46,540 bases of DNA, taken from IMG/VR virus record IMGVR_UViG_3300034683_000093, positions 1 to 46,540 of that record; one strand, given 5' to 3'. Source of the stretch: a virus (taxonomy: Duplodnaviria; Caudoviricetes). A program made the position numbers and the translations under genes. The first letter of the stretch is position 1; each line of letters starts with the position of its first letter. The notes beneath the pieces are model-generated. The model made no database searches. It worked only from the letters and a program-made list of their open reading frames with translations, and was not told where the DNA came from. Shown here piece after piece: positions 1 through 46,540 of the stretch.

Positions 1-94
1 TTTTATAGTAAATAATAAATAGTAGAAGTGTAATCAACAACAATGGTGCACTATCTAAACTCATTAAATATTTCAATAACTCTATCAATGACAT
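1..94 (-). CDS. Partial membrane protein (N-terminus only, runs off window edge; holin-like hydrophobicity)
   Basis: Read manually: AGAGGA RBS then ATG at 94, MSLIELLKYLMSLDSAPLLLITLLLFIIYYK..., open to base 1; not in the ORF track. Confidence 0.6.
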   Translation of the reverse strand, partial: MSLIELLKYLMSLDSAPLLLITLLLFIIYYK

Positions 95-127
95 TAATAT
101 TCCTCTTATTTATTTAGACAATTTTAA

Positions 128-1703
128 CCTAAATTCAGCAAGAAGTCTCCATCTTCTATAAGGTGGAGATGAATTGCTGACTAATATAATTGTTATTTCT
201 ACAAATTAGCTGCAATTCTTTCGGATTGATTTGTTTATATTTTTCTGATATTCGTAAATAATTACCTTCTATGTCCTGTACATATACCCATTTTCCTGTA
301 AAACCTGATATATAGCCTATTTTATCTATTGAAGGTATATATACTTTATCCCACAAACACCAGCAGTTATTATTAGTTATGATTTTCTTTATGTTCTTTT
401 CGTTTCTTTTAGCATCTCTATTAGGTTTACTTCTTCCTTTACGTGGAATTTCTTCATGTAAGCTGCGTTTCTTTTTACGAACTTGCTTGATATAATAACT
501 GACTGATACCTCCTGTCTTGGTTTTATCCCCACAATAGCAATAGCATCATTTATGTGTGATTTTTCTAAATTCCATTCTTTGCGTTTTCTGCGGGTATAT
601 AGTCCAAAAGTATATTCTGTTGGTGCTATTTCCTGTAATTTAGAAACAAGATAATCCCTTAAGACATTCATAAATGCAGTAGCCTTAAAATTCCTAATTG
701 CTGGCGGATTTTTGCCAGTAAATTCTTTGTACAATAGATTGTCTTTCTGTCTGTTGTGTTCTTCGCAGCAACATACAAGATTAGTTGGATTATCTGTTCC
801 GCCTTTACTTTTAGGTATTATATGATCTACTGTCATTTTGCCTGAACATGGTATATCAGGTCTTAATTTAGCATAATGACATTGATAATTGTCTCTTATT
901 TTTACGTATTCCTTAACAGTGTCAAAACCTTTCATATCTCCATTTTGATATTCTTTACCTTGTATATTTGGATTTATTAATGCCTGTGTATCAAATTGTC
1001 CTACTTCTACAATGATGTTTGTAATAGGTATAATTTTAGATAACTTTTTTATAATATTGTAATGTGCATCAATTCTTGCTGTTATGGATGGTGGAAGCCA
1101 ACCATTTTTCCTTTTGCGGTTAAGAAATCTTGGTTTTCTGTAACGTGTTTTTCTGTTTCTTCTGCTTCTTCTAAGTCTACGTTTTGTTTCAATATTTTCT
1201 TTGATGTCTTGTCTTAATATTACTTGTGCTTTATAAATTATTCTGCCATCATCTGTTGTTACTGCTATGCCTATGTTTTTACTGCCAGCGTCAATACCAG
1301 CAGTACAACATTGTTTATAACCACTACTGCCGTATAACAGTTGGATTGTGAATGGTTCATATTTGACTATCTTTGCTTTGCCTTGCTTAAGCAGTTTCCT
1401 TGCTTTTGAAGGTTTGCACGACATAAGAGGTCTGCCATGTTTGTTTACAACGAACACTAACATAAAGTGTTCCTCCTTTCAGAGTTATTTGCCCATCGCC
1501 AATGTTAGACAAGCTTACACGTACAAGCCACTGTTCCTACCCACAGAACTGTTTAGGTCATGTACGACAGAGCTTGAAACTTGAGCATCATTTCAAGGTG
1601 TCATAACCTGTCTAACGTAGCCCCGTCAGCATATTGCTGGTGGCTGAGGCTAGTCAACCAAGGCTTTTTCAAGCCTCCGCTTCTATAAGCGGGGGTAGTT
1701 GAC
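128..1703 (-). mobile_element. IS200/IS605-family IscB element (no tnpA)
   Basis: Subterminal hairpins at about 146-170 and 1674-1695, end motif GTAGTTGAC at 1695-1703, TTTAA flank at 123-127; removing 128-1703 restores the reading frame of the flanking gene. Confidence 0.88.
156..1463 (-). CDS. iscB: IscB RNA-guided endonuclease (RRXRR/PLMP, split RuvC, HNH)
   Basis: PLMS (PLMP-like) N-terminus, RuvC-I GIDAGSK, Arg-rich bridge helix RRLRRSRRNRK, RuvC-II IVEVG, HNH DHIIPKSKGGTDNPTNL, RuvC-III SHINDA; AAAGGAGG RBS. Confidence 0.96.
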   Translation of the reverse strand: MLVFVVNKHGRPLMSCKPSKARKLLKQGKAKIVKYEPFTIQLLYGSSGYKQCCTAGIDAGSKNIGIAVTTDDGRIIYKAQVILRQDIKENIETKRRLRRSRRNRKTRYRKPRFLNRKRKNGWLPPSITARIDAHYNIIKKLSKIIPITNIIVEVGQFDTQALINPNIQGKEYQNGDMKGFDTVKEYVKIRDNYQCHYAKLRPDIPCSGKMTVDHIIPKSKGGTDNPTNLVCCCEEHNRQKDNLLYKEFTGKNPPAIRNFKATAFMNVLRDYLVSKLQEIAPTEYTFGLYTRRKRKEWNLEKSHINDAIAIVGIKPRQEVSVSYYIKQVRKKKRSLHEEIPRKGRSKPNRDAKRNEKNIKKIITNNNCWCLWDKVYIPSIDKIGYISGFTGKWVYVQDIEGNYLRISEKYKQINPKELQLICRNNNYISQQFISTL

Positions 1704-1720
1704 ATTAGTTGTTTGGCATT
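1478..1720 (-). ncRNA. IscB omegaRNA (HEARO-like scaffold starting at 1703 plus 5' flank-derived guide)
   Basis: GC-richer multi-hairpin region directly upstream of iscB beginning GTCAACTACCCC; stems such as GTTAGACAGG/CTTGTCTAAC and CTTGAAA/TTTCAAG; ends approximate. Confidence 0.85.
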
Positions 1721-2093
1721 GTTCTTTTAATTTAACAAAATTATAAACATAGCCATTTTGGGTTATTGATTTAACAACTTCTAATTTTACTAACGTTGGT
1801 TCCGTAAAAGTCATACATTCTGTTACTAATCCATTATCAAAACATATTTGTGAAACACATAATGTTTCTTCTTTTATATTTTTTGTAACGTTATTTATTT
1901 TTTTATAACTAGTGTAATAATAATCTAAGACAAATAAAAATATTATTAATATAGTATAAATAAAATATTTCTTAAAAAATACACTCACATAATTATTATA
2001 AAAACTAGTATTATTTTTTGTTTGTTCTTTCAATTTATTATCACTTGGTTCTTGATTAACTGATCCATCTTTAAAAGTAAATTTTTTAGACAT
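1683..2093 (-). CDS. Single-pass membrane protein; last 6 residues and stop supplied by the IS end
   Basis: One hydrophobic segment (FIYTILIIFLFVL); GAGAGG RBS; terminal VNYPRL* is encoded by the element end GTCAACTACCCCCGCTTATAG. Confidence 0.75.
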   Translation of the reverse strand: MSKKFTFKDGSVNQEPSDNKLKEQTKNNTSFYNNYVSVFFKKYFIYTILIIFLFVLDYYYTSYKKINNVTKNIKEETLCVSQICFDNGLVTECMTFTEPTLVKLEVVKSITQNGYVYNFVKLKEQCQTTNVNYPRL

Positions 2094-2114
2094 AGTGTAA
2101 ATCCTCTCTAAAAA

Positions 2115-3149
2115 TTATTTAATAATATCAATATATTCATAACAATTATTTGGTATACTAAAAAAACTCTTACTATTTAAACTTTCTTGATTGATTATTA
2201 AATATGTCAAATTCCCATATTGACCAGAAGTTTTATTATTCATATAATTATCAAAAAACATTTGGGCTGTTAAATACCCCATTCTAGTAAAATTAATAGA
2301 ACTAACAATATCTGCCCCATATTTAATAGATGAAATATTTGTTGTAACTTGAATGCCCTTATTTTTTAACTTATCATGTAAATATATAATCATTTGGGGC
2401 TTATTGTAACTTTCAGCAATTTTAATATTCAAGATGTCCTGTAAAGTATTTACAATAATAATATACTCAACACTATTGTTTCTAAAAAAATTATCTACAT
2501 CTTGTATTGTTTCCATTTTTATAAGTACAGGTTTATAATTATACTTTTTAAAATATTCAAGCCAATTATCCTTCAAATATATAGATGTGGGTGTATCATC
2601 ATATAATAAATATATATTATTTCTATATTCCCAATTAACACAATTTAAGAAATTAAAAAAATTATCTAACACTAAATATTCTTCTACACCAAACATAAGC
2701 TTGTTTATCACAAATTTTAAAACAGGATACTCTTCAATATATTTACTTAAAGGTTTATTCAAACCACTAAAATATATATTATATCCTTTATCAATTAAAT
2801 AAGGAATCGTTAAGTATTTAAAGGCATTATCATCGACTATAAAAATAACATCTGGGTGATTTTTTTCTATTTGTTTATATATTTCCTTAGCAGATTCTTT
2901 TTTAGCATATTCTAAGATATTAGTATATCTACTATTCATATAAAATAGTTTTATTGTATAACTAAATAAATTTTCATGCTCTTTTAACGATTGTAAAATC
3001 CCAGTTAACTGTGGTTCTCCACAAACATGATTTATATTGTAAGACTGAACTATAACAATCTTTAATTTTATTTTTTGATTTTCAGGGTTGGCTAACGAGA
3101 TTATTGGTATAAATAAAAACATTAATAAAATAAATAAAAATCTATACAT
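2115..3149 (-). CDS. Secreted ABC-transporter substrate-binding-like protein
   Basis: Signal peptide ending ISLA; motifs IVQSY, PDVIFIVDDNAF, FSGLN, GVEE, GYLTAQM resemble the ABC_sub_bind periplasmic-binding fold. Confidence 0.62.
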   Translation of the reverse strand: MYRFLFILLMFLFIPIISLANPENQKIKLKIVIVQSYNINHVCGEPQLTGILQSLKEHENLFSYTIKLFYMNSRYTNILEYAKKESAKEIYKQIEKNHPDVIFIVDDNAFKYLTIPYLIDKGYNIYFSGLNKPLSKYIEEYPVLKFVINKLMFGVEEYLVLDNFFNFLNCVNWEYRNNIYLLYDDTPTSIYLKDNWLEYFKKYNYKPVLIKMETIQDVDNFFRNNSVEYIIIVNTLQDILNIKIAESYNKPQMIIYLHDKLKNKGIQVTTNISSIKYGADIVSSINFTRMGYLTAQMFFDNYMNNKTSGQYGNLTYLIINQESLNSKSFFSIPNNCYEYIDIIK

Positions 3150-3197
3150 ATTGTGTATACCTATTATACATTAGTTAATTTAATGAAATCAAATTGT

Positions 3198-3210
3198 TTT
3201 TTATTTGTTC
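3198..3210 (-). promoter_or_regulatory. Candidate phage promoter motif GAACAAATAAAAA
   Basis: Intergenic, immediately after a terminator and about 50 nt before the 3149 start; motif recurs at five other intergenic sites. Confidence 0.5.
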
Positions 3211-3245
3211 AAAAAATAAAAAGAGGACCAATTAAGGTCCTCTTT
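3211..3245 (-). terminator. Rho-independent terminator after tail sheath gene
   Basis: Perfect stem AAAGAGGACC-ttaatt-GGTCCTCTTT followed by T-tract on the minus strand. Confidence 0.85.
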
Positions 3246-3260
3246 GAAAATCAATTTAAG

Positions 3261-5186
3261 TTACTTAATATAAAAATTAAGCAATATTTTCTCTACTGGC
3301 TCTATTGGGTCTAATTCTATATTGATATGGAATGTCTTTCTTTTCTTCTCGTATTCTGTGGCACCAACTTCTACATTGTAGTCATATAATCCTCTTCTAT
3401 TCTTAATATCTTCAAGGAATCTAATGACTTCACCTTTAACCTGAGTCCATGTAATTTCATCATTTTGTTCAAATATAAAATATTTAGAGAACTGTTTCAA
3501 TGCCCTATCAATATATAAAACCATCCTAACAACATTAAGTGATTGCATTTTAGATGGCTTTCTTTGAGATGTCAATTGTCCCCAAACAACATATCCAGCA
3601 TTAAACAATACAGTTGGGTTAATTTGATTGAGATACATTTGATCTCTATCACCCTGTAATGGATTATATTCTAACTCATCAATATCTTGGATGGCTGCTC
3701 TGTTAAAACCAGCAGGGGCAAACCATAATTCTCCTACTGTATCATTGTAAGGTATAATTTGTGCCATATGATAAACTGGTGAGACCCAAAGTTTCATACC
3801 ACTAAATGGATCAGTAACTTTTCTATATTGTGAATATATAGCACAATGATAAGTATTATAAGATTGTTCCATTCTTCTAGCTCTTAGTTCTTGTTCAAGA
3901 TTTCTATTCCTACCATTATCAAGAATAGCAACACAATCTTTTCTTAATGCATATGCTAATTGAACAATAGCATCTTTAACAGCTTTTGGATATCCACCAT
4001 CATATACTATTGAAAAATAAATATTCTCAACATCAATTACTTGTGAATCATAAATACCAGAATATGCCTTAATTAAACATTCATTAGCTACAGTTGGATT
4101 AATAGTGCCATCAGCATTAAACAATGAACCAGAAGAACCACCACCAAATTGTCTGAATGATGGATCATCATTTCCATCTACTGGAATTATAAAGAAAGTT
4201 GCATATGGATCAAAATTACCAACAAATCCAGCACCCATATGATAATACAATTTACCATCTTCTGTTTGTATTAAATCACCATAACCAACAGTAACAGATG
4301 TATCCTCTACAAAATCACCAGTAAGATCATCATATTTAATAACTTTACCTATAAAATCATAAAATTCACCAAGAGCACTCTCAGCAACAAAATACTTATC
4401 ACCAGTTGATGGATTTTCAATGATATCATCATCAAATATAACCCCTTTAACATCAACTATATTATAACCAGTATTATTGACTATGTCTTGTGTTAAAAGT
4501 CTATATACTTGATCAAATGTTAAATTAGGATTCACTTTACACTTAATGTAATCACAGTATTTATCCAATACATCTTCAATAAACATTGAATCACCAGAAT
4601 AATCTCTGATATCTTTTCTAAATGTTACATCAAATGAATCAGCTATATCATAATAACCATCAATATTCTTGGCATAAATATCCAATACATAAACATAATC
4701 AACATTGGCAGATTTAGTAAATTTAATTTTGAAATCATTATAATACTCACCTCTACCAGTAGCATAAAAGACAGCCAATGGAATACTGGAAGAGACATTG
4801 GTGTTATTCAAATAAATATCTGCATCATCAACATCATGCATAGTAATATTTTCAAATAATACTACATGATTTGTCACATCATACTTGACTGCAATATTTG
4901 CATAAGTTGCATCTGCTGGTAATGCTCTCATACAATATAATGCAGTAGAATTTTGGATAAACTTATCAGCAATCAATAAACCTTGACCATATGCTGTCGA
5001 ATATTTTTCAATATTTGGATATCCAAATTCATTCAATAAGTCTTTTCTAGATGACTTAAAAACTAATTGATTGTCCCTACCTTTGTCAGCAAAAAATGCC
5101 ACAAATGCTATTGTTGAAGGCACAGCCTCAACATAAGTACTTAAATCTGTTATCTTACTATAAACACCTGGAGAAATGGGTTCCAT
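3261..5186 (-). CDS. Contractile tail sheath protein
   Basis: N-terminal SPGVY, C-terminal WFAPAGFNRA, INP, LNVVRM, FEQND motifs of myovirus sheath proteins; AAGGAGG RBS. Confidence 0.95.
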   Translation of the reverse strand: MEPISPGVYSKITDLSTYVEAVPSTIAFVAFFADKGRDNQLVFKSSRKDLLNEFGYPNIEKYSTAYGQGLLIADKFIQNSTALYCMRALPADATYANIAVKYDVTNHVVLFENITMHDVDDADIYLNNTNVSSSIPLAVFYATGRGEYYNDFKIKFTKSANVDYVYVLDIYAKNIDGYYDIADSFDVTFRKDIRDYSGDSMFIEDVLDKYCDYIKCKVNPNLTFDQVYRLLTQDIVNNTGYNIVDVKGVIFDDDIIENPSTGDKYFVAESALGEFYDFIGKVIKYDDLTGDFVEDTSVTVGYGDLIQTEDGKLYYHMGAGFVGNFDPYATFFIIPVDGNDDPSFRQFGGGSSGSLFNADGTINPTVANECLIKAYSGIYDSQVIDVENIYFSIVYDGGYPKAVKDAIVQLAYALRKDCVAILDNGRNRNLEQELRARRMEQSYNTYHCAIYSQYRKVTDPFSGMKLWVSPVYHMAQIIPYNDTVGELWFAPAGFNRAAIQDIDELEYNPLQGDRDQMYLNQINPTVLFNAGYVVWGQLTSQRKPSKMQSLNVVRMVLYIDRALKQFSKYFIFEQNDEITWTQVKGEVIRFLEDIKNRRGLYDYNVEVGATEYEKKRKTFHINIELDPIEPVEKILLNFYIK

Positions 5187-5227
5187 AATTTATCCTCCTT
5201 TAAAAATGAATTCTATTAGTATTAAAT

Positions 5228-5240
5228 TTTATATTTGTTC
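5228..5240 (-). promoter_or_regulatory. Candidate phage promoter motif GAACAAATATAAA
   Basis: Between terminator and sheath start codon; identical 13-mer at 6341-6353 and 35908-35920. Confidence 0.55.
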
Positions 5241-5249
5241 TGTTTAAAC

Positions 5250-5279
5250 AAAAAAATAGGTACCCAAGATTGGATACCC
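5250..5279 (-). terminator. Rho-independent terminator
   Basis: GGTATCCA-atct-TGGGTACC stem (one G-U pair) followed by TATTTTTTT on the minus strand. Confidence 0.7.
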
Positions 5280-5318
5280 CAATAATTTTGCACTAATATT
5301 TAATGATTATTTATATTT

Positions 5319-5963
5319 TTAGAAAAATAAATACCAAATTAAAACAATTTCTCTGTTTTGATCTTTTCTTACTGTGGAAAATGTTACTCTTGAAAACAAT
5401 TTAAAAGTTGTTGCATTTGCAGCTAAATGACTATTTGACAACCATAATGCGGCTTCATTTAAATCATAAACATTTGCCTCATCTCTTAAAATTGTAGTTG
5501 TCAATTTTGCAATCAAATATCTGTTATCATTAGAATCATCCATTAGAATTTCAATAGAGTCAAAATTTTTCTTTCTACCACCATCTGCATAAGTTGTATT
5601 ATTTGGATCTATAACTATTTGACTACTTAATCCAGAATCATTTATGTTGGGAGCAATTGGGTTCAATGGGTCTGTTGTCAATGCTCCACCAGTACCAACA
5701 CTTAACCAAGATACATATAAATCTTTTTCATTAGACCCAGTTACCCTATCAAAATTCAATGCTCTTTGTAGAATTGTTTCTCTACCATCATATACAATTA
5801 AATTTTGTTTGTCTAACAATTTTCCAGTTTCTTTATCAACAATCTCTACAAAACCTTTAATAGAATTTCTGTTATTGATATTCTCTGGAAATTTGTTTCC
5901 AACTATACATTTGTCATCCTGAGTCTTGACTATATTATCCGAAAATATAATTTGATTCTTCAC
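5319..5963 (-). CDS. Tail-collar/baseplate fibre-attachment-like protein
   Basis: NLIVxxGR, SVGTGG, LNEAAL, LFSRVTF..K...IxW pattern typical of tail-collar proteins; start revised to GTG at 5963 behind GGAGG because the ORF-track extension lies in the mini-element. Confidence 0.72.
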   Translation of the reverse strand: MKNQIIFSDNIVKTQDDKCIVGNKFPENINNRNSIKGFVEIVDKETGKLLDKQNLIVYDGRETILQRALNFDRVTGSNEKDLYVSWLSVGTGGALTTDPLNPIAPNINDSGLSSQIVIDPNNTTYADGGRKKNFDSIEILMDDSNDNRYLIAKLTTTILRDEANVYDLNEAALWLSNSHLAANATTFKLFSRVTFSTVRKDQNREIVLIWYLFF

Positions 5964-5986
5964 TTTGCAATCCTCCAGATATTTAT

Positions 5987-6322
5987 TATAAAGTGCAAGA
6001 AGACACCCACCTCTATAGGTGGGGGATGAATTGCACCTATAGTACATATACCATTTAAACAACCTCCTTTAATAAAGGTAAGTCAGGCAAAAGCCTGTAA
6101 GTCCACTTCGCCAATGTTACAGTAGGTTTTTCAGTAACAGCACTTCTCCTACCCATCAGAGATGTTTAACCATTACCCACAGAGCTTGGAACTTGTGGAG
6201 CATCCCAAGGTGTCTATATATTCTACTGTAACGTAGCTAAAAAGTAATCCTTTTAGCTTAGGCTAATCAACCGAGCTTGTTTTTCTACAAGCCCCCACCT
6301 CTATAGGTGGTGGGTAGTTGAC
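5987..6322 (-). mobile_element. Non-autonomous IscB-derived miniature element (PATE/MITE-like), copy 1
   Basis: Same end hairpins as the iscB element; retains omegaRNA, AAAGGAGG RBS and MVYVL* (6054-6037) fused to the far end; ATAAA flank at 5982-5986. Confidence 0.88.
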
Positions 6323-6341
6323 ATTTTCTGTTCATATCTTT
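6070..6341 (-). ncRNA. Orphan omegaRNA, copy 1
   Basis: Homologous to the scaffold at 1478-1703 with compensatory stems; ends approximate. Confidence 0.8.
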
Positions 6342-6353
6342 TTATATTTGTTC
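6341..6353 (-). promoter_or_regulatory. Candidate phage promoter motif GAACAAATATAAA
   Basis: Intergenic copy of the recurrent motif, 18 nt upstream of the omegaRNA scaffold. Confidence 0.55.
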
Positions 6354-6361
6354 ATAATGCA

Positions 6362-9300
6362 CTAATAATCTTTGATCAAAACTGTAATACCATCATTTGT
6401 AGAAAATGTATTATTTGATAAATTAGAAACAGTATCATATCTAATGTAACCACCTCTTATCGAATCTATGTTATCATATTTTAATAAATCATCATGATAC
6501 TCAGATGGACCAATTGATCTAGTTGAAAATTTATCTTTAAAATCTAAATGGAAATCAGAATTTAATGTATCTTGTGTATTATTATAAGTATCAAAAAGTT
6601 CTTCTGATGATTTTATTCTACCAAATGTAACTCTTTCAGAAATAATCCATTTATCAAATGTAAAACCTTCATCATCTCTATCTAATACTGGTTTATCATT
6701 ATCATAAAAGTAATTAACATATGCTTTCTCATTAAAATATACCCTGGTTATATCTTGAAAACTTTGAGTAGGAACTATACGATTATCAAATAAGTCCTGC
6801 TTTATATTAAAAGTTAAATTATCTGATTTTTGAAATAGATCTTTTAATATCTGTCGAATTGTATAGTTAGTTATTTCTTTTATAATCAAATCATATCTTA
6901 CATTTCTCCATATATCTATATCATACATTCTATGCCACTCAGGTGTATATGGTATATCATTTATATCTAACCTTAATTGATTATAAAATATTTCACCTGA
7001 CATATCAAAATATTCACTATGATAATTTTTTATTTTATTCATCTCATATTCATTAATATATAATGTATTAAATGGATCTTTTATATTTAAAGCTAATGTT
7101 AAAACATCATTATATCGAGTATGTATTGGTTTATAAACATTTATAATTTTGGATATATTATCATCCATCTTTAAATAATATTGAGTAAAATATGCTTCTT
7201 CTTGTAAGAAAAATGTTACATAAACATCTAGTAATGAAACTATATTAAACAAACCAAAATTAAAATCTATTTCAAGAGGTTGTGCTAACAAATTATCTAA
7301 ATATTTCTTGAAATCTGGATTTATTTCTTCTAGAAATTGACCTATTTTCTCTGTCGAATCTATTTCTTTATTATCAACGCTTATATCAATATCTTCTAAA
7401 TTCTCTTCACCTAATGCATATGGGTCATCCATAAAATGATTTACATATTCTTCTGTTGATGCTGGTCTTGTAAAATATTTTATAAATTGTTTTCTTTTTT
7501 CTTCTAATATAGTTTTATTTGTTGGTTGGTAAATACTTTCATAATATGTTCCAAATAAAGCAAAATCATTATATGTAAATAAATTATTATCTAAATTCAT
7601 TGCCCAATTATTACTATGATTATCAGCAATCAATGTCTCTTCAAAATTGCAATTCAATACATATTTTGTTTGATTATTATCTACATCATAACAATCAATA
7701 CAAATAAACTGCATATCAATTATATCTAATTTAATACACTTATCAATCTTTGGAAATTCATTAGTTGTATTAATTTTGAAAGTTTCCCATACATTATTTC
7801 TATATCTAAATAAATTATACCCATTAACAAGAACTAGATCACCATTATTTAATAGTTTAATAAATACTTTATAATCATTATCAATGAGATCAATTATATT
7901 TTGTGGAATATCAATAGATACAATATTAGGATAATTATAATTACCTTTAAAATAGAATGGTAAATTTATACCATCTCGTAACCAACCATTAACATCATCA
8001 CTATTATCCAAGTTACTACTTACATATTCATTTAATTGTTCTAAATTAAACTTATATATTTTCTTTTCTTCATGTAGATAAATTACCACATCATTATGTT
8101 TATTATGACTAATATCAAAATTAGTAAAAGAAATATTTCTAAAATTTGTTAAATTTATACATGATGTATTATGATAATCTAACACATATAAATTTTTATC
8201 AAATTGATTATTAGAGTTATAACCAAATGCTAATACATTAAATCTATTATTAATACTAAATGTTTTAAAATTATAATATTTCCAATTAATATTATAATTA
8301 AACCATTTATGTCTTATTAAATCATATTTACATATGTTTGTATTAAGTTGATTGTTATTATCTTTCCCACCAATTAAATAAATGTAACCTTGTATATAAG
8401 AACATCCATGGTTATATAAATAATAAGGTATATCCCTCGAAATAACAGATGTTAGTGATTCTTTATCTATAAAGTATATCTTATTTAAAACGCTACCATC
8501 TCCACCTATTCCACCACTGACCACGATATTATTCCCATAAGTTGTGGCAGAATAATCTTTCTTTGAATTAATTAAAAAATAAAAATCATTTCTATTTTCA
8601 TATTCAGTATTTACTAATAATTTCTTTTTATATTTTCTATAATCAGATATATTCTCTTGATTATCTTCTTTAAAATAATTGTATGTAAATTTTTCTGAGG
8701 TTTTATCTACAGGCCGTTGATGCACATCTACCCAAATATCTTTCAATTTCTGATATTCATAAAATCTAGTTACATAATCATATATACTTGAATCTTCTGG
8801 ATATTCTGTAAGATCAAGATCAATATTGCTTAATAATATATTACCATTAGCCTCATTGTTTTCAAATTTACCATATCTTTTTGTCCAAATATATCCTAAA
8901 CCTAAAAATGTTTCTAAGAGTGATAAAAATTTACCAGATTGTTCATGATACAATAATCTATGTGGATCAAATGAAAAACTTGAATCATTTTTATTAGCTT
9001 GATAATAATTATATTCTTCATGAATTATTTTTGTTAGATGTGTTAATTGTCTATAAAAAGCATTTAAATCTGGTGCAGCAACTATTTTTAAATATGGTGT
9101 TAATGAAGGTAATTCTAATCCATCGTTCTTATCAGGATTTTTAATTATCTTTAATATATCATCTTTTTGATAATACCAATGTGGATCTTTTTTAGTATAA
9201 TATTCAAATTCATTTTTAAATTCTATATCAAAACTTGTTCTTCTTAGCTCATTTCTTCTAATTGGATATGACTTAAAAAATAAATCAGTATCATTTGGAT

Positions 9301-9793
9301 TTTGTGGATATAGTTTTAAATCTTCCTCTAACCAAACTTCATATAATTCTACAGGAATAAGATAGAAATATTTTAAAGCAGATTTAATAGATCCATATGT
9401 TCCTTTTATTTTATATAAATTAACTATATCTACAGAAAATGCTGGCTTGACATATAGTGATAACAAATCTGGAAAATCTATACCTAATGATTTAATAATA
9501 TTATCCAAATATTCACTGGATGCAAAATATGGGTTCTTTGAATAATTTGTTTCCTTGTTTATAACCTTTAAAGTAGAATACCAATCTTTAATTAAACCAT
9601 TCAATAATTCTGTATCAAATGAATTATATGTATATAATTCTATATGTTTGGAAAAAAATTTCTCGCAAGATTGTCTTTCATCATAAAGATAGGCCTTATG
9701 TTTGTCAACCAGAGAGGTATTATCAACCTCTTTCTTATCTTTAAGAAATTCAAAATATTCTTGAAACTTTTCATAAAATGTCTTCTTTGACAA
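6362..9793 (-). CDS. Large baseplate wedge-like protein with internal Kelch-like repeats
   Basis: LYKIKGTYGSI and late YKPIHT motifs typical of baseplate wedge/tail-I type proteins; Kelch-like SGGIGG and HGCSYIQGYIYLIGGKD; position next to collar and sheath. Confidence 0.65.
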   Translation of the reverse strand: MSKKTFYEKFQEYFEFLKDKKEVDNTSLVDKHKAYLYDERQSCEKFFSKHIELYTYNSFDTELLNGLIKDWYSTLKVINKETNYSKNPYFASSEYLDNIIKSLGIDFPDLLSLYVKPAFSVDIVNLYKIKGTYGSIKSALKYFYLIPVELYEVWLEEDLKLYPQNPNDTDLFFKSYPIRRNELRRTSFDIEFKNEFEYYTKKDPHWYYQKDDILKIIKNPDKNDGLELPSLTPYLKIVAAPDLNAFYRQLTHLTKIIHEEYNYYQANKNDSSFSFDPHRLLYHEQSGKFLSLLETFLGLGYIWTKRYGKFENNEANGNILLSNIDLDLTEYPEDSSIYDYVTRFYEYQKLKDIWVDVHQRPVDKTSEKFTYNYFKEDNQENISDYRKYKKKLLVNTEYENRNDFYFLINSKKDYSATTYGNNIVVSGGIGGDGSVLNKIYFIDKESLTSVISRDIPYYLYNHGCSYIQGYIYLIGGKDNNNQLNTNICKYDLIRHKWFNYNINWKYYNFKTFSINNRFNVLAFGYNSNNQFDKNLYVLDYHNTSCINLTNFRNISFTNFDISHNKHNDVVIYLHEEKKIYKFNLEQLNEYVSSNLDNSDDVNGWLRDGINLPFYFKGNYNYPNIVSIDIPQNIIDLIDNDYKVFIKLLNNGDLVLVNGYNLFRYRNNVWETFKINTTNEFPKIDKCIKLDIIDMQFICIDCYDVDNNQTKYVLNCNFEETLIADNHSNNWAMNLDNNLFTYNDFALFGTYYESIYQPTNKTILEEKRKQFIKYFTRPASTEEYVNHFMDDPYALGEENLEDIDISVDNKEIDSTEKIGQFLEEINPDFKKYLDNLLAQPLEIDFNFGLFNIVSLLDVYVTFFLQEEAYFTQYYLKMDDNISKIINVYKPIHTRYNDVLTLALNIKDPFNTLYINEYEMNKIKNYHSEYFDMSGEIFYNQLRLDINDIPYTPEWHRMYDIDIWRNVRYDLIIKEITNYTIRQILKDLFQKSDNLTFNIKQDLFDNRIVPTQSFQDITRVYFNEKAYVNYFYDNDKPVLDRDDEGFTFDKWIISERVTFGRIKSSEELFDTYNNTQDTLNSDFHLDFKDKFSTRSIGPSEYHDDLLKYDNIDSIRGGYIRYDTVSNLSNNTFSTNDGITVLIKDY

Positions 9794-9843
9794 TTTGTTG
9801 ACCTCTTGATTATTTAATTAGAAACAATAAATAATTGCTATAT

Positions 9844-9856
9844 TTTTTGTTTGTTC
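9844..9856 (-). promoter_or_regulatory. Candidate promoter motif variant GAACAAACAAAAA
   Basis: Intergenic, about 50 nt before the 9793 start; one mismatch to the core. Confidence 0.4.
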
Positions 9857-9929
9857 TTATTTATCCATAAATTGTAAATTTGTAATGATTAATATATTTA
9901 TTGTTTGTTTTATAACCCAATTTTGCTAT

Positions 9930-10568
9930 CTATATATTATTTTCTAAAATTTGATATTTTATTTCAATTCCATCGGCATACTTTTTGCCAATAATTGAAC
10001 CATAACTAATATATCTACTATACATTGTATCAATATTTCTGAAATTGGTTATTTCTGTAGTATACAACCTTAATAAATTTTCAAGTAGAACAATATCAAC
10101 ATCACTTAACTCTAAATACATATTTGGATTAAATGGACTATTTAAAGATATATCTGTTGTAGTATTAGTAAAATAAAAACCAAATAAATTACATAAGTTT
10201 TTATAAGGTCTATAATATAAATACGTCATTTCTGAAACAAATCTATGATCTTCATTAAAATCTTTGTATGAATGAGTGAAAACATAATCATAAAAACCTA
10301 AATTATCCTTAAACCATTTTTCAACAACATTTTTTCTATGATGATATGCCGTTTCATTTAAACATAATAAATTAAATTGTAACTTTGCAGAAACTTCCTC
10401 TATAATTGATAAATTATTTTGACAAGTTTCTCTATCTATTTTAAAATTGCTAAAAAATAATAATACATCAACATTATAATTTAATCTTTTGTAGTATCTA
10501 ATGATTGAATATGCCCCAAATAGTTCATCATCAGGGTGTGCAATTGTAATAAGAACTTTTTTGCTCAT
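9930..10568 (-). CDS. PIG-L/LmbE family N-acetylhexosamine deacetylase
   Basis: AHPDDE motif and TH...D...DH motif. Confidence 0.88.
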   Translation of the reverse strand: MSKKVLITIAHPDDELFGAYSIIRYYKRLNYNVDVLLFFSNFKIDRETCQNNLSIIEEVSAKLQFNLLCLNETAYHHRKNVVEKWFKDNLGFYDYVFTHSYKDFNEDHRFVSEMTYLYYRPYKNLCNLFGFYFTNTTTDISLNSPFNPNMYLELSDVDIVLLENLLRLYTTEITNFRNIDTMYSRYISYGSIIGKKYADGIEIKYQILENNI

Positions 10569-11260
10569 CTTGTAACCTCTATTCTTTCTTTTCCATGAAA
10601 ATATCTAAAACCATATTCTTTTAATATTTCTATTAGTATATCAGAAGATTGATTAAATGGGAAAATATAATGTTCAGGTTTATAATTCAAATACTTATCA
10701 AAAAATTCTAATAATAATTCTGTATCATATCTAATAAAATCAATATATTCTTTTTCACTTCTTTTTCTAATATTACCATCAATACTAATATATCCAATGT
10801 TTGCTAATTTGGAACCTAACTTAAAAAATATTCTTTTGGTTAAATTATTTGAAATACCTAGATATTCAGACCAATGATCATTATACTTAGTAGTAAAACC
10901 TATTATTATTTTATCATGAAAATATGAGTGTGCTGCAATTATACCTATTTTATTGCAGTGTAAATATTTTAATTCTTCAATATTCATAAAATACTTCTGA
11001 CAATTATTCAAATAATAATTATCTGTATATTCTTTACATTCTAAAAAATCAAGATGTATACTAGTTGTCTCATATCTTGGTCTCAATTCACTATTATTTA
11101 AATCTATGTAACAACAAGTTATACCAAATATTGGATTTTTTAAAAAATTAGAATAATAATAATGGGAATATAAACCATCATCTAAAAATAAATTATCAAT
11201 ATCTTTAACCTTATTATAAATAATTTCATCAATTGAATGACAGTAGTATTTATTATCCAT
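10565..11260 (-). CDS. Polysaccharide deacetylase-like (NodB/CE4 fold) protein
   Basis: LDDG, AHSYFH and FPFN motifs. Confidence 0.68.
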   Translation of the reverse strand: MDNKYYCHSIDEIIYNKVKDIDNLFLDDGLYSHYYYSNFLKNPIFGITCCYIDLNNSELRPRYETTSIHLDFLECKEYTDNYYLNNCQKYFMNIEELKYLHCNKIGIIAAHSYFHDKIIIGFTTKYNDHWSEYLGISNNLTKRIFFKLGSKLANIGYISIDGNIRKRSEKEYIDFIRYDTELLLEFFDKYLNYKPEHYIFPFNQSSDILIEILKEYGFRYFHGKERIEVTR

Positions 11261-12365
11261 TATACACCATTTTTATGTATTCTTTTATAGTTTTTACTAT
11301 ATATTCTCTATCTTCTTTAGTAATCCACCATCCAACAGGTATAGCAACTTGACTGGTAAAAAACTTATCAACATTTGGTAAATGTTTTCTACTATTTTTA
11401 AATATACTGTATCTATCATTTCTATAATGCACCTTAGAAACTTCTATTCCTTTTTCACTCATATATCTTATAAAATAATCTCTGAATGGAATATGTATAA
11501 TATATAACCATGATGCTGATTTATGTTCATAATTCAATTTAGAAATTTTGATTATTTCATTATCTTCAAATTGTGAATCATAAAATTTTTTATTATCTAT
11601 ATGTTTATTTACTATATCATCTAGATATTTAAGTTGTTCTAATCCTATTGTTGCAAAAACATCATTAAAATTAAATTTATAACCATAGTCTGCTACATCA
11701 TTTTCTAATTTATTATAGTATGAACTTTTTTCTCTATCTATACCATACCATCTTAATAATTTAGCTCTTTTATAATTATCTTCATTTTTGCATACTAATA
11801 TACCACCTTCAATAGTAGTAATATGTTTAATTGCTTGTAATGAGAAAATAACAAAATCAGAATGATTACCTATCTTAATACGTTTATATTCTGAACCTAA
11901 TGCATGTGCAGCATCTTCAATAACCTTTATGTTATACTTTTTAGCAATTAAATTTATTCTATCCATATCACATGGATTACCACCATAATGGACAACAATT
12001 ATAGCTTTTGTTTTATCAGTTATATTTTCTTCAATTGATTCAGGGTCAATCAAACCTGTTATAGGATCAATATCAGCCCAAACAACTTTAGCACCAAAAT
12101 TAGGTATAGCTATATTAGTAGCCAAACAAGTCATTGGTGTAGAAATAATCTCATCTCCTGGTTGTATATTACATAATCTTAATGCAAGAAACAAAGCTGA
12201 TGTTGCACTGTTTACAGTTAAAACATTATTATTACCAAAATATTCTTTTAACTTATCTTCAAATTCTTTTACCTTTTGACCCTGTGCAATCATACCACTA
12301 TGCAAAGTTTCTAATAGATGTTTATTAACAGATTTGGGCATATGCACTTTAAATAGACGAATCAT
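11253..12365 (-). CDS. DegT/DnrJ/EryC1/StrS NDP-sugar aminotransferase
   Basis: NSATSAL, IEDAAHA, FSLQAIKHITTIEGG (PLP lysine), GYKF. Confidence 0.95.
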   Translation of the reverse strand: MIRLFKVHMPKSVNKHLLETLHSGMIAQGQKVKEFEDKLKEYFGNNNVLTVNSATSALFLALRLCNIQPGDEIISTPMTCLATNIAIPNFGAKVVWADIDPITGLIDPESIEENITDKTKAIIVVHYGGNPCDMDRINLIAKKYNIKVIEDAAHALGSEYKRIKIGNHSDFVIFSLQAIKHITTIEGGILVCKNEDNYKRAKLLRWYGIDREKSSYYNKLENDVADYGYKFNFNDVFATIGLEQLKYLDDIVNKHIDNKKFYDSQFEDNEIIKISKLNYEHKSASWLYIIHIPFRDYFIRYMSEKGIEVSKVHYRNDRYSIFKNSRKHLPNVDKFFTSQVAIPVGWWITKEDREYIVKTIKEYIKMVYNG

Positions 12366-12966
12366 AAATACCTCTCAATTCTTTTAGTTTATATATAAAT
12401 CCTCTCAAATTAAATATTCCTTGGTTATCATAAAGTTCCAAAAACAACTCATAAAAATCTTCTAACCACATCAGTTCTAATTCTAATTCATCATCTAATT
12501 TTAATAAACCATGGACATATTTAGAAAGTGTTCCAGACATTTTTGTAAACCTTCTATCATATATTCTGGTTAATCTAAGTATAGTATACTTTTTCAAATT
12601 CCTTTGTATATTATATTCATCAATTCTTTTACCTTCATTATAAAATTGTTGTGGGTAATCTTGATAATATAATGCACCTATAGAACTAAAATATGTTAAA
12701 TGTGTATTATATTTTTTGGCTAGATTAATAATTTTTGAAGTATATGTTACATTATAAATTAAAATTTTTTCTTGTAGTCGTTCAAAAGAATCATTATCAC
12801 ATATATTACCAATATGAAATATAAAATCAATATTGCTATCATATGTAAAGTTATCAATATCTATATGGTTGGTTGTGAGCAAATTAAATTGTTTATCATT
12901 TTTAAATTTATCATAAATATAACTTCCAATAAATGAATTTACTCCTGTAAAAAGTATAGTCTTCAT
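12349..12966 (-). CDS. Short NAD-dependent epimerase/reductase-like protein
   Basis: TGVNSFIG Rossmann motif, FSS, YNEGK (YxxxK). Confidence 0.72.
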   Translation of the reverse strand: MKTILFTGVNSFIGSYIYDKFKNDKQFNLLTTNHIDIDNFTYDSNIDFIFHIGNICDNDSFERLQEKILIYNVTYTSKIINLAKKYNTHLTYFSSIGALYYQDYPQQFYNEGKRIDEYNIQRNLKKYTILRLTRIYDRRFTKMSGTLSKYVHGLLKLDDELELELMWLEDFYELFLELYDNQGIFNLRGFIYKLKELRGIYDSSI

Positions 12967-13853
12967 TTAATATGATACCTCAATATATCTTCCATTTCAT
13001 CTTCTAATCTATTCCAATTATTGTATCCTAATATTCGATAAAGATTTTCATTACTACCCTTTCTTTTATTAACTCTATTATATTCAAAATTAATATATTC
13101 TTTTTTAATATTAGGAATATACTCCATTATCAAATCTGAAACATCATTTATAGTATAAGACATTTGGGATGTAATATTAAAAATTTGTTTATTTATTTCT
13201 TTCAGTATTATTAATTCTATTATTTTACATAAATCATTTACAGATGTGAATTCTCTTGTTTGTGAACCATCTCCGTGTATAATTATTTTATTATTTTCTT
13301 TTATAGACTTAATAAAAGATGGTATTGCTCTAGTATCATCTTTTCTAAAATACTTACCATATATATTAAATAATCTCAATATTACCCAATTATCATAAAA
13401 TTGTAATATATTTTCACATAATATTTTAGAAATAGCATATATACTTCTTTTATCAAAACTATTAACATTTAATAATTGTGATTCATGAAATATATTATCA
13501 CTATCAATCAACCCGTATACTTCAGATGTTGATAAGAAAATATGTTTACTATCTTTATATTGTTTTAAGATATTCATTAAACCATTTACATTTGATCTAA
13601 TTACATCTTGATGATTAAGAACAACCTCTTTTTGACCAACTGTGGAAGCACAATGTATTACTATATCATATTGGTATCTACTACAATAATCATCCACAGA
13701 TATATGAAAAAAATTATTAATATATTTTTTAGTTATATCGTTTAAATCTATAATATCACAACCATCTATTAAACAGTTATCAAAATTTAATTTTAAATGT
13801 TTAACTAGATGGCTACCAATTAGTCCATTACATCCAGTTATTAATATTTTCAT
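12963..13853 (-). CDS. NAD-dependent NDP-sugar epimerase/dehydratase/decarboxylase
   Basis: TGCNGLIG, STSEVYG, YAISK, RLFNIYG, GDGSQTR. Confidence 0.9.
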   Translation of the reverse strand: MKILITGCNGLIGSHLVKHLKLNFDNCLIDGCDIIDLNDITKKYINNFFHISVDDYCSRYQYDIVIHCASTVGQKEVVLNHQDVIRSNVNGLMNILKQYKDSKHIFLSTSEVYGLIDSDNIFHESQLLNVNSFDKRSIYAISKILCENILQFYDNWVILRLFNIYGKYFRKDDTRAIPSFIKSIKENNKIIIHGDGSQTREFTSVNDLCKIIELIILKEINKQIFNITSQMSYTINDVSDLIMEYIPNIKKEYINFEYNRVNKRKGSNENLYRILGYNNWNRLEDEMEDILRYHIK

Positions 13854-13867
13854 TTTTAAGTCCTCTT

Positions 13868-14704
13868 TTAGTATAGTATATTTAAAATATTTGCAACAAC
13901 ATGTCTCAAAAATTTATCTTTTTGATAAATAGTATTTTCTTCAATGCCTACAAAATATTTATCATTGCTATCAACTATAGAATATAACCCACCAGACTTA
14001 ACATGATCTTCAACTATAATACAACTATCATATTTATATTTTTGATTTAAATCAATTATTTTTACAACATTTGTAAATAATTTTTCTAAATATAAATATA
14101 ACCAACCATATGTTAATATTGGAATTGTGTTATCTATTTTTTCATCAACAACTGGTAATTGTAAATTTTCAAGACCTAATCTTATATATTTTAATTTATT
14201 ATCTTTATCCAATAAATCTTTTAATTCATCATTATTAGTTGGTACATAGATATTATAACCAAGACTTCTTGCTGTTATAAAATCTGAAACTATTTGTAAA
14301 CTGTCAGCAGTTTTACTTAATTTAGTATGATCAATGATCTCCCACAAACTATACTTTTTTATAGCTTCTTCATAAGTTAAATCATGATGTGTTGAAATTT
14401 CAATCATAGAAAAAATAATGTCATTATATACAAAACCGGAACCTGCACTCAAGATAATTATATTGTTGAGATCTTCACTATAAAGTGTATTCCTTAAAAA
14501 ATAACTTTTATCCAATATAAAATTACAAACATCATATATCAAGACTTTATATCCTTGCTTCATTAGCCCATATGCATATTGAAATGTTATAAATTCACTA
14601 TTTGCAAGATTTATTATCCTATCATGTTCATATGATAACATATCATTATGTAACAAAACACAATTATCATTTTCTTTTAAATAATTGAACAAGAACTTTC
14701 TCAT
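13868..14704 (-). CDS. Transketolase-like C-terminal subunit (divergent)
   Basis: NLANSE, THH, YIRLG and VEDH..GGL motifs; follows an N-terminal-type subunit. Confidence 0.72.
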   Translation of the reverse strand: MRKFLFNYLKENDNCVLLHNDMLSYEHDRIINLANSEFITFQYAYGLMKQGYKVLIYDVCNFILDKSYFLRNTLYSEDLNNIIILSAGSGFVYNDIIFSMIEISTHHDLTYEEAIKKYSLWEIIDHTKLSKTADSLQIVSDFITARSLGYNIYVPTNNDELKDLLDKDNKLKYIRLGLENLQLPVVDEKIDNTIPILTYGWLYLYLEKLFTNVVKIIDLNQKYKYDSCIIVEDHVKSGGLYSIVDSNDKYFVGIEENTIYQKDKFLRHVVANILNILY

Positions 14705-15278
14705 CTATTTTACCTCCATGATTTTTAAATGGATCTTTGAAAACATCATAATTTGTAGCTTTATCAGTTTTAATTAAATGTAACGATGGTGTTGTATCAA
14801 ATTTTTCTTTTTCTATATCATCTATTATATTAACTGGAATTTTATAACAATCACCCATTTTCTCTGGATTAAAATAGTTGGAAATTTTAGCAGATTTACT
14901 AAAATTATTATAATCTGCTATAATATGTAAATTATGATTTTCATTTAAGTTTACCATCAATTCATGAAATAAACCATTTAGAAAATTTGAATCCCCTATT
15001 ATTAACCAAGTTTTATTAGGATTTTTCCAAGATAACCCTAATGATACACCTAACAAAACAAATAATTCAAAATGTAAATAAATATTTATATCATCTCGTT
15101 GTTTAAAATATTGTGCCAGCCCAACACCATATGGTTTTCCTAGGACAACATTATCACCGGGCTTAATATAATTATCATTGATATACTTTAGTTTAGGCAT
15201 AATAGACATTGTAGAAGTTATATGTGACAATCGAAACTTATAGTAATATAATATAGTTTCTTTTTCAAATTTATCCAT
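14667..15278 (-). CDS. Transketolase-like N-terminal (ThDP-binding) subunit (divergent)
   Basis: SHITS, LGVSLG, IGDS...E...DYNN (GDG..NN-like), TDK. Confidence 0.68.
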   Translation of the reverse strand: MDKFEKETILYYYKFRLSHITSTMSIMPKLKYINDNYIKPGDNVVLGKPYGVGLAQYFKQRDDINIYLHFELFVLLGVSLGLSWKNPNKTWLIIGDSNFLNGLFHELMVNLNENHNLHIIADYNNFSKSAKISNYFNPEKMGDCYKIPVNIIDDIEKEKFDTTPSLHLIKTDKATNYDVFKDPFKNHGGKIDEKVLVQLFKRK

Positions 15279-15323
15279 TTTAAGCCTCCTTTTTAGATAA
15301 TCATAACAATAGTTTACAATTTA

Positions 15324-16019
15324 CTAATTATAATTACAATATCTTAATAATTCTTTATATTTCTCTAATTCATGCAAATATTCATCTTTAAATAAATCAG
15401 TATACTTATCAGATACACGATCATTATAATTATTTTGCTTCCATAATGCATCAAATATAAATTGTATATCATTTGTTTTGATATTTAAAAGCAAATACCA
15501 ATCATAAAATACACCCAAATAAGAGTCTGAGATTTTTGGAAAATCAAATAAATTAACATTAAATATCATTTGACTCATTTGGAAAAACTTATAATATTCA
15601 CTATTGATTAGAAAATTGATATATTCTCTTTTAGTCTTTACTTTCATAATATTTTTTATATAATGGCTGTCCAGAAACCATTTTCTGTCCAACATATCAA
15701 CATAATGATTTATATATAAATCTTTTTGCAAAGACAGATCACTTAATTTTAACAATTCATCATCATCTTCCAAAAACATCATATACTTTGTAGAACAAAT
15801 ATCAATCATTTTTGAATAAATAGAAGCATAGTTATAAAATTTATACTTAAAAAAATATATTTTATCACTCTTTGGTAAATCATATAATTTTATAGAATCA
15901 TCATCACAGTTTATAAAAATATACTTTACAAAATCTTGGTTTTCTAAAATACTATCCAAACATTTGAAAAAAGATTGTTTTCTGTTATGAGTAAGTATAC
16001 ATATAGTAAGATCATTCAT
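15324..16019 (-). CDS. Glycosyltransferase family 2-like
   Basis: ICILTHNR, FLEDDD, DW motifs. Confidence 0.8.
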   Translation of the reverse strand: MNDLTICILTHNRKQSFFKCLDSILENQDFVKYIFINCDDDSIKLYDLPKSDKIYFFKYKFYNYASIYSKMIDICSTKYMMFLEDDDELLKLSDLSLQKDLYINHYVDMLDRKWFLDSHYIKNIMKVKTKREYINFLINSEYYKFFQMSQMIFNVNLFDFPKISDSYLGVFYDWYLLLNIKTNDIQFIFDALWKQNNYNDRVSDKYTDLFKDEYLHELEKYKELLRYCNYN

Positions 16020-16020
16020 A

Positions 16021-16881
16021 CTATATGATTTTTACCTCTTTAAACATATGGGACATCTTTGAAAGATAAAATGTTTCGTCAAATGGTAAAGTATTATTAT
16101 CTTTTAATAGAAAATACAAAATATCATTTATTCTAAAATAACTTATCAAATTTGTATCAGGATTGAATATTGAATCATATAAACGATAATAATATAAATT
16201 ATTATCAGTATTATCTATAACTGTATTCTCAGTACCAATGAATAAATAATCTGGATATATATTATTAAAATCTTTACATAAATTTAAATAATTGACATCT
16301 AAATTATAAACAATGCTTGTAATTTCATAAGTTGGTTTATATTCCATTACTATATATTCATCATCAAGAAAATCAACTATAGGCAATATAAATTGATTTG
16401 GATTATTAATAATATTAGTTATAAATTCATTGTATTTGGTATAATCGTACTCTAAGAATTGTAAGTAATTATCTACAGTTATTTCTAAACTATTCGAATA
16501 ACAATAGATTAGAAAATGTAGAAATAAATAATGATCATACTTTAAGACTTTATCAATAAACTCGTCAAAATTATTACTATATGTTGATAAAAATTCATTT
16601 TTAATATCAACATTCTCAATAAAATTATGATAAAACTCAAATCTTTCTTTATTATTTTTAGAAATAAGCAGATAGTCATCTGTTACAATAGTAGAAATAT
16701 GAATATATCCATCAGTGCCTAAAATATATTTAAAAAGTTTAACATTATTGATATTAATATACTGTGGATATTTTGAAGAAGTTGCTTTTAACTCATTATA
16801 AATATCAATCTTTTTATCAACATCAGAATTCAAAAAATCTGTTATTGTAACATCTGAACCCATATAATTTATATATGCCAT
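16021..16881 (-). CDS. Hypothetical protein
   Basis: 286-aa ORF tightly packed in the operon; no motif recognised. Confidence 0.65.
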   Translation of the reverse strand: MAYINYMGSDVTITDFLNSDVDKKIDIYNELKATSSKYPQYININNVKLFKYILGTDGYIHISTIVTDDYLLISKNNKERFEFYHNFIENVDIKNEFLSTYSNNFDEFIDKVLKYDHYLFLHFLIYCYSNSLEITVDNYLQFLEYDYTKYNEFITNIINNPNQFILPIVDFLDDEYIVMEYKPTYEITSIVYNLDVNYLNLCKDFNNIYPDYLFIGTENTVIDNTDNNLYYYRLYDSIFNPDTNLISYFRINDILYFLLKDNNTLPFDETFYLSKMSHMFKEVKII

Positions 16882-16882
16882 A

Positions 16883-17851
16883 TCACGTCTCCTTACAATC
16901 TATTTTGTTAATATAATTATGCGCATCATCAATATTTGAAAATTTAGGATATGTAAAATCACATGCACACATATCATTATTACATTTAATTATCTTAAAA
17001 TTTTCAATAAATGTATCTATATCATCTAAGTTATTAATATGTAAATCTAATCTTTTATCATATAACAATGCATCAGTAGAACATTTACAGAAATATCCAT
17101 CATAATTTATAGTAATATAATAATTGTTTATCAAACAATACATATCTTTAAATGACACGATTGAATTAAAATACATATCATTTAAAGAAAGTGTTTTATT
17201 ATCAACTTTTACTAGTTTTCTAAATCTATCTTGAATTTTAAGAATTTTATCTAGGTGAAATTTATATAAATAATTCATTTCTTCTTTAAATTTAAAAGCT
17301 GTATCTCCTACTATTGGATATATAGGCATTATATTCAATCGTACATTATTATCTGACATTATATCTTTGTTACTAGTATACAAATCTAATATTGTTTTCC
17401 AATTGTTTTTATGCATCATTAAATCTATTTGATATATGTTTTCCAAAAAATCATATATATGATCATCAATTTTGTCATTATGTATAGATATTTCAAATTT
17501 TACTTTTCCATTTGTTTTATCTATAATTTCTTTTATATCATTTAGAAATATTTTATCAAAATTAGTCTGTACTGAACATACTACATCATCATAAACACTA
17601 TTAATAGATTTGATAAGTTTTTCTTTTTCTAAAAGAGGTTCTCCACCATGTATATATAATATCTTATTTGAAACATTGAATTTATCAAATATATAATTTA
17701 TGTTATCGTAATTTATACAGATATCTTCTTTATCTTTATAACCAAATTTGTCAATATAACAATATTCACAATTGTAATTGCATTCTGTATTTATAAAATA
17801 CAAAACAATTATTTCATCAAATTCAGCTATAGAACCAACATAATCATACAT
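16883..17851 (-). CDS. Radical SAM protein with C-terminal Cys cluster (Twitch/SPASM-like)
   Basis: CNYNCEYC, GGEP, C-terminal YC...CKC...C...CAC. Confidence 0.92.
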   Translation of the reverse strand: MYDYVGSIAEFDEIIVLYFINTECNYNCEYCYIDKFGYKDKEDICINYDNINYIFDKFNVSNKILYIHGGEPLLEKEKLIKSINSVYDDVVCSVQTNFDKIFLNDIKEIIDKTNGKVKFEISIHNDKIDDHIYDFLENIYQIDLMMHKNNWKTILDLYTSNKDIMSDNNVRLNIMPIYPIVGDTAFKFKEEMNYLYKFHLDKILKIQDRFRKLVKVDNKTLSLNDMYFNSIVSFKDMYCLINNYYITINYDGYFCKCSTDALLYDKRLDLHINNLDDIDTFIENFKIIKCNNDMCACDFTYPKFSNIDDAHNYINKIDCKET

Positions 17852-17854
17852 ATA

Positions 17855-18676
17855 CTATTCCAGGAATATCCTTTTATATTTGTTCAATAATATACTATTT
17901 CCCAAAAAATATTTTTTTAAACCATCTTTGAAAATCAAATAATAATAATCAAGCATTAGCTGGTTATATTCTTCATCTGTTAAATTAAATATTCGATTAT
18001 AATCATTGTATAATGAATCTACTTTGGTTCTAGTATAAATTTTATGCATAAAGATCATAATATTAGACATCTTTAAATATGTATAGATAAAAACATCCCA
18101 ATCAGCAAAAAAATTTGCATAATTATGAGTTATTGAAGTATAAGCATGAATATTTTCTGTATCAATAAACTTTATTTTATAAAATAATTGACCCATTTCA
18201 AAATGAAATATAAATTTAGTTATAGTTAGAAAATATACTATATCAATGAAACTAACATATTTATAAAAATATTTTTTAAATGATCTGATTTTATAAAAAT
18301 GAAACAACTCATTTTTATTACCATATTCATAATTATCATAAAAAGAAAAACATCCATCGAGATTAAATCTTATACATTTTTTAACCATATTTTCAAATTC
18401 GTTTTTATTTATGTAATCATCATCCTCTAGTAAATAGAAATATAGATTATTATCAAAATTTTCTTTGATATGTGTATACAAATATAAGTATACATCTGAC
18501 ATATAATTAAATTTATGATATATAATATCTACTTTTTCATATTCATAATGAAAATCATAATTATCACATAAAATAACTATTTTTGTAATTAGTTGTTCAT
18601 CTAATTGAAGAATTGATTCTATTGCTCTTCTTATGTATTTAGAATCTCTTGTAGCAATTATACCAAATACAATCAT
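17855..18676 (-). CDS. Glycosyltransferase family 2-like
   Basis: IIATRD..IRRAIESI, LLEDDD, FEMGQ, DW; paralogous to 15324-16019. Confidence 0.72.
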   Translation of the reverse strand: MIVFGIIATRDSKYIRRAIESILQLDEQLITKIVILCDNYDFHYEYEKVDIIYHKFNYMSDVYLYLYTHIKENFDNNLYFYLLEDDDYINKNEFENMVKKCIRFNLDGCFSFYDNYEYGNKNELFHFYKIRSFKKYFYKYVSFIDIVYFLTITKFIFHFEMGQLFYKIKFIDTENIHAYTSITHNYANFFADWDVFIYTYLKMSNIMIFMHKIYTRTKVDSLYNDYNRIFNLTDEEYNQLMLDYYYLIFKDGLKKYFLGNSILLNKYKRIFLE

Positions 18677-19392
18677 AATAGTTCCCCAATTTTTTCTTGA
18701 ATATTATTTGGTAAATTAAAAATGATATTTTTTAATACATTATAATTTTTGTAATGAACATATATAGGATTACTATCTTCTTTAATTAGTCCTTTTTCTG
18801 AATGATAATAAATCATATTGAATGTCATAATATTAAAATAATCAGGATTACTAGTAATATATAAGTTTTCAATAAATTCTTCAGGTGATTTTATATTATG
18901 ACTAATAGTAGTGAACAATATCATATCGTATATTCGTAGTTTAAAAAACAATATTAAATCTTCTGGTATAAATACAATATCAAATTGTATGAAATAATTA
19001 ATTATTTCATGTATATCAGATTTATATTCATGTAGCACATCTTTAAAAGAATTATATGGTAAACCTATAAGATTTATTTTATCATAATCTAAAATATCAT
19101 TCAGCTTATCCAAATCACAAATACTATCTAAATCAAAATAAACTAAACCAGGTGCTATTGTTTGTAATAAAGAAAGAACAAAAAGTACTTGCCAATCATA
19201 TTTTATATCAATATTATAATATCTAAATTCAATATTTTTAAAATCTCTTATAATTCTTAGAATCTTCTTTAAATTATTATCTTTAACATTCAAATAAATA
19301 ATAGAATGATCATATATTTTATCCCATATGGCTATATAATCTTTATATTCATCACGATATTTAAATATAAACGTATAAGGTATAGGCTTCAT
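18673..19392 (-). CDS. Putative GT-A glycosyltransferase (DxD)
   Basis: VYFDLD and late VHY motifs; operon context. Confidence 0.45.
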   Translation of the reverse strand: MKPIPYTFIFKYRDEYKDYIAIWDKIYDHSIIYLNVKDNNLKKILRIIRDFKNIEFRYYNIDIKYDWQVLFVLSLLQTIAPGLVYFDLDSICDLDKLNDILDYDKINLIGLPYNSFKDVLHEYKSDIHEIINYFIQFDIVFIPEDLILFFKLRIYDMILFTTISHNIKSPEEFIENLYITSNPDYFNIMTFNMIYYHSEKGLIKEDSNPIYVHYKNYNVLKNIIFNLPNNIQEKIGELL

Positions 19393-20291
19393 TTTACAAG
19401 ACCTTTACTGTATATTATATCAAAGTATAAATCATCTTCAATCTCTTTGTATGTACCTAATAATCCGGCACAAACGCAATCTTCTAAGGGACATCGAATA
19501 TAAAAATCATTCAAACTATGTTGACATTTAGTACATACATTCATAGGTGTATAATTCTGATCTATTTCTACTATATTATTATAACAAAGAACTCCTTTTA
19601 ACTTATATAGTTTGTTAAAATAAATATCTAGATCAGATAATAATAAATCACCAAACTTTACATATTTATATTCATAATACCTTAATATATCAATTATTTT
19701 TTGATCTAATTTGTATAAATAGTTATCCAAAACCCTACCATTATTATACAAATATATATATGTATACTTTATACCATTATTTCTAAAAATTGACAAAACT
19801 TTTTCAATATTTTCATTAACAGATTTATCTATAACAATATGAATAAACTTAATTCTATCTTTTAAGTATAATACTTTATTCATTAATTGATCTAAATGTT
19901 GAATCATTGAAAAATGAAATGAAAATATAAAATAGAACTTCTTATATTTTAAAAACTTTTCAAAATAATCAAGTTCTTTGTAACCATTTGAAATAATATA
20001 ATATTCTATACATTTATCATCATTTTCGAAATAATCTAAAAATTTAAATATATTGGGATGCAATGTTGGTTCACCACCAATAAGTAAAGATGTATATCTA
20101 TTATCTATATTCTTTATAATATTTACAGTTTTATCAAAGTTTATAAGAAATAAATTATTTTGTTTACCAATATAACAATATTTACATTTGTAATTACATA
20201 TATTTATAAGACTGATTTGATAATTAACAATATTATGATTTTTTAAATCGTAAAATACATCTTTCAACCATAAATTCTCAATTGATTTCAT
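19389..20291 (-). CDS. Radical SAM protein with C-terminal Cys cluster
   Basis: CNYKCKYC, GGEPTLHP, SNG, C-terminal C...CTKC...CP..CVC; similar layout to 16883-17851. Confidence 0.92.
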   Translation of the reverse strand: MKSIENLWLKDVFYDLKNHNIVNYQISLINICNYKCKYCYIGKQNNLFLINFDKTVNIIKNIDNRYTSLLIGGEPTLHPNIFKFLDYFENDDKCIEYYIISNGYKELDYFEKFLKYKKFYFIFSFHFSMIQHLDQLMNKVLYLKDRIKFIHIVIDKSVNENIEKVLSIFRNNGIKYTYIYLYNNGRVLDNYLYKLDQKIIDILRYYEYKYVKFGDLLLSDLDIYFNKLYKLKGVLCYNNIVEIDQNYTPMNVCTKCQHSLNDFYIRCPLEDCVCAGLLGTYKEIEDDLYFDIIYSKGLVK

Positions 20292-21091
20292 TTTAATGCC
20301 CTCAAAAAATCTATAATGAACTGATCATTTTTTAAATGTAAATATTCAACAGAATCGTTGAATCTTTCTTTTATACCCATTATATCATCAACTTCAAAAA
20401 TAATATTCTTATTAAAATAATGACATTCCTTAATCAGTCTATTTGAACAATCAAATTTATGTTTTGGCCCTGTGTATACATAAGTAACAAATTTATCAAA
20501 TAAATTTTTTATAGGTGGAACTAAAACATTATTATCAAATTTTACATCAGATATTATTATTTTTGGTTCATATTTAACTAAAATATCTTTAACATAATCA
20601 TAAGTTTCATATGGTACATAAAATAAATAATTATCTGATTTATTAGTTGGTGATAAAAGAATATCAAAATATATTTTTTTAACATAATTTATATTTGTAT
20701 AACCAACCCAACTATCATTATAAATCCTATTATCTTGTAAAATATATTTATTAGGAGAAATAATACCTGTTTCTATTTCAACATTTTTACATCTAAATGC
20801 TACATAATTTTTACATAATACTTTTTTCTGACCATAAAACATAAAACCATCAGTAGAAATAATTGTTTCGTATATCTTATTTGGTTCAAAGTTGACAATA
20901 TTATTAATTAGTACTTTTGGATCTATTTTATATCTATACTCTATACATCTTTCTATAAAATCTATATTTACATTTTCTATTAGAAGAACTTTTACATCAA
21001 AATATTGTCTCAAATAATAAAAGTAATCCACCAACTCATAAACATGACCAGAATGTTGAACATTTGATTTACCATATGTTAAATATATCAT
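20288..21091 (-). CDS. Hypothetical protein, GT-B-like paralog family member 1
   Basis: GHVYE, YVKKIYFDI, FDCSNRLIKEC shared with 24013-24846. Confidence 0.6.
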   Translation of the reverse strand: MIYLTYGKSNVQHSGHVYELVDYFYYLRQYFDVKVLLIENVNIDFIERCIEYRYKIDPKVLINNIVNFEPNKIYETIISTDGFMFYGQKKVLCKNYVAFRCKNVEIETGIISPNKYILQDNRIYNDSWVGYTNINYVKKIYFDILLSPTNKSDNYLFYVPYETYDYVKDILVKYEPKIIISDVKFDNNVLVPPIKNLFDKFVTYVYTGPKHKFDCSNRLIKECHYFNKNIIFEVDDIMGIKERFNDSVEYLHLKNDQFIIDFLRALK

Positions 21092-22134
21092 AATTCAAAA
21101 ACCTTCGTAGGATCTTTTATTTTTTTATTAAATATAGTTATTGGAGTATATTCTACATTATAGCTACCTTTTTCAAAACCATCACATATAAACATAAAAT
21201 CACATTTGAAACACTTTTCTCGATATTCAAAAAATTCAAATCTGTGACCAAGTATTATTTTATACATTTCTCTGATTATTTGTATTTTATCAACGCTTAT
21301 ATAATAATCAATATTCTGAAAATCGTAGTCTCTTAAGTAATTGAACAATATGTTCCAATCAGTTAAATCAAATATGTGTTGTAACAAATTATAAATTTTG
21401 TTCCAATGTTTTTTATCTATTAAGCAATATGGAACATATCTTAATCTAAAGTTTTTATCAATATAATCTAAATACTTATTTAAAATAGTAATATTTCTAT
21501 TTCTATTTGAGTATAACTTTTTATCTTTTAACCCCCAATTATTTTCAGGTAATATATGTAAATAATTTATTGGTAATTTGTTTATATAATCAATATACTC
21601 TTCTATAATTTGTATATTTTCATCATTTATAGTTATATTAATAGATAATTTTATATTTGTATGTTTTATAATATTGTCAACTCCTTGCAATACTTTTTCA
21701 ACAAATCCATTTCTACCATATATTTTAGAACTCTTATCAATAGAATGTACAGATATTTTCATTTCTGATATTTTAGTATCTAAAAATTTACAAAATTCCA
21801 AATCATATAATTTAAAACCATTTGTTAATATAGATATATTATCTTTCTTATAGTATTTGTTTGATATATTTAAAATTTCTTCAAGATCTGGATGTATAGT
21901 AAATTCCCCACCAGAAAATTCAATTTTTTCAATTCGTAATAACTTAGCAAACTTTATCTGTTTTTCTATGTCATCTATAGAAATATAATCATCAAAACAT
22001 TTTTGATAACAAAAAGGACATCTTGCATTACATATATTACCTATATCAATCCATGCTTTACTATTAACTGGGTAATTTGTATTAATAACTAAATTATCAT
22101 ATAATCTATCTTTTAAAAATTTATCTATTGACAT
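21088..22134 (-). CDS. Radical SAM protein
   Basis: CNARCPFC, SGGE, TNG, RYVPYC, C-terminal CxxC-x4-CDG. Confidence 0.92.
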   Translation of the reverse strand: MSIDKFLKDRLYDNLVINTNYPVNSKAWIDIGNICNARCPFCYQKCFDDYISIDDIEKQIKFAKLLRIEKIEFSGGEFTIHPDLEEILNISNKYYKKDNISILTNGFKLYDLEFCKFLDTKISEMKISVHSIDKSSKIYGRNGFVEKVLQGVDNIIKHTNIKLSINITINDENIQIIEEYIDYINKLPINYLHILPENNWGLKDKKLYSNRNRNITILNKYLDYIDKNFRLRYVPYCLIDKKHWNKIYNLLQHIFDLTDWNILFNYLRDYDFQNIDYYISVDKIQIIREMYKIILGHRFEFFEYREKCFKCDFMFICDGFEKGSYNVEYTPITIFNKKIKDPTKVFEL

Positions 22135-23029
22135 AAAAGTCTACCACTTTTTTGATAGTATCATTAAACTTTGAACATTTAAAATTATACTTTTCCATAA
22201 ACTTTGATTGTAATGAATATCTAATATCATCATATTTTCTTACATTTTTAAACTGGTAAAGACCTTTGTTATTAAAATGGTTAGATATTATATTAAAAAC
22301 TTCAATAATAGATAATTCTTGCCCAGCTATAAATACTCTTTCTTCATCTATAGTATAATAGTTATCAATCATAAAACCAAGAATTTTACACACATCTTCA
22401 ACATATATCCATTGTCTTTTAGACTTACCATTATTATTTAAATAAGTTAATCGGTTGTTTAAAATATTATTTATAACTAAAGGAATAAATTTATCATAAG
22501 TTTGATATTCCCCATAAACATTTGTAGCATTAATTATTTTGTAATCTATATTGCTAAATCTTTTAAAAATAGATAAATAATACTCTGATACCATTTTAGA
22601 CAAAGAGTAAAAATTAGTAGGATTGTATTTATATTCAGTTTCAATATAAGAATCTTCTTCTAATTCACCAAATACTTCATCGGTAGAAAAGTAAATTAAA
22701 GGAACATTCAAATAATTTGCTAATTCAATTACTTTATTTGTTATTTCAATATTATTTCTAACAGTTTCATTAATATTATCAAATGAATAATCTACATTAC
22801 TTATTGATGCAAAATGAATTATAATTTCTACTTTATTATCTTTCAAATATTGGTAATCATTTTGTGTTAAGAAAACAATATCCTTACATATAGTATTGTC
22901 AATCCTTTTACCAAAGAAATTACATTGTTGTCTATCTATATTAATTATATTATATTTATTGTTATAATATCTATAGAAATTATAACCTATAAATCCATGT
23001 CCACCTGTTATAAGAATATTTTTAGGCAT
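22121..23029 (-). CDS. rfbB: dTDP-glucose 4,6-dehydratase-like
   Basis: TGGHGFIG, S.VD.S, STDEVFG, YSLSK, NVYG.YQ..KFIP, RQWIYVED; start set at ATG 23029. Confidence 0.82.
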   Translation of the reverse strand: MPKNILITGGHGFIGYNFYRYYNNKYNIINIDRQQCNFFGKRIDNTICKDIVFLTQNDYQYLKDNKVEIIIHFASISNVDYSFDNINETVRNNIEITNKVIELANYLNVPLIYFSTDEVFGELEEDSYIETEYKYNPTNFYSLSKMVSEYYLSIFKRFSNIDYKIINATNVYGEYQTYDKFIPLVINNILNNRLTYLNNNGKSKRQWIYVEDVCKILGFMIDNYYTIDEERVFIAGQELSIIEVFNIISNHFNNKGLYQFKNVRKYDDIRYSLQSKFMEKYNFKCSKFNDTIKKVVDFYVNR

Positions 23030-23031
23030 AA

Positions 23032-24009
23032 TCAATACCCCACTTCATCACTGTTTTTATGAAACCCATCACATTCCAAATAGTATGGACAACTATAACA
23101 TTTAGTTTCTCTCTTATAAGTATTTATCCTTTTATCAATAATTCGTTCAATAGATCTATAGTATATAAACTTATCATCTATTAAATCTTCATCTGGTAAA
23201 TCTTTAAAATTATTGTATCTGTAATATGAATAGAATATAGACCAATCTCTTAAATCAAATATATGACCATATAATGTTTTAACACTTTTATGATACTTTT
23301 CATTTATTAAACAATATGGAACATATCTTATATTTACTTCAATATCATTATCAATAAGATCTAAATACTTATTTAACTTATAGATATTTTTATTTCTTTC
23401 TACAAATTGATTATTATCACACCAATTATTTTCAGGTATAAAATTTAACTGTAATGGTTTTATATCATTAATTAATTTAATATAATTTTCAATATCATTT
23501 ATTGATTCTGTTGTCAAGGTATGATTTATTCTAACAATTAAATTATGTTTTTTACATAATTCTATAGCTTTTAAAATTTTCTCAAAAGTTTTTGAATTAA
23601 CAACTGTATTATGAACATATTCTGTCCCATGTAAAGAGAATAAAACTTCATTTAATCCAAAGTCTATAGATTTCTTTAGAAAATCCTCATTAGATAATTT
23701 AACACCATTACTTAAAATAGATACACTTCCGAATAGTTTAGTACTATATTCTAATATTTCAAAATAATTTGGATATATAGTTGGTTCACCACCTGATATA
23801 TCAACTGAGGCCATTTTTAATCTTTTAGCCATATCTATTTGAAATTTTATATTTTCAAAATCAATAATTTTAGTTAGATCATTTTTATAATAACAAAATC
23901 TACATTTAATATTACAAAATGTTCCTATAAATATCCAAGCTCTTTTACATAATTTCATATCTTTATTATATTTTATTTTAAGTTTTAAAGCTTCTAATGA
24001 TGGATTCAT
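23032..24009 (-). CDS. Radical SAM protein (paralog of 21088-22134)
   Basis: CNIKCRFC, SGGEPT, SNG, PENNW, RYVPYC, CxxC-x4-CDG. Confidence 0.92.
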   Translation of the reverse strand: MNPSLEALKLKIKYNKDMKLCKRAWIFIGTFCNIKCRFCYYKNDLTKIIDFENIKFQIDMAKRLKMASVDISGGEPTIYPNYFEILEYSTKLFGSVSILSNGVKLSNEDFLKKSIDFGLNEVLFSLHGTEYVHNTVVNSKTFEKILKAIELCKKHNLIVRINHTLTTESINDIENYIKLINDIKPLQLNFIPENNWCDNNQFVERNKNIYKLNKYLDLIDNDIEVNIRYVPYCLINEKYHKSVKTLYGHIFDLRDWSIFYSYYRYNNFKDLPDEDLIDDKFIYYRSIERIIDKRINTYKRETKCYSCPYYLECDGFHKNSDEVGY

Positions 24010-24012
24010 AAT

Positions 24013-24846
24013 CTATTTTATTAACTCCTTTATAAAATCTTCAATAAAATCATCTTTTTCTAAATCTATAGAATCCAAATCATCTTTTAATCTTATATCT
24101 AAAGCTTTATCAAAATAATCAACCAGAGACATATCGACTTTTTTACCAAAATATTGACATTCTTTAATCAGTCTATTTGAACAATCAAATTTTCTCTTTA
24201 CAGGTGTATAGATATAAGTAGAGAACAAATCGAACATATTATCAACTGGTGGTTTTATTGCATTTGGTAAATAATCACTAATAATTAAAGCATTTTCTAT
24301 TTCATAATATCTATCATATTCTTTAGTATATTTAGTTAAATATAATAAATTATAATTCCAGTTCTTTTCTTTTTTATATTTAATTATATCAAAATAAATT
24401 TTCTTTACATAATCTATAGATTCAAAACCATCAATACCATTATCATATATTCTGTAATCATATAATAAATACTTTTGTTTAGACAAAATATGTTTTCTGA
24501 AATTTTCAGCTATATTACTGCATCTAAATCCTATAAAGATATCAGTAATAAATAAATTATTTCGATCAATCTTTCCATCTGTAGAAAGTATAATTGAATT
24601 ATAGAATTTATTTAACTTTTTAATTTTATAGAAATATGTATTGCTCATTACTATATCTAAAAGATCGTCATTGAAATTATATTTATAAGAAACAATTTTT
24701 CGAAAATTAGTATATGTATTATAGTCAAATAATAAAATCTTAGGTTTAAACTTTCTTAATTTGTACCACATATCTATAACTTCGTAAACATGACCATTAA
24801 CTATAGAATGATTGTCATTTGAATAAGTTATGAACAAGTCTTTCAT
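24013..24846 (-). CDS. Hypothetical protein, GT-B-like paralog family member 2
   Basis: NGHVYE, YVKKIYFDI, FDCSNRLIKEC; ATG at 24846 behind GGAGA. Confidence 0.6.
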   Translation of the reverse strand: MKDLFITYSNDNHSIVNGHVYEVIDMWYKLRKFKPKILLFDYNTYTNFRKIVSYKYNFNDDLLDIVMSNTYFYKIKKLNKFYNSIILSTDGKIDRNNLFITDIFIGFRCSNIAENFRKHILSKQKYLLYDYRIYDNGIDGFESIDYVKKIYFDIIKYKKEKNWNYNLLYLTKYTKEYDRYYEIENALIISDYLPNAIKPPVDNMFDLFSTYIYTPVKRKFDCSNRLIKECQYFGKKVDMSLVDYFDKALDIRLKDDLDSIDLEKDDFIEDFIKELIK

Positions 24847-24930
24847 TTTCAATTATCTCCTAAAATTTGTTTTACATTTTTTAAAGCTCTATCCTCTATA
24901 TTCATATTAATCTGTTTTTCTATTCCATCA
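24844..24930. repeat. 87-bp exact direct repeat, copy A
   Basis: Identical to 25864-25950 (cattttcaattatctcc...ctattccatca). Confidence 0.93.
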
Positions 24931-25043
24931 TTTAATATCATATGTATGTACAATTTACTTTTTGTTACATATGTATTAGAAAATACATATACTAAAGGTT
25001 TATTTTTAATAGATCTAAAAACTAGTAATGACCTTTTCTTCAT
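24849..25043 (-). pseudogene. Chimeric 64-aa remnant ending in a duplicated C-terminus
   Basis: Last 26 aa (DGIEKQINMNIEDRALKNVKQILGDN) identical to the end of 25869-26678. Confidence 0.55.
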
Positions 25044-25044
25044 A

Positions 25045-25866
25045 TTACCACTCTAAATTATACAAATAATAACATTCTTTACAATCTTCTAAATGTAGAC
25101 AAACATCATTATTTAGATACATATTTAATAACTCATATGAAAATTTATATCCTCTATTATTTAAAGATCTACAGCATGGAATAATTATATCTTTTTCTAG
25201 ATCTATTTTAATTTTGTTAATATTAATTTTACAACTAATTAGTAATCTATTATATTTTCTTCTATTTATTACAAAATTAAAATATCTGCTAAATGAAGAA
25301 AAATACTTTTCATCTATATTATACTTTCTAAATATTTTTATACATTGTATAATTTGATCTAAATCTAAATTCCAAGTTCTATCATTTATATCAGATATGA
25401 TATAATATATATCTAAATCTTTATATTTCTTAACAAACTCTTCTAAATATTCTAAATTATATCTATGAACAATTACTACTTTATTAACACATTTAAAACG
25501 TTGTTTAACCATATCCAATTTTTCTACATCTATACCTTTTGATATTTCTTCTGTTATATGATAAATGATAATATCAAATAAATCATTAGGAACTTTATTA
25601 AAATCTGTTCCATTAGTAAATAATTTAAATTTGCAACTATACTTTTTCTTTAGACTTAACAGATTATTGAAAAAATTTTGAGACAATAATGTTGGTTCTC
25701 CACCAGAAATCTCATATATGTGATTATTACCACAAAAGTTAATTATTTGATCAATTTTGTTTAAAATTATATTTTCATCTGGTAATTTATATTTCATACC
25801 AGTTAAATCTGTACAATACGGACAATCCCAATTACATCTCGATAAACATCTTAAACAAATATACAT
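25045..25866 (-). CDS. Radical SAM protein
   Basis: CNWDCPYC, SGGEPT, TNG, C-terminal C...PCC...CKEC; ATG at 25866. Confidence 0.92.
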   Translation of the reverse strand: MYICLRCLSRCNWDCPYCTDLTGMKYKLPDENIILNKIDQIINFCGNNHIYEISGGEPTLLSQNFFNNLLSLKKKYSCKFKLFTNGTDFNKVPNDLFDIIIYHITEEISKGIDVEKLDMVKQRFKCVNKVVIVHRYNLEYLEEFVKKYKDLDIYYIISDINDRTWNLDLDQIIQCIKIFRKYNIDEKYFSSFSRYFNFVINRRKYNRLLISCKININKIKIDLEKDIIIPCCRSLNNRGYKFSYELLNMYLNNDVCLHLEDCKECYYLYNLEW

Positions 25867-25950
25867 TTTCAATTATCTCCTAAAATTTGTTTTACATTTT
25901 TTAAAGCTCTATCCTCTATATTCATATTAATCTGTTTTTCTATTCCATCA
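25864..25950. repeat. 87-bp exact direct repeat, copy B
   Basis: Identical to 24844-24930, 1020 bp apart. Confidence 0.93.
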
Positions 25951-26678
25951 GTTATATCATATCTATTAATATAAATTATTTCTTTATTTAGATACTTACA
26001 TTCTAGAATTAATCTAGGTGAATAATCATAATGTTCTTTTGACTTATATATAAAATACTTTGAAAACTTATTGAAAAAAATTGGAAGATAGTTAAAAAAT
26101 AATTGGTAATTTTCTATATTTTTATATTTGTTCATAAATTTTCTAAATTGGTCTTTTCGAATTAGAATAACTTTTTTATTTTGATAACTATTTAAAATAT
26201 TAACTATATCTTTTATCTCATCATCATTGTATATATCTATATAAGAAATAAGATTAACAAAAATATTATCTTCACAGAAACTAGGTTCTTGAATACCATC
26301 AAACCAAATATACTTTCCAATTTCTTTACCTATATTAACATCATATTTAAAACTACTTGACGTATTAAACCATAATAATTTTTTAAAATTTAAATGTTTT
26401 GTTTTATCTTTAAGAATCATTTCTTTAGATGTTATTAATATATCTATTTCATTATTAAATGAATCTATTATTAAATCTTTGTAAAATACTTTATATCTAT
26501 ATTTTTGTATTTCATATAGATAGTTTTTGTAATTATTGACTAAAAAATATGATTGATAACCATTAAATCTTAAAAACATAGAATAATCTAATAAATCCAA
26601 TATGGTTCCATTTAAGTTAAAGATATCATTAAAACTATAAAAACAAATTATATTGGGTTGTTTAAGAATTCTTTCCAT
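25869..26678 (-). CDS. Hypothetical protein, GT-B-like paralog family member 3
   Basis: NGTILDLLDY and YDYSPRLILEC align with NGHVYE and FDCSNRLIKEC of the paralogs. Confidence 0.55.
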   Translation of the reverse strand: MERILKQPNIICFYSFNDIFNLNGTILDLLDYSMFLRFNGYQSYFLVNNYKNYLYEIQKYRYKVFYKDLIIDSFNNEIDILITSKEMILKDKTKHLNFKKLLWFNTSSSFKYDVNIGKEIGKYIWFDGIQEPSFCEDNIFVNLISYIDIYNDDEIKDIVNILNSYQNKKVILIRKDQFRKFMNKYKNIENYQLFFNYLPIFFNKFSKYFIYKSKEHYDYSPRLILECKYLNKEIIYINRYDITDGIEKQINMNIEDRALKNVKQILGDN

Positions 26679-27361
26679 CTATCTCTCCAATATTCTACAT
26701 TGTTTAATTGATAATAATTATCCAATAAATATTTAACTCCACATCCTTCTGGTGATTTACCAAACAATTCTATTTCACAATTACAATTTATTGCCTCTTT
26801 TATAAAGTTAGGACAAAATTCAAACCAATCATCTACTATAAAATACTTTATATACTTAACATTTTTGAAAAACTCTTCTTTGTTAGTAGTGATATTAATC
26901 TTTGGAAATTTTCTTTTTAAAATAATCATTTCTTTCAAATTACCCATTACATAAAATGGATATATCTCATTATCCTTAAACCATTCTATAAATTTATATA
27001 ATTTGGATGTATTAGGTGTTAGATATGTTCCACAATATTCGTTAACTCTTTGAATCTTAAACTCGTTTGGTACATACATAAATGGAATATTTTCTTTCTG
27101 ACTAACATAATAATTATTAGTAACACATTTATTTCTAATTATTTTTTGATCTGGACCAACAACATAGTAATAATTATCACTATCTGACAATGTTTTAATT
27201 GAAATATTATCAAGATATAAGAAAAATGAACATGTTAAATCCTTTATGCTAATTTTTCGTATACAATAAAAATTTAAGACACTAAAATACTTTTTAAAAA
27301 AAGAACTATTTGACAATGAACCTCTTTTAGTCTCAGAATCATATATAATATTTCTTATCAT
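26648..27361 (-). CDS. Hypothetical protein, distant GT-B-like family member 4
   Basis: FEFCPNFIKEA resembles the acidic-x7-E motif of its neighbours. Confidence 0.5.
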   Translation of the reverse strand: MIRNIIYDSETKRGSLSNSSFFKKYFSVLNFYCIRKISIKDLTCSFFLYLDNISIKTLSDSDNYYYVVGPDQKIIRNKCVTNNYYVSQKENIPFMYVPNEFKIQRVNEYCGTYLTPNTSKLYKFIEWFKDNEIYPFYVMGNLKEMIILKRKFPKINITTNKEEFFKNVKYIKYFIVDDWFEFCPNFIKEAINCNCEIELFGKSPEGCGVKYLLDNYYQLNNVEYWRDRWKEFLNNPI

Positions 27362-28088
27362 AATCTAACCAACTTAATTTTTCCAAGTGTCTTTTGGCTT
27401 CTAAAATTCCATTTAACTTCATTCTTTCACTTTTAATTGTATAACTACTATTATGATTAAACTTATGTCTTGTATAAATATAGAATAAATTATTACTTTC
27501 TAAGTATATTGGATTATCATCATGAAATTGATAATGTCTCTTCATATAAATATGATCTTTATTATTACCAGACTTAAATAAAACAGGAAATAAGACATTC
27601 TTGTCATAATTTTTAAAGAGTAATTTTTTATCGTATAAATAGACTAATACTAATGGATAATATACTTGATAATATGAATGATTAGTTGATATAATTTTCT
27701 TGATTTCTTCTACAAAATAACTAGATAAACCATCATCAGAATCTAATTTAAATTCTATTACATCACTTGTGTAAGTAGTTAAAATATTTCCAATAAAATC
27801 ATCCAATTGTTTAGGATTAACATCATTAGTTTCTATTATTTCAAAATTTAAATTAGAAGACTTCACCAATTTAAAAAATTGATAAAATTTTGGATATTTA
27901 GTATTAGTAAATATTAACCAATTAAAATCATTATCAGTTTGATTAATTAATGATTGTAAAGTTATTTTTTCAAACAACTCTAATCTGTATTCTATATATT
28001 CGTTATTAAACAAAACGGATGGGTCTTTATCATCCCATCCTATATAATATTTACCTGTATTCCAAAGTGTGATTATATTAGTTATCAT
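27339..28088 (-). CDS. Putative rhamnosyltransferase-like GT-A protein
   Basis: RLELFEKITLQSLINQTDNDFNWLI and LDSDD motifs. Confidence 0.75.
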   Translation of the reverse strand: MITNIITLWNTGKYYIGWDDKDPSVLFNNEYIEYRLELFEKITLQSLINQTDNDFNWLIFTNTKYPKFYQFFKLVKSSNLNFEIIETNDVNPKQLDDFIGNILTTYTSDVIEFKLDSDDGLSSYFVEEIKKIISTNHSYYQVYYPLVLVYLYDKKLLFKNYDKNVLFPVLFKSGNNKDHIYMKRHYQFHDDNPIYLESNNLFYIYTRHKFNHNSSYTIKSERMKLNGILEAKRHLEKLSWLDYDKKYYI

Positions 28089-28089
28089 T

Positions 28090-28665
28090 TTATATTTTAC
28101 TCCATGTTTGCCATGTTAGATGTTTAGTAATTATAGATTCATCGGAATTATCACAAAAGTATCTATAATCATTTTCAATTCTTACATTAATATTATCACT
28201 AATAAATATTTCATCATAAAACAATTCAAATACTCTTGGAATTCTATTGATTCTTAAATAAACTTTGTATAAATTTATTAATTTTTGTAAAATATTAGTT
28301 TTTGGTAAACTATATAATACACAATTTTGTAAATATTTAAATTTATCTTTTGATATCATAAAATCAAATTCATAATCATAATTATCCAATGATTTTAAAA
28401 ATATCATATCAACATCAAAATAGAATCCGCCATATTTTTGAATAATATAAATTCTTAAAACATCAGTTAATAATGCTAAATTTTTATTTATTTTATCATT
28501 CTTATAAAATAACTCATAGAACTCTTCAAACTCTTTAATATTAGCATTTGTCCAAAGTATATGGTTATAATTGCTATTAATTCTCTTAGTATTTTCAACT
28601 AAGTCAATTACTTTTTTATTTATTTTACCTAACCATATTTGATGTATTGTTTTTATTTTTTTCAT
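28090..28665 (-). CDS. Glycosyltransferase, DxD sugar-binding (OCH1/GT32-like)
   Basis: IHQIWLG, DVLRIYIIQKYGGFYFDVD, H...TW. Confidence 0.9.
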   Translation of the reverse strand: MKKIKTIHQIWLGKINKKVIDLVENTKRINSNYNHILWTNANIKEFEEFYELFYKNDKINKNLALLTDVLRIYIIQKYGGFYFDVDMIFLKSLDNYDYEFDFMISKDKFKYLQNCVLYSLPKTNILQKLINLYKVYLRINRIPRVFELFYDEIFISDNINVRIENDYRYFCDNSDESIITKHLTWQTWSKI

Positions 28666-28687
28666 AGTTAAAATGAATTATATCTAA

Positions 28688-29326
28688 TTAAAGTTCACCA
28701 ATAATAATTACATCTTTCTTAAGATCTATTTGTGTTGGATCTGTTGCATCAGCTTGATATAAGTTTACTATTTGTGCAATATCACCATTTATTATAGTTA
28801 GTTGAACTTTAAATTCTACATATTTAATAAACTTATTTCTTGTAACTTTAAATTCATCATATATACTGAGATATTTTTCTAGCAAATCTAATAAATTAGC
28901 ATCCCCAGAATTTAAAATCTCTATGTATTTTTCCTCTCTGTTTGTATCAGTAATAAAATACCCTTTAGATGCTAATTCAATTGTTATATATATGTATTCA
29001 GAAAGGATTACCAAATCATCAAAATCATATTGTAAACCAGATAGTCTTGTTTTCTTATACGCATTCAATACAATACTATTGATTTCATTAACAGTTCTTG
29101 GTACTAGTAAGTAAGTTGATGTATCACTTATCTGTGTCAAATCATTTACATATATCTTATTTTCAAGAAAATTATTGTAAATGAAATCGTATACATTAGT
29201 ATCTGTGATAACAACATCATCAGGTGTTGCAGGAGCACTACCATCTGGAACTTCTTTAACATTTTTTAGTTTATACCTAAGTTGTCCATCATAAATTTCT
29301 TTAACAAATGATAATTGATAAGCCAT
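28688..29326 (-). CDS. Hypothetical protein downstream of the Cys-repeat gene
   Basis: 212-aa acidic ORF with strong AGGAGG RBS; no motif recognised. Confidence 0.75.
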   Translation of the reverse strand: MAYQLSFVKEIYDGQLRYKLKNVKEVPDGSAPATPDDVVITDTNVYDFIYNNFLENKIYVNDLTQISDTSTYLLVPRTVNEINSIVLNAYKKTRLSGLQYDFDDLVILSEYIYITIELASKGYFITDTNREEKYIEILNSGDANLLDLLEKYLSIYDEFKVTRNKFIKYVEFKVQLTIINGDIAQIVNLYQADATDPTQIDLKKDVIIIGEL

Positions 29327-29353
29327 AATCAGTACCTCCTAAATTATATTTAT

Positions 29354-29686
29354 CATAAAGTGCAAGAAGACACTCACCTCTATAGGTGGGTGTTGAATTG
29401 CACCTATAGTACATATACCATTTAAACAACCTCCTTGAAAGGTAAGTCAGGCTAAAGCCTGTAGGTCCACATCGACAATGTTATGCAGGGTTTTTTGGTA
29501 GTAGCACTTCTCCTACCCCTCAGAGATGTTTAACCACTACCCGCAGAGCATGGAACTTGTGGAGTATCCCATGGTGCCTATATATTCCTGCATAACGTAG
29601 CTAAAGAGTAATCCTTTTAGCTTAGGCTAATCAACTATGGCTTGTTCTTCACAAGCCCCCGCCTCTATAGGCGGTGGGTAGTTGAC
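29354..29686 (-). mobile_element. Non-autonomous IscB-derived miniature element, copy 2
   Basis: Colinear and highly similar to 5987-6322; MVYVL* at 29421-29404; ATAAA flank at 29349-29353. Confidence 0.88.
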
Positions 29687-29705
29687 AAATATTCTTATAC
29701 ACTAA
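29436..29705 (-). ncRNA. Orphan omegaRNA, copy 2
   Basis: Scaffold with compensatory changes relative to copy 1; ends approximate. Confidence 0.8.
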
Positions 29706-30549
29706 CATCATAATTACAGTTACATGTACAATAGTTGCAGTCACATGTACATGCATAATTGCAGTTACAAGTACAATAGTTGCAATCACAAGTACAATAA
29801 TTACAGTTACATGTACAATAGTTGCAATTACATGTACAGTAATTACAGTTACAGACACAATTATTACAATCACATGCACAGTAATCACATTGACAAGTAC
29901 AATAGTTGCATTGGCAATTACAAGATGTATAGTTACAATCACAAGTACAAACGTTGCAATTACATGGGCACGCATCTACATTACAAGTACAATAGTTGCA
30001 ATTACATGTACAATAATTACAGTTACATGTACAATAGTTGCAATTACATGTACAGTAATTACAGTTACATGTACATGAATAGTTACAGTTACATGTACAT
30101 GAATAGTTACAAAAACAGAAACATTCATTTACATCTTCAATTAAATCTTTTATTAGACTAAAATGTGCTTCATTTGTAATAGGTTCATTTGGAGCAATTA
30201 TTGTATCAGTAGCATAAGAAGGTATTTGATGTGTATCTCTATAAGGTCTAATTACTTCAACAAATTTATTTCTTATGTTTCTCCAAACATCTGCTCTGAT
30301 AATTCCACTCAAATTTATATTTAATGGACTATTACCTCTTCTTAATGCTTCTAGGTTTAATTGATCTACAAAATTTGTAAGTTCGCTCAATCTATCAATA
30401 GGATTCTCATCATCCTCTACTAGATTTATAGTAGGAAAAATACTCCTAATATTTCTAGCTGCAACTTGACCAGAATATGCATCACATCTATTAACATGTG
30501 ATGTACAAAATGTTGGTGTGCTATCACTTGAATGAGCATTACATGCCAC
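29695..30549 (-). CDS. Cys-rich repeat protein, candidate radical SAM modification target
   Basis: About 140-aa N-terminal domain plus 138-aa tail of about 19 CxCxCxY units; GTG start at 30549 behind GAGG overlaps the stop of the upstream radical SAM gene. Confidence 0.85.
   Translation of the reverse strand: MACNAHSSDSTPTFCTSHVNRCDAYSGQVAARNIRSIFPTINLVEDDENPIDRLSELTNFVDQLNLEALRRGNSPLNINLSGIIRADVWRNIRNKFVEVIRPYRDTHQIPSYATDTIIAPNEPITNEAHFSLIKDLIEDVNECFCFCNYSCTCNCNYSCTCNCNYCTCNCNYCTCNCNYCTCNCNYCTCNVDACPCNCNVCTCDCNYTSCNCQCNYCTCQCDYCACDCNNCVCNCNYCTCNCNYCTCNCNYCTCDCNYCTCNCNYACTCDCNYCTCNCNYDVSV
29710..30123 (-). repeat. Coding tandem repeat, 21-bp unit (CTCNCNY)
   Basis: Units such as TGTACATGTAACTGTAATTAC/TGTACTTGTAATTGCAACTAT with variation mainly at synonymous positions. 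Confidence 0.93.
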
Positions 30550-31636
30550 GATTAACCTCGTCCATTGCAAATTTTATTTTAGTTAATAAATAAAAGTATT
30601 CACATAAATACTCTTGTACATCAAAATCATTCCATCTTTCAAAATAGTTTTCTTTTTTACTATATTTGTATTTCTTTGCATTACATCTTAAACAAAACAT
30701 ACTTGAACAACTCACACATTTACCAGTTTGTTTTCCAAAATATTCTTTAAATTGCTTTGATCTATTAATTACATCCTCAACAACTGTATCTTTAGCTATA
30801 TTTGTATAAACATGTTCTTCATAATATGAATCTCTATATAAAGCACCATGACATGGAACTATATTTCCATTAGTGTCTATTGATAACATATCCAATCCAG
30901 CTGAACATAATGCTTTATTGGGTCTAAACCATGTAAATTTTTGTTGCCCTGTTTTCATTTCATACTTTGCTATATTAATCAAGCTTTCTTTTAAATCATT
31001 ATAATATTTATTTATTTGTTCTTTTGTAAAATCTAAATCTAAATCTATACTTGGAAAATAATTATTATGTATTGTAATGACATCCAAATATGCCTCATAC
31101 ATATATTTAAAGTCTTCTGGTGCAATAGTACTTTTAATTGTCATAGGTATGTTATTTCTTCTCAATTTCATAATATTTTCTTTAACTAATTTTGCCGAAC
31201 CCTTACCTCTTATATTAACTCTATACTTATCATGAATTGGTTGACCATCATAAGAAACTTGAATAACCATTTTAGGATTACCATTTAATGTTCTTTGTAT
31301 GTTAACATTTTTTAAAAAGCTAATAAATTCATCATCAATAAAATAACCATTAGAGTATATAAAAAATGAAACTCGTTGATCATTCAAATAATATTCTGTT
31401 ATTTTTTGAACTCTTTCTTTTTCTAATAAAGGTTCTCCTCCCCAAAAATTAATAGATAATGTTCCATAATTTTGTTTAAAATATTGAGAGTCCATAAATT
31501 TATCTATAAACTTAAATAAATTATCAAAATCTTCAAATTTCTCATTTCTCATCTTATCGTTTTTAACTTCAAAACAATATAAACATCTTAAATTACAATT
31601 TCTAGTAATATTTATATCCATATGGAAGTTTTTCAT
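30539..31636 (-). CDS. Radical SAM/SPASM-domain protein (peptide-maturase-like)
   Basis: CNLRCLYC, FWGGEP, SYDG, CSAG...G.IVPCH, CxxC-x4-CxxC...C; ATG at 31636 behind AGGAG. Confidence 0.92.
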   Translation of the reverse strand: MKNFHMDINITRNCNLRCLYCFEVKNDKMRNEKFEDFDNLFKFIDKFMDSQYFKQNYGTLSINFWGGEPLLEKERVQKITEYYLNDQRVSFFIYSNGYFIDDEFISFLKNVNIQRTLNGNPKMVIQVSYDGQPIHDKYRVNIRGKGSAKLVKENIMKLRRNNIPMTIKSTIAPEDFKYMYEAYLDVITIHNNYFPSIDLDLDFTKEQINKYYNDLKESLINIAKYEMKTGQQKFTWFRPNKALCSAGLDMLSIDTNGNIVPCHGALYRDSYYEEHVYTNIAKDTVVEDVINRSKQFKEYFGKQTGKCVSCSSMFCLRCNAKKYKYSKKENYFERWNDFDVQEYLCEYFYLLTKIKFAMDEVNRGM

Positions 31637-31658
31637 GGTGTTATTTCTCCTTATTATT

Positions 31659-32501
31659 TTAGAATTGTTGAAAATTGTTTTCAGTATACTTTGGTAATTC
31701 AAATATTCCTTTTGTAGGACTCAAGTATCTGTTTCCATCAAATAATGATTTATCACATTTTTGGCAAACTTGACAAGCCAAACTACATAATATCTTATTA
31801 TACTTTTCAAATATTTTATTCATTGGTTCTCTTAATATAATTTCATAATTCTTACCAAATCTTACTATACCTTTTTGTTTACCAACATAATCATCTAATC
31901 TTTGATAAGCAAAACTATATTTAATTCCTTCTAAATTATTTGGATATCTTTCTAATATTTCAACTGTATCATTTATTATATTTTTCCAATTCAATTCATG
32001 AACAGTATATGATATTCTAAATTGTATATTATCAGTATTCAATTTATTCATTGCATTTTCTACTATTTCTTTAGTTGGACTATTATTAGGAAATACTCTA
32101 TGATCATGACCAGAGCCATCATAAGAAATTTCTAAACTAAGTGGCATTTTCTCTCTTGTATCAATAATTAAATCTTTAAATTTTTGATAAAACTTATCAT
32201 TATTTAATAAAGATCCATTTGTTGTTATAAGAACAGAATATTTATGATCTCTTTCAACACATTGTTCACATAAATATTTAAACATATCAAATTTCAATAA
32301 AGGTTCCCCACCCATTATAACAATTGTAGAAACAGCATCAGATCCTTCTCTTTGTTCTATCTCATCTAAAAATTCATCAATATCTTTTTCTGTTACATCT
32401 TTATGTTGAAAATCTTGAGTCTCTCTAATTGTTCTTTCATAACAATATTGGCATGAAAAATCACATCTTGTTGTTAGATATATAATGTTTGTTTTTTGCA
32501 T
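31659..32501 (-). CDS. Radical SAM protein (short, C-terminal C-x3-CxxCxxC)
   Basis: CDFSCQYC, MGGEP, TTNG, SYDG, CSLACQVCQKC. Confidence 0.92.
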   Translation of the reverse strand: MQKTNIIYLTTRCDFSCQYCYERTIRETQDFQHKDVTEKDIDEFLDEIEQREGSDAVSTIVIMGGEPLLKFDMFKYLCEQCVERDHKYSVLITTNGSLLNNDKFYQKFKDLIIDTREKMPLSLEISYDGSGHDHRVFPNNSPTKEIVENAMNKLNTDNIQFRISYTVHELNWKNIINDTVEILERYPNNLEGIKYSFAYQRLDDYVGKQKGIVRFGKNYEIILREPMNKIFEKYNKILCSLACQVCQKCDKSLFDGNRYLSPTKGIFELPKYTENNFQQF

Positions 32502-32514
32502 TATTAATGCTCCC

Positions 32515-32844
32515 TTACAATATATCTTTTAATTTACCAATAGCATCCTTTACATCATCATCTTCTAAAAGTTTTGTTACTTCTTCTTCTGTAAAAATTT
32601 TATTATTTTGTTGATTGCCACATTTACATTGCCCATTATCACAATTATTATTATTCCCCTGATTACCCATTTGTTCCATAAATTTATTATAATAACCTGT
32701 ACCCTCTATATCAGAACTAACCATAGTTCTAATTATATCAATTAAAACAAATGCATACCCCATCATAATTTCATTAGTTTTAAAACCATTTTCAATTTTT
32801 TCAACCACTTGTGTTAAATCTCTAATAATTTCATATTTTGTCAT
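32515..32844 (-). CDS. Small hypothetical protein with CDNGQCKC motif
   Basis: 109-aa ORF with GGAGG RBS between two radical SAM genes. Confidence 0.75.
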   Translation of the reverse strand: MTKYEIIRDLTQVVEKIENGFKTNEIMMGYAFVLIDIIRTMVSSDIEGTGYYNKFMEQMGNQGNNNNCDNGQCKCGNQQNNKIFTEEEVTKLLEDDDVKDAIGKLKDIL

Positions 32845-32874
32845 AATAATTCCTCCATTATTTTTTATTTATTT

Positions 32875-33972
32875 TTAACCACAATTATTCATAAAACTTT
32901 CTATTATTTGTGTATATAACCTATTGGTCTTTAATTTATTATAAATTCGATAGGATACATCATATAATATATAATATAATTGACACACTGAATCTACTGG
33001 ACCACATTTTTCAAAATTAAATTGTTCCATTTGAGAATATGTGCAACCAGCATTACAAAAATTATAAAGATGACATTTCTTACATTTTTCATAAGTTCTT
33101 GGATCTGAAATTTCTGGCTTCTTTAGAAAATCAAGATTATCCATATATGGTTTATTTTCTTTAGCATCATATAATGGAAACTTTTTGTAACTACCAAATC
33201 TAGCACAAGGATAATACATTCCACCAGGAAAATATCCTATTCCTTTACACCCAGCAAAACAACCAAAAGGCCTTTTACCAAATTTCTTTCCAACTATAAT
33301 ATCAGCTATAGGAAGAATAAAGAAACCTATTGAGCATCTAACACCTTTTTCTATATATTCTATAAATACATTAGCTAATTCTTCTACTTCAACTTTAAAC
33401 TTCTCTATATCTTCTTTAGACCATATATCATCTCTTACCAAACTATAATCGGGATTATATATACCCATATCATCGACTAAAAATTTAAAATTCTTAACCA
33501 TTGTACCAAGAGAAGTTGGTGATACCATTACTTTACATCCTCTTGTCTTCTCAAATAGCCATTTCTTTTCTTTGTATAATTCTAAACTCGAAGTACCATC
33601 TTCCAAAGGTCTATTATACTCATTCCATAAACCATCAAAAGATAAAGATAATCCGCAACCATTAGTTGTTATAAAATTATACTTATCATCATCCAATAAA
33701 AGACCATTTGTTATTAGAACAATAGACCCACAGCGTTTGTCTTGTTTAAATTTTGGAAGGGAATATTTGATAATCTTCCAATTTAGAAGTGGTTCACCAC
33801 CAAAATAAGAAATGTGATAGTTTGGTAAATTATAATAATCAAGAAAAAATCCTACAGTATCAATAAATAAATCTACATCTTCTTCTGTCATAAAGTTTTT
33901 ACTGTTTTCCATATAACAATATTTGCAACCTAAATTACATTTTTCAGTTATAACAAATTCAGTTACTAACAA
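32875..33972 (-). CDS. Radical SAM/SPASM-domain protein (peptide-maturase-like)
   Basis: CNLGCKYC, YFGGEP, ITNG, SFDG, CFAG...YPC, CKKC-x5-C-x3-C...C canonical SPASM spacing. Confidence 0.94.
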   Translation of the reverse strand: MLVTEFVITEKCNLGCKYCYMENSKNFMTEEDVDLFIDTVGFFLDYYNLPNYHISYFGGEPLLNWKIIKYSLPKFKQDKRCGSIVLITNGLLLDDDKYNFITTNGCGLSLSFDGLWNEYNRPLEDGTSSLELYKEKKWLFEKTRGCKVMVSPTSLGTMVKNFKFLVDDMGIYNPDYSLVRDDIWSKEDIEKFKVEVEELANVFIEYIEKGVRCSIGFFILPIADIIVGKKFGKRPFGCFAGCKGIGYFPGGMYYPCARFGSYKKFPLYDAKENKPYMDNLDFLKKPEISDPRTYEKCKKCHLYNFCNAGCTYSQMEQFNFEKCGPVDSVCQLYYILYDVSYRIYNKLKTNRLYTQIIESFMNNCG

Positions 33973-34019
33973 TTTGTTCCCCCTTTTATTTATTTTATAC
34001 CATTAATACAAAAATTTAA

Positions 34020-34170
34020 GAATTAATTATTATTTTTTTTGAACTTCTCCCACTTATAGAAGTGGGAGATTCTCGCTTCATCGGCCTCGTAACCTACTAC
34101 CTCCACGAGCCTCACTTTCGGACGGTTCCCGCCCTAGTGTATTTTTATATAGCTTAATCTTAGTTCTTTT
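34020..34170 (-). ncRNA. Putative TnpB reRNA/omegaRNA with 3' flank-derived guide
   Basis: GC-rich structured segment (GGGCGGGAACCGTCCG, CTCGTGG...TTACGAG stems) between the tnpB tail and the right end; ends approximate. Confidence 0.65.
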
Positions 34171-34264
34171 AATCCTTGTTTAAGTATATTGTTTGCAGCA
34201 TTAATATCTCTATGAGCAATTCATCTCCCACCTAAAGAGGTGGGAGTCTTCTTGCTTATTTACG
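34039..34264 (-). mobile_element. Non-autonomous tnpB-derived miniature IS200/IS605 element
   Basis: TTTAT flank, left hairpin CTCCCACCTC-TTTA-GGTGGGAG related to the IscB element ends, right hairpin TCTCCCACTT-CTAT-AAGTGGGAGA ending GTTCAA. Confidence 0.85.
34134..34214 (-). pseudogene. tnpB: TnpB C-terminal fragment
   Basis: Manual translation HRDINAANNILKQGLKELRLSYIKIH* matches the TnpB RuvC-III RDxNAAxNI motif. Confidence 0.85.
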
Positions 34265-35873
34265 ATAAAATAACTACTTCAATCAATTGTTCATCATCTG
34301 TATCTTTTGTTTCTAAAGCTTTAGCAAATATTCTACCTGCAATATCTATATTTTTAACTAAAGAAGATGAATATAATCCAACTGCACAACCATTTAAATA
34401 TGATACCAATGGCTCACCTTTCTTAACTTTTCCTTTAACCTTACATTTAACTCTTCCTTTTAAAGCTATATATGTTCCATTTTCTAATCCACTATTCATC
34501 ATAAATGCAGGATTTTCTGATACGACACCTAATACTCTATATGATGATATTTCATTAGATATTTCACAATCAAAATTTTCATCTTCACTTATTAAAATTA
34601 CATCACCAACATTTACATTAGAATCTTTTATAGTATATTTTTCTGCTAAGTCTGCATAGTATGCACTTGTTGCAATACCATAAAATACACCATCATTTGA
34701 TATATACGATATTGTTCCAGAAGAATTTCTAAATTCTATAATATTACCACTTGAACCAGTCCTAACATATGTTGTTCCACTATTATTATTTAAATACAAA
34801 TGTTCATGAGAGTTATCGATTACAGATAAACTAATTGTTGTATCGGTTAAATTCGTAATAATACCTTGACCGGTTACATCACCAGTAAATGTTAATTTAA
34901 AATCATTAACATCAAAATTTAATTTACCAGCAGTATCATTATATGTTACAGTTATACCATTCTCCGTATTACCACTAACCATTCCACCAACTGTATCTTC
35001 AACAGCTTCTTTCCAATCGGTAATATCTCCAGATGTCCAATTATGATTATCAACATATGACTTAGATGTAGCGTGATTACTATCTGTAGGACTAGTTGGC
35101 ACTTTTATATGTAATGGTGTACCATCTATTAATTTACCTTTCCAAGAATCATCAGATTCATCAAATATCCATTGAGCATTAGTTAAAGTTCCTCTTTCAA
35201 CTTCTAATCCTGAAATAGACCCTAATGATGAAACACCACTACCACCCTCACCCTGATTCAAAACAATGACATTATCAGTTATAGCAGTATTAGCAGAATC
35301 TATAGTAGTTGTAGTTCCATTTACAGTAAGATTACCTTGAACAACCATATCATCATCAAAAACATAGGCACCATTAATGTTCATATCTCGTAAGGTATTT
35401 CTTGGCCAATCAGCAGAACTTGTATACTCTCTTACATATGTTCCAGAAGGATCTTGTGTTGATAGTGATCCAGATACAAATTGTATACTACTATTAACTT
35501 CTACATATCCTAGAATTAAATGTGAATCATGTACAAAACTTGATATAGGAACTATATCTAACTTTGACACCATTGGTGGATATATTTTTTCATATTTATA
35601 TTCTAGAACTATTAAATTACCACCAGCTTGTGCTCTTGTTTCAGAAATATCTAAACTAATAGGTTGGGTATAATGTATAAGAACATAATCTTTTAAAACC
35701 ATCCCTGCACTTATATCTAAAATAGTAGAACTGTTCCATGTTGGAACCAATCCACTTAATATAAGTCTACCATTAGGTGCAACAATGGATGTTAATCTAT
35801 CAACTTTATCACTATGATATGATTCATATGGGTCAACATATCTTCTTTGTATAATACTCCAATCTATAGGCAT
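34260..35873 (-). CDS. Tail fibre/virion structural protein with C-terminal peptidase G2/intramolecular-chaperone-like domain
   Basis: GNLTVNGTTT, GLEVERG, ATSKSYVD fibre motifs; C-terminal YADLAEKY...GVVSENPAFMMN...IALKGRVKCKV. Confidence 0.75.
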   Translation of the reverse strand: MPIDWSIIQRRYVDPYESYHSDKVDRLTSIVAPNGRLILSGLVPTWNSSTILDISAGMVLKDYVLIHYTQPISLDISETRAQAGGNLIVLEYKYEKIYPPMVSKLDIVPISSFVHDSHLILGYVEVNSSIQFVSGSLSTQDPSGTYVREYTSSADWPRNTLRDMNINGAYVFDDDMVVQGNLTVNGTTTTIDSANTAITDNVIVLNQGEGGSGVSSLGSISGLEVERGTLTNAQWIFDESDDSWKGKLIDGTPLHIKVPTSPTDSNHATSKSYVDNHNWTSGDITDWKEAVEDTVGGMVSGNTENGITVTYNDTAGKLNFDVNDFKLTFTGDVTGQGIITNLTDTTISLSVIDNSHEHLYLNNNSGTTYVRTGSSGNIIEFRNSSGTISYISNDGVFYGIATSAYYADLAEKYTIKDSNVNVGDVILISEDENFDCEISNEISSYRVLGVVSENPAFMMNSGLENGTYIALKGRVKCKVKGKVKKGEPLVSYLNGCAVGLYSSSLVKNIDIAGRIFAKALETKDTDDEQLIEVVILS

Positions 35874-35907
35874 TTATGACCTCCGACATAATATAAAGAA
35901 TATATTT

Positions 35908-35920
35908 TTTATATTTGTTC
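35908..35920 (-). promoter_or_regulatory. Candidate phage promoter motif GAACAAATATAAA
   Basis: Intergenic copy about 35 nt before the 35873 start. Confidence 0.55.
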
Positions 35921-36954
35921 TAATTAGTCAAAATTGTGTTAATTAAAATTACAGATGTAATTATTGCAATTATAAATCCTAACAACACACCATAATAGTA
36001 TTTCAAAGGCACATTAAAATACATTTTAGAAATCATTGTACATTTATGAGTTGGAGATAGAAAATATCCTGCATAATCAATTATATAAAATAGTGGTAGA
36101 TATTTTACTCCAAATAAAGTTACACCTATTGCAGTTAACGCAGCATATCTAGATGAACTACCCAATAATAAACTCCCTATAAAAGATAATATTAAAAATG
36201 TATAAATATAAGCAGATATACTAACTATATTTTTAAAATATGGAGTGGAGTATACTTGAATATAATAGGCACCAACTAATATCATAGATAAATACAATAA
36301 TATCATATAATCAATTTTCTTTAATGAGTAATACCATTGTTTATAATCTATAACTAATAAACCAAACATATAGATTCCAAAAAATAAATAGTAACTTTTA
36401 AATACTATAGATACAATTAATGAAATAATTAGATTTGATATATGTAACAATATAGTTGTTTTAGAAAATTCATTTCTAGAAAACTTTTCAAAAGTAAAAT
36501 TTATATCATGATCTTTAACATATACAAAATAAATAAGTAATAATAAAATAGCATACACTATTATTGCTGGTAACATCATTTTAATAAATGTTAAATAACC
36601 TATTCCAGCAGCAGTCATTGCAATGATTACAGATTTCTCTATTGGTGACCAAAGATAATAATGATGTGTAGACAGATAAGCTAATATACCCATCTTTTTA
36701 TTATCTTTAGTTTTATCTTGTATTGTATCCAATACTCCACAAGCCAATGTAATTCTACCTGGAACAGGTAAAAATCCAAGTATATTCACAAAAACAAATA
36801 ACAATAGCTTCTTATTACTCAACTTAGAATAAATCTTGGATAAGAGTGGATTTACCAATTCCTTATCTTTTAAATATTGTGATATCAATAGAATACTAAA
36901 TAATAAAAATAATGGTTGATACATTGAACTAATTAATTTCATAAAGTCATTCAC
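35920..36954 (-). CDS. Multi-pass membrane transporter-like protein (ion-transporter superfamily/DUF401-like)
   Basis: About 9-10 hydrophobic segments; GFLPVPGR, HHYYLWSP, LLGSS, LSPTHKC re-entrant-type motifs. Confidence 0.7.
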   Translation of the reverse strand: MNDFMKLISSMYQPLFLLFSILLISQYLKDKELVNPLLSKIYSKLSNKKLLLFVFVNILGFLPVPGRITLACGVLDTIQDKTKDNKKMGILAYLSTHHYYLWSPIEKSVIIAMTAAGIGYLTFIKMMLPAIIVYAILLLLIYFVYVKDHDINFTFEKFSRNEFSKTTILLHISNLIISLIVSIVFKSYYLFFGIYMFGLLVIDYKQWYYSLKKIDYMILLYLSMILVGAYYIQVYSTPYFKNIVSISAYIYTFLILSFIGSLLLGSSSRYAALTAIGVTLFGVKYLPLFYIIDYAGYFLSPTHKCTMISKMYFNVPLKYYYGVLLGFIIAIITSVILINTILTN

Positions 36955-36957
36955 TGT

Positions 36958-37185
36958 TTACTCTCCATCTACTATTATGATATCATTTGGCTTATCCACT
37001 ATTAATACGTTTACTTGTCCATCAACTTCTTGAATTTTTAGTTTTTGAGTTTGTGAATCATAATTTGGACACTCAATAACTTTTTTCTCATATTCATCTG
37101 GGCAATATACATTAACAACCTCATCAATACTTTGAACTACTCTTAATATAATATAATCTGGATAAGTATAAACTATATATGCCAT
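36958..37185 (-). CDS. Small hypothetical protein
   Basis: 75-aa ORF with GGAGG RBS in operon. Confidence 0.7.
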   Translation of the reverse strand: MAYIVYTYPDYIILRVVQSIDEVVNVYCPDEYEKKVIECPNYDSQTQKLKIQEVDGQVNVLIVDKPNDIIIVDGE

Positions 37186-37190
37186 AATGT

Positions 37191-38153
37191 TTATCCTCCA
37201 TATTTTCTTTCCATATTATCACACATATCACATTCATAACATTTATATTTACAATTTTTTATATAGTCTAACCAATTTTTATTAATTTTATATAAAATAT
37301 ATTCATCTAAAATATCATTACTATTTATTTTTTGTAATATTTTCAAACTTTCTTCAAACATATGATTATCTTCTCTACCATGTAATTTAATTACATCTAC
37401 AAAATTAAAGTAGTAATTCAATTCACTTCTTATAGGATAAATTATTGCTTGTTTATATATTGATGTTTGTTGACATGTTGATATATTGCCCATTTGACTA
37501 TTAAACCATGTTTTTTGATTATCAAAATTATTACAATTATAATTAAAATGTTCTTGTTGTAATGGACAATGATAATCACAATGCTCATTCATCAATAAAG
37601 ATAAATATAATTTTTTATTTAATCTCCCTTCACATATTTGTTTAACTTTTTTAATTTCATGTAACCTATCACTATCTCTTATTAAAAATCTATCTAAGTT
37701 TATATAATCAAATCCTTCCATAAATAATTTATAAACTTGATAAGGTTCACTAACTCTATTCAATATAGTATTCTTAACAAATAAATCTGGATATTCTTTT
37801 TTTAACCCAAATCTTAACCAACTAGTAAAAGGAATTGTTATATTTCTAATACCAATATCATAATACTTTCTAAAATTATTAACGAATTTAACATAATTAT
37901 CATATGATGGTGATATAAATATATTATTATATGTCAACGAAACATTTATATTATTTTCTAATAATAGTTGAATTTGATAATCTAGTTTTTCAGTTTCTTC
38001 CTTAAAATTTATACCCATAGCATCATTGTAAAAAGGTGGTATCCGTGAAGTACAATATATATCAAATATAATATTTGTATTTCTTATAAACTGAACAAGA
38101 TCAATAAATTGATTCTCTGTTAGAAATGGAAATATAGGTAATGAGAATTTCAT
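37191..38153 (-). CDS. U32 peptidase-family-like Fe-S protein
   Basis: TIM-barrel-like layout, INLDR, LMNEHCDYHCP, DVIKLHGR (KIEGR-like), C-terminal CKYKCYECDMC. Confidence 0.68.
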   Translation of the reverse strand: MKFSLPIFPFLTENQFIDLVQFIRNTNIIFDIYCTSRIPPFYNDAMGINFKEETEKLDYQIQLLLENNINVSLTYNNIFISPSYDNYVKFVNNFRKYYDIGIRNITIPFTSWLRFGLKKEYPDLFVKNTILNRVSEPYQVYKLFMEGFDYINLDRFLIRDSDRLHEIKKVKQICEGRLNKKLYLSLLMNEHCDYHCPLQQEHFNYNCNNFDNQKTWFNSQMGNISTCQQTSIYKQAIIYPIRSELNYYFNFVDVIKLHGREDNHMFEESLKILQKINSNDILDEYILYKINKNWLDYIKNCKYKCYECDMCDNMERKYGG

Positions 38154-38171
38154 TTTTCAATACTATTTTTA

Positions 38172-38828
38172 TCATTTTCCTGCAAGAATATTTTTCTCTA
38201 TTTTGTCAGCTTCTATTCTGTGAACCATATTAAGATATTGTTTGAACATCAGATATTGATTATATGTATTTTCGTAAACTTTCTTTTGTTCTTCTAATTC
38301 CATATTAGATATAGATTCTAGTAGACCATGATTAATACTTCCAGTTGAAGCCAATTCTAATGCAGCATTTCTAACAAATTTATTTATCCAAAATTCTGGT
38401 TCATATTTTTCACCATTTTCTATATAGTCTTTTATCTTCTCAATTCCTTCATGTTCTAAAAATTGATTAAACGCATTTTCGAATACTTCTATCTCAAACA
38501 TCATATTTTTGTGGCTTTCTTGTAAACTGAATAATTGTCGTTTCATTTTAAGTATTTCCAATTTTATTATTTCTTTTTCTATCTCGTCATCTATATTTGA
38601 TAATTCTCGCTCTTTCTTTTTTATTTCTAAATTTTTTATATCTATATCAAATTCCATATCCTTTAGAGATTCATATCTTAAACGTAATTCTAGGAATATT
38701 TGTCTAATTTTTCTATAAGTGGTAAGTTGATCATTGATAATAAATTTCTCTATTTGATATTCAGACATGTTAAGATTCATCTTTGGTAAATTCTCAAGTA
38801 TAAATTTTCTTATCTCTTCATTTGTCAT
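38172..38828 (-). CDS. Coiled-coil hypothetical protein (possible fibre assembly factor)
   Basis: Glu/Lys-rich heptads; GGAGG RBS. Confidence 0.7.
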   Translation of the reverse strand: MTNEEIRKFILENLPKMNLNMSEYQIEKFIINDQLTTYRKIRQIFLELRLRYESLKDMEFDIDIKNLEIKKKERELSNIDDEIEKEIIKLEILKMKRQLFSLQESHKNMMFEIEVFENAFNQFLEHEGIEKIKDYIENGEKYEPEFWINKFVRNAALELASTGSINHGLLESISNMELEEQKKVYENTYNQYLMFKQYLNMVHRIEADKIEKNILAGK

Positions 38829-38851
38829 TTTAATTCCTCCATTATTTTTAT

Positions 38852-38864
38852 TTTTTATTTGTTC
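38852..38864 (-). promoter_or_regulatory. Candidate phage promoter motif GAACAAATAAAAA
   Basis: Intergenic copy before the 38828 start. Confidence 0.5.
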
Positions 38865-38873
38865 AATAATTAT

Positions 38874-40016
38874 TTATCGCTGAACCATTTGACCTGAAGA
38901 TTGAGGGAATGCTAATTTATCTCTCACCGTAGCAGTCTGTGATGACCAATTATAAGATTGACAATAACCATGTTGTCCACCACCATAATCACCAATATGA
39001 TCATCATATCCTGCCATTGCAAAACCATCTTTATAATTTTGTAGAGTATGACTTTCTCCAAAATGGTATACAAATAAATAGCTCTTGGTAGCAACACTTA
39101 AAATTGTAGAAGAACTATATGTTAAATAATGAAAAGATGTTCTATCAACCCAATACCCTTTTGTAGCATTTTGAGATAATCCTGCTGGATATTGACTTCT
39201 TGAATAAGTTAAAGAATTTGTTATTGTATCATTATTAAAATTATATACTCTCATAGTAACTGTAGTTTGTGATAGATTTGAAAAAATTGCAATAGTATTA
39301 TTATTTAATGCTTGTCTTGTTGTTTCAACATAAGGTATAGATAAACTTTTGGCAGTAAATGTTTCATTTGATTCTGAAAATGTCCACCAACCACTTGTAT
39401 GGCTCAATGGTGTGAAAGTTGAAATTCCTGCTTGACCACTACCAGAACCGACAATCGCTTTGTCTCCAACACCCATATTATATGCAGATACTTGCATTCT
39501 AGTAGGTAAAGTTGATGATAAATTTCCACCTAATGTTTCACTTGCAAAATCAAACTTTCTCCAATACCAAGTTGAAGTTGTTCTATTATTATCATGTTCA
39601 AAAAAACCTTTAGTTTTTGTTGTTATTCCAGGACAATATGCTACTTTATTACCAGTATTTAATATATCTTGGGCTGTATAAGTTGTTGTATCATATTTTT
39701 GTATCCTTGGTATTGATACACTGCTTTTATATCCACCATATAAATAACCTATAATTTTGGAATCTACACTAAATTTTTCTCTAATTTTGGCATTGATTTG
39801 ATCCAATTGCTGGGATACTTCTGTTTTATTAGCCAAATCAAATGCTGTGGAAAAATTACTTTTATTTATTGTTTTAACAACAAAATCACCATTACTTTCA
39901 TCAATGACTAATAATTTAGTCATATCAACTGCTGCCGCATTAGTTATAGTAGTTTCCTCATTTAGTCTTTTCATTAAATCATATAATAATTTTGTTGAAC
40001 TAACTATATTATTCAT
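38874..40016 (-). CDS. Virion appendage protein with Kelch-like beta-propeller
   Basis: GYLYGGY, GFAMAGY, repeated blade-like segments; N-terminal 80 aa similar to the two small upstream ORFs. Confidence 0.6.
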   Translation of the reverse strand: MNNIVSSTKLLYDLMKRLNEETTITNAAAVDMTKLLVIDESNGDFVVKTINKSNFSTAFDLANKTEVSQQLDQINAKIREKFSVDSKIIGYLYGGYKSSVSIPRIQKYDTTTYTAQDILNTGNKVAYCPGITTKTKGFFEHDNNRTTSTWYWRKFDFASETLGGNLSSTLPTRMQVSAYNMGVGDKAIVGSGSGQAGISTFTPLSHTSGWWTFSESNETFTAKSLSIPYVETTRQALNNNTIAIFSNLSQTTVTMRVYNFNNDTITNSLTYSRSQYPAGLSQNATKGYWVDRTSFHYLTYSSSTILSVATKSYLFVYHFGESHTLQNYKDGFAMAGYDDHIGDYGGGQHGYCQSYNWSSQTATVRDKLAFPQSSGQMVQR

Positions 40017-40258
40017 AACGAATCCAAATAATTATTTAATTGTGTTATAGAAACATTCATTTCAGTTTTAGTAAGTAAGTCAAACTTTTGTGTAAATGTA
40101 TTTTTATCCATAGATTTTAAAACTGGTGTACCAGTAGTATCATCTATAACTACTATTTTAGTTATAGTAATATTTGATAAATCAGTAATTTCTTCATCAA
40201 ATTTATATTTACTAATTAAGTATTGGCACAACTCGGCAAGATTAACAGTGTTTATCAT
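40013..40258 (-). CDS. Small paralogous protein (ITKIVVID family)
   Basis: Aligns with 40273-40509 and N-termini of 38874-40016 and 40520-41452. Confidence 0.72.
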   Translation of the reverse strand: MINTVNLAELCQYLISKYKFDEEITDLSNITITKIVVIDDTTGTPVLKSMDKNTFTQKFDLLTKTEMNVSITQLNNYLDSL

Positions 40259-40272
40259 ATTGGCTTCTCCAT

Positions 40273-40509
40273 TTATTTCACAGAATTAATATAATCATAA
40301 AAATAATTAATTTGATTGTTGAAAACACTTTTTTTAACTAAATTTAATTCATCTATAAAACTACTATTAATACTCTTTAAACTATTATCATTAGAATCAA
40401 TGGCTATAATTTTTGTTATATTAGCAGAAGTAGATGTTATTACTTCGTCTACTTTAAATTTATTTAGCATATCTTTATATAAGTCACTAATTTTAACTCT
40501 ATTAATCAT
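40273..40509 (-). CDS. Small paralogous protein (ITKIIAID family)
   Basis: MINRV...KFKVDEVIT...NITKIIAID aligns with MINTV...KYKFDEEIT...ITKIVVID. Confidence 0.72.
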   Translation of the reverse strand: MINRVKISDLYKDMLNKFKVDEVITSTSANITKIIAIDSNDNSLKSINSSFIDELNLVKKSVFNNQINYFYDYINSVK

Positions 40510-40519
40510 AACTATACCC

Positions 40520-41452
40520 CTACACTATAATATTTACATCAAATGTCATACTTGTATCAGATATATTATAGATTGTTACCATACTATAATCTGAAGATAT
40601 AGCTGTTATACTTGCAGTATCTTGGTAAACATACATATTATATGTAGAACTTCCTATAACATTATCTAATGCATAAACTTGTACTCTTACTCTTGTAAAC
40701 TCACTTGAATTAAGTTGGGGAAATATTGAACTAAGAACATAATCTTTATGACTATTAGCAGATATAGGTGTCCTATCGTGATATCTATAAATCCCTATTG
40801 TTGGTGGTAAAAATGATGCATCTATATAACCATTTTGATTGGTAATAGGTATTACATTTTTATCAGATATATCAGATATAGAATATCCATTTATATAGTA
40901 AAAATATCTTTTATAATTAATACTACTAATTGTTGTTGAATTAGTGTTTATTGTTGCAACCTCTAAACTATTTTCAGTAACAGGTTGTCTTGTATTATAA
41001 AACTTAAATGTATACATATCATTAGTCAAATCATATTGAATGTAACAATAAAATGTTTTATTTTCTGGACTAGTAACAATGCTACTTAAATTAACACTAG
41101 ACCCACTAATTGTATATTGTTTACCTTTATGTAAAAATGACTTATCTCCCCAAGTTATTACAAATCCAGAATATGTAAAATTTGGATTATCATATAAAAT
41201 ACTGATTTTATCATCTGGTAAATTTGTTAAATTATTATAATTAATATCTGTAGATCCATCAACTAATTGTTCTAATCTTACCAAATTTAAATTAGTAACA
41301 ACATCATAAACAGAAATAGCTTTATATGTATTATCATAGCTATCATAAACCATTATTTTATCATCTGTTGAAACATTAGATATACTTTGTTCAGGTGAAA
41401 GTAATTTAGCTAAATTATTAATACTTTCTGCTAACGATCTACTTATCTTCAT
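40520..41452 (-). CDS. Tail fibre-associated structural protein
   Basis: Shares P.NKTFY.Y domain and C-terminal module with 41462-45427. Confidence 0.65.
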   Translation of the reverse strand: MKISRSLAESINNLAKLLSPEQSISNVSTDDKIMVYDSYDNTYKAISVYDVVTNLNLVRLEQLVDGSTDINYNNLTNLPDDKISILYDNPNFTYSGFVITWGDKSFLHKGKQYTISGSSVNLSSIVTSPENKTFYCYIQYDLTNDMYTFKFYNTRQPVTENSLEVATINTNSTTISSINYKRYFYYINGYSISDISDKNVIPITNQNGYIDASFLPPTIGIYRYHDRTPISANSHKDYVLSSIFPQLNSSEFTRVRVQVYALDNVIGSSTYNMYVYQDTASITAISSDYSMVTIYNISDTSMTFDVNIIV

Positions 41453-41461
41453 AAATCACCT

Positions 41462-44400
41462 CTAAATCTCTATCAAAATTCTAAAAGTTCTAGGAACATT
41501 ATCATTATTATAAACTCTTATATATCTATTATCACTTGTTTTTGCAACTGTACATATTGCTTCTGCTTTAACATATTTGTTTTGTGCAATACTACCACTA
41601 TTATTATCCAATACATAAATATGACAAACAGTAGCTTGAACACTTGTTACGTTAAATATTGAATATAAATCAAATTGTTGATATTGCCCAGAATTTAAAG
41701 TTATAGTTGTTTCATATGGTTTAACAAATCTTAAATCATTATTTGTATCAAAATTAGTATCAAATAATTCTGTTGGAATTGTACCATCTTGAGAAACTAA
41801 AATAGAATTTGGTTCTATTGATAATGTTTTGTTTAATTTAAATTTATCAATAAAATATGAATTACCTACATAAAGTACACTATACACACCCACATTATCT
41901 GTGTAACAAGTAGCAAAAAATATTCTGTTTTCTGTTTCTTGTTGTTCTGATATATATGCACGAAATGTAGAATTATTAATATTATCGTTATCTATTTCAA
42001 AATAAATATAAAATGTTTTATTAGATGGATCTGAAACAATATTATGTAAATCAATAGAATCCGCAGCTATATTGATAACTTTACCATTAATTGTTGCTAA
42101 AAATTGATCCCACCCAATTGTAAAAGATGTAGAACCTCTTGCTTGAATTAATGGATCTATTACTGAAAATGATCTATTAACAAAAGAATCTATCATTTTA
42201 CTATCAAAATTTGTATTATTTAAATCTGCTGAATAATATAATTTAGTAGCATTATAAGGAAATGAAGTCGTATAACATAATCCGTAATATGGGTTAATAA
42301 AAAGGTTTTGTCTATTCCATGTTCCACTTGTACCAATTGCTCTATGGAATGTTATGTTTAAATTACTTTTATCAATACTATGTACTAATATTACAAGATT
42401 ATTACCCCCAGGTGCATAAATAAGATATTGTTTTGCTATATATAAGCTACTTCCACTTTCATAGATTGCATTTGCATTAGTCCATTTTACTGTAAATGAT
42501 GAATAACTACTCGATGAACCTTCTTTTAATTTTACATGCTTAACAACATTAAGATTAGTATCTAATAAAACACAATACATTTTATATGTTCTAATATCAC
42601 TTTTTATAAGATAACCATAGTATACAATATAATATTGATTATTTAATAGATATGGTAATACGTATATATTTTGGTTTTGTAAATTTGTTGCAGTAGAATC
42701 TTCACTATAATTTGTTATCAAATCATATAATAAATTATTAGTATTTATAGAATGTGTATGATAAGTAGTAAAATTACCATTAATAAAATCATTATAATTA
42801 TCACAATACTCAAAACTGTTTGAAGTATATGAATACAATCTAAAATTTCCAGTATAATCAAGATATGAATTATAATCAAGTGCGGTTGTGCCCAAATCTG
42901 TGATGTTAGTTATTTGTAATTCATTAGGTATATTTTCATTAAAACCTGTTACAGCTACAGTTCTTGTTCCATATTTTTTAGAACTACCTTTAGTTAATAT
43001 CTTATGGTCAGTTGTATCATTAAATTTTAACAATGATGTGTAAGTTACACCTTTTCCTATGTAACTTTGATCATTAGCTTCATATGTCAAACTTGATTTC
43101 AAAGTTCCAAAAGATGATATGTCCAAAAAATGATTAGATATATAATATGGATCACTATTAGATAATTCATATGAATATAGCACCATATCAAAATGATCAC
43201 CTGGCTTTTTATAATGTAAAAATCTATTTAAATTACTAAAGAAATATAATTTTCTAACTTCCCAATACATATTACCATATTTAACAATATCATAATAATC
43301 TTGATGTGTTGGATAATAAAACTTAATTGGTTTATACACATTATTTTGATCCGTAAAAGTATTAGAATTGGGATCATAAATAATATAGTCTTTATAATTT
43401 CTAAGATAATATGCATTAACAGTATAAATTAGAACACCAACAGTTCTGTTAATTAAAAACTTGCCATTATTATCTTTAAATATATGTAATTGATTTCTAT
43501 GTGTATGATTGAAAATTAAACTTGCCGCATCTGGAATACTCCCATTACTATTATTTATAAATTCACAATCTGAACTAGATAAACTTATAAGTATACCTGT
43601 ATAACTATTAACTAATTGGTAATTACTATCAAATACATAATAAGTAGCCTGACTAACACCTTTTAATCCAAAATACAAATCATCATCTGGATAATATAAT
43701 AAACTATCTAAACTATAGTTATTTTTTAAATCAGTAACATCAATATATGTGTGATTAAAAGGATCACCAGAATCATTATGTAATATGAAATAATACTTTA
43801 TTTTTGCATTATCTTCTTTAGATCTTATTCTACATAAAAATCCATACTCATTACCATCATATATCCAATCTATGAATTCACTATTCGTTAAGAATTGTGG
43901 TCTATACTCTAAACTAGTAGTTCTAAGAGTAGCTAATGAATCAATATTATCTATTACACCAATATATGTCTTATATAAATAATATTTGTTCCAACCACCA
44001 TTTTGATCACCTGTTTCACTGGAACTACCTATTCTTAATTCATAAAATTTTTTATATTGTTTATCATAAATATAGTAATTTGTTGCTCTATATGGATTAA
44101 TACTTCCATCGTATGTAGTGATTAAATTAACAGGTAAAAAATCGTTACTAAATGATTTAATTTTTTTATCTGGGACATTTAAGTTTATAGATGAAAATGG
44201 TATATTTAAATTGTTATCATTGGACAAATCATCTTTAGATACTAAATTTGCTGAAGATTTAAAATTATTTTTATTGATATGTTTACTTTCACTATTTATA
44301 TTAATAACTAATCTATGATTATCATCAAATGTATTCTTGATATTATTAAATATATTAGCATATTTTAAAATATCATTAGAAACACTTCCATCTTGTTCAT

Positions 44401-45427
44401 TAACATCTATTTTATATACATAATTTTTAGTAATTGTTTTACCATCTTTCAGTTTAATCATAAAAGATAAATTAGTATAACCTTTTTTATTTATGCTTAT
44501 AGTAGGAAAATTAGTAGAGGTATATGATGTAATTTGTGGAATAAATACTCTTGATTCAGAATCACCGGCATGAATATATTCACTATCATTAAGATTATTA
44601 TATAATGGATGGTCACCATAATTTTGTCTTAAAAATCCTACATTTACATCTGTTCTATAATAATTACCAGAAAACCAGGCATTAAAATTAGTAACTAAAT
44701 AATTAGCCGTTCTAAAAAATCCAACATATGCTCCATTTTTAGCTGTATTTAAATCGTAAATATTATCCCCATGGTCTGTAATTATAAAAATACCATTGCC
44801 TTTTTCTCTATAATTTATTAAAGCCTGTATTGCAGAATCTGTAATTAATTTATTTGATGTATAATTAGTTGAAAATAATAAAACACAACAATATTCATCT
44901 AGTTCTGATAATGTGCAATCAATCATATTTGATGAGTATTGCTCTCTTCTTTTATAAGTTGGTGTAAATCCAGCAATTCTACAAACTGTATCAATTGATG
45001 TTTTAAATCCATTGCTATTAGTCAAATCTATTACATAATTTGTTTCACTTATATTTTTATCACCTAAAACTAAAACTTTTCTATTGCCTTGATCTAATTT
45101 TATAGGATTTGCAATATAATATAAAGCATTATATAAATATTTAAATGATGCTGACATATTACTAAATGATGACCAACTGGAATTACAATACATATTATAC
45201 CATTTGGGAAATCCACCATCAAATAAAACGTTTCCTTTACCATCCTCCACAACAGCTATAAATGGATTTGGTGGAGTTAATGTATCATAGGCAATATATT
45301 TAGCAAAAATTAAGTTAGGATTATTTATATCATAAATTACACTATCAACTTCTGAGGAAAAATATGCGCTAACAGTTTGAGAACTATTATATTTTCCAGG
45401 AACTGGATTCAACGTAATATGATTCAT
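41462..45427 (-). CDS. Large tail fibre/virion structural protein
   Basis: 1321 aa, Asn/Ser/Tyr beta-rich; N-terminal domain with DGGFPKWYN; C-terminal modules shared with neighbours. Confidence 0.65.
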   Translation of the reverse strand: MNHITLNPVPGKYNSSQTVSAYFSSEVDSVIYDINNPNLIFAKYIAYDTLTPPNPFIAVVEDGKGNVLFDGGFPKWYNMYCNSSWSSFSNMSASFKYLYNALYYIANPIKLDQGNRKVLVLGDKNISETNYVIDLTNSNGFKTSIDTVCRIAGFTPTYKRREQYSSNMIDCTLSELDEYCCVLLFSTNYTSNKLITDSAIQALINYREKGNGIFIITDHGDNIYDLNTAKNGAYVGFFRTANYLVTNFNAWFSGNYYRTDVNVGFLRQNYGDHPLYNNLNDSEYIHAGDSESRVFIPQITSYTSTNFPTISINKKGYTNLSFMIKLKDGKTITKNYVYKIDVNEQDGSVSNDILKYANIFNNIKNTFDDNHRLVININSESKHINKNNFKSSANLVSKDDLSNDNNLNIPFSSINLNVPDKKIKSFSNDFLPVNLITTYDGSINPYRATNYYIYDKQYKKFYELRIGSSSETGDQNGGWNKYYLYKTYIGVIDNIDSLATLRTTSLEYRPQFLTNSEFIDWIYDGNEYGFLCRIRSKEDNAKIKYYFILHNDSGDPFNHTYIDVTDLKNNYSLDSLLYYPDDDLYFGLKGVSQATYYVFDSNYQLVNSYTGILISLSSSDCEFINNSNGSIPDAASLIFNHTHRNQLHIFKDNNGKFLINRTVGVLIYTVNAYYLRNYKDYIIYDPNSNTFTDQNNVYKPIKFYYPTHQDYYDIVKYGNMYWEVRKLYFFSNLNRFLHYKKPGDHFDMVLYSYELSNSDPYYISNHFLDISSFGTLKSSLTYEANDQSYIGKGVTYTSLLKFNDTTDHKILTKGSSKKYGTRTVAVTGFNENIPNELQITNITDLGTTALDYNSYLDYTGNFRLYSYTSNSFEYCDNYNDFINGNFTTYHTHSINTNNLLYDLITNYSEDSTATNLQNQNIYVLPYLLNNQYYIVYYGYLIKSDIRTYKMYCVLLDTNLNVVKHVKLKEGSSSSYSSFTVKWTNANAIYESGSSLYIAKQYLIYAPGGNNLVILVHSIDKSNLNITFHRAIGTSGTWNRQNLFINPYYGLCYTTSFPYNATKLYYSADLNNTNFDSKMIDSFVNRSFSVIDPLIQARGSTSFTIGWDQFLATINGKVINIAADSIDLHNIVSDPSNKTFYIYFEIDNDNINNSTFRAYISEQQETENRIFFATCYTDNVGVYSVLYVGNSYFIDKFKLNKTLSIEPNSILVSQDGTIPTELFDTNFDTNNDLRFVKPYETTITLNSGQYQQFDLYSIFNVTSVQATVCHIYVLDNNSGSIAQNKYVKAEAICTVAKTSDNRYIRVYNNDNVPRTFRILIEI

Positions 45428-45446
45428 TAAATATTTCCCCTATAAA

Positions 45447-46540
45447 TTAAAGTATAATTAAGTTAATTCTAATTTGAATAGTTGAATCTGTTAAATTTTT
45501 AAAGTAACAAATCCTATTATCAGATGAGTAATAAATCGAAACACTATCTTGATCAACTACCCAATTTTGATATGTTGTGCTGGCAGGATCATTATCATAC
45601 ACATGACAATTAATTATGCTTGTTGAAAAATCTTTATTTGGATCTGTTGTTATACTACTAATATTTAAATTATATGTAGCAAAAGAAGGAACAGATACTT
45701 CAATTGCATATTTTTCAACAGTTGATCCATCTAATGTTGTTAATATTTTATGGTATGTACCATCTTCTGCTTGTAATTCAAAATATTTATCAGTTGTGTT
45801 CCATCTAATTTTTCTCCAATAACCTGTATTATCACCATAACTAAACGATATTGATGGATTATCATTTTCATCATCATACAAATATATATTACTTCTATAA
45901 AAATGAACACCATTAGATAATATATCCATTACATTAAAAGTATTACCATTAGTATCAGTAAATGTATATCTTATTCTATCTTGACTGGTATTATCTCTAA
46001 AATTTATAGTCAACCATTTTTGATCAGTGCCATAATCCTTTAAACTAATATAAGCAGAATCACTATCATTATACCATTTTAATGTAGCATTAGATAAATC
46101 AAATGTTCCACTTAATGTATCACCATCTACATTTACAAATCTATTATCTGATTCTGTTTTAGTATAATATCTAGAATCATGTGTATGAGAATCATTGATA
46201 ACTTGTAAATTAACTGTAGTATCACTCAAGTTATTAATTGTTGCGCTACCTGATACATCCCCAGAAAATGTTAATTTAAAATCTCTAACATCAAAATTTA
46301 ATTTATTATTTTCCACCCATACAGATATACCATTTTCTATATTAGTAGGATTTACAGAATTTGCTAAACTATTTACAAAGGCAGTATCCCAATCACTTAT
46401 ATGATCATGTGTATATTGTTTACCATCAACATATGCCTTAGATACAGCATGATGACTATCAGATGGTATTAATGGAACTGATATAGGGGACAAATTCCCA
46501 TTTATCAAATGTTTAAATGAATCATCAGTTTCATCAAATA
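45447..46540 (-). CDS. Tail fibre protein (5' partial)
   Basis: Frame is open to the window edge (..FDETDDSFKHLING); AVSKAYVD, HTHDSRYYTKTESD, GDTLSG fibre motifs; long similarity to 34260-35873. Confidence 0.78.
   Translation of the reverse strand, partial: FDETDDSFKHLINGNLSPISVPLIPSDSHHAVSKAYVDGKQYTHDHISDWDTAFVNSLANSVNPTNIENGISVWVENNKLNFDVRDFKLTFSGDVSGSATINNLSDTTVNLQVINDSHTHDSRYYTKTESDNRFVNVDGDTLSGTFDLSNATLKWYNDSDSAYISLKDYGTDQKWLTINFRDNTSQDRIRYTFTDTNGNTFNVMDILSNGVHFYRSNIYLYDDENDNPSISFSYGDNTGYWRKIRWNTTDKYFELQAEDGTYHKILTTLDGSTVEKYAIEVSVPSFATYNLNISSITTDPNKDFSTSIINCHVYDNDPASTTYQNWVVDQDSVSIYYSSDNRICYFKNLTDSTIQIRINLIIL

Follow-up and report, generated by a model that had tools for sequence, protein, structure and literature searches.

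We propose that two short elements of a large phage genome, hereafter copies 1 and 2, are very probably gene-less derivatives of an IscB transposon family, which kept the transposon ends and the omegaRNA scaffold, lost iscB through a deletion between two copies of the repeat TGTACTAT, and receive their transposase from elsewhere. They are omegaRNA-bearing non-autonomous IS200/IS605 elements (PATEs). To judge from the alleles of coding relatives, the matched base changes that distinguish their scaffolds were probably inherited from these relatives, and not selected after the loss of the gene.

The DNA analysed (the window) is an entire virus record of 46,540 bases, with an estimated completeness of 18% and a GC content of 24.5%. 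Its minus strand carries almost every long open reading frame (ORF), a tail-sheath gene occurs at 3261-5186, and the three HEARO RNAs detected are all on the minus strand (Table 1).

Table 1. Position and nature of the IscB- and TnpB-related features of the window
Feature	Position	Strand	Description
Full IscB element of another family	128..1703	-	ORF 156-1463; HEARO 1484-1703; flank TTAAA; NF040563, 353 bits; not the parent of the minis
Transposon-adjacent motif TTTAT (RNA strand: ATAAA)	5982..5986	+	adjoins mini-element 1; seen in the X6 contig and in family flanks
Mini-element 1 (copy 1)	5987..6322	-	336 nt; protein-less IscB/IS200-IS605 derivative; exact 336-nt skip in the run X6 contig; repeats D2/D5
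Left end of mini-element 1	5987..6036	-	hairpin 6006-6023; L005 and the G001 element have the same end (53/53 nt)
RBS AAGGAGG and fused remnant MVYVL* of mini-element 1	6037..6069	-	deletion junction within the 8-nt repeat TGTACTAT at 6039-6046
omegaRNA (HEARO) scaffold of mini-element 1	6097..6322	-	RF02033, 158.1 bits; 5' part of the scaffold is the transposon right end
Predicted guide of mini-element 1	6323..6338	-	flank 5' of the scaffold by the IscB rule; abuts ATAAA in the empty allele
Mini-element 2 (copy 2)	29354..29686	-	333 nt; mosaic scaffold 29461-29686; MVYVL* 29404-29421; motif TTTAT 29349-29353; RF02033, 159.1 bits
Third protein-less element, TnpB type	34039..34264	-	left end resembles that of the minis; last 26 tnpB codons (HRDINAANNILK...); right-end RNA region; motif TTTAT

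Anatomy and surroundings of the mini-elements

Both mini-elements match the Rfam model RF02033 (HEARO) over model positions 1-211, with scores far above the gathering score of 83, and their scaffolds fold with z-scores of -5.8 and -5.7. These matches bear out the initial annotation, which described the two as IscB mini-elements that lack the protein but keep an omegaRNA. Their protein-coding content is limited to MVYVL*. Copy 1 is identical to the nuclease-coding element L005 at its right end (67/67 nt) as well as at its left end, and subterminal hairpins occur at both ends. Both copies are intergenic, lie just ahead of the next ribosome-binding motif and are oriented with the operon. The two ends, the scaffold, the ribosome-binding site, MVYVL* and the stem pairs reported earlier are all present, and the coordinates given for the elements are exact. 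The scaffold of copy 1 retains all 48 core pairs, but one pseudoknot pair of copy 2 is a C.T mismatch, so that its scaffold is incompletely intact.

Several features were noticed elsewhere in the phage. A further HEARO element, cut by the end of its record, lies on the minus strand about 6.3 kb to the left of the window start (L083 1-127, record G005). A 21-nt tandem repeat (29709-30117) occurs directly upstream of copy 2, within a minus-strand ORF (29695-30570) without Pfam match. The region 9930-33972 holds a long series of short metabolic-looking genes; among those scanned, two match Radical_SAM, one matches a DXD glycosyltransferase family, and several others have CxxxCxxC-like starts. A 91-nt repeat (24844-24934 and 25864-25954, 99% identical) spans the starts of two adjacent genes. 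Comparison with cultured phages returned five weak records, none of which covers 80%. The sole match in a search of GTDB genomes was a Fervidobacterium MAG, in the order of which 2 of 58 genomes match at E<=1e-10; it is not evidence on the host of the phage.

Parent family and deletion junction

Using pattern and protein searches, we collected 48 family elements with a visible right end, which correspond to 36 distinct scaffolds (elements whose right end is not visible were excluded from this set). Eighteen of these scaffolds are coding (16 with an ORF of at least 400 aa and two cut by the end of the record), and 18 are protein-less or truncated. The coding members specify a 435-aa IscB (NF040563, 373 bits).

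In L005, iscB starts with GTGGTATATGTACTATCT and ends with TTTTGTGTACTATAG, which is followed by the left end. The 8-nt TGTACTAT occurs in codons 3-5 of some parent iscB genes and again right before the stop codon, and collapsing both copies yields exactly MVYVL*. A perfect repeat is found in 3 of the 20 full elements in which both ends can be seen, as well as in the G001 element. At 6039 and 6046, loose contig ends (runs X5 and X6) continue into parent iscB sequence.

The initial annotation gave MVYVL* as what remains of iscB. The gene in question is not the iscB of the window, which starts with MLVFVV: MVYVL* fuses the opening and closing codons of an iscB that belongs to another family. We also rejected the window element as a parent on other grounds, namely 40.5% identity over 343 aa between its IscB and that of the parent family, a scaffold about 70% identical to those of the minis, and a flank of TTAAA (in all 8 loci whose flank can be seen, out of 9 examined from a set of 13, at 7 distinct sites) instead of ATAAA. 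One member of the window IscB family, L192, has an internal deletion and a complete-looking scaffold.

The deletion junction is indeed common to both copies. Since the 8-nt repeat sits at the start and stop of iscB in the parent, this microhomology may explain it, and a shared junction need not mean common descent, of which it is weak evidence. In a third mini with the same junction (L002/L003), the left end and the start codon both differ, and at least six other deletion junctions occur across the family. One deletion followed by scaffold exchange is also possible, because only 3 of the 20 full elements have the perfect repeat and L009, the main donor type of copy 2, is devoid of it. It is worth noting that the iscB of L004/G001, the closest parent of copy 1, is split between the ends of its record, where 133 codons of the N-terminal part and 76 of the C-terminal part are visible (L094 is also cut); this parent is thus only putatively full-length, which counts against our explanation.

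Compensatory changes between the scaffolds

Copies 1 and 2 differ in 38 of 239 scaffold columns. As regards the earlier statement that these differences fall in paired positions, there is no enrichment as such, 25 of them being in paired columns versus about 21 expected (133/239 columns are paired), but eight are two-sided changes that keep the pair. In 200,000 random placements such changes averaged 0.74 and never exceeded 6, with helices taken from the Rfam alignment and copy 1, a choice that favours structure. The compensatory base changes are therefore real.

The initial annotation attributed these changes to selection on RNA structure after iscB was lost, and likened the minis to a dispersed array of guides, each directing an IscB against the empty allele in the genomes of competitors. 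We find this proposal improbable, even though the scaffolds are complete and folded, from the following lines of evidence on when the changes arose. First, both alleles of all 38 differing columns are found among the 18 distinct coding scaffolds, and neither copy has a private pair type, i.e., one unseen in coding elements. Second, copy 1 differs in only two of the 239 columns from the coding element L004 (the G001 element), as compared to 38 from copy 2, and the left end of L004 is identical to that of copy 1. Third, copy 2 differs from L009 in 18 columns overall, but can be divided into five segments, of which three show zero differences from L009 and the other two zero differences from L005. 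This mosaic joins the 5' pseudoknot strand of one type with the 3' strand of the other, giving C.T where L009 has A-T and L005 has C-G. Fourth, in a tree of the 36 scaffolds, the bootstrap of which has not settled and the model of which is violated by recombination, both copies have an end branch of 0 and their grouping as one clade is rejected (p-AU 3e-8).

Because all alleles and pair types occur in coding scaffolds, the covariation is not shown to post-date the loss of iscB, and selection on the RNA structure after that loss finds no support in the 38 columns, the pair types or the tree. The stems quoted in the initial annotation likely reflect inherited variation in a recombining family. 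The lack of private changes in the pairs of either mini speaks against a guide array, as do the broken pseudoknot pair of copy 2, the three broken long-stem pairs of the third same-junction mini L002, and the microhomology at the junction.

The broken pairs of the protein-less scaffolds are not taken as proof of their decay. At least two broken pairs occur in 8/18 protein-less versus 5/18 coding scaffolds, a difference that is not significant (p 0.49) and in this respect speaks against our explanation, and 45 of the 66 broken cells of the protein-less scaffolds (66/864, versus 10/864 for coding ones) come from four scaffolds with one common deletion. The apparent breaks of the small P1b helix, which stem from an artefact of register, do not enter this count. 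On the basis of its pairs, the protein-less L100 is the strongest candidate left for covariation that post-dates gene loss, and it counts against our explanation: it has four private intact pair types, its nearest coding relative is at least 43 columns off, and it has no sampled parent.

An empty allele of copy 1

In one of four runs, the DNA run X6, a contig aligns with window positions 5686-5986 and resumes at 6323, with a clean skip of 336 nt and no shared letters. The boundaries of copy 1 are fixed by this contig, because it joins 5986 to 6323. It reveals that a close relative of the phage, which differs on one side at 29 of 1,178 nt, naturally carries the empty allele of this copy. The empty site may be ancestral rather than an excision product.

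On the RNA strand, the empty site reads as the guide followed by ATAAA (TTTAT on the other strand), a motif found in 28 of 30 distinct family flanks, the two of the window included. Copy 1, the only copy for which an empty site was obtained, is thus inserted alongside a fixed motif, without target duplication. IscB guides are taken to be 16 nt long, which sets the length of the guide predicted for this copy. The earlier assertion that the guide is directed against the empty allele holds for copy 1, the guide of which flanks ATAAA in an allele present in nature.

That a close relative carries this allele is in line with a guide array aimed at competing phages. The guides match only their own sites, however: the 1.04 Mb of loci searched contain no other motif-adjacent match with up to two mismatches. 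One match of the copy 1 guide with three mismatches, in AT-rich DNA of these loci, is regarded as chance. A selected array of dispersed guides is not supported. Empty alleles were also sought via the downstream gene in viral contigs, which gave one locus only, from the same phage and with the element present.

At window position 6022, loose contig ends (runs X5, X6 and X11) show the left-end hairpin running directly into right-end sequence; single-hairpin elements of about 45 nt without scaffold are a possible source of these contigs.

Other protein-less elements

The third protein-less element of the window is of the TnpB type and is closely related to the TnpB-coding element L156 (parent type), with 97% identity over 178 nt and 100% over 56 nt. 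Minis carrying a 23-nt scaffold deletion occur at several sites (L093, L107/L120 and L193). Because scaffold-damaged minis are found at several sites and a TnpB-type mini occurs in the window, we suggest that the transposon ends alone are enough for spread.

Many deletions of the family end just 3' of the scaffold, as a selected guide array would predict; the search that found them was anchored on the scaffold. A search anchored on the left end found only two IscB-type minis, both complete. Three further elements (L099, L116 and L124) have one insertion site and junction in common, with scaffolds up to 27 columns apart; L099 and L124, with different scaffolds at the same site, suggest an in-place scaffold exchange or an assembly chimera.

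Possible partners in trans and transcription

The window IscB is a doubtful partner for the mini RNAs, because its flank motif differs and single changes in the TAM abolished cleavage by GstIscB (Meers et al., bioRxiv 10.1101/2023.03.14.532601). This also disfavours a guide array served by the window nuclease. An intact IscB of the cognate family (86% to L005, flank ATAAA) is encoded by record G004, possibly a further part of the same sort of phage, and could provide such an array with its nuclease. G002, G004 and the window have no overlap, no common orthologs except IscB and a similar GC content, and each has homologs in G003. A cognate partner in trans is plausible because of the G004 IscB and of the further HEARO element to the left of the window. 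Stand-alone omegaRNAs of Ktedonobacter racemifer reportedly reprogrammed IscB in trans. As for the transposase, no TnpA match was found in the window record, which counts against our explanation, and one was found in G001.

Contigs of RNA run X11, which give no strand, start or level, map to the sheath gene and to the scaffold. The scaffold contig (6108-6265) is equally identical to a coding relative, hence no transcript can be assigned to the mini. A promoter scan of 5900-6500 was uninformative (5 sites versus 2.5 +/- 1.4 in shuffled sequences).

These observations bear on the possibility that the minis are inert relics, the RNA of which is neither made nor loaded and which look intact because the deletions are recent. 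We give this reading somewhat less than an even chance. Besides the RNA contig, the near-zero divergence of the minis from coding relatives fits a recent origin, and scaffold-damaged minis occur at several sites. Conversely, copy 1 keeps all its core pairs, a co-orientation with the operon like that of functional IscB elements, and the motif. Furthermore, inert relics are compatible with the deletion, inheritance and TnpA steps of the mechanism that we propose, and differ from it only in the use of the guide.

Proposed mechanism

We propose that a deletion between the 8-nt repeats at the start and stop of iscB likely produced the minis, leaving MVYVL*. This would have occurred through separate deletions, or through a single deletion after which the mini recombined with full-length elements; in both cases, the matched changes would have been made in coding elements. 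By analogy with IS200/IS605 biology, a Y1 TnpA acting in trans would insert the minis beside TTTAT without duplication. Operon read-through would then yield a transcript comprising guide and scaffold, as suggested by the intergenic, operon-oriented position of the minis. A cognate-family IscB, if present, would cut the empty site, thereby favouring copying of the mini or homing, a step for which we see an evenly balanced case. In the same way, the mini RNA may equally well be used or not used in trans by a cognate IscB, when judged by analogy. Such trans cutting would be a by-product that serves each element selfishly, rather than a guide array of the phage.

More tentatively, and with a probability that we regard as rather low, the repeat may be a deletion hotspot that sheds guide-only elements, which would rely on a cognate IscB encoded elsewhere in the genome, by a co-infecting phage or by the host and, through cutting of the empty alleles of sibling phages, home into these, their scaffolds being refreshed by recombination.

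With the parent, the target motif, the repeat behind the deletion and a natural empty allele to hand, the minis offer a clean worked example of a known element, in which trans homing of a guide-only element between phages is directly testable. They also call for caution, in that covariation of orphan RNAs and a shared junction are uninformative on selection after gene loss until coding relatives are sampled.

Comparison with known systems

The minis are no different in kind from ISC transposons with their PATEs and from HEARO RNA (Rfam RF02033). IscB and TnpB elements share hairpin ends, produce no target duplication and are mobilised in trans by Y1 TnpA (Kapitonov et al., PMC4810608), and more than 16% of HEARO-encoding fragments are viral (PMC9755519). 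Stand-alone omegaRNAs without adjacent iscB have been proposed to act with OMEGA nucleases encoded elsewhere (Altae-Tran et al. 2021, as summarised in PMC11610941). The minis resemble them in having an omegaRNA without adjacent iscB, and additionally keep both transposon ends and the start-stop fusion of iscB, a comparison drawn from that summary. In a literature search covering mostly titles and the beginnings of abstracts, we found no paper on guide-only IscB elements homing between phages.

The closest precedent is that of the PATEs related to ISGst1 and ISGst5 from Geobacillus stearothermophilus. PATEs related to the IscB element ISGst5 have been described, PATEs often encode omegaRNAs that would need a nuclease in trans, and IscB elements are biased towards co-orientation with the upstream gene, the guide being transcribed from outside (Meers et al., bioRxiv 10.1101/2023.03.14.532601). 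Thus, according to the same source, omegaRNA-bearing PATEs and the idea of their action in trans were already known. Like these PATEs, the minis have IS200/IS605 ends without a protein gene, a TTTAT-type motif and co-orientation. Unlike them, the minis reside in a large phage, with the parent, the 8-nt deletion repeat and the empty allele identified, and are known from their sequence alone.

Follow-up and report, generated by a model that had tools for sequence, protein, structure and literature searches.

A conserved phage module pairs radical SAM enzymes with a Cys-heptad protein, a candidate stapled virion fibre

In a viral sequence of 46,540 nucleotides (IMGVR_UViG_3300034683_000093:1-46540, hereafter the window) from a large uncultured phage, three radical SAM genes lie beside the gene of a protein ending in a long Cys repeat. 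This raises the question of whether a phage chemically staples one of its own proteins and what the product would be. The proposed substrate, the Cys-heptad protein (284 aa; 29695..30549, minus strand), is a member of PHROG 26958 (E 5e-29) and consists of a short N-terminal Cys/His segment, a three-helix domain, and 19 CxC[N/D/Q]CNY-type units. An earlier note, made from the sequence of the window, had described C-terminal heptads behind a large N-terminal domain instead of a short leader, and both descriptions held. The repeat spans 138 aa followed by a DVSV tail, contains 56 Cys, and comprises 18 CxCxC units and one broken unit (CTCNVDA); it is preceded by a helical domain of approximately 140 aa. 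Sixteen units follow the strict CxCxCxY pattern and nine are exactly CTCNCNY. In its longest form the ORF extends from 29695 to 30570 on the minus strand. Read from the sequence, GTG 30549 is a more likely start than the TTG at 30570, with GAGG 6 nt upstream and an overlap with the upstream stop.

The repeat is encoded by 14 distinct DNA units that yield eight distinct peptide units, and third codon positions account for 422 of the 705 pairwise base differences among the units, a bias that identifies a coding repeat. Contigs from run X2 were identical to the window at 29824-30069 and 30083-34215. Based on the coding-type variation and these contig matches, an artefactual origin of the repeat was rejected. 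A six-frame translation of the window contained two isolated CxCxC matches beyond the repeat.

The three enzymes, rA (365 aa; 32875..33972), rB (280 aa; 31659..32501), and rC (365 aa from an ATG behind AGGAG; 30539..31636), are all encoded on the minus strand. Pfam PF04055 scored over its cut-off in all three. The CxxxCxxC motif begins at residue 12-15 in each. The three genes are intact and, as the earlier note had proposed, two of them have SPASM-type spacing: alignments of 18 and 22 sequences, respectively, showed seven invariant SPASM Cys in rA (C238, C256, C297, C300, C306, C310, and C330) and likewise seven, all invariant, in rC. No full SPASM domain is present in rB, whose C-terminus carries an invariant Cx3Cx2Cx2C instead. 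The best PDB match of the rA and rC profiles was the thioether-forming CteB (5WGG; E 3e-35 and 2e-25, respectively), with anSME at 2e-19 and 4e-13. The alignment to CteB starts at approximately residue 101 of CteB, and rA and rC have no N-terminal RRE; a PqqD-type Pfam match (stand-alone RRE) was also not found in the 109-aa and 212-aa proteins of the locus. Among the NCBIfam models, PapB (NF047865, cut-off 340 bits) was the best match of rA and gave 131, 92, and 65 bits for rA, rC, and rB, the SCIFF maturase model gave 87 of 425 bits for rA, and the anSME model TIGR03942 gave 45 and 61 bits against a cut-off of 349; ChlB, anSME, YydG, and DynA-type models ranked lower. All three enzymes fell far below the cut-offs, none of which was reached, and the reaction type is therefore extrapolated from roughly 25% identity.

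Homologs of the Cys-heptad protein without radical SAM neighbours, raised in the earlier note as a counter-indication, were looked for, and co-occurrence was tight in both directions. Searching from the repeat side, an rA, rB, or rC ortholog was detected in 29 of 34 lineages, and in 26 of the 27 whose flanks reach 5 kb or more in both directions. Searching from the enzyme side, the repeat gene was present in 35/40 rA clusters for which 5 kb or more of downstream sequence was available, whereas a tandem CxC[NDQH] occurred at 4/92 control loci of distant radical SAMs. The genes are dispersed, with both parts still in the genome, in Firehammervirus and three further genomes (G005, G006, and G007). 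One lineage (L049) encodes a 17-unit protein and no radical SAM enzyme on a 43.8-kb contig that is 23% complete, and three others (L109, L279, and L300) have the enzymes with no repeat gene nearby. The repeat gene and the radical SAM genes thus form a conserved phage module. Since dozens of phage lineages, and cultured Campylobacter phages as well, retain the pairing, it is likely that the phage staples one of its own proteins.

The family was reached only by DNA-pattern and profile searches; neither the N-terminal domain nor the full-length Cys-heptad protein had any match when searched as a single sequence, and a locus search by rA as a single protein found nothing. Clustered at 50% identity, the matches of the profile search with E<=1e-10 formed 270 clusters. 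Members are 140-850 aa long and carry 4 to 28 tandem CxCxC units at a spacing of 7 or 8, and the spacing between the last helix of the three-helix domain and the first Cys is constant. Of about 890 units, 848 have N/D/Q at position 4 and 837 have N/D at position 6; Cys5 is kept in 878/892, and Tyr7 is kept in 90%, with Phe in its place in some lineages. That Cys5 is dispensable is true only of distant variants and not of the core family. Three of seven GTDB pattern matches (two from Campylobacter concisus and one from Lactobacillus) had no repeat ORF and were therefore treated as chance.

Cultured relatives were found among the Campylobacter Firehammervirus phages, 15 records of which contain the repeat gene together with rA, rB, and rC, in dispersed positions. 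PHROG 26958 is the family of CP220 CPT_0180, and rA, rC, and rB are 46%, 35%, and 30% identical to CP220 CPT_0023, CPT_0184, and gp099, respectively. CPT_0180 shares the heptad (six units) and the pre-repeat helix with the window protein; in contrast, it is 534 aa long, its N-terminal part is larger, and it carries additional spaced CxC[N/D] motifs. These genomes also encode orthologs of the 212-aa protein, although their genes are scattered and those of the window are clustered. CP220 gp020 was considered as an ortholog of the 109-aa protein, but this was not supported (no significant match, E 0.095). Timms 2010 described no more than a 21-bp repeat, in a gene annotated as 'hypothetical', and found the abundance of radical SAM genes in Campylobacter group II phages highly unusual.

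What, then, might the enzymes do to the repeat? The explanation we favour, which has nearly an even chance of being correct, is that the radical SAM enzymes staple the Cys-heptad protein through Cys-to-Asn/Asp thioethers and that the product is a trimeric virion fibre or spike. Recognition by rA and rC, with the aid of rB, would rely on the three-helix domain instead of on a leader/RRE pair, and in each unit Cys1-Asx4 and/or Cys3-Asx6 would be linked; leftover Cys may bind metal or form disulfides. A close precedent is CrpC of Methanococcus voltae, which was shown by MS to install thioethers on a Cys-repeat protein of 28.8 kDa that carries C-X-X-Q/D motifs (PMC13692751). Both systems have a seven-Cys SPASM enzyme, with the Cys of rA spaced like those of CrpC, and an adjacent protein of approximately 29 kDa in which an N-terminal domain is followed by Cys repeats at the C-terminus. 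However, CrpC (TIGR04463) has an RRE and works alone, whereas three RRE-less enzymes are present here, and the archaeal CrpA has a 17-residue unit, whereas the phage repeat has 7-8-residue units with three Cys, usually Asn in the C-x-x-[N/D/Q] at positions 1-4 and 3-6, and S74-type tails in relatives. The TIGR04463 model gave 53.5 of 525 bits for rC and was not among the 25 best families listed for rA or rB. Neither 'phage' nor 'viral' appears in the main text of PMC13692751, and neither 'phage' nor 'virus' in three supplements.

The best relatives of rA and rC by structure or HMM, the ranthipeptide maturases CteB (SCIFF), PapB, and QhpD, have the same SPASM Cys spacing. The N-terminal region of CteB is missing in rA and rC, and the substrate belongs to a family of large proteins rather than being a short leader-core peptide as for CteB and PapB. 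QhpD forms links between Cys and Asp/Glu within a protein subunit, and positions 4 and 6 of the unit carry residue types linked by QhpD-like enzymes. The CXXX-repeat system (TIGR04115) also combines a radical SAM/SPASM enzyme with a periodic Cys-repeat target, but its repeat grammar differs from CxCxC at a spacing of 7 or 8; its maturase model (cut-off 350) gave 75 (rC), 50, and 40 bits, and the CXXX target models in NCBIfam matched neither the window protein nor 13 other Cys-rich proteins. In the Atlas, PF27846 occurs in 19% of one cluster (score 0.85), which is only a lead.

The structure of the repeat was approached by prediction. The AlphaFold monomer is a beta-roll of low confidence (pLDDT 63), for which Foldseek found no match at E<=0.001 in PDB or BFVD; the family profile likewise had no sequence match in the PDB. 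The best VIA match was 3ULT, an ice-binding protein with a heptad beta-roll (Z 10.2, rmsd 8.3, 108 aligned); similarity of this level is common among repeat arrangements, and no function was therefore inferred from it. A three-copy complex prediction (score 0.00, mark 0.42) gave evidence neither way. Two observations fit a thioether model poorly: Cys5 and Tyr7 are as conserved as the putative donors and acceptors and are not explained by i to i+3 links, and in the predicted beta-roll Cys(i) points to one face and Asx(i+3) to the other. This face conflict was noted for CrpA as well (PMC13692751).

The fibre part of the favoured explanation is suggested by the C-terminal tails. S74 scored over its cut-off in six of 11 Cys proteins scanned, all six long-tailed. 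Among the top 150 family members, 84 have a full S74-like tail (20) or a 12-residue SDxxxK stub (64), and in 47 no more than 12 aa follow the last unit. Behind a stub, the chaperone remainder is often in a separate gene, and both such genes tested (2/2) were over the S74 cut-off. S74 assures trimerisation of phage beta-helical spikes (PMC10769870), and many homologs share the SDxxxK-bearing S74, directly behind the repeat, with the K1F endosialidase, the T5 fibre, and Bdellovibrio MAT proteins (PMC10769870). In contrast to those proteins, the chaperone here is often split between the stub and a separate gene, and a Cys repeat associated with radical SAM enzymes makes up the body. The virion appendage proposed in the earlier note gains support from relatives, which have S74 and, in one member (P0182), an inserted Gly-rich tail-fibre domain, but not from the window copy, which ends CNYDVSV with neither S74 nor stub; S74 was absent from all six frames of the window. 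In many relatives the C-terminus would be cleaved off at Tyr/Ser by S74, which is encoded either intact or in two parts by two genes, whereas in other copies the end at the repeat would be set genetically. Extended to a widespread class of large myophages including Firehammervirus, the proposal, plausible but short of an even chance, is of a fibre rod built of dozens of radical-SAM thioether rings, with spare Cys possibly holding metal, an RRE-less helical leader, and a self-cleaving chaperone finish.

The location of the locus agrees in part with the tail module proposed earlier. Fibre and virion PHROG matches lie upstream of the cluster and a tail sheath lies downstream, but the cluster and the sheath-side genes are about 19 kb apart, with glycosylation and radical SAM genes between them. 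Just upstream is a 537-aa fibre-like protein (34260..35873, minus strand; PHROG 22593 and 30390, unknown function), a homolog of which is within the locus in 7/34 lineages. Its C-terminal ADLAE motif is reminiscent of the G2-type class of autocleaving chaperones, a class other than S74.

A modified repeat could also serve outside the virion, as a RiPP-like factor that scavenges metal, buffers redox state, or counters defence in the infected cell or lysate once S74 or Hint has freed its C-terminus. In some members Hint-like domains stand in place of S74 behind the repeat, so the role of these domains may be to release the C-terminus and not to fold a trimer; a Hint reading of the L303 tail was rejected (no Pfam match, intein matches only at E>1). 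The minimal relatives, a 56-aa helix-plus-repeat protein (L281) and tandem paralogs (L014), look like leader-core precursors, metal binding was suggested for CrpA (PMC13692751), and CPT_0180 was absent from the 11 identified CP220 gel bands, a short list that weighs little. Nevertheless, we consider this explanation unlikely: S74 is known from trimeric fibres and spikes (PMC10769870), fibre and virion genes are among the neighbours, P0182 contains a fibre domain, and no peptidase or peptide exporter was found among the 44 ORFs of the window, a record that is 18% complete.

Alternatively, the radical chemistry may differ, the enzymes forming Tyr C-C cross-links, epimerising alternating residues to give a D/L beta-helix, or oxidising Cys to formylglycine. 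The near invariance of Tyr7 and Cys5, the presence of three different enzymes, which suggests more than one reaction, and the lower-ranking ChlB, anSME, YydG, and DynA-type matches are consistent with this. Canonical, fully ligated SPASM domains, including that of anSME, have eight Cys, whereas rA and rC have seven; together with the top rank of CteB and PapB and the replacement of Tyr by Phe in some lineages, this makes a different reaction rather improbable.

Least probable of all, and quite doubtful, is an unmodified metal- or Fe-S-binding fibre core with CxCxC facing inward and enzymes that make a cofactor or modify another product of the adjacent glycosylation block: CxC motifs are typical of metallothioneins, three Cys per unit on one face suit metal binding, the predicted heptad beta-roll fits, and homologs of four downstream genes recur in 12-14 of 34 lineages, but rA and rC are peptide-maturase-like, the enzymes are linked more tightly to the repeat gene than the downstream block is, and the A-type Fe-S carrier gene found inside the L046 cluster is equally explained by the enzymes' own clusters.

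If thioether stapling of a fibre is correct, radical SAM peptide-stapling chemistry, otherwise known from antibiotic peptides, acts on a virus particle protein, and RiPP chemistry serves to make viral structural material; no such stapling was found in the literature searched. The Cys-heptad protein would be a candidate substrate for three of the 11-12 radical SAM genes in Campylobacter group II phages. Because Firehammervirus phages, which are candidates for biocontrol, are cultured, the idea is directly testable by MS of purified virions. RRE-less enzymes acting on 4 to 28 tandem units would also be new peptide macrocyclisation tools.

Two further proteins accompany the module. The earlier note had included a CDNGQCKC protein; its gene is present (small acidic protein, 109 aa; 32515..32844, minus strand), but a conserved Cys component was not upheld. 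A 60-200-aa gene commonly lies behind rA, its sequence and Cys motif vary, and a similar motif occurs in 5/58 distinct small genes at this position. The 212-aa partner (28688..29326, minus strand; PHROG 25260, unknown fold), which lies beyond the interval given in the earlier note, belongs to the Cys-repeat system; it is kept in 25/34 lineages, usually directly behind the Cys gene, and is possibly an assembly chaperone or substrate adaptor. Fold searches with its model gave generic helical matches only (best Z 6.8), and it resembles tail-fibre assembly chaperones by eye only. The number of promoter-like sites did not differ from chance (57 vs 59.6). A HEARO (IscB-type) RNA insertion with no nuclease gene (29461..29686, minus strand; 159 bits) separates the Cys gene from the gene of the 212-aa protein. 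Empty-site joints from 29330/29353 to 29687 were recovered in runs X7 and X5, and the insertion is outside the Cys-repeat system.

The three radical SAM genes, the small protein and the Cys-rich protein described in the earlier note were found as stated when the ORFs were read. The Cys protein is encoded on the minus strand (29695-30570), and the GTG at 30549 is its likely start as judged from the sequence, giving 284 aa. Its repeat begins at residue 150 of the 291-aa ORF; the figure of 56 Cys given in the note was correct, and its approximately 19 heptads were resolved into 18 CxCxC units and one broken unit. Fourteen DNA units code for 8 peptide units and the variation lies mostly at third codon positions, indicating a selected coding repeat. 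Most of the cluster stretch was confirmed by independent contigs, and the runs containing at least half of its words came from three studies: one on the subsurface, to which the source may itself belong, one on an oil production facility, and one on wastewater. The window record is linear, with an estimated completeness of 18%, and contains 8 radical SAM matches and a contractile tail sheath gene.

The CxxxCxxC motif and GGE were invariant in the enzymes rA (32875-33972), rB (31659-32501), and rC (30539-31636), in alignments of 18, 21, and 22 orthologs, respectively. As the note had proposed, two enzymes are of the SPASM type: seven SPASM Cys were invariant among the orthologs of rA and rC, and the C-terminus of rB reads Cx3Cx2Cx2C in the 21-ortholog alignment. 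None of the three reached an NCBIfam cut-off, and PapB was the top match for all of them. CteB (5WGG) was the best solved-structure match to the rA and rC profiles; the alignment begins at approximately CteB residue 100, so rA and rC lack the N-terminal region of CteB. The Cys residues of rA (C238-C256, C297-C300-C306-C310-C330) are spaced much like those of CrpC (C333-C352, C390-C393-C399-C403-C422) given in the accessible text of PMC13692751. At two loci an A-type Fe-S carrier (HesB/IscA) gene directly follows rA (L046:9929-10258, by Pfam; L334:3103-3435, by eye).

A nucleotide pattern that described the repeat and took no account of the enzymes detected 66 loci in IMG/VR; L099 had no ORF meeting the rule and was dropped, and the remaining 65 formed 34 lineages. 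The co-occurrence test suggested by the note placed most repeat homologs beside radical SAM genes: an rA, rB, or rC ortholog was present within the locus in 29 of 34 lineages (rA and rC in 24, all three in 20) and in 26 of the 27 whose flanks reached 5 kb or more on each side. A contig end cuts four of the five negative lineages, and for two, full-length relatives have the enzymes 3-6 kb downstream; L049, from a record 23% complete, is a real local exception with a repeat and no local enzyme. The enzyme HMMs were partly built from these repeat loci, and BLAST with the window's own proteins agreed. The pattern occurred 7 times in a set of 185,579 species genomes, on four phage-like MAG contigs and in three sequences counted as chance matches; an rA ortholog was present in all four bins with a phage-like match (one cut by a contig end).

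The linkage was also seen from the enzyme side. The rA profile yielded 78 viral and 80 metagenome loci (from the best 80 of at least 384 and the best 80 of 214 relatives), of which 114, in 60 clusters, scored at least 300 bits. Among these best-scoring relatives, 39 of the 60 clusters had the repeat gene, and so did 35 of the 40 in which 5 kb or more of downstream sequence was available. The five exceptions were G006, whose repeat gene lies elsewhere in the genome, L139, which is cut upstream, and L109, L279, and L300, with an rA-type enzyme and no repeat gene nearby. In G007, the repeat and rC are together and rA and rB are about 38 kb away. As a control, 92 loci, not dereplicated, with only distant radical SAMs showed tandem CxC[NDQH] in 4 cases, and 2 more matched the N-terminal domain of the Cys family. 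Intermediate rA relatives (150-300 bits) carried altered forms of the repeat, for example CxCNxD units six residues long; some of these repeats are followed by S74, a self-cleaving C-terminal chaperone domain. Cys-rich proteins whose repeats follow a different grammar also neighbour distant phage radical SAM clusters (L148, L155, L162, L172, L205, L213-L216, L221, L245, and L247), and some of these proteins have the same helical N-terminal domain as the Cys family, which hints at a wider superfamily.

With the Cys-family profile, 270 clusters (50% identity) scored E<=1e-10 and 424 reached 1e-3. In the top 150 proteins, the number of units ranged from 3 to 18, with 4 being commonest (74 proteins), and units were spaced by 7 (413) or 8 (292) residues. 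Among about 890 units, position 4 was N/D/Q in 848, position 5 was Cys in 878, and position 6 was N/D in 837. The motif G-x2-I-x-A-x3-N-x-L-x3-I-N preceded the first Cys by a constant 22 residues in 148 proteins and was kept even when the N-terminal part was otherwise unrelated. The AlphaFold model of the window protein, of low confidence (pLDDT 63, pTM 0.45), has three helices and, after them, a seven-residue beta-roll. Many members have N-terminal arrays of CxxH units before the helical domain (L270, L271, L290, L311, and L063); in the window protein this array is short. In one clade (L057, L059, L089, and L102) the Cys gene is preceded by genes for giant Gly-Ser-Ala repeat proteins of 1500-2000 aa. 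At L067:11600-12281, an acyl carrier protein gene (PP-binding in Pfam) and what may be a dehydratase-like gene lie within the cluster, next to a 28-unit Cys protein.

Peptidase_S74 exceeded its cut-off right after the last Tyr in 6 of 11 scanned homologs, all six long-tailed. According to the accessible part of PMC10769870, S74 is a chaperone-protease that ensures that phage beta-helical spikes form trimers, and it cuts at the Ser of SDxxxK. Of the top 150 C-termini, 20 had a full S74-like tail, 64 a 12-residue SDxxxK stub, and 47 ended no more than 12 residues past the last unit; 19 were of other kinds. A separate gene of about 90 aa for the S74 remainder was found in 6 of 17 distinct stub loci (L024, L027, L029, L079, L009, and L103), with Pfam support in both cases tested. 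The window Cys protein has neither stub nor S74, and no S74 was detected anywhere in the window; the fibre argument here therefore rests on homology. One member had a Hint_2 match in the position of S74, just below the cut-off (27.2 of 28.4 bits), and another an inserted Gly-rich tail-fibre domain. Hint/intein-like domains replace S74 after the repeat in P0162 and P0179 (weak matches) and L303:11020-12630 (by eye), and at L270:13563-14072 the S74 remainder is fused ahead of another repeat block.

In the annotated phage collection, searches with all three enzymes converged on one group of Campylobacter Firehammervirus records, which made up 15 of 28 records for rA (46% identity) and 17 of 45 (second-place hits included) and 15 of 21 for the other two; identities were 35% for rC and 30% for rB. 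The CP220 ortholog of rC is 2.2 kb away from CPT_0180, and those of rA and rB are elsewhere in the genome. CPT_0180 (534 aa) has six CxC[D/N]CNY units and the same pre-repeat helix as the window protein, which belongs to its PHROG; the CPT_0180 gene was present in all 15 Firehammervirus records. The accessible text of Timms et al. (PMC2853527) noted a 21-bp repeat in CPT_0180 and called the number of radical SAM genes unusual, without linking the two. CPT_0180 was absent from the 11 identified CP220 bands in the accessible part of the source, a list shorter than the 38 proteins of IBB_35. The repeat gene of L004 (CP21_105) is annotated as a putative N-acetylneuraminate pyruvate lyase in CP21 and WX1, and a Pfam scan of the CP220 ortholog found no family backing this label.

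What was seen directly are the genes with their motifs, the linkage in both directions, and, in relatives, the fusions to a chaperone. The Cys repeat is very likely the substrate of the radical SAM enzymes. If so, the reaction would probably be thioether formation, and the product is quite likely a virion fibre; that all three hold together is, at best, slightly less than an even prospect. The closest experimentally tested case is CrpC/CrpA, in which, according to the accessible text of PMC13692751, a seven-Cys SPASM enzyme installs ranthionine links in a 28.8-kDa repeat protein that has C-X-X-Q/D motifs. However, a simple thioether model leaves the conserved Cys5 and Tyr7 unaccounted for, its i to i+3 rings would misfit the predicted beta-roll, and the three enzymes suggest more than one reaction. 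Judged by cut-off, RRE, or the form of the precursor, the phage system falls outside the PapB, SCIFF, CXXX-repeat, CrpC, and anSME families; most likely it works like CrpC/QhpD, acting on a protein. A search of mostly open-access literature found no publication on the phage Cys-repeat/radical SAM system, which was also not found in the accessible portions of PMC12801897, PMC3322345, PMC4546147, PMC12398825, and PMC11118758. What the window adds is the long, chaperone-less form of the Cys protein and the tie to cultured Campylobacter phages, with which the idea of a stapled fibre can be tested on purified particles.

A neighbouring 19-kb block (9930-28665) adds five radical SAM genes to those of the cluster and also encodes glycosyltransferases, NDP-sugar epimerases, a DegT aminotransferase, and a PIG-L deacetylase. 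In 12-14 of the 34 lineages, homologs of four of its genes (20288-22134, 23032-24852) lie no more than 8 kb away from the repeat gene, and the block may therefore decorate the Cys protein. Three HEARO RNAs were located at 1484-1703, 6097-6322, and 29461-29686; two are nuclease-less insertions and one precedes an RRXRR/HNH IscB-type gene (156-1463). The insertion at 29461 is missing from the strains of sequencing runs X5 and X7. A further small insertion between rA and the fibre-like 537-aa gene (approximately 34036-34263), with an empty-site joint in run X6, resembles an IS200/605 end. In addition, a 91-nt duplication (24844-24934 and 25864-25954, 99% identical) gives the 64-aa ORF at 24849-25043 and the ORF at 25869-26678 a shared C-terminus.
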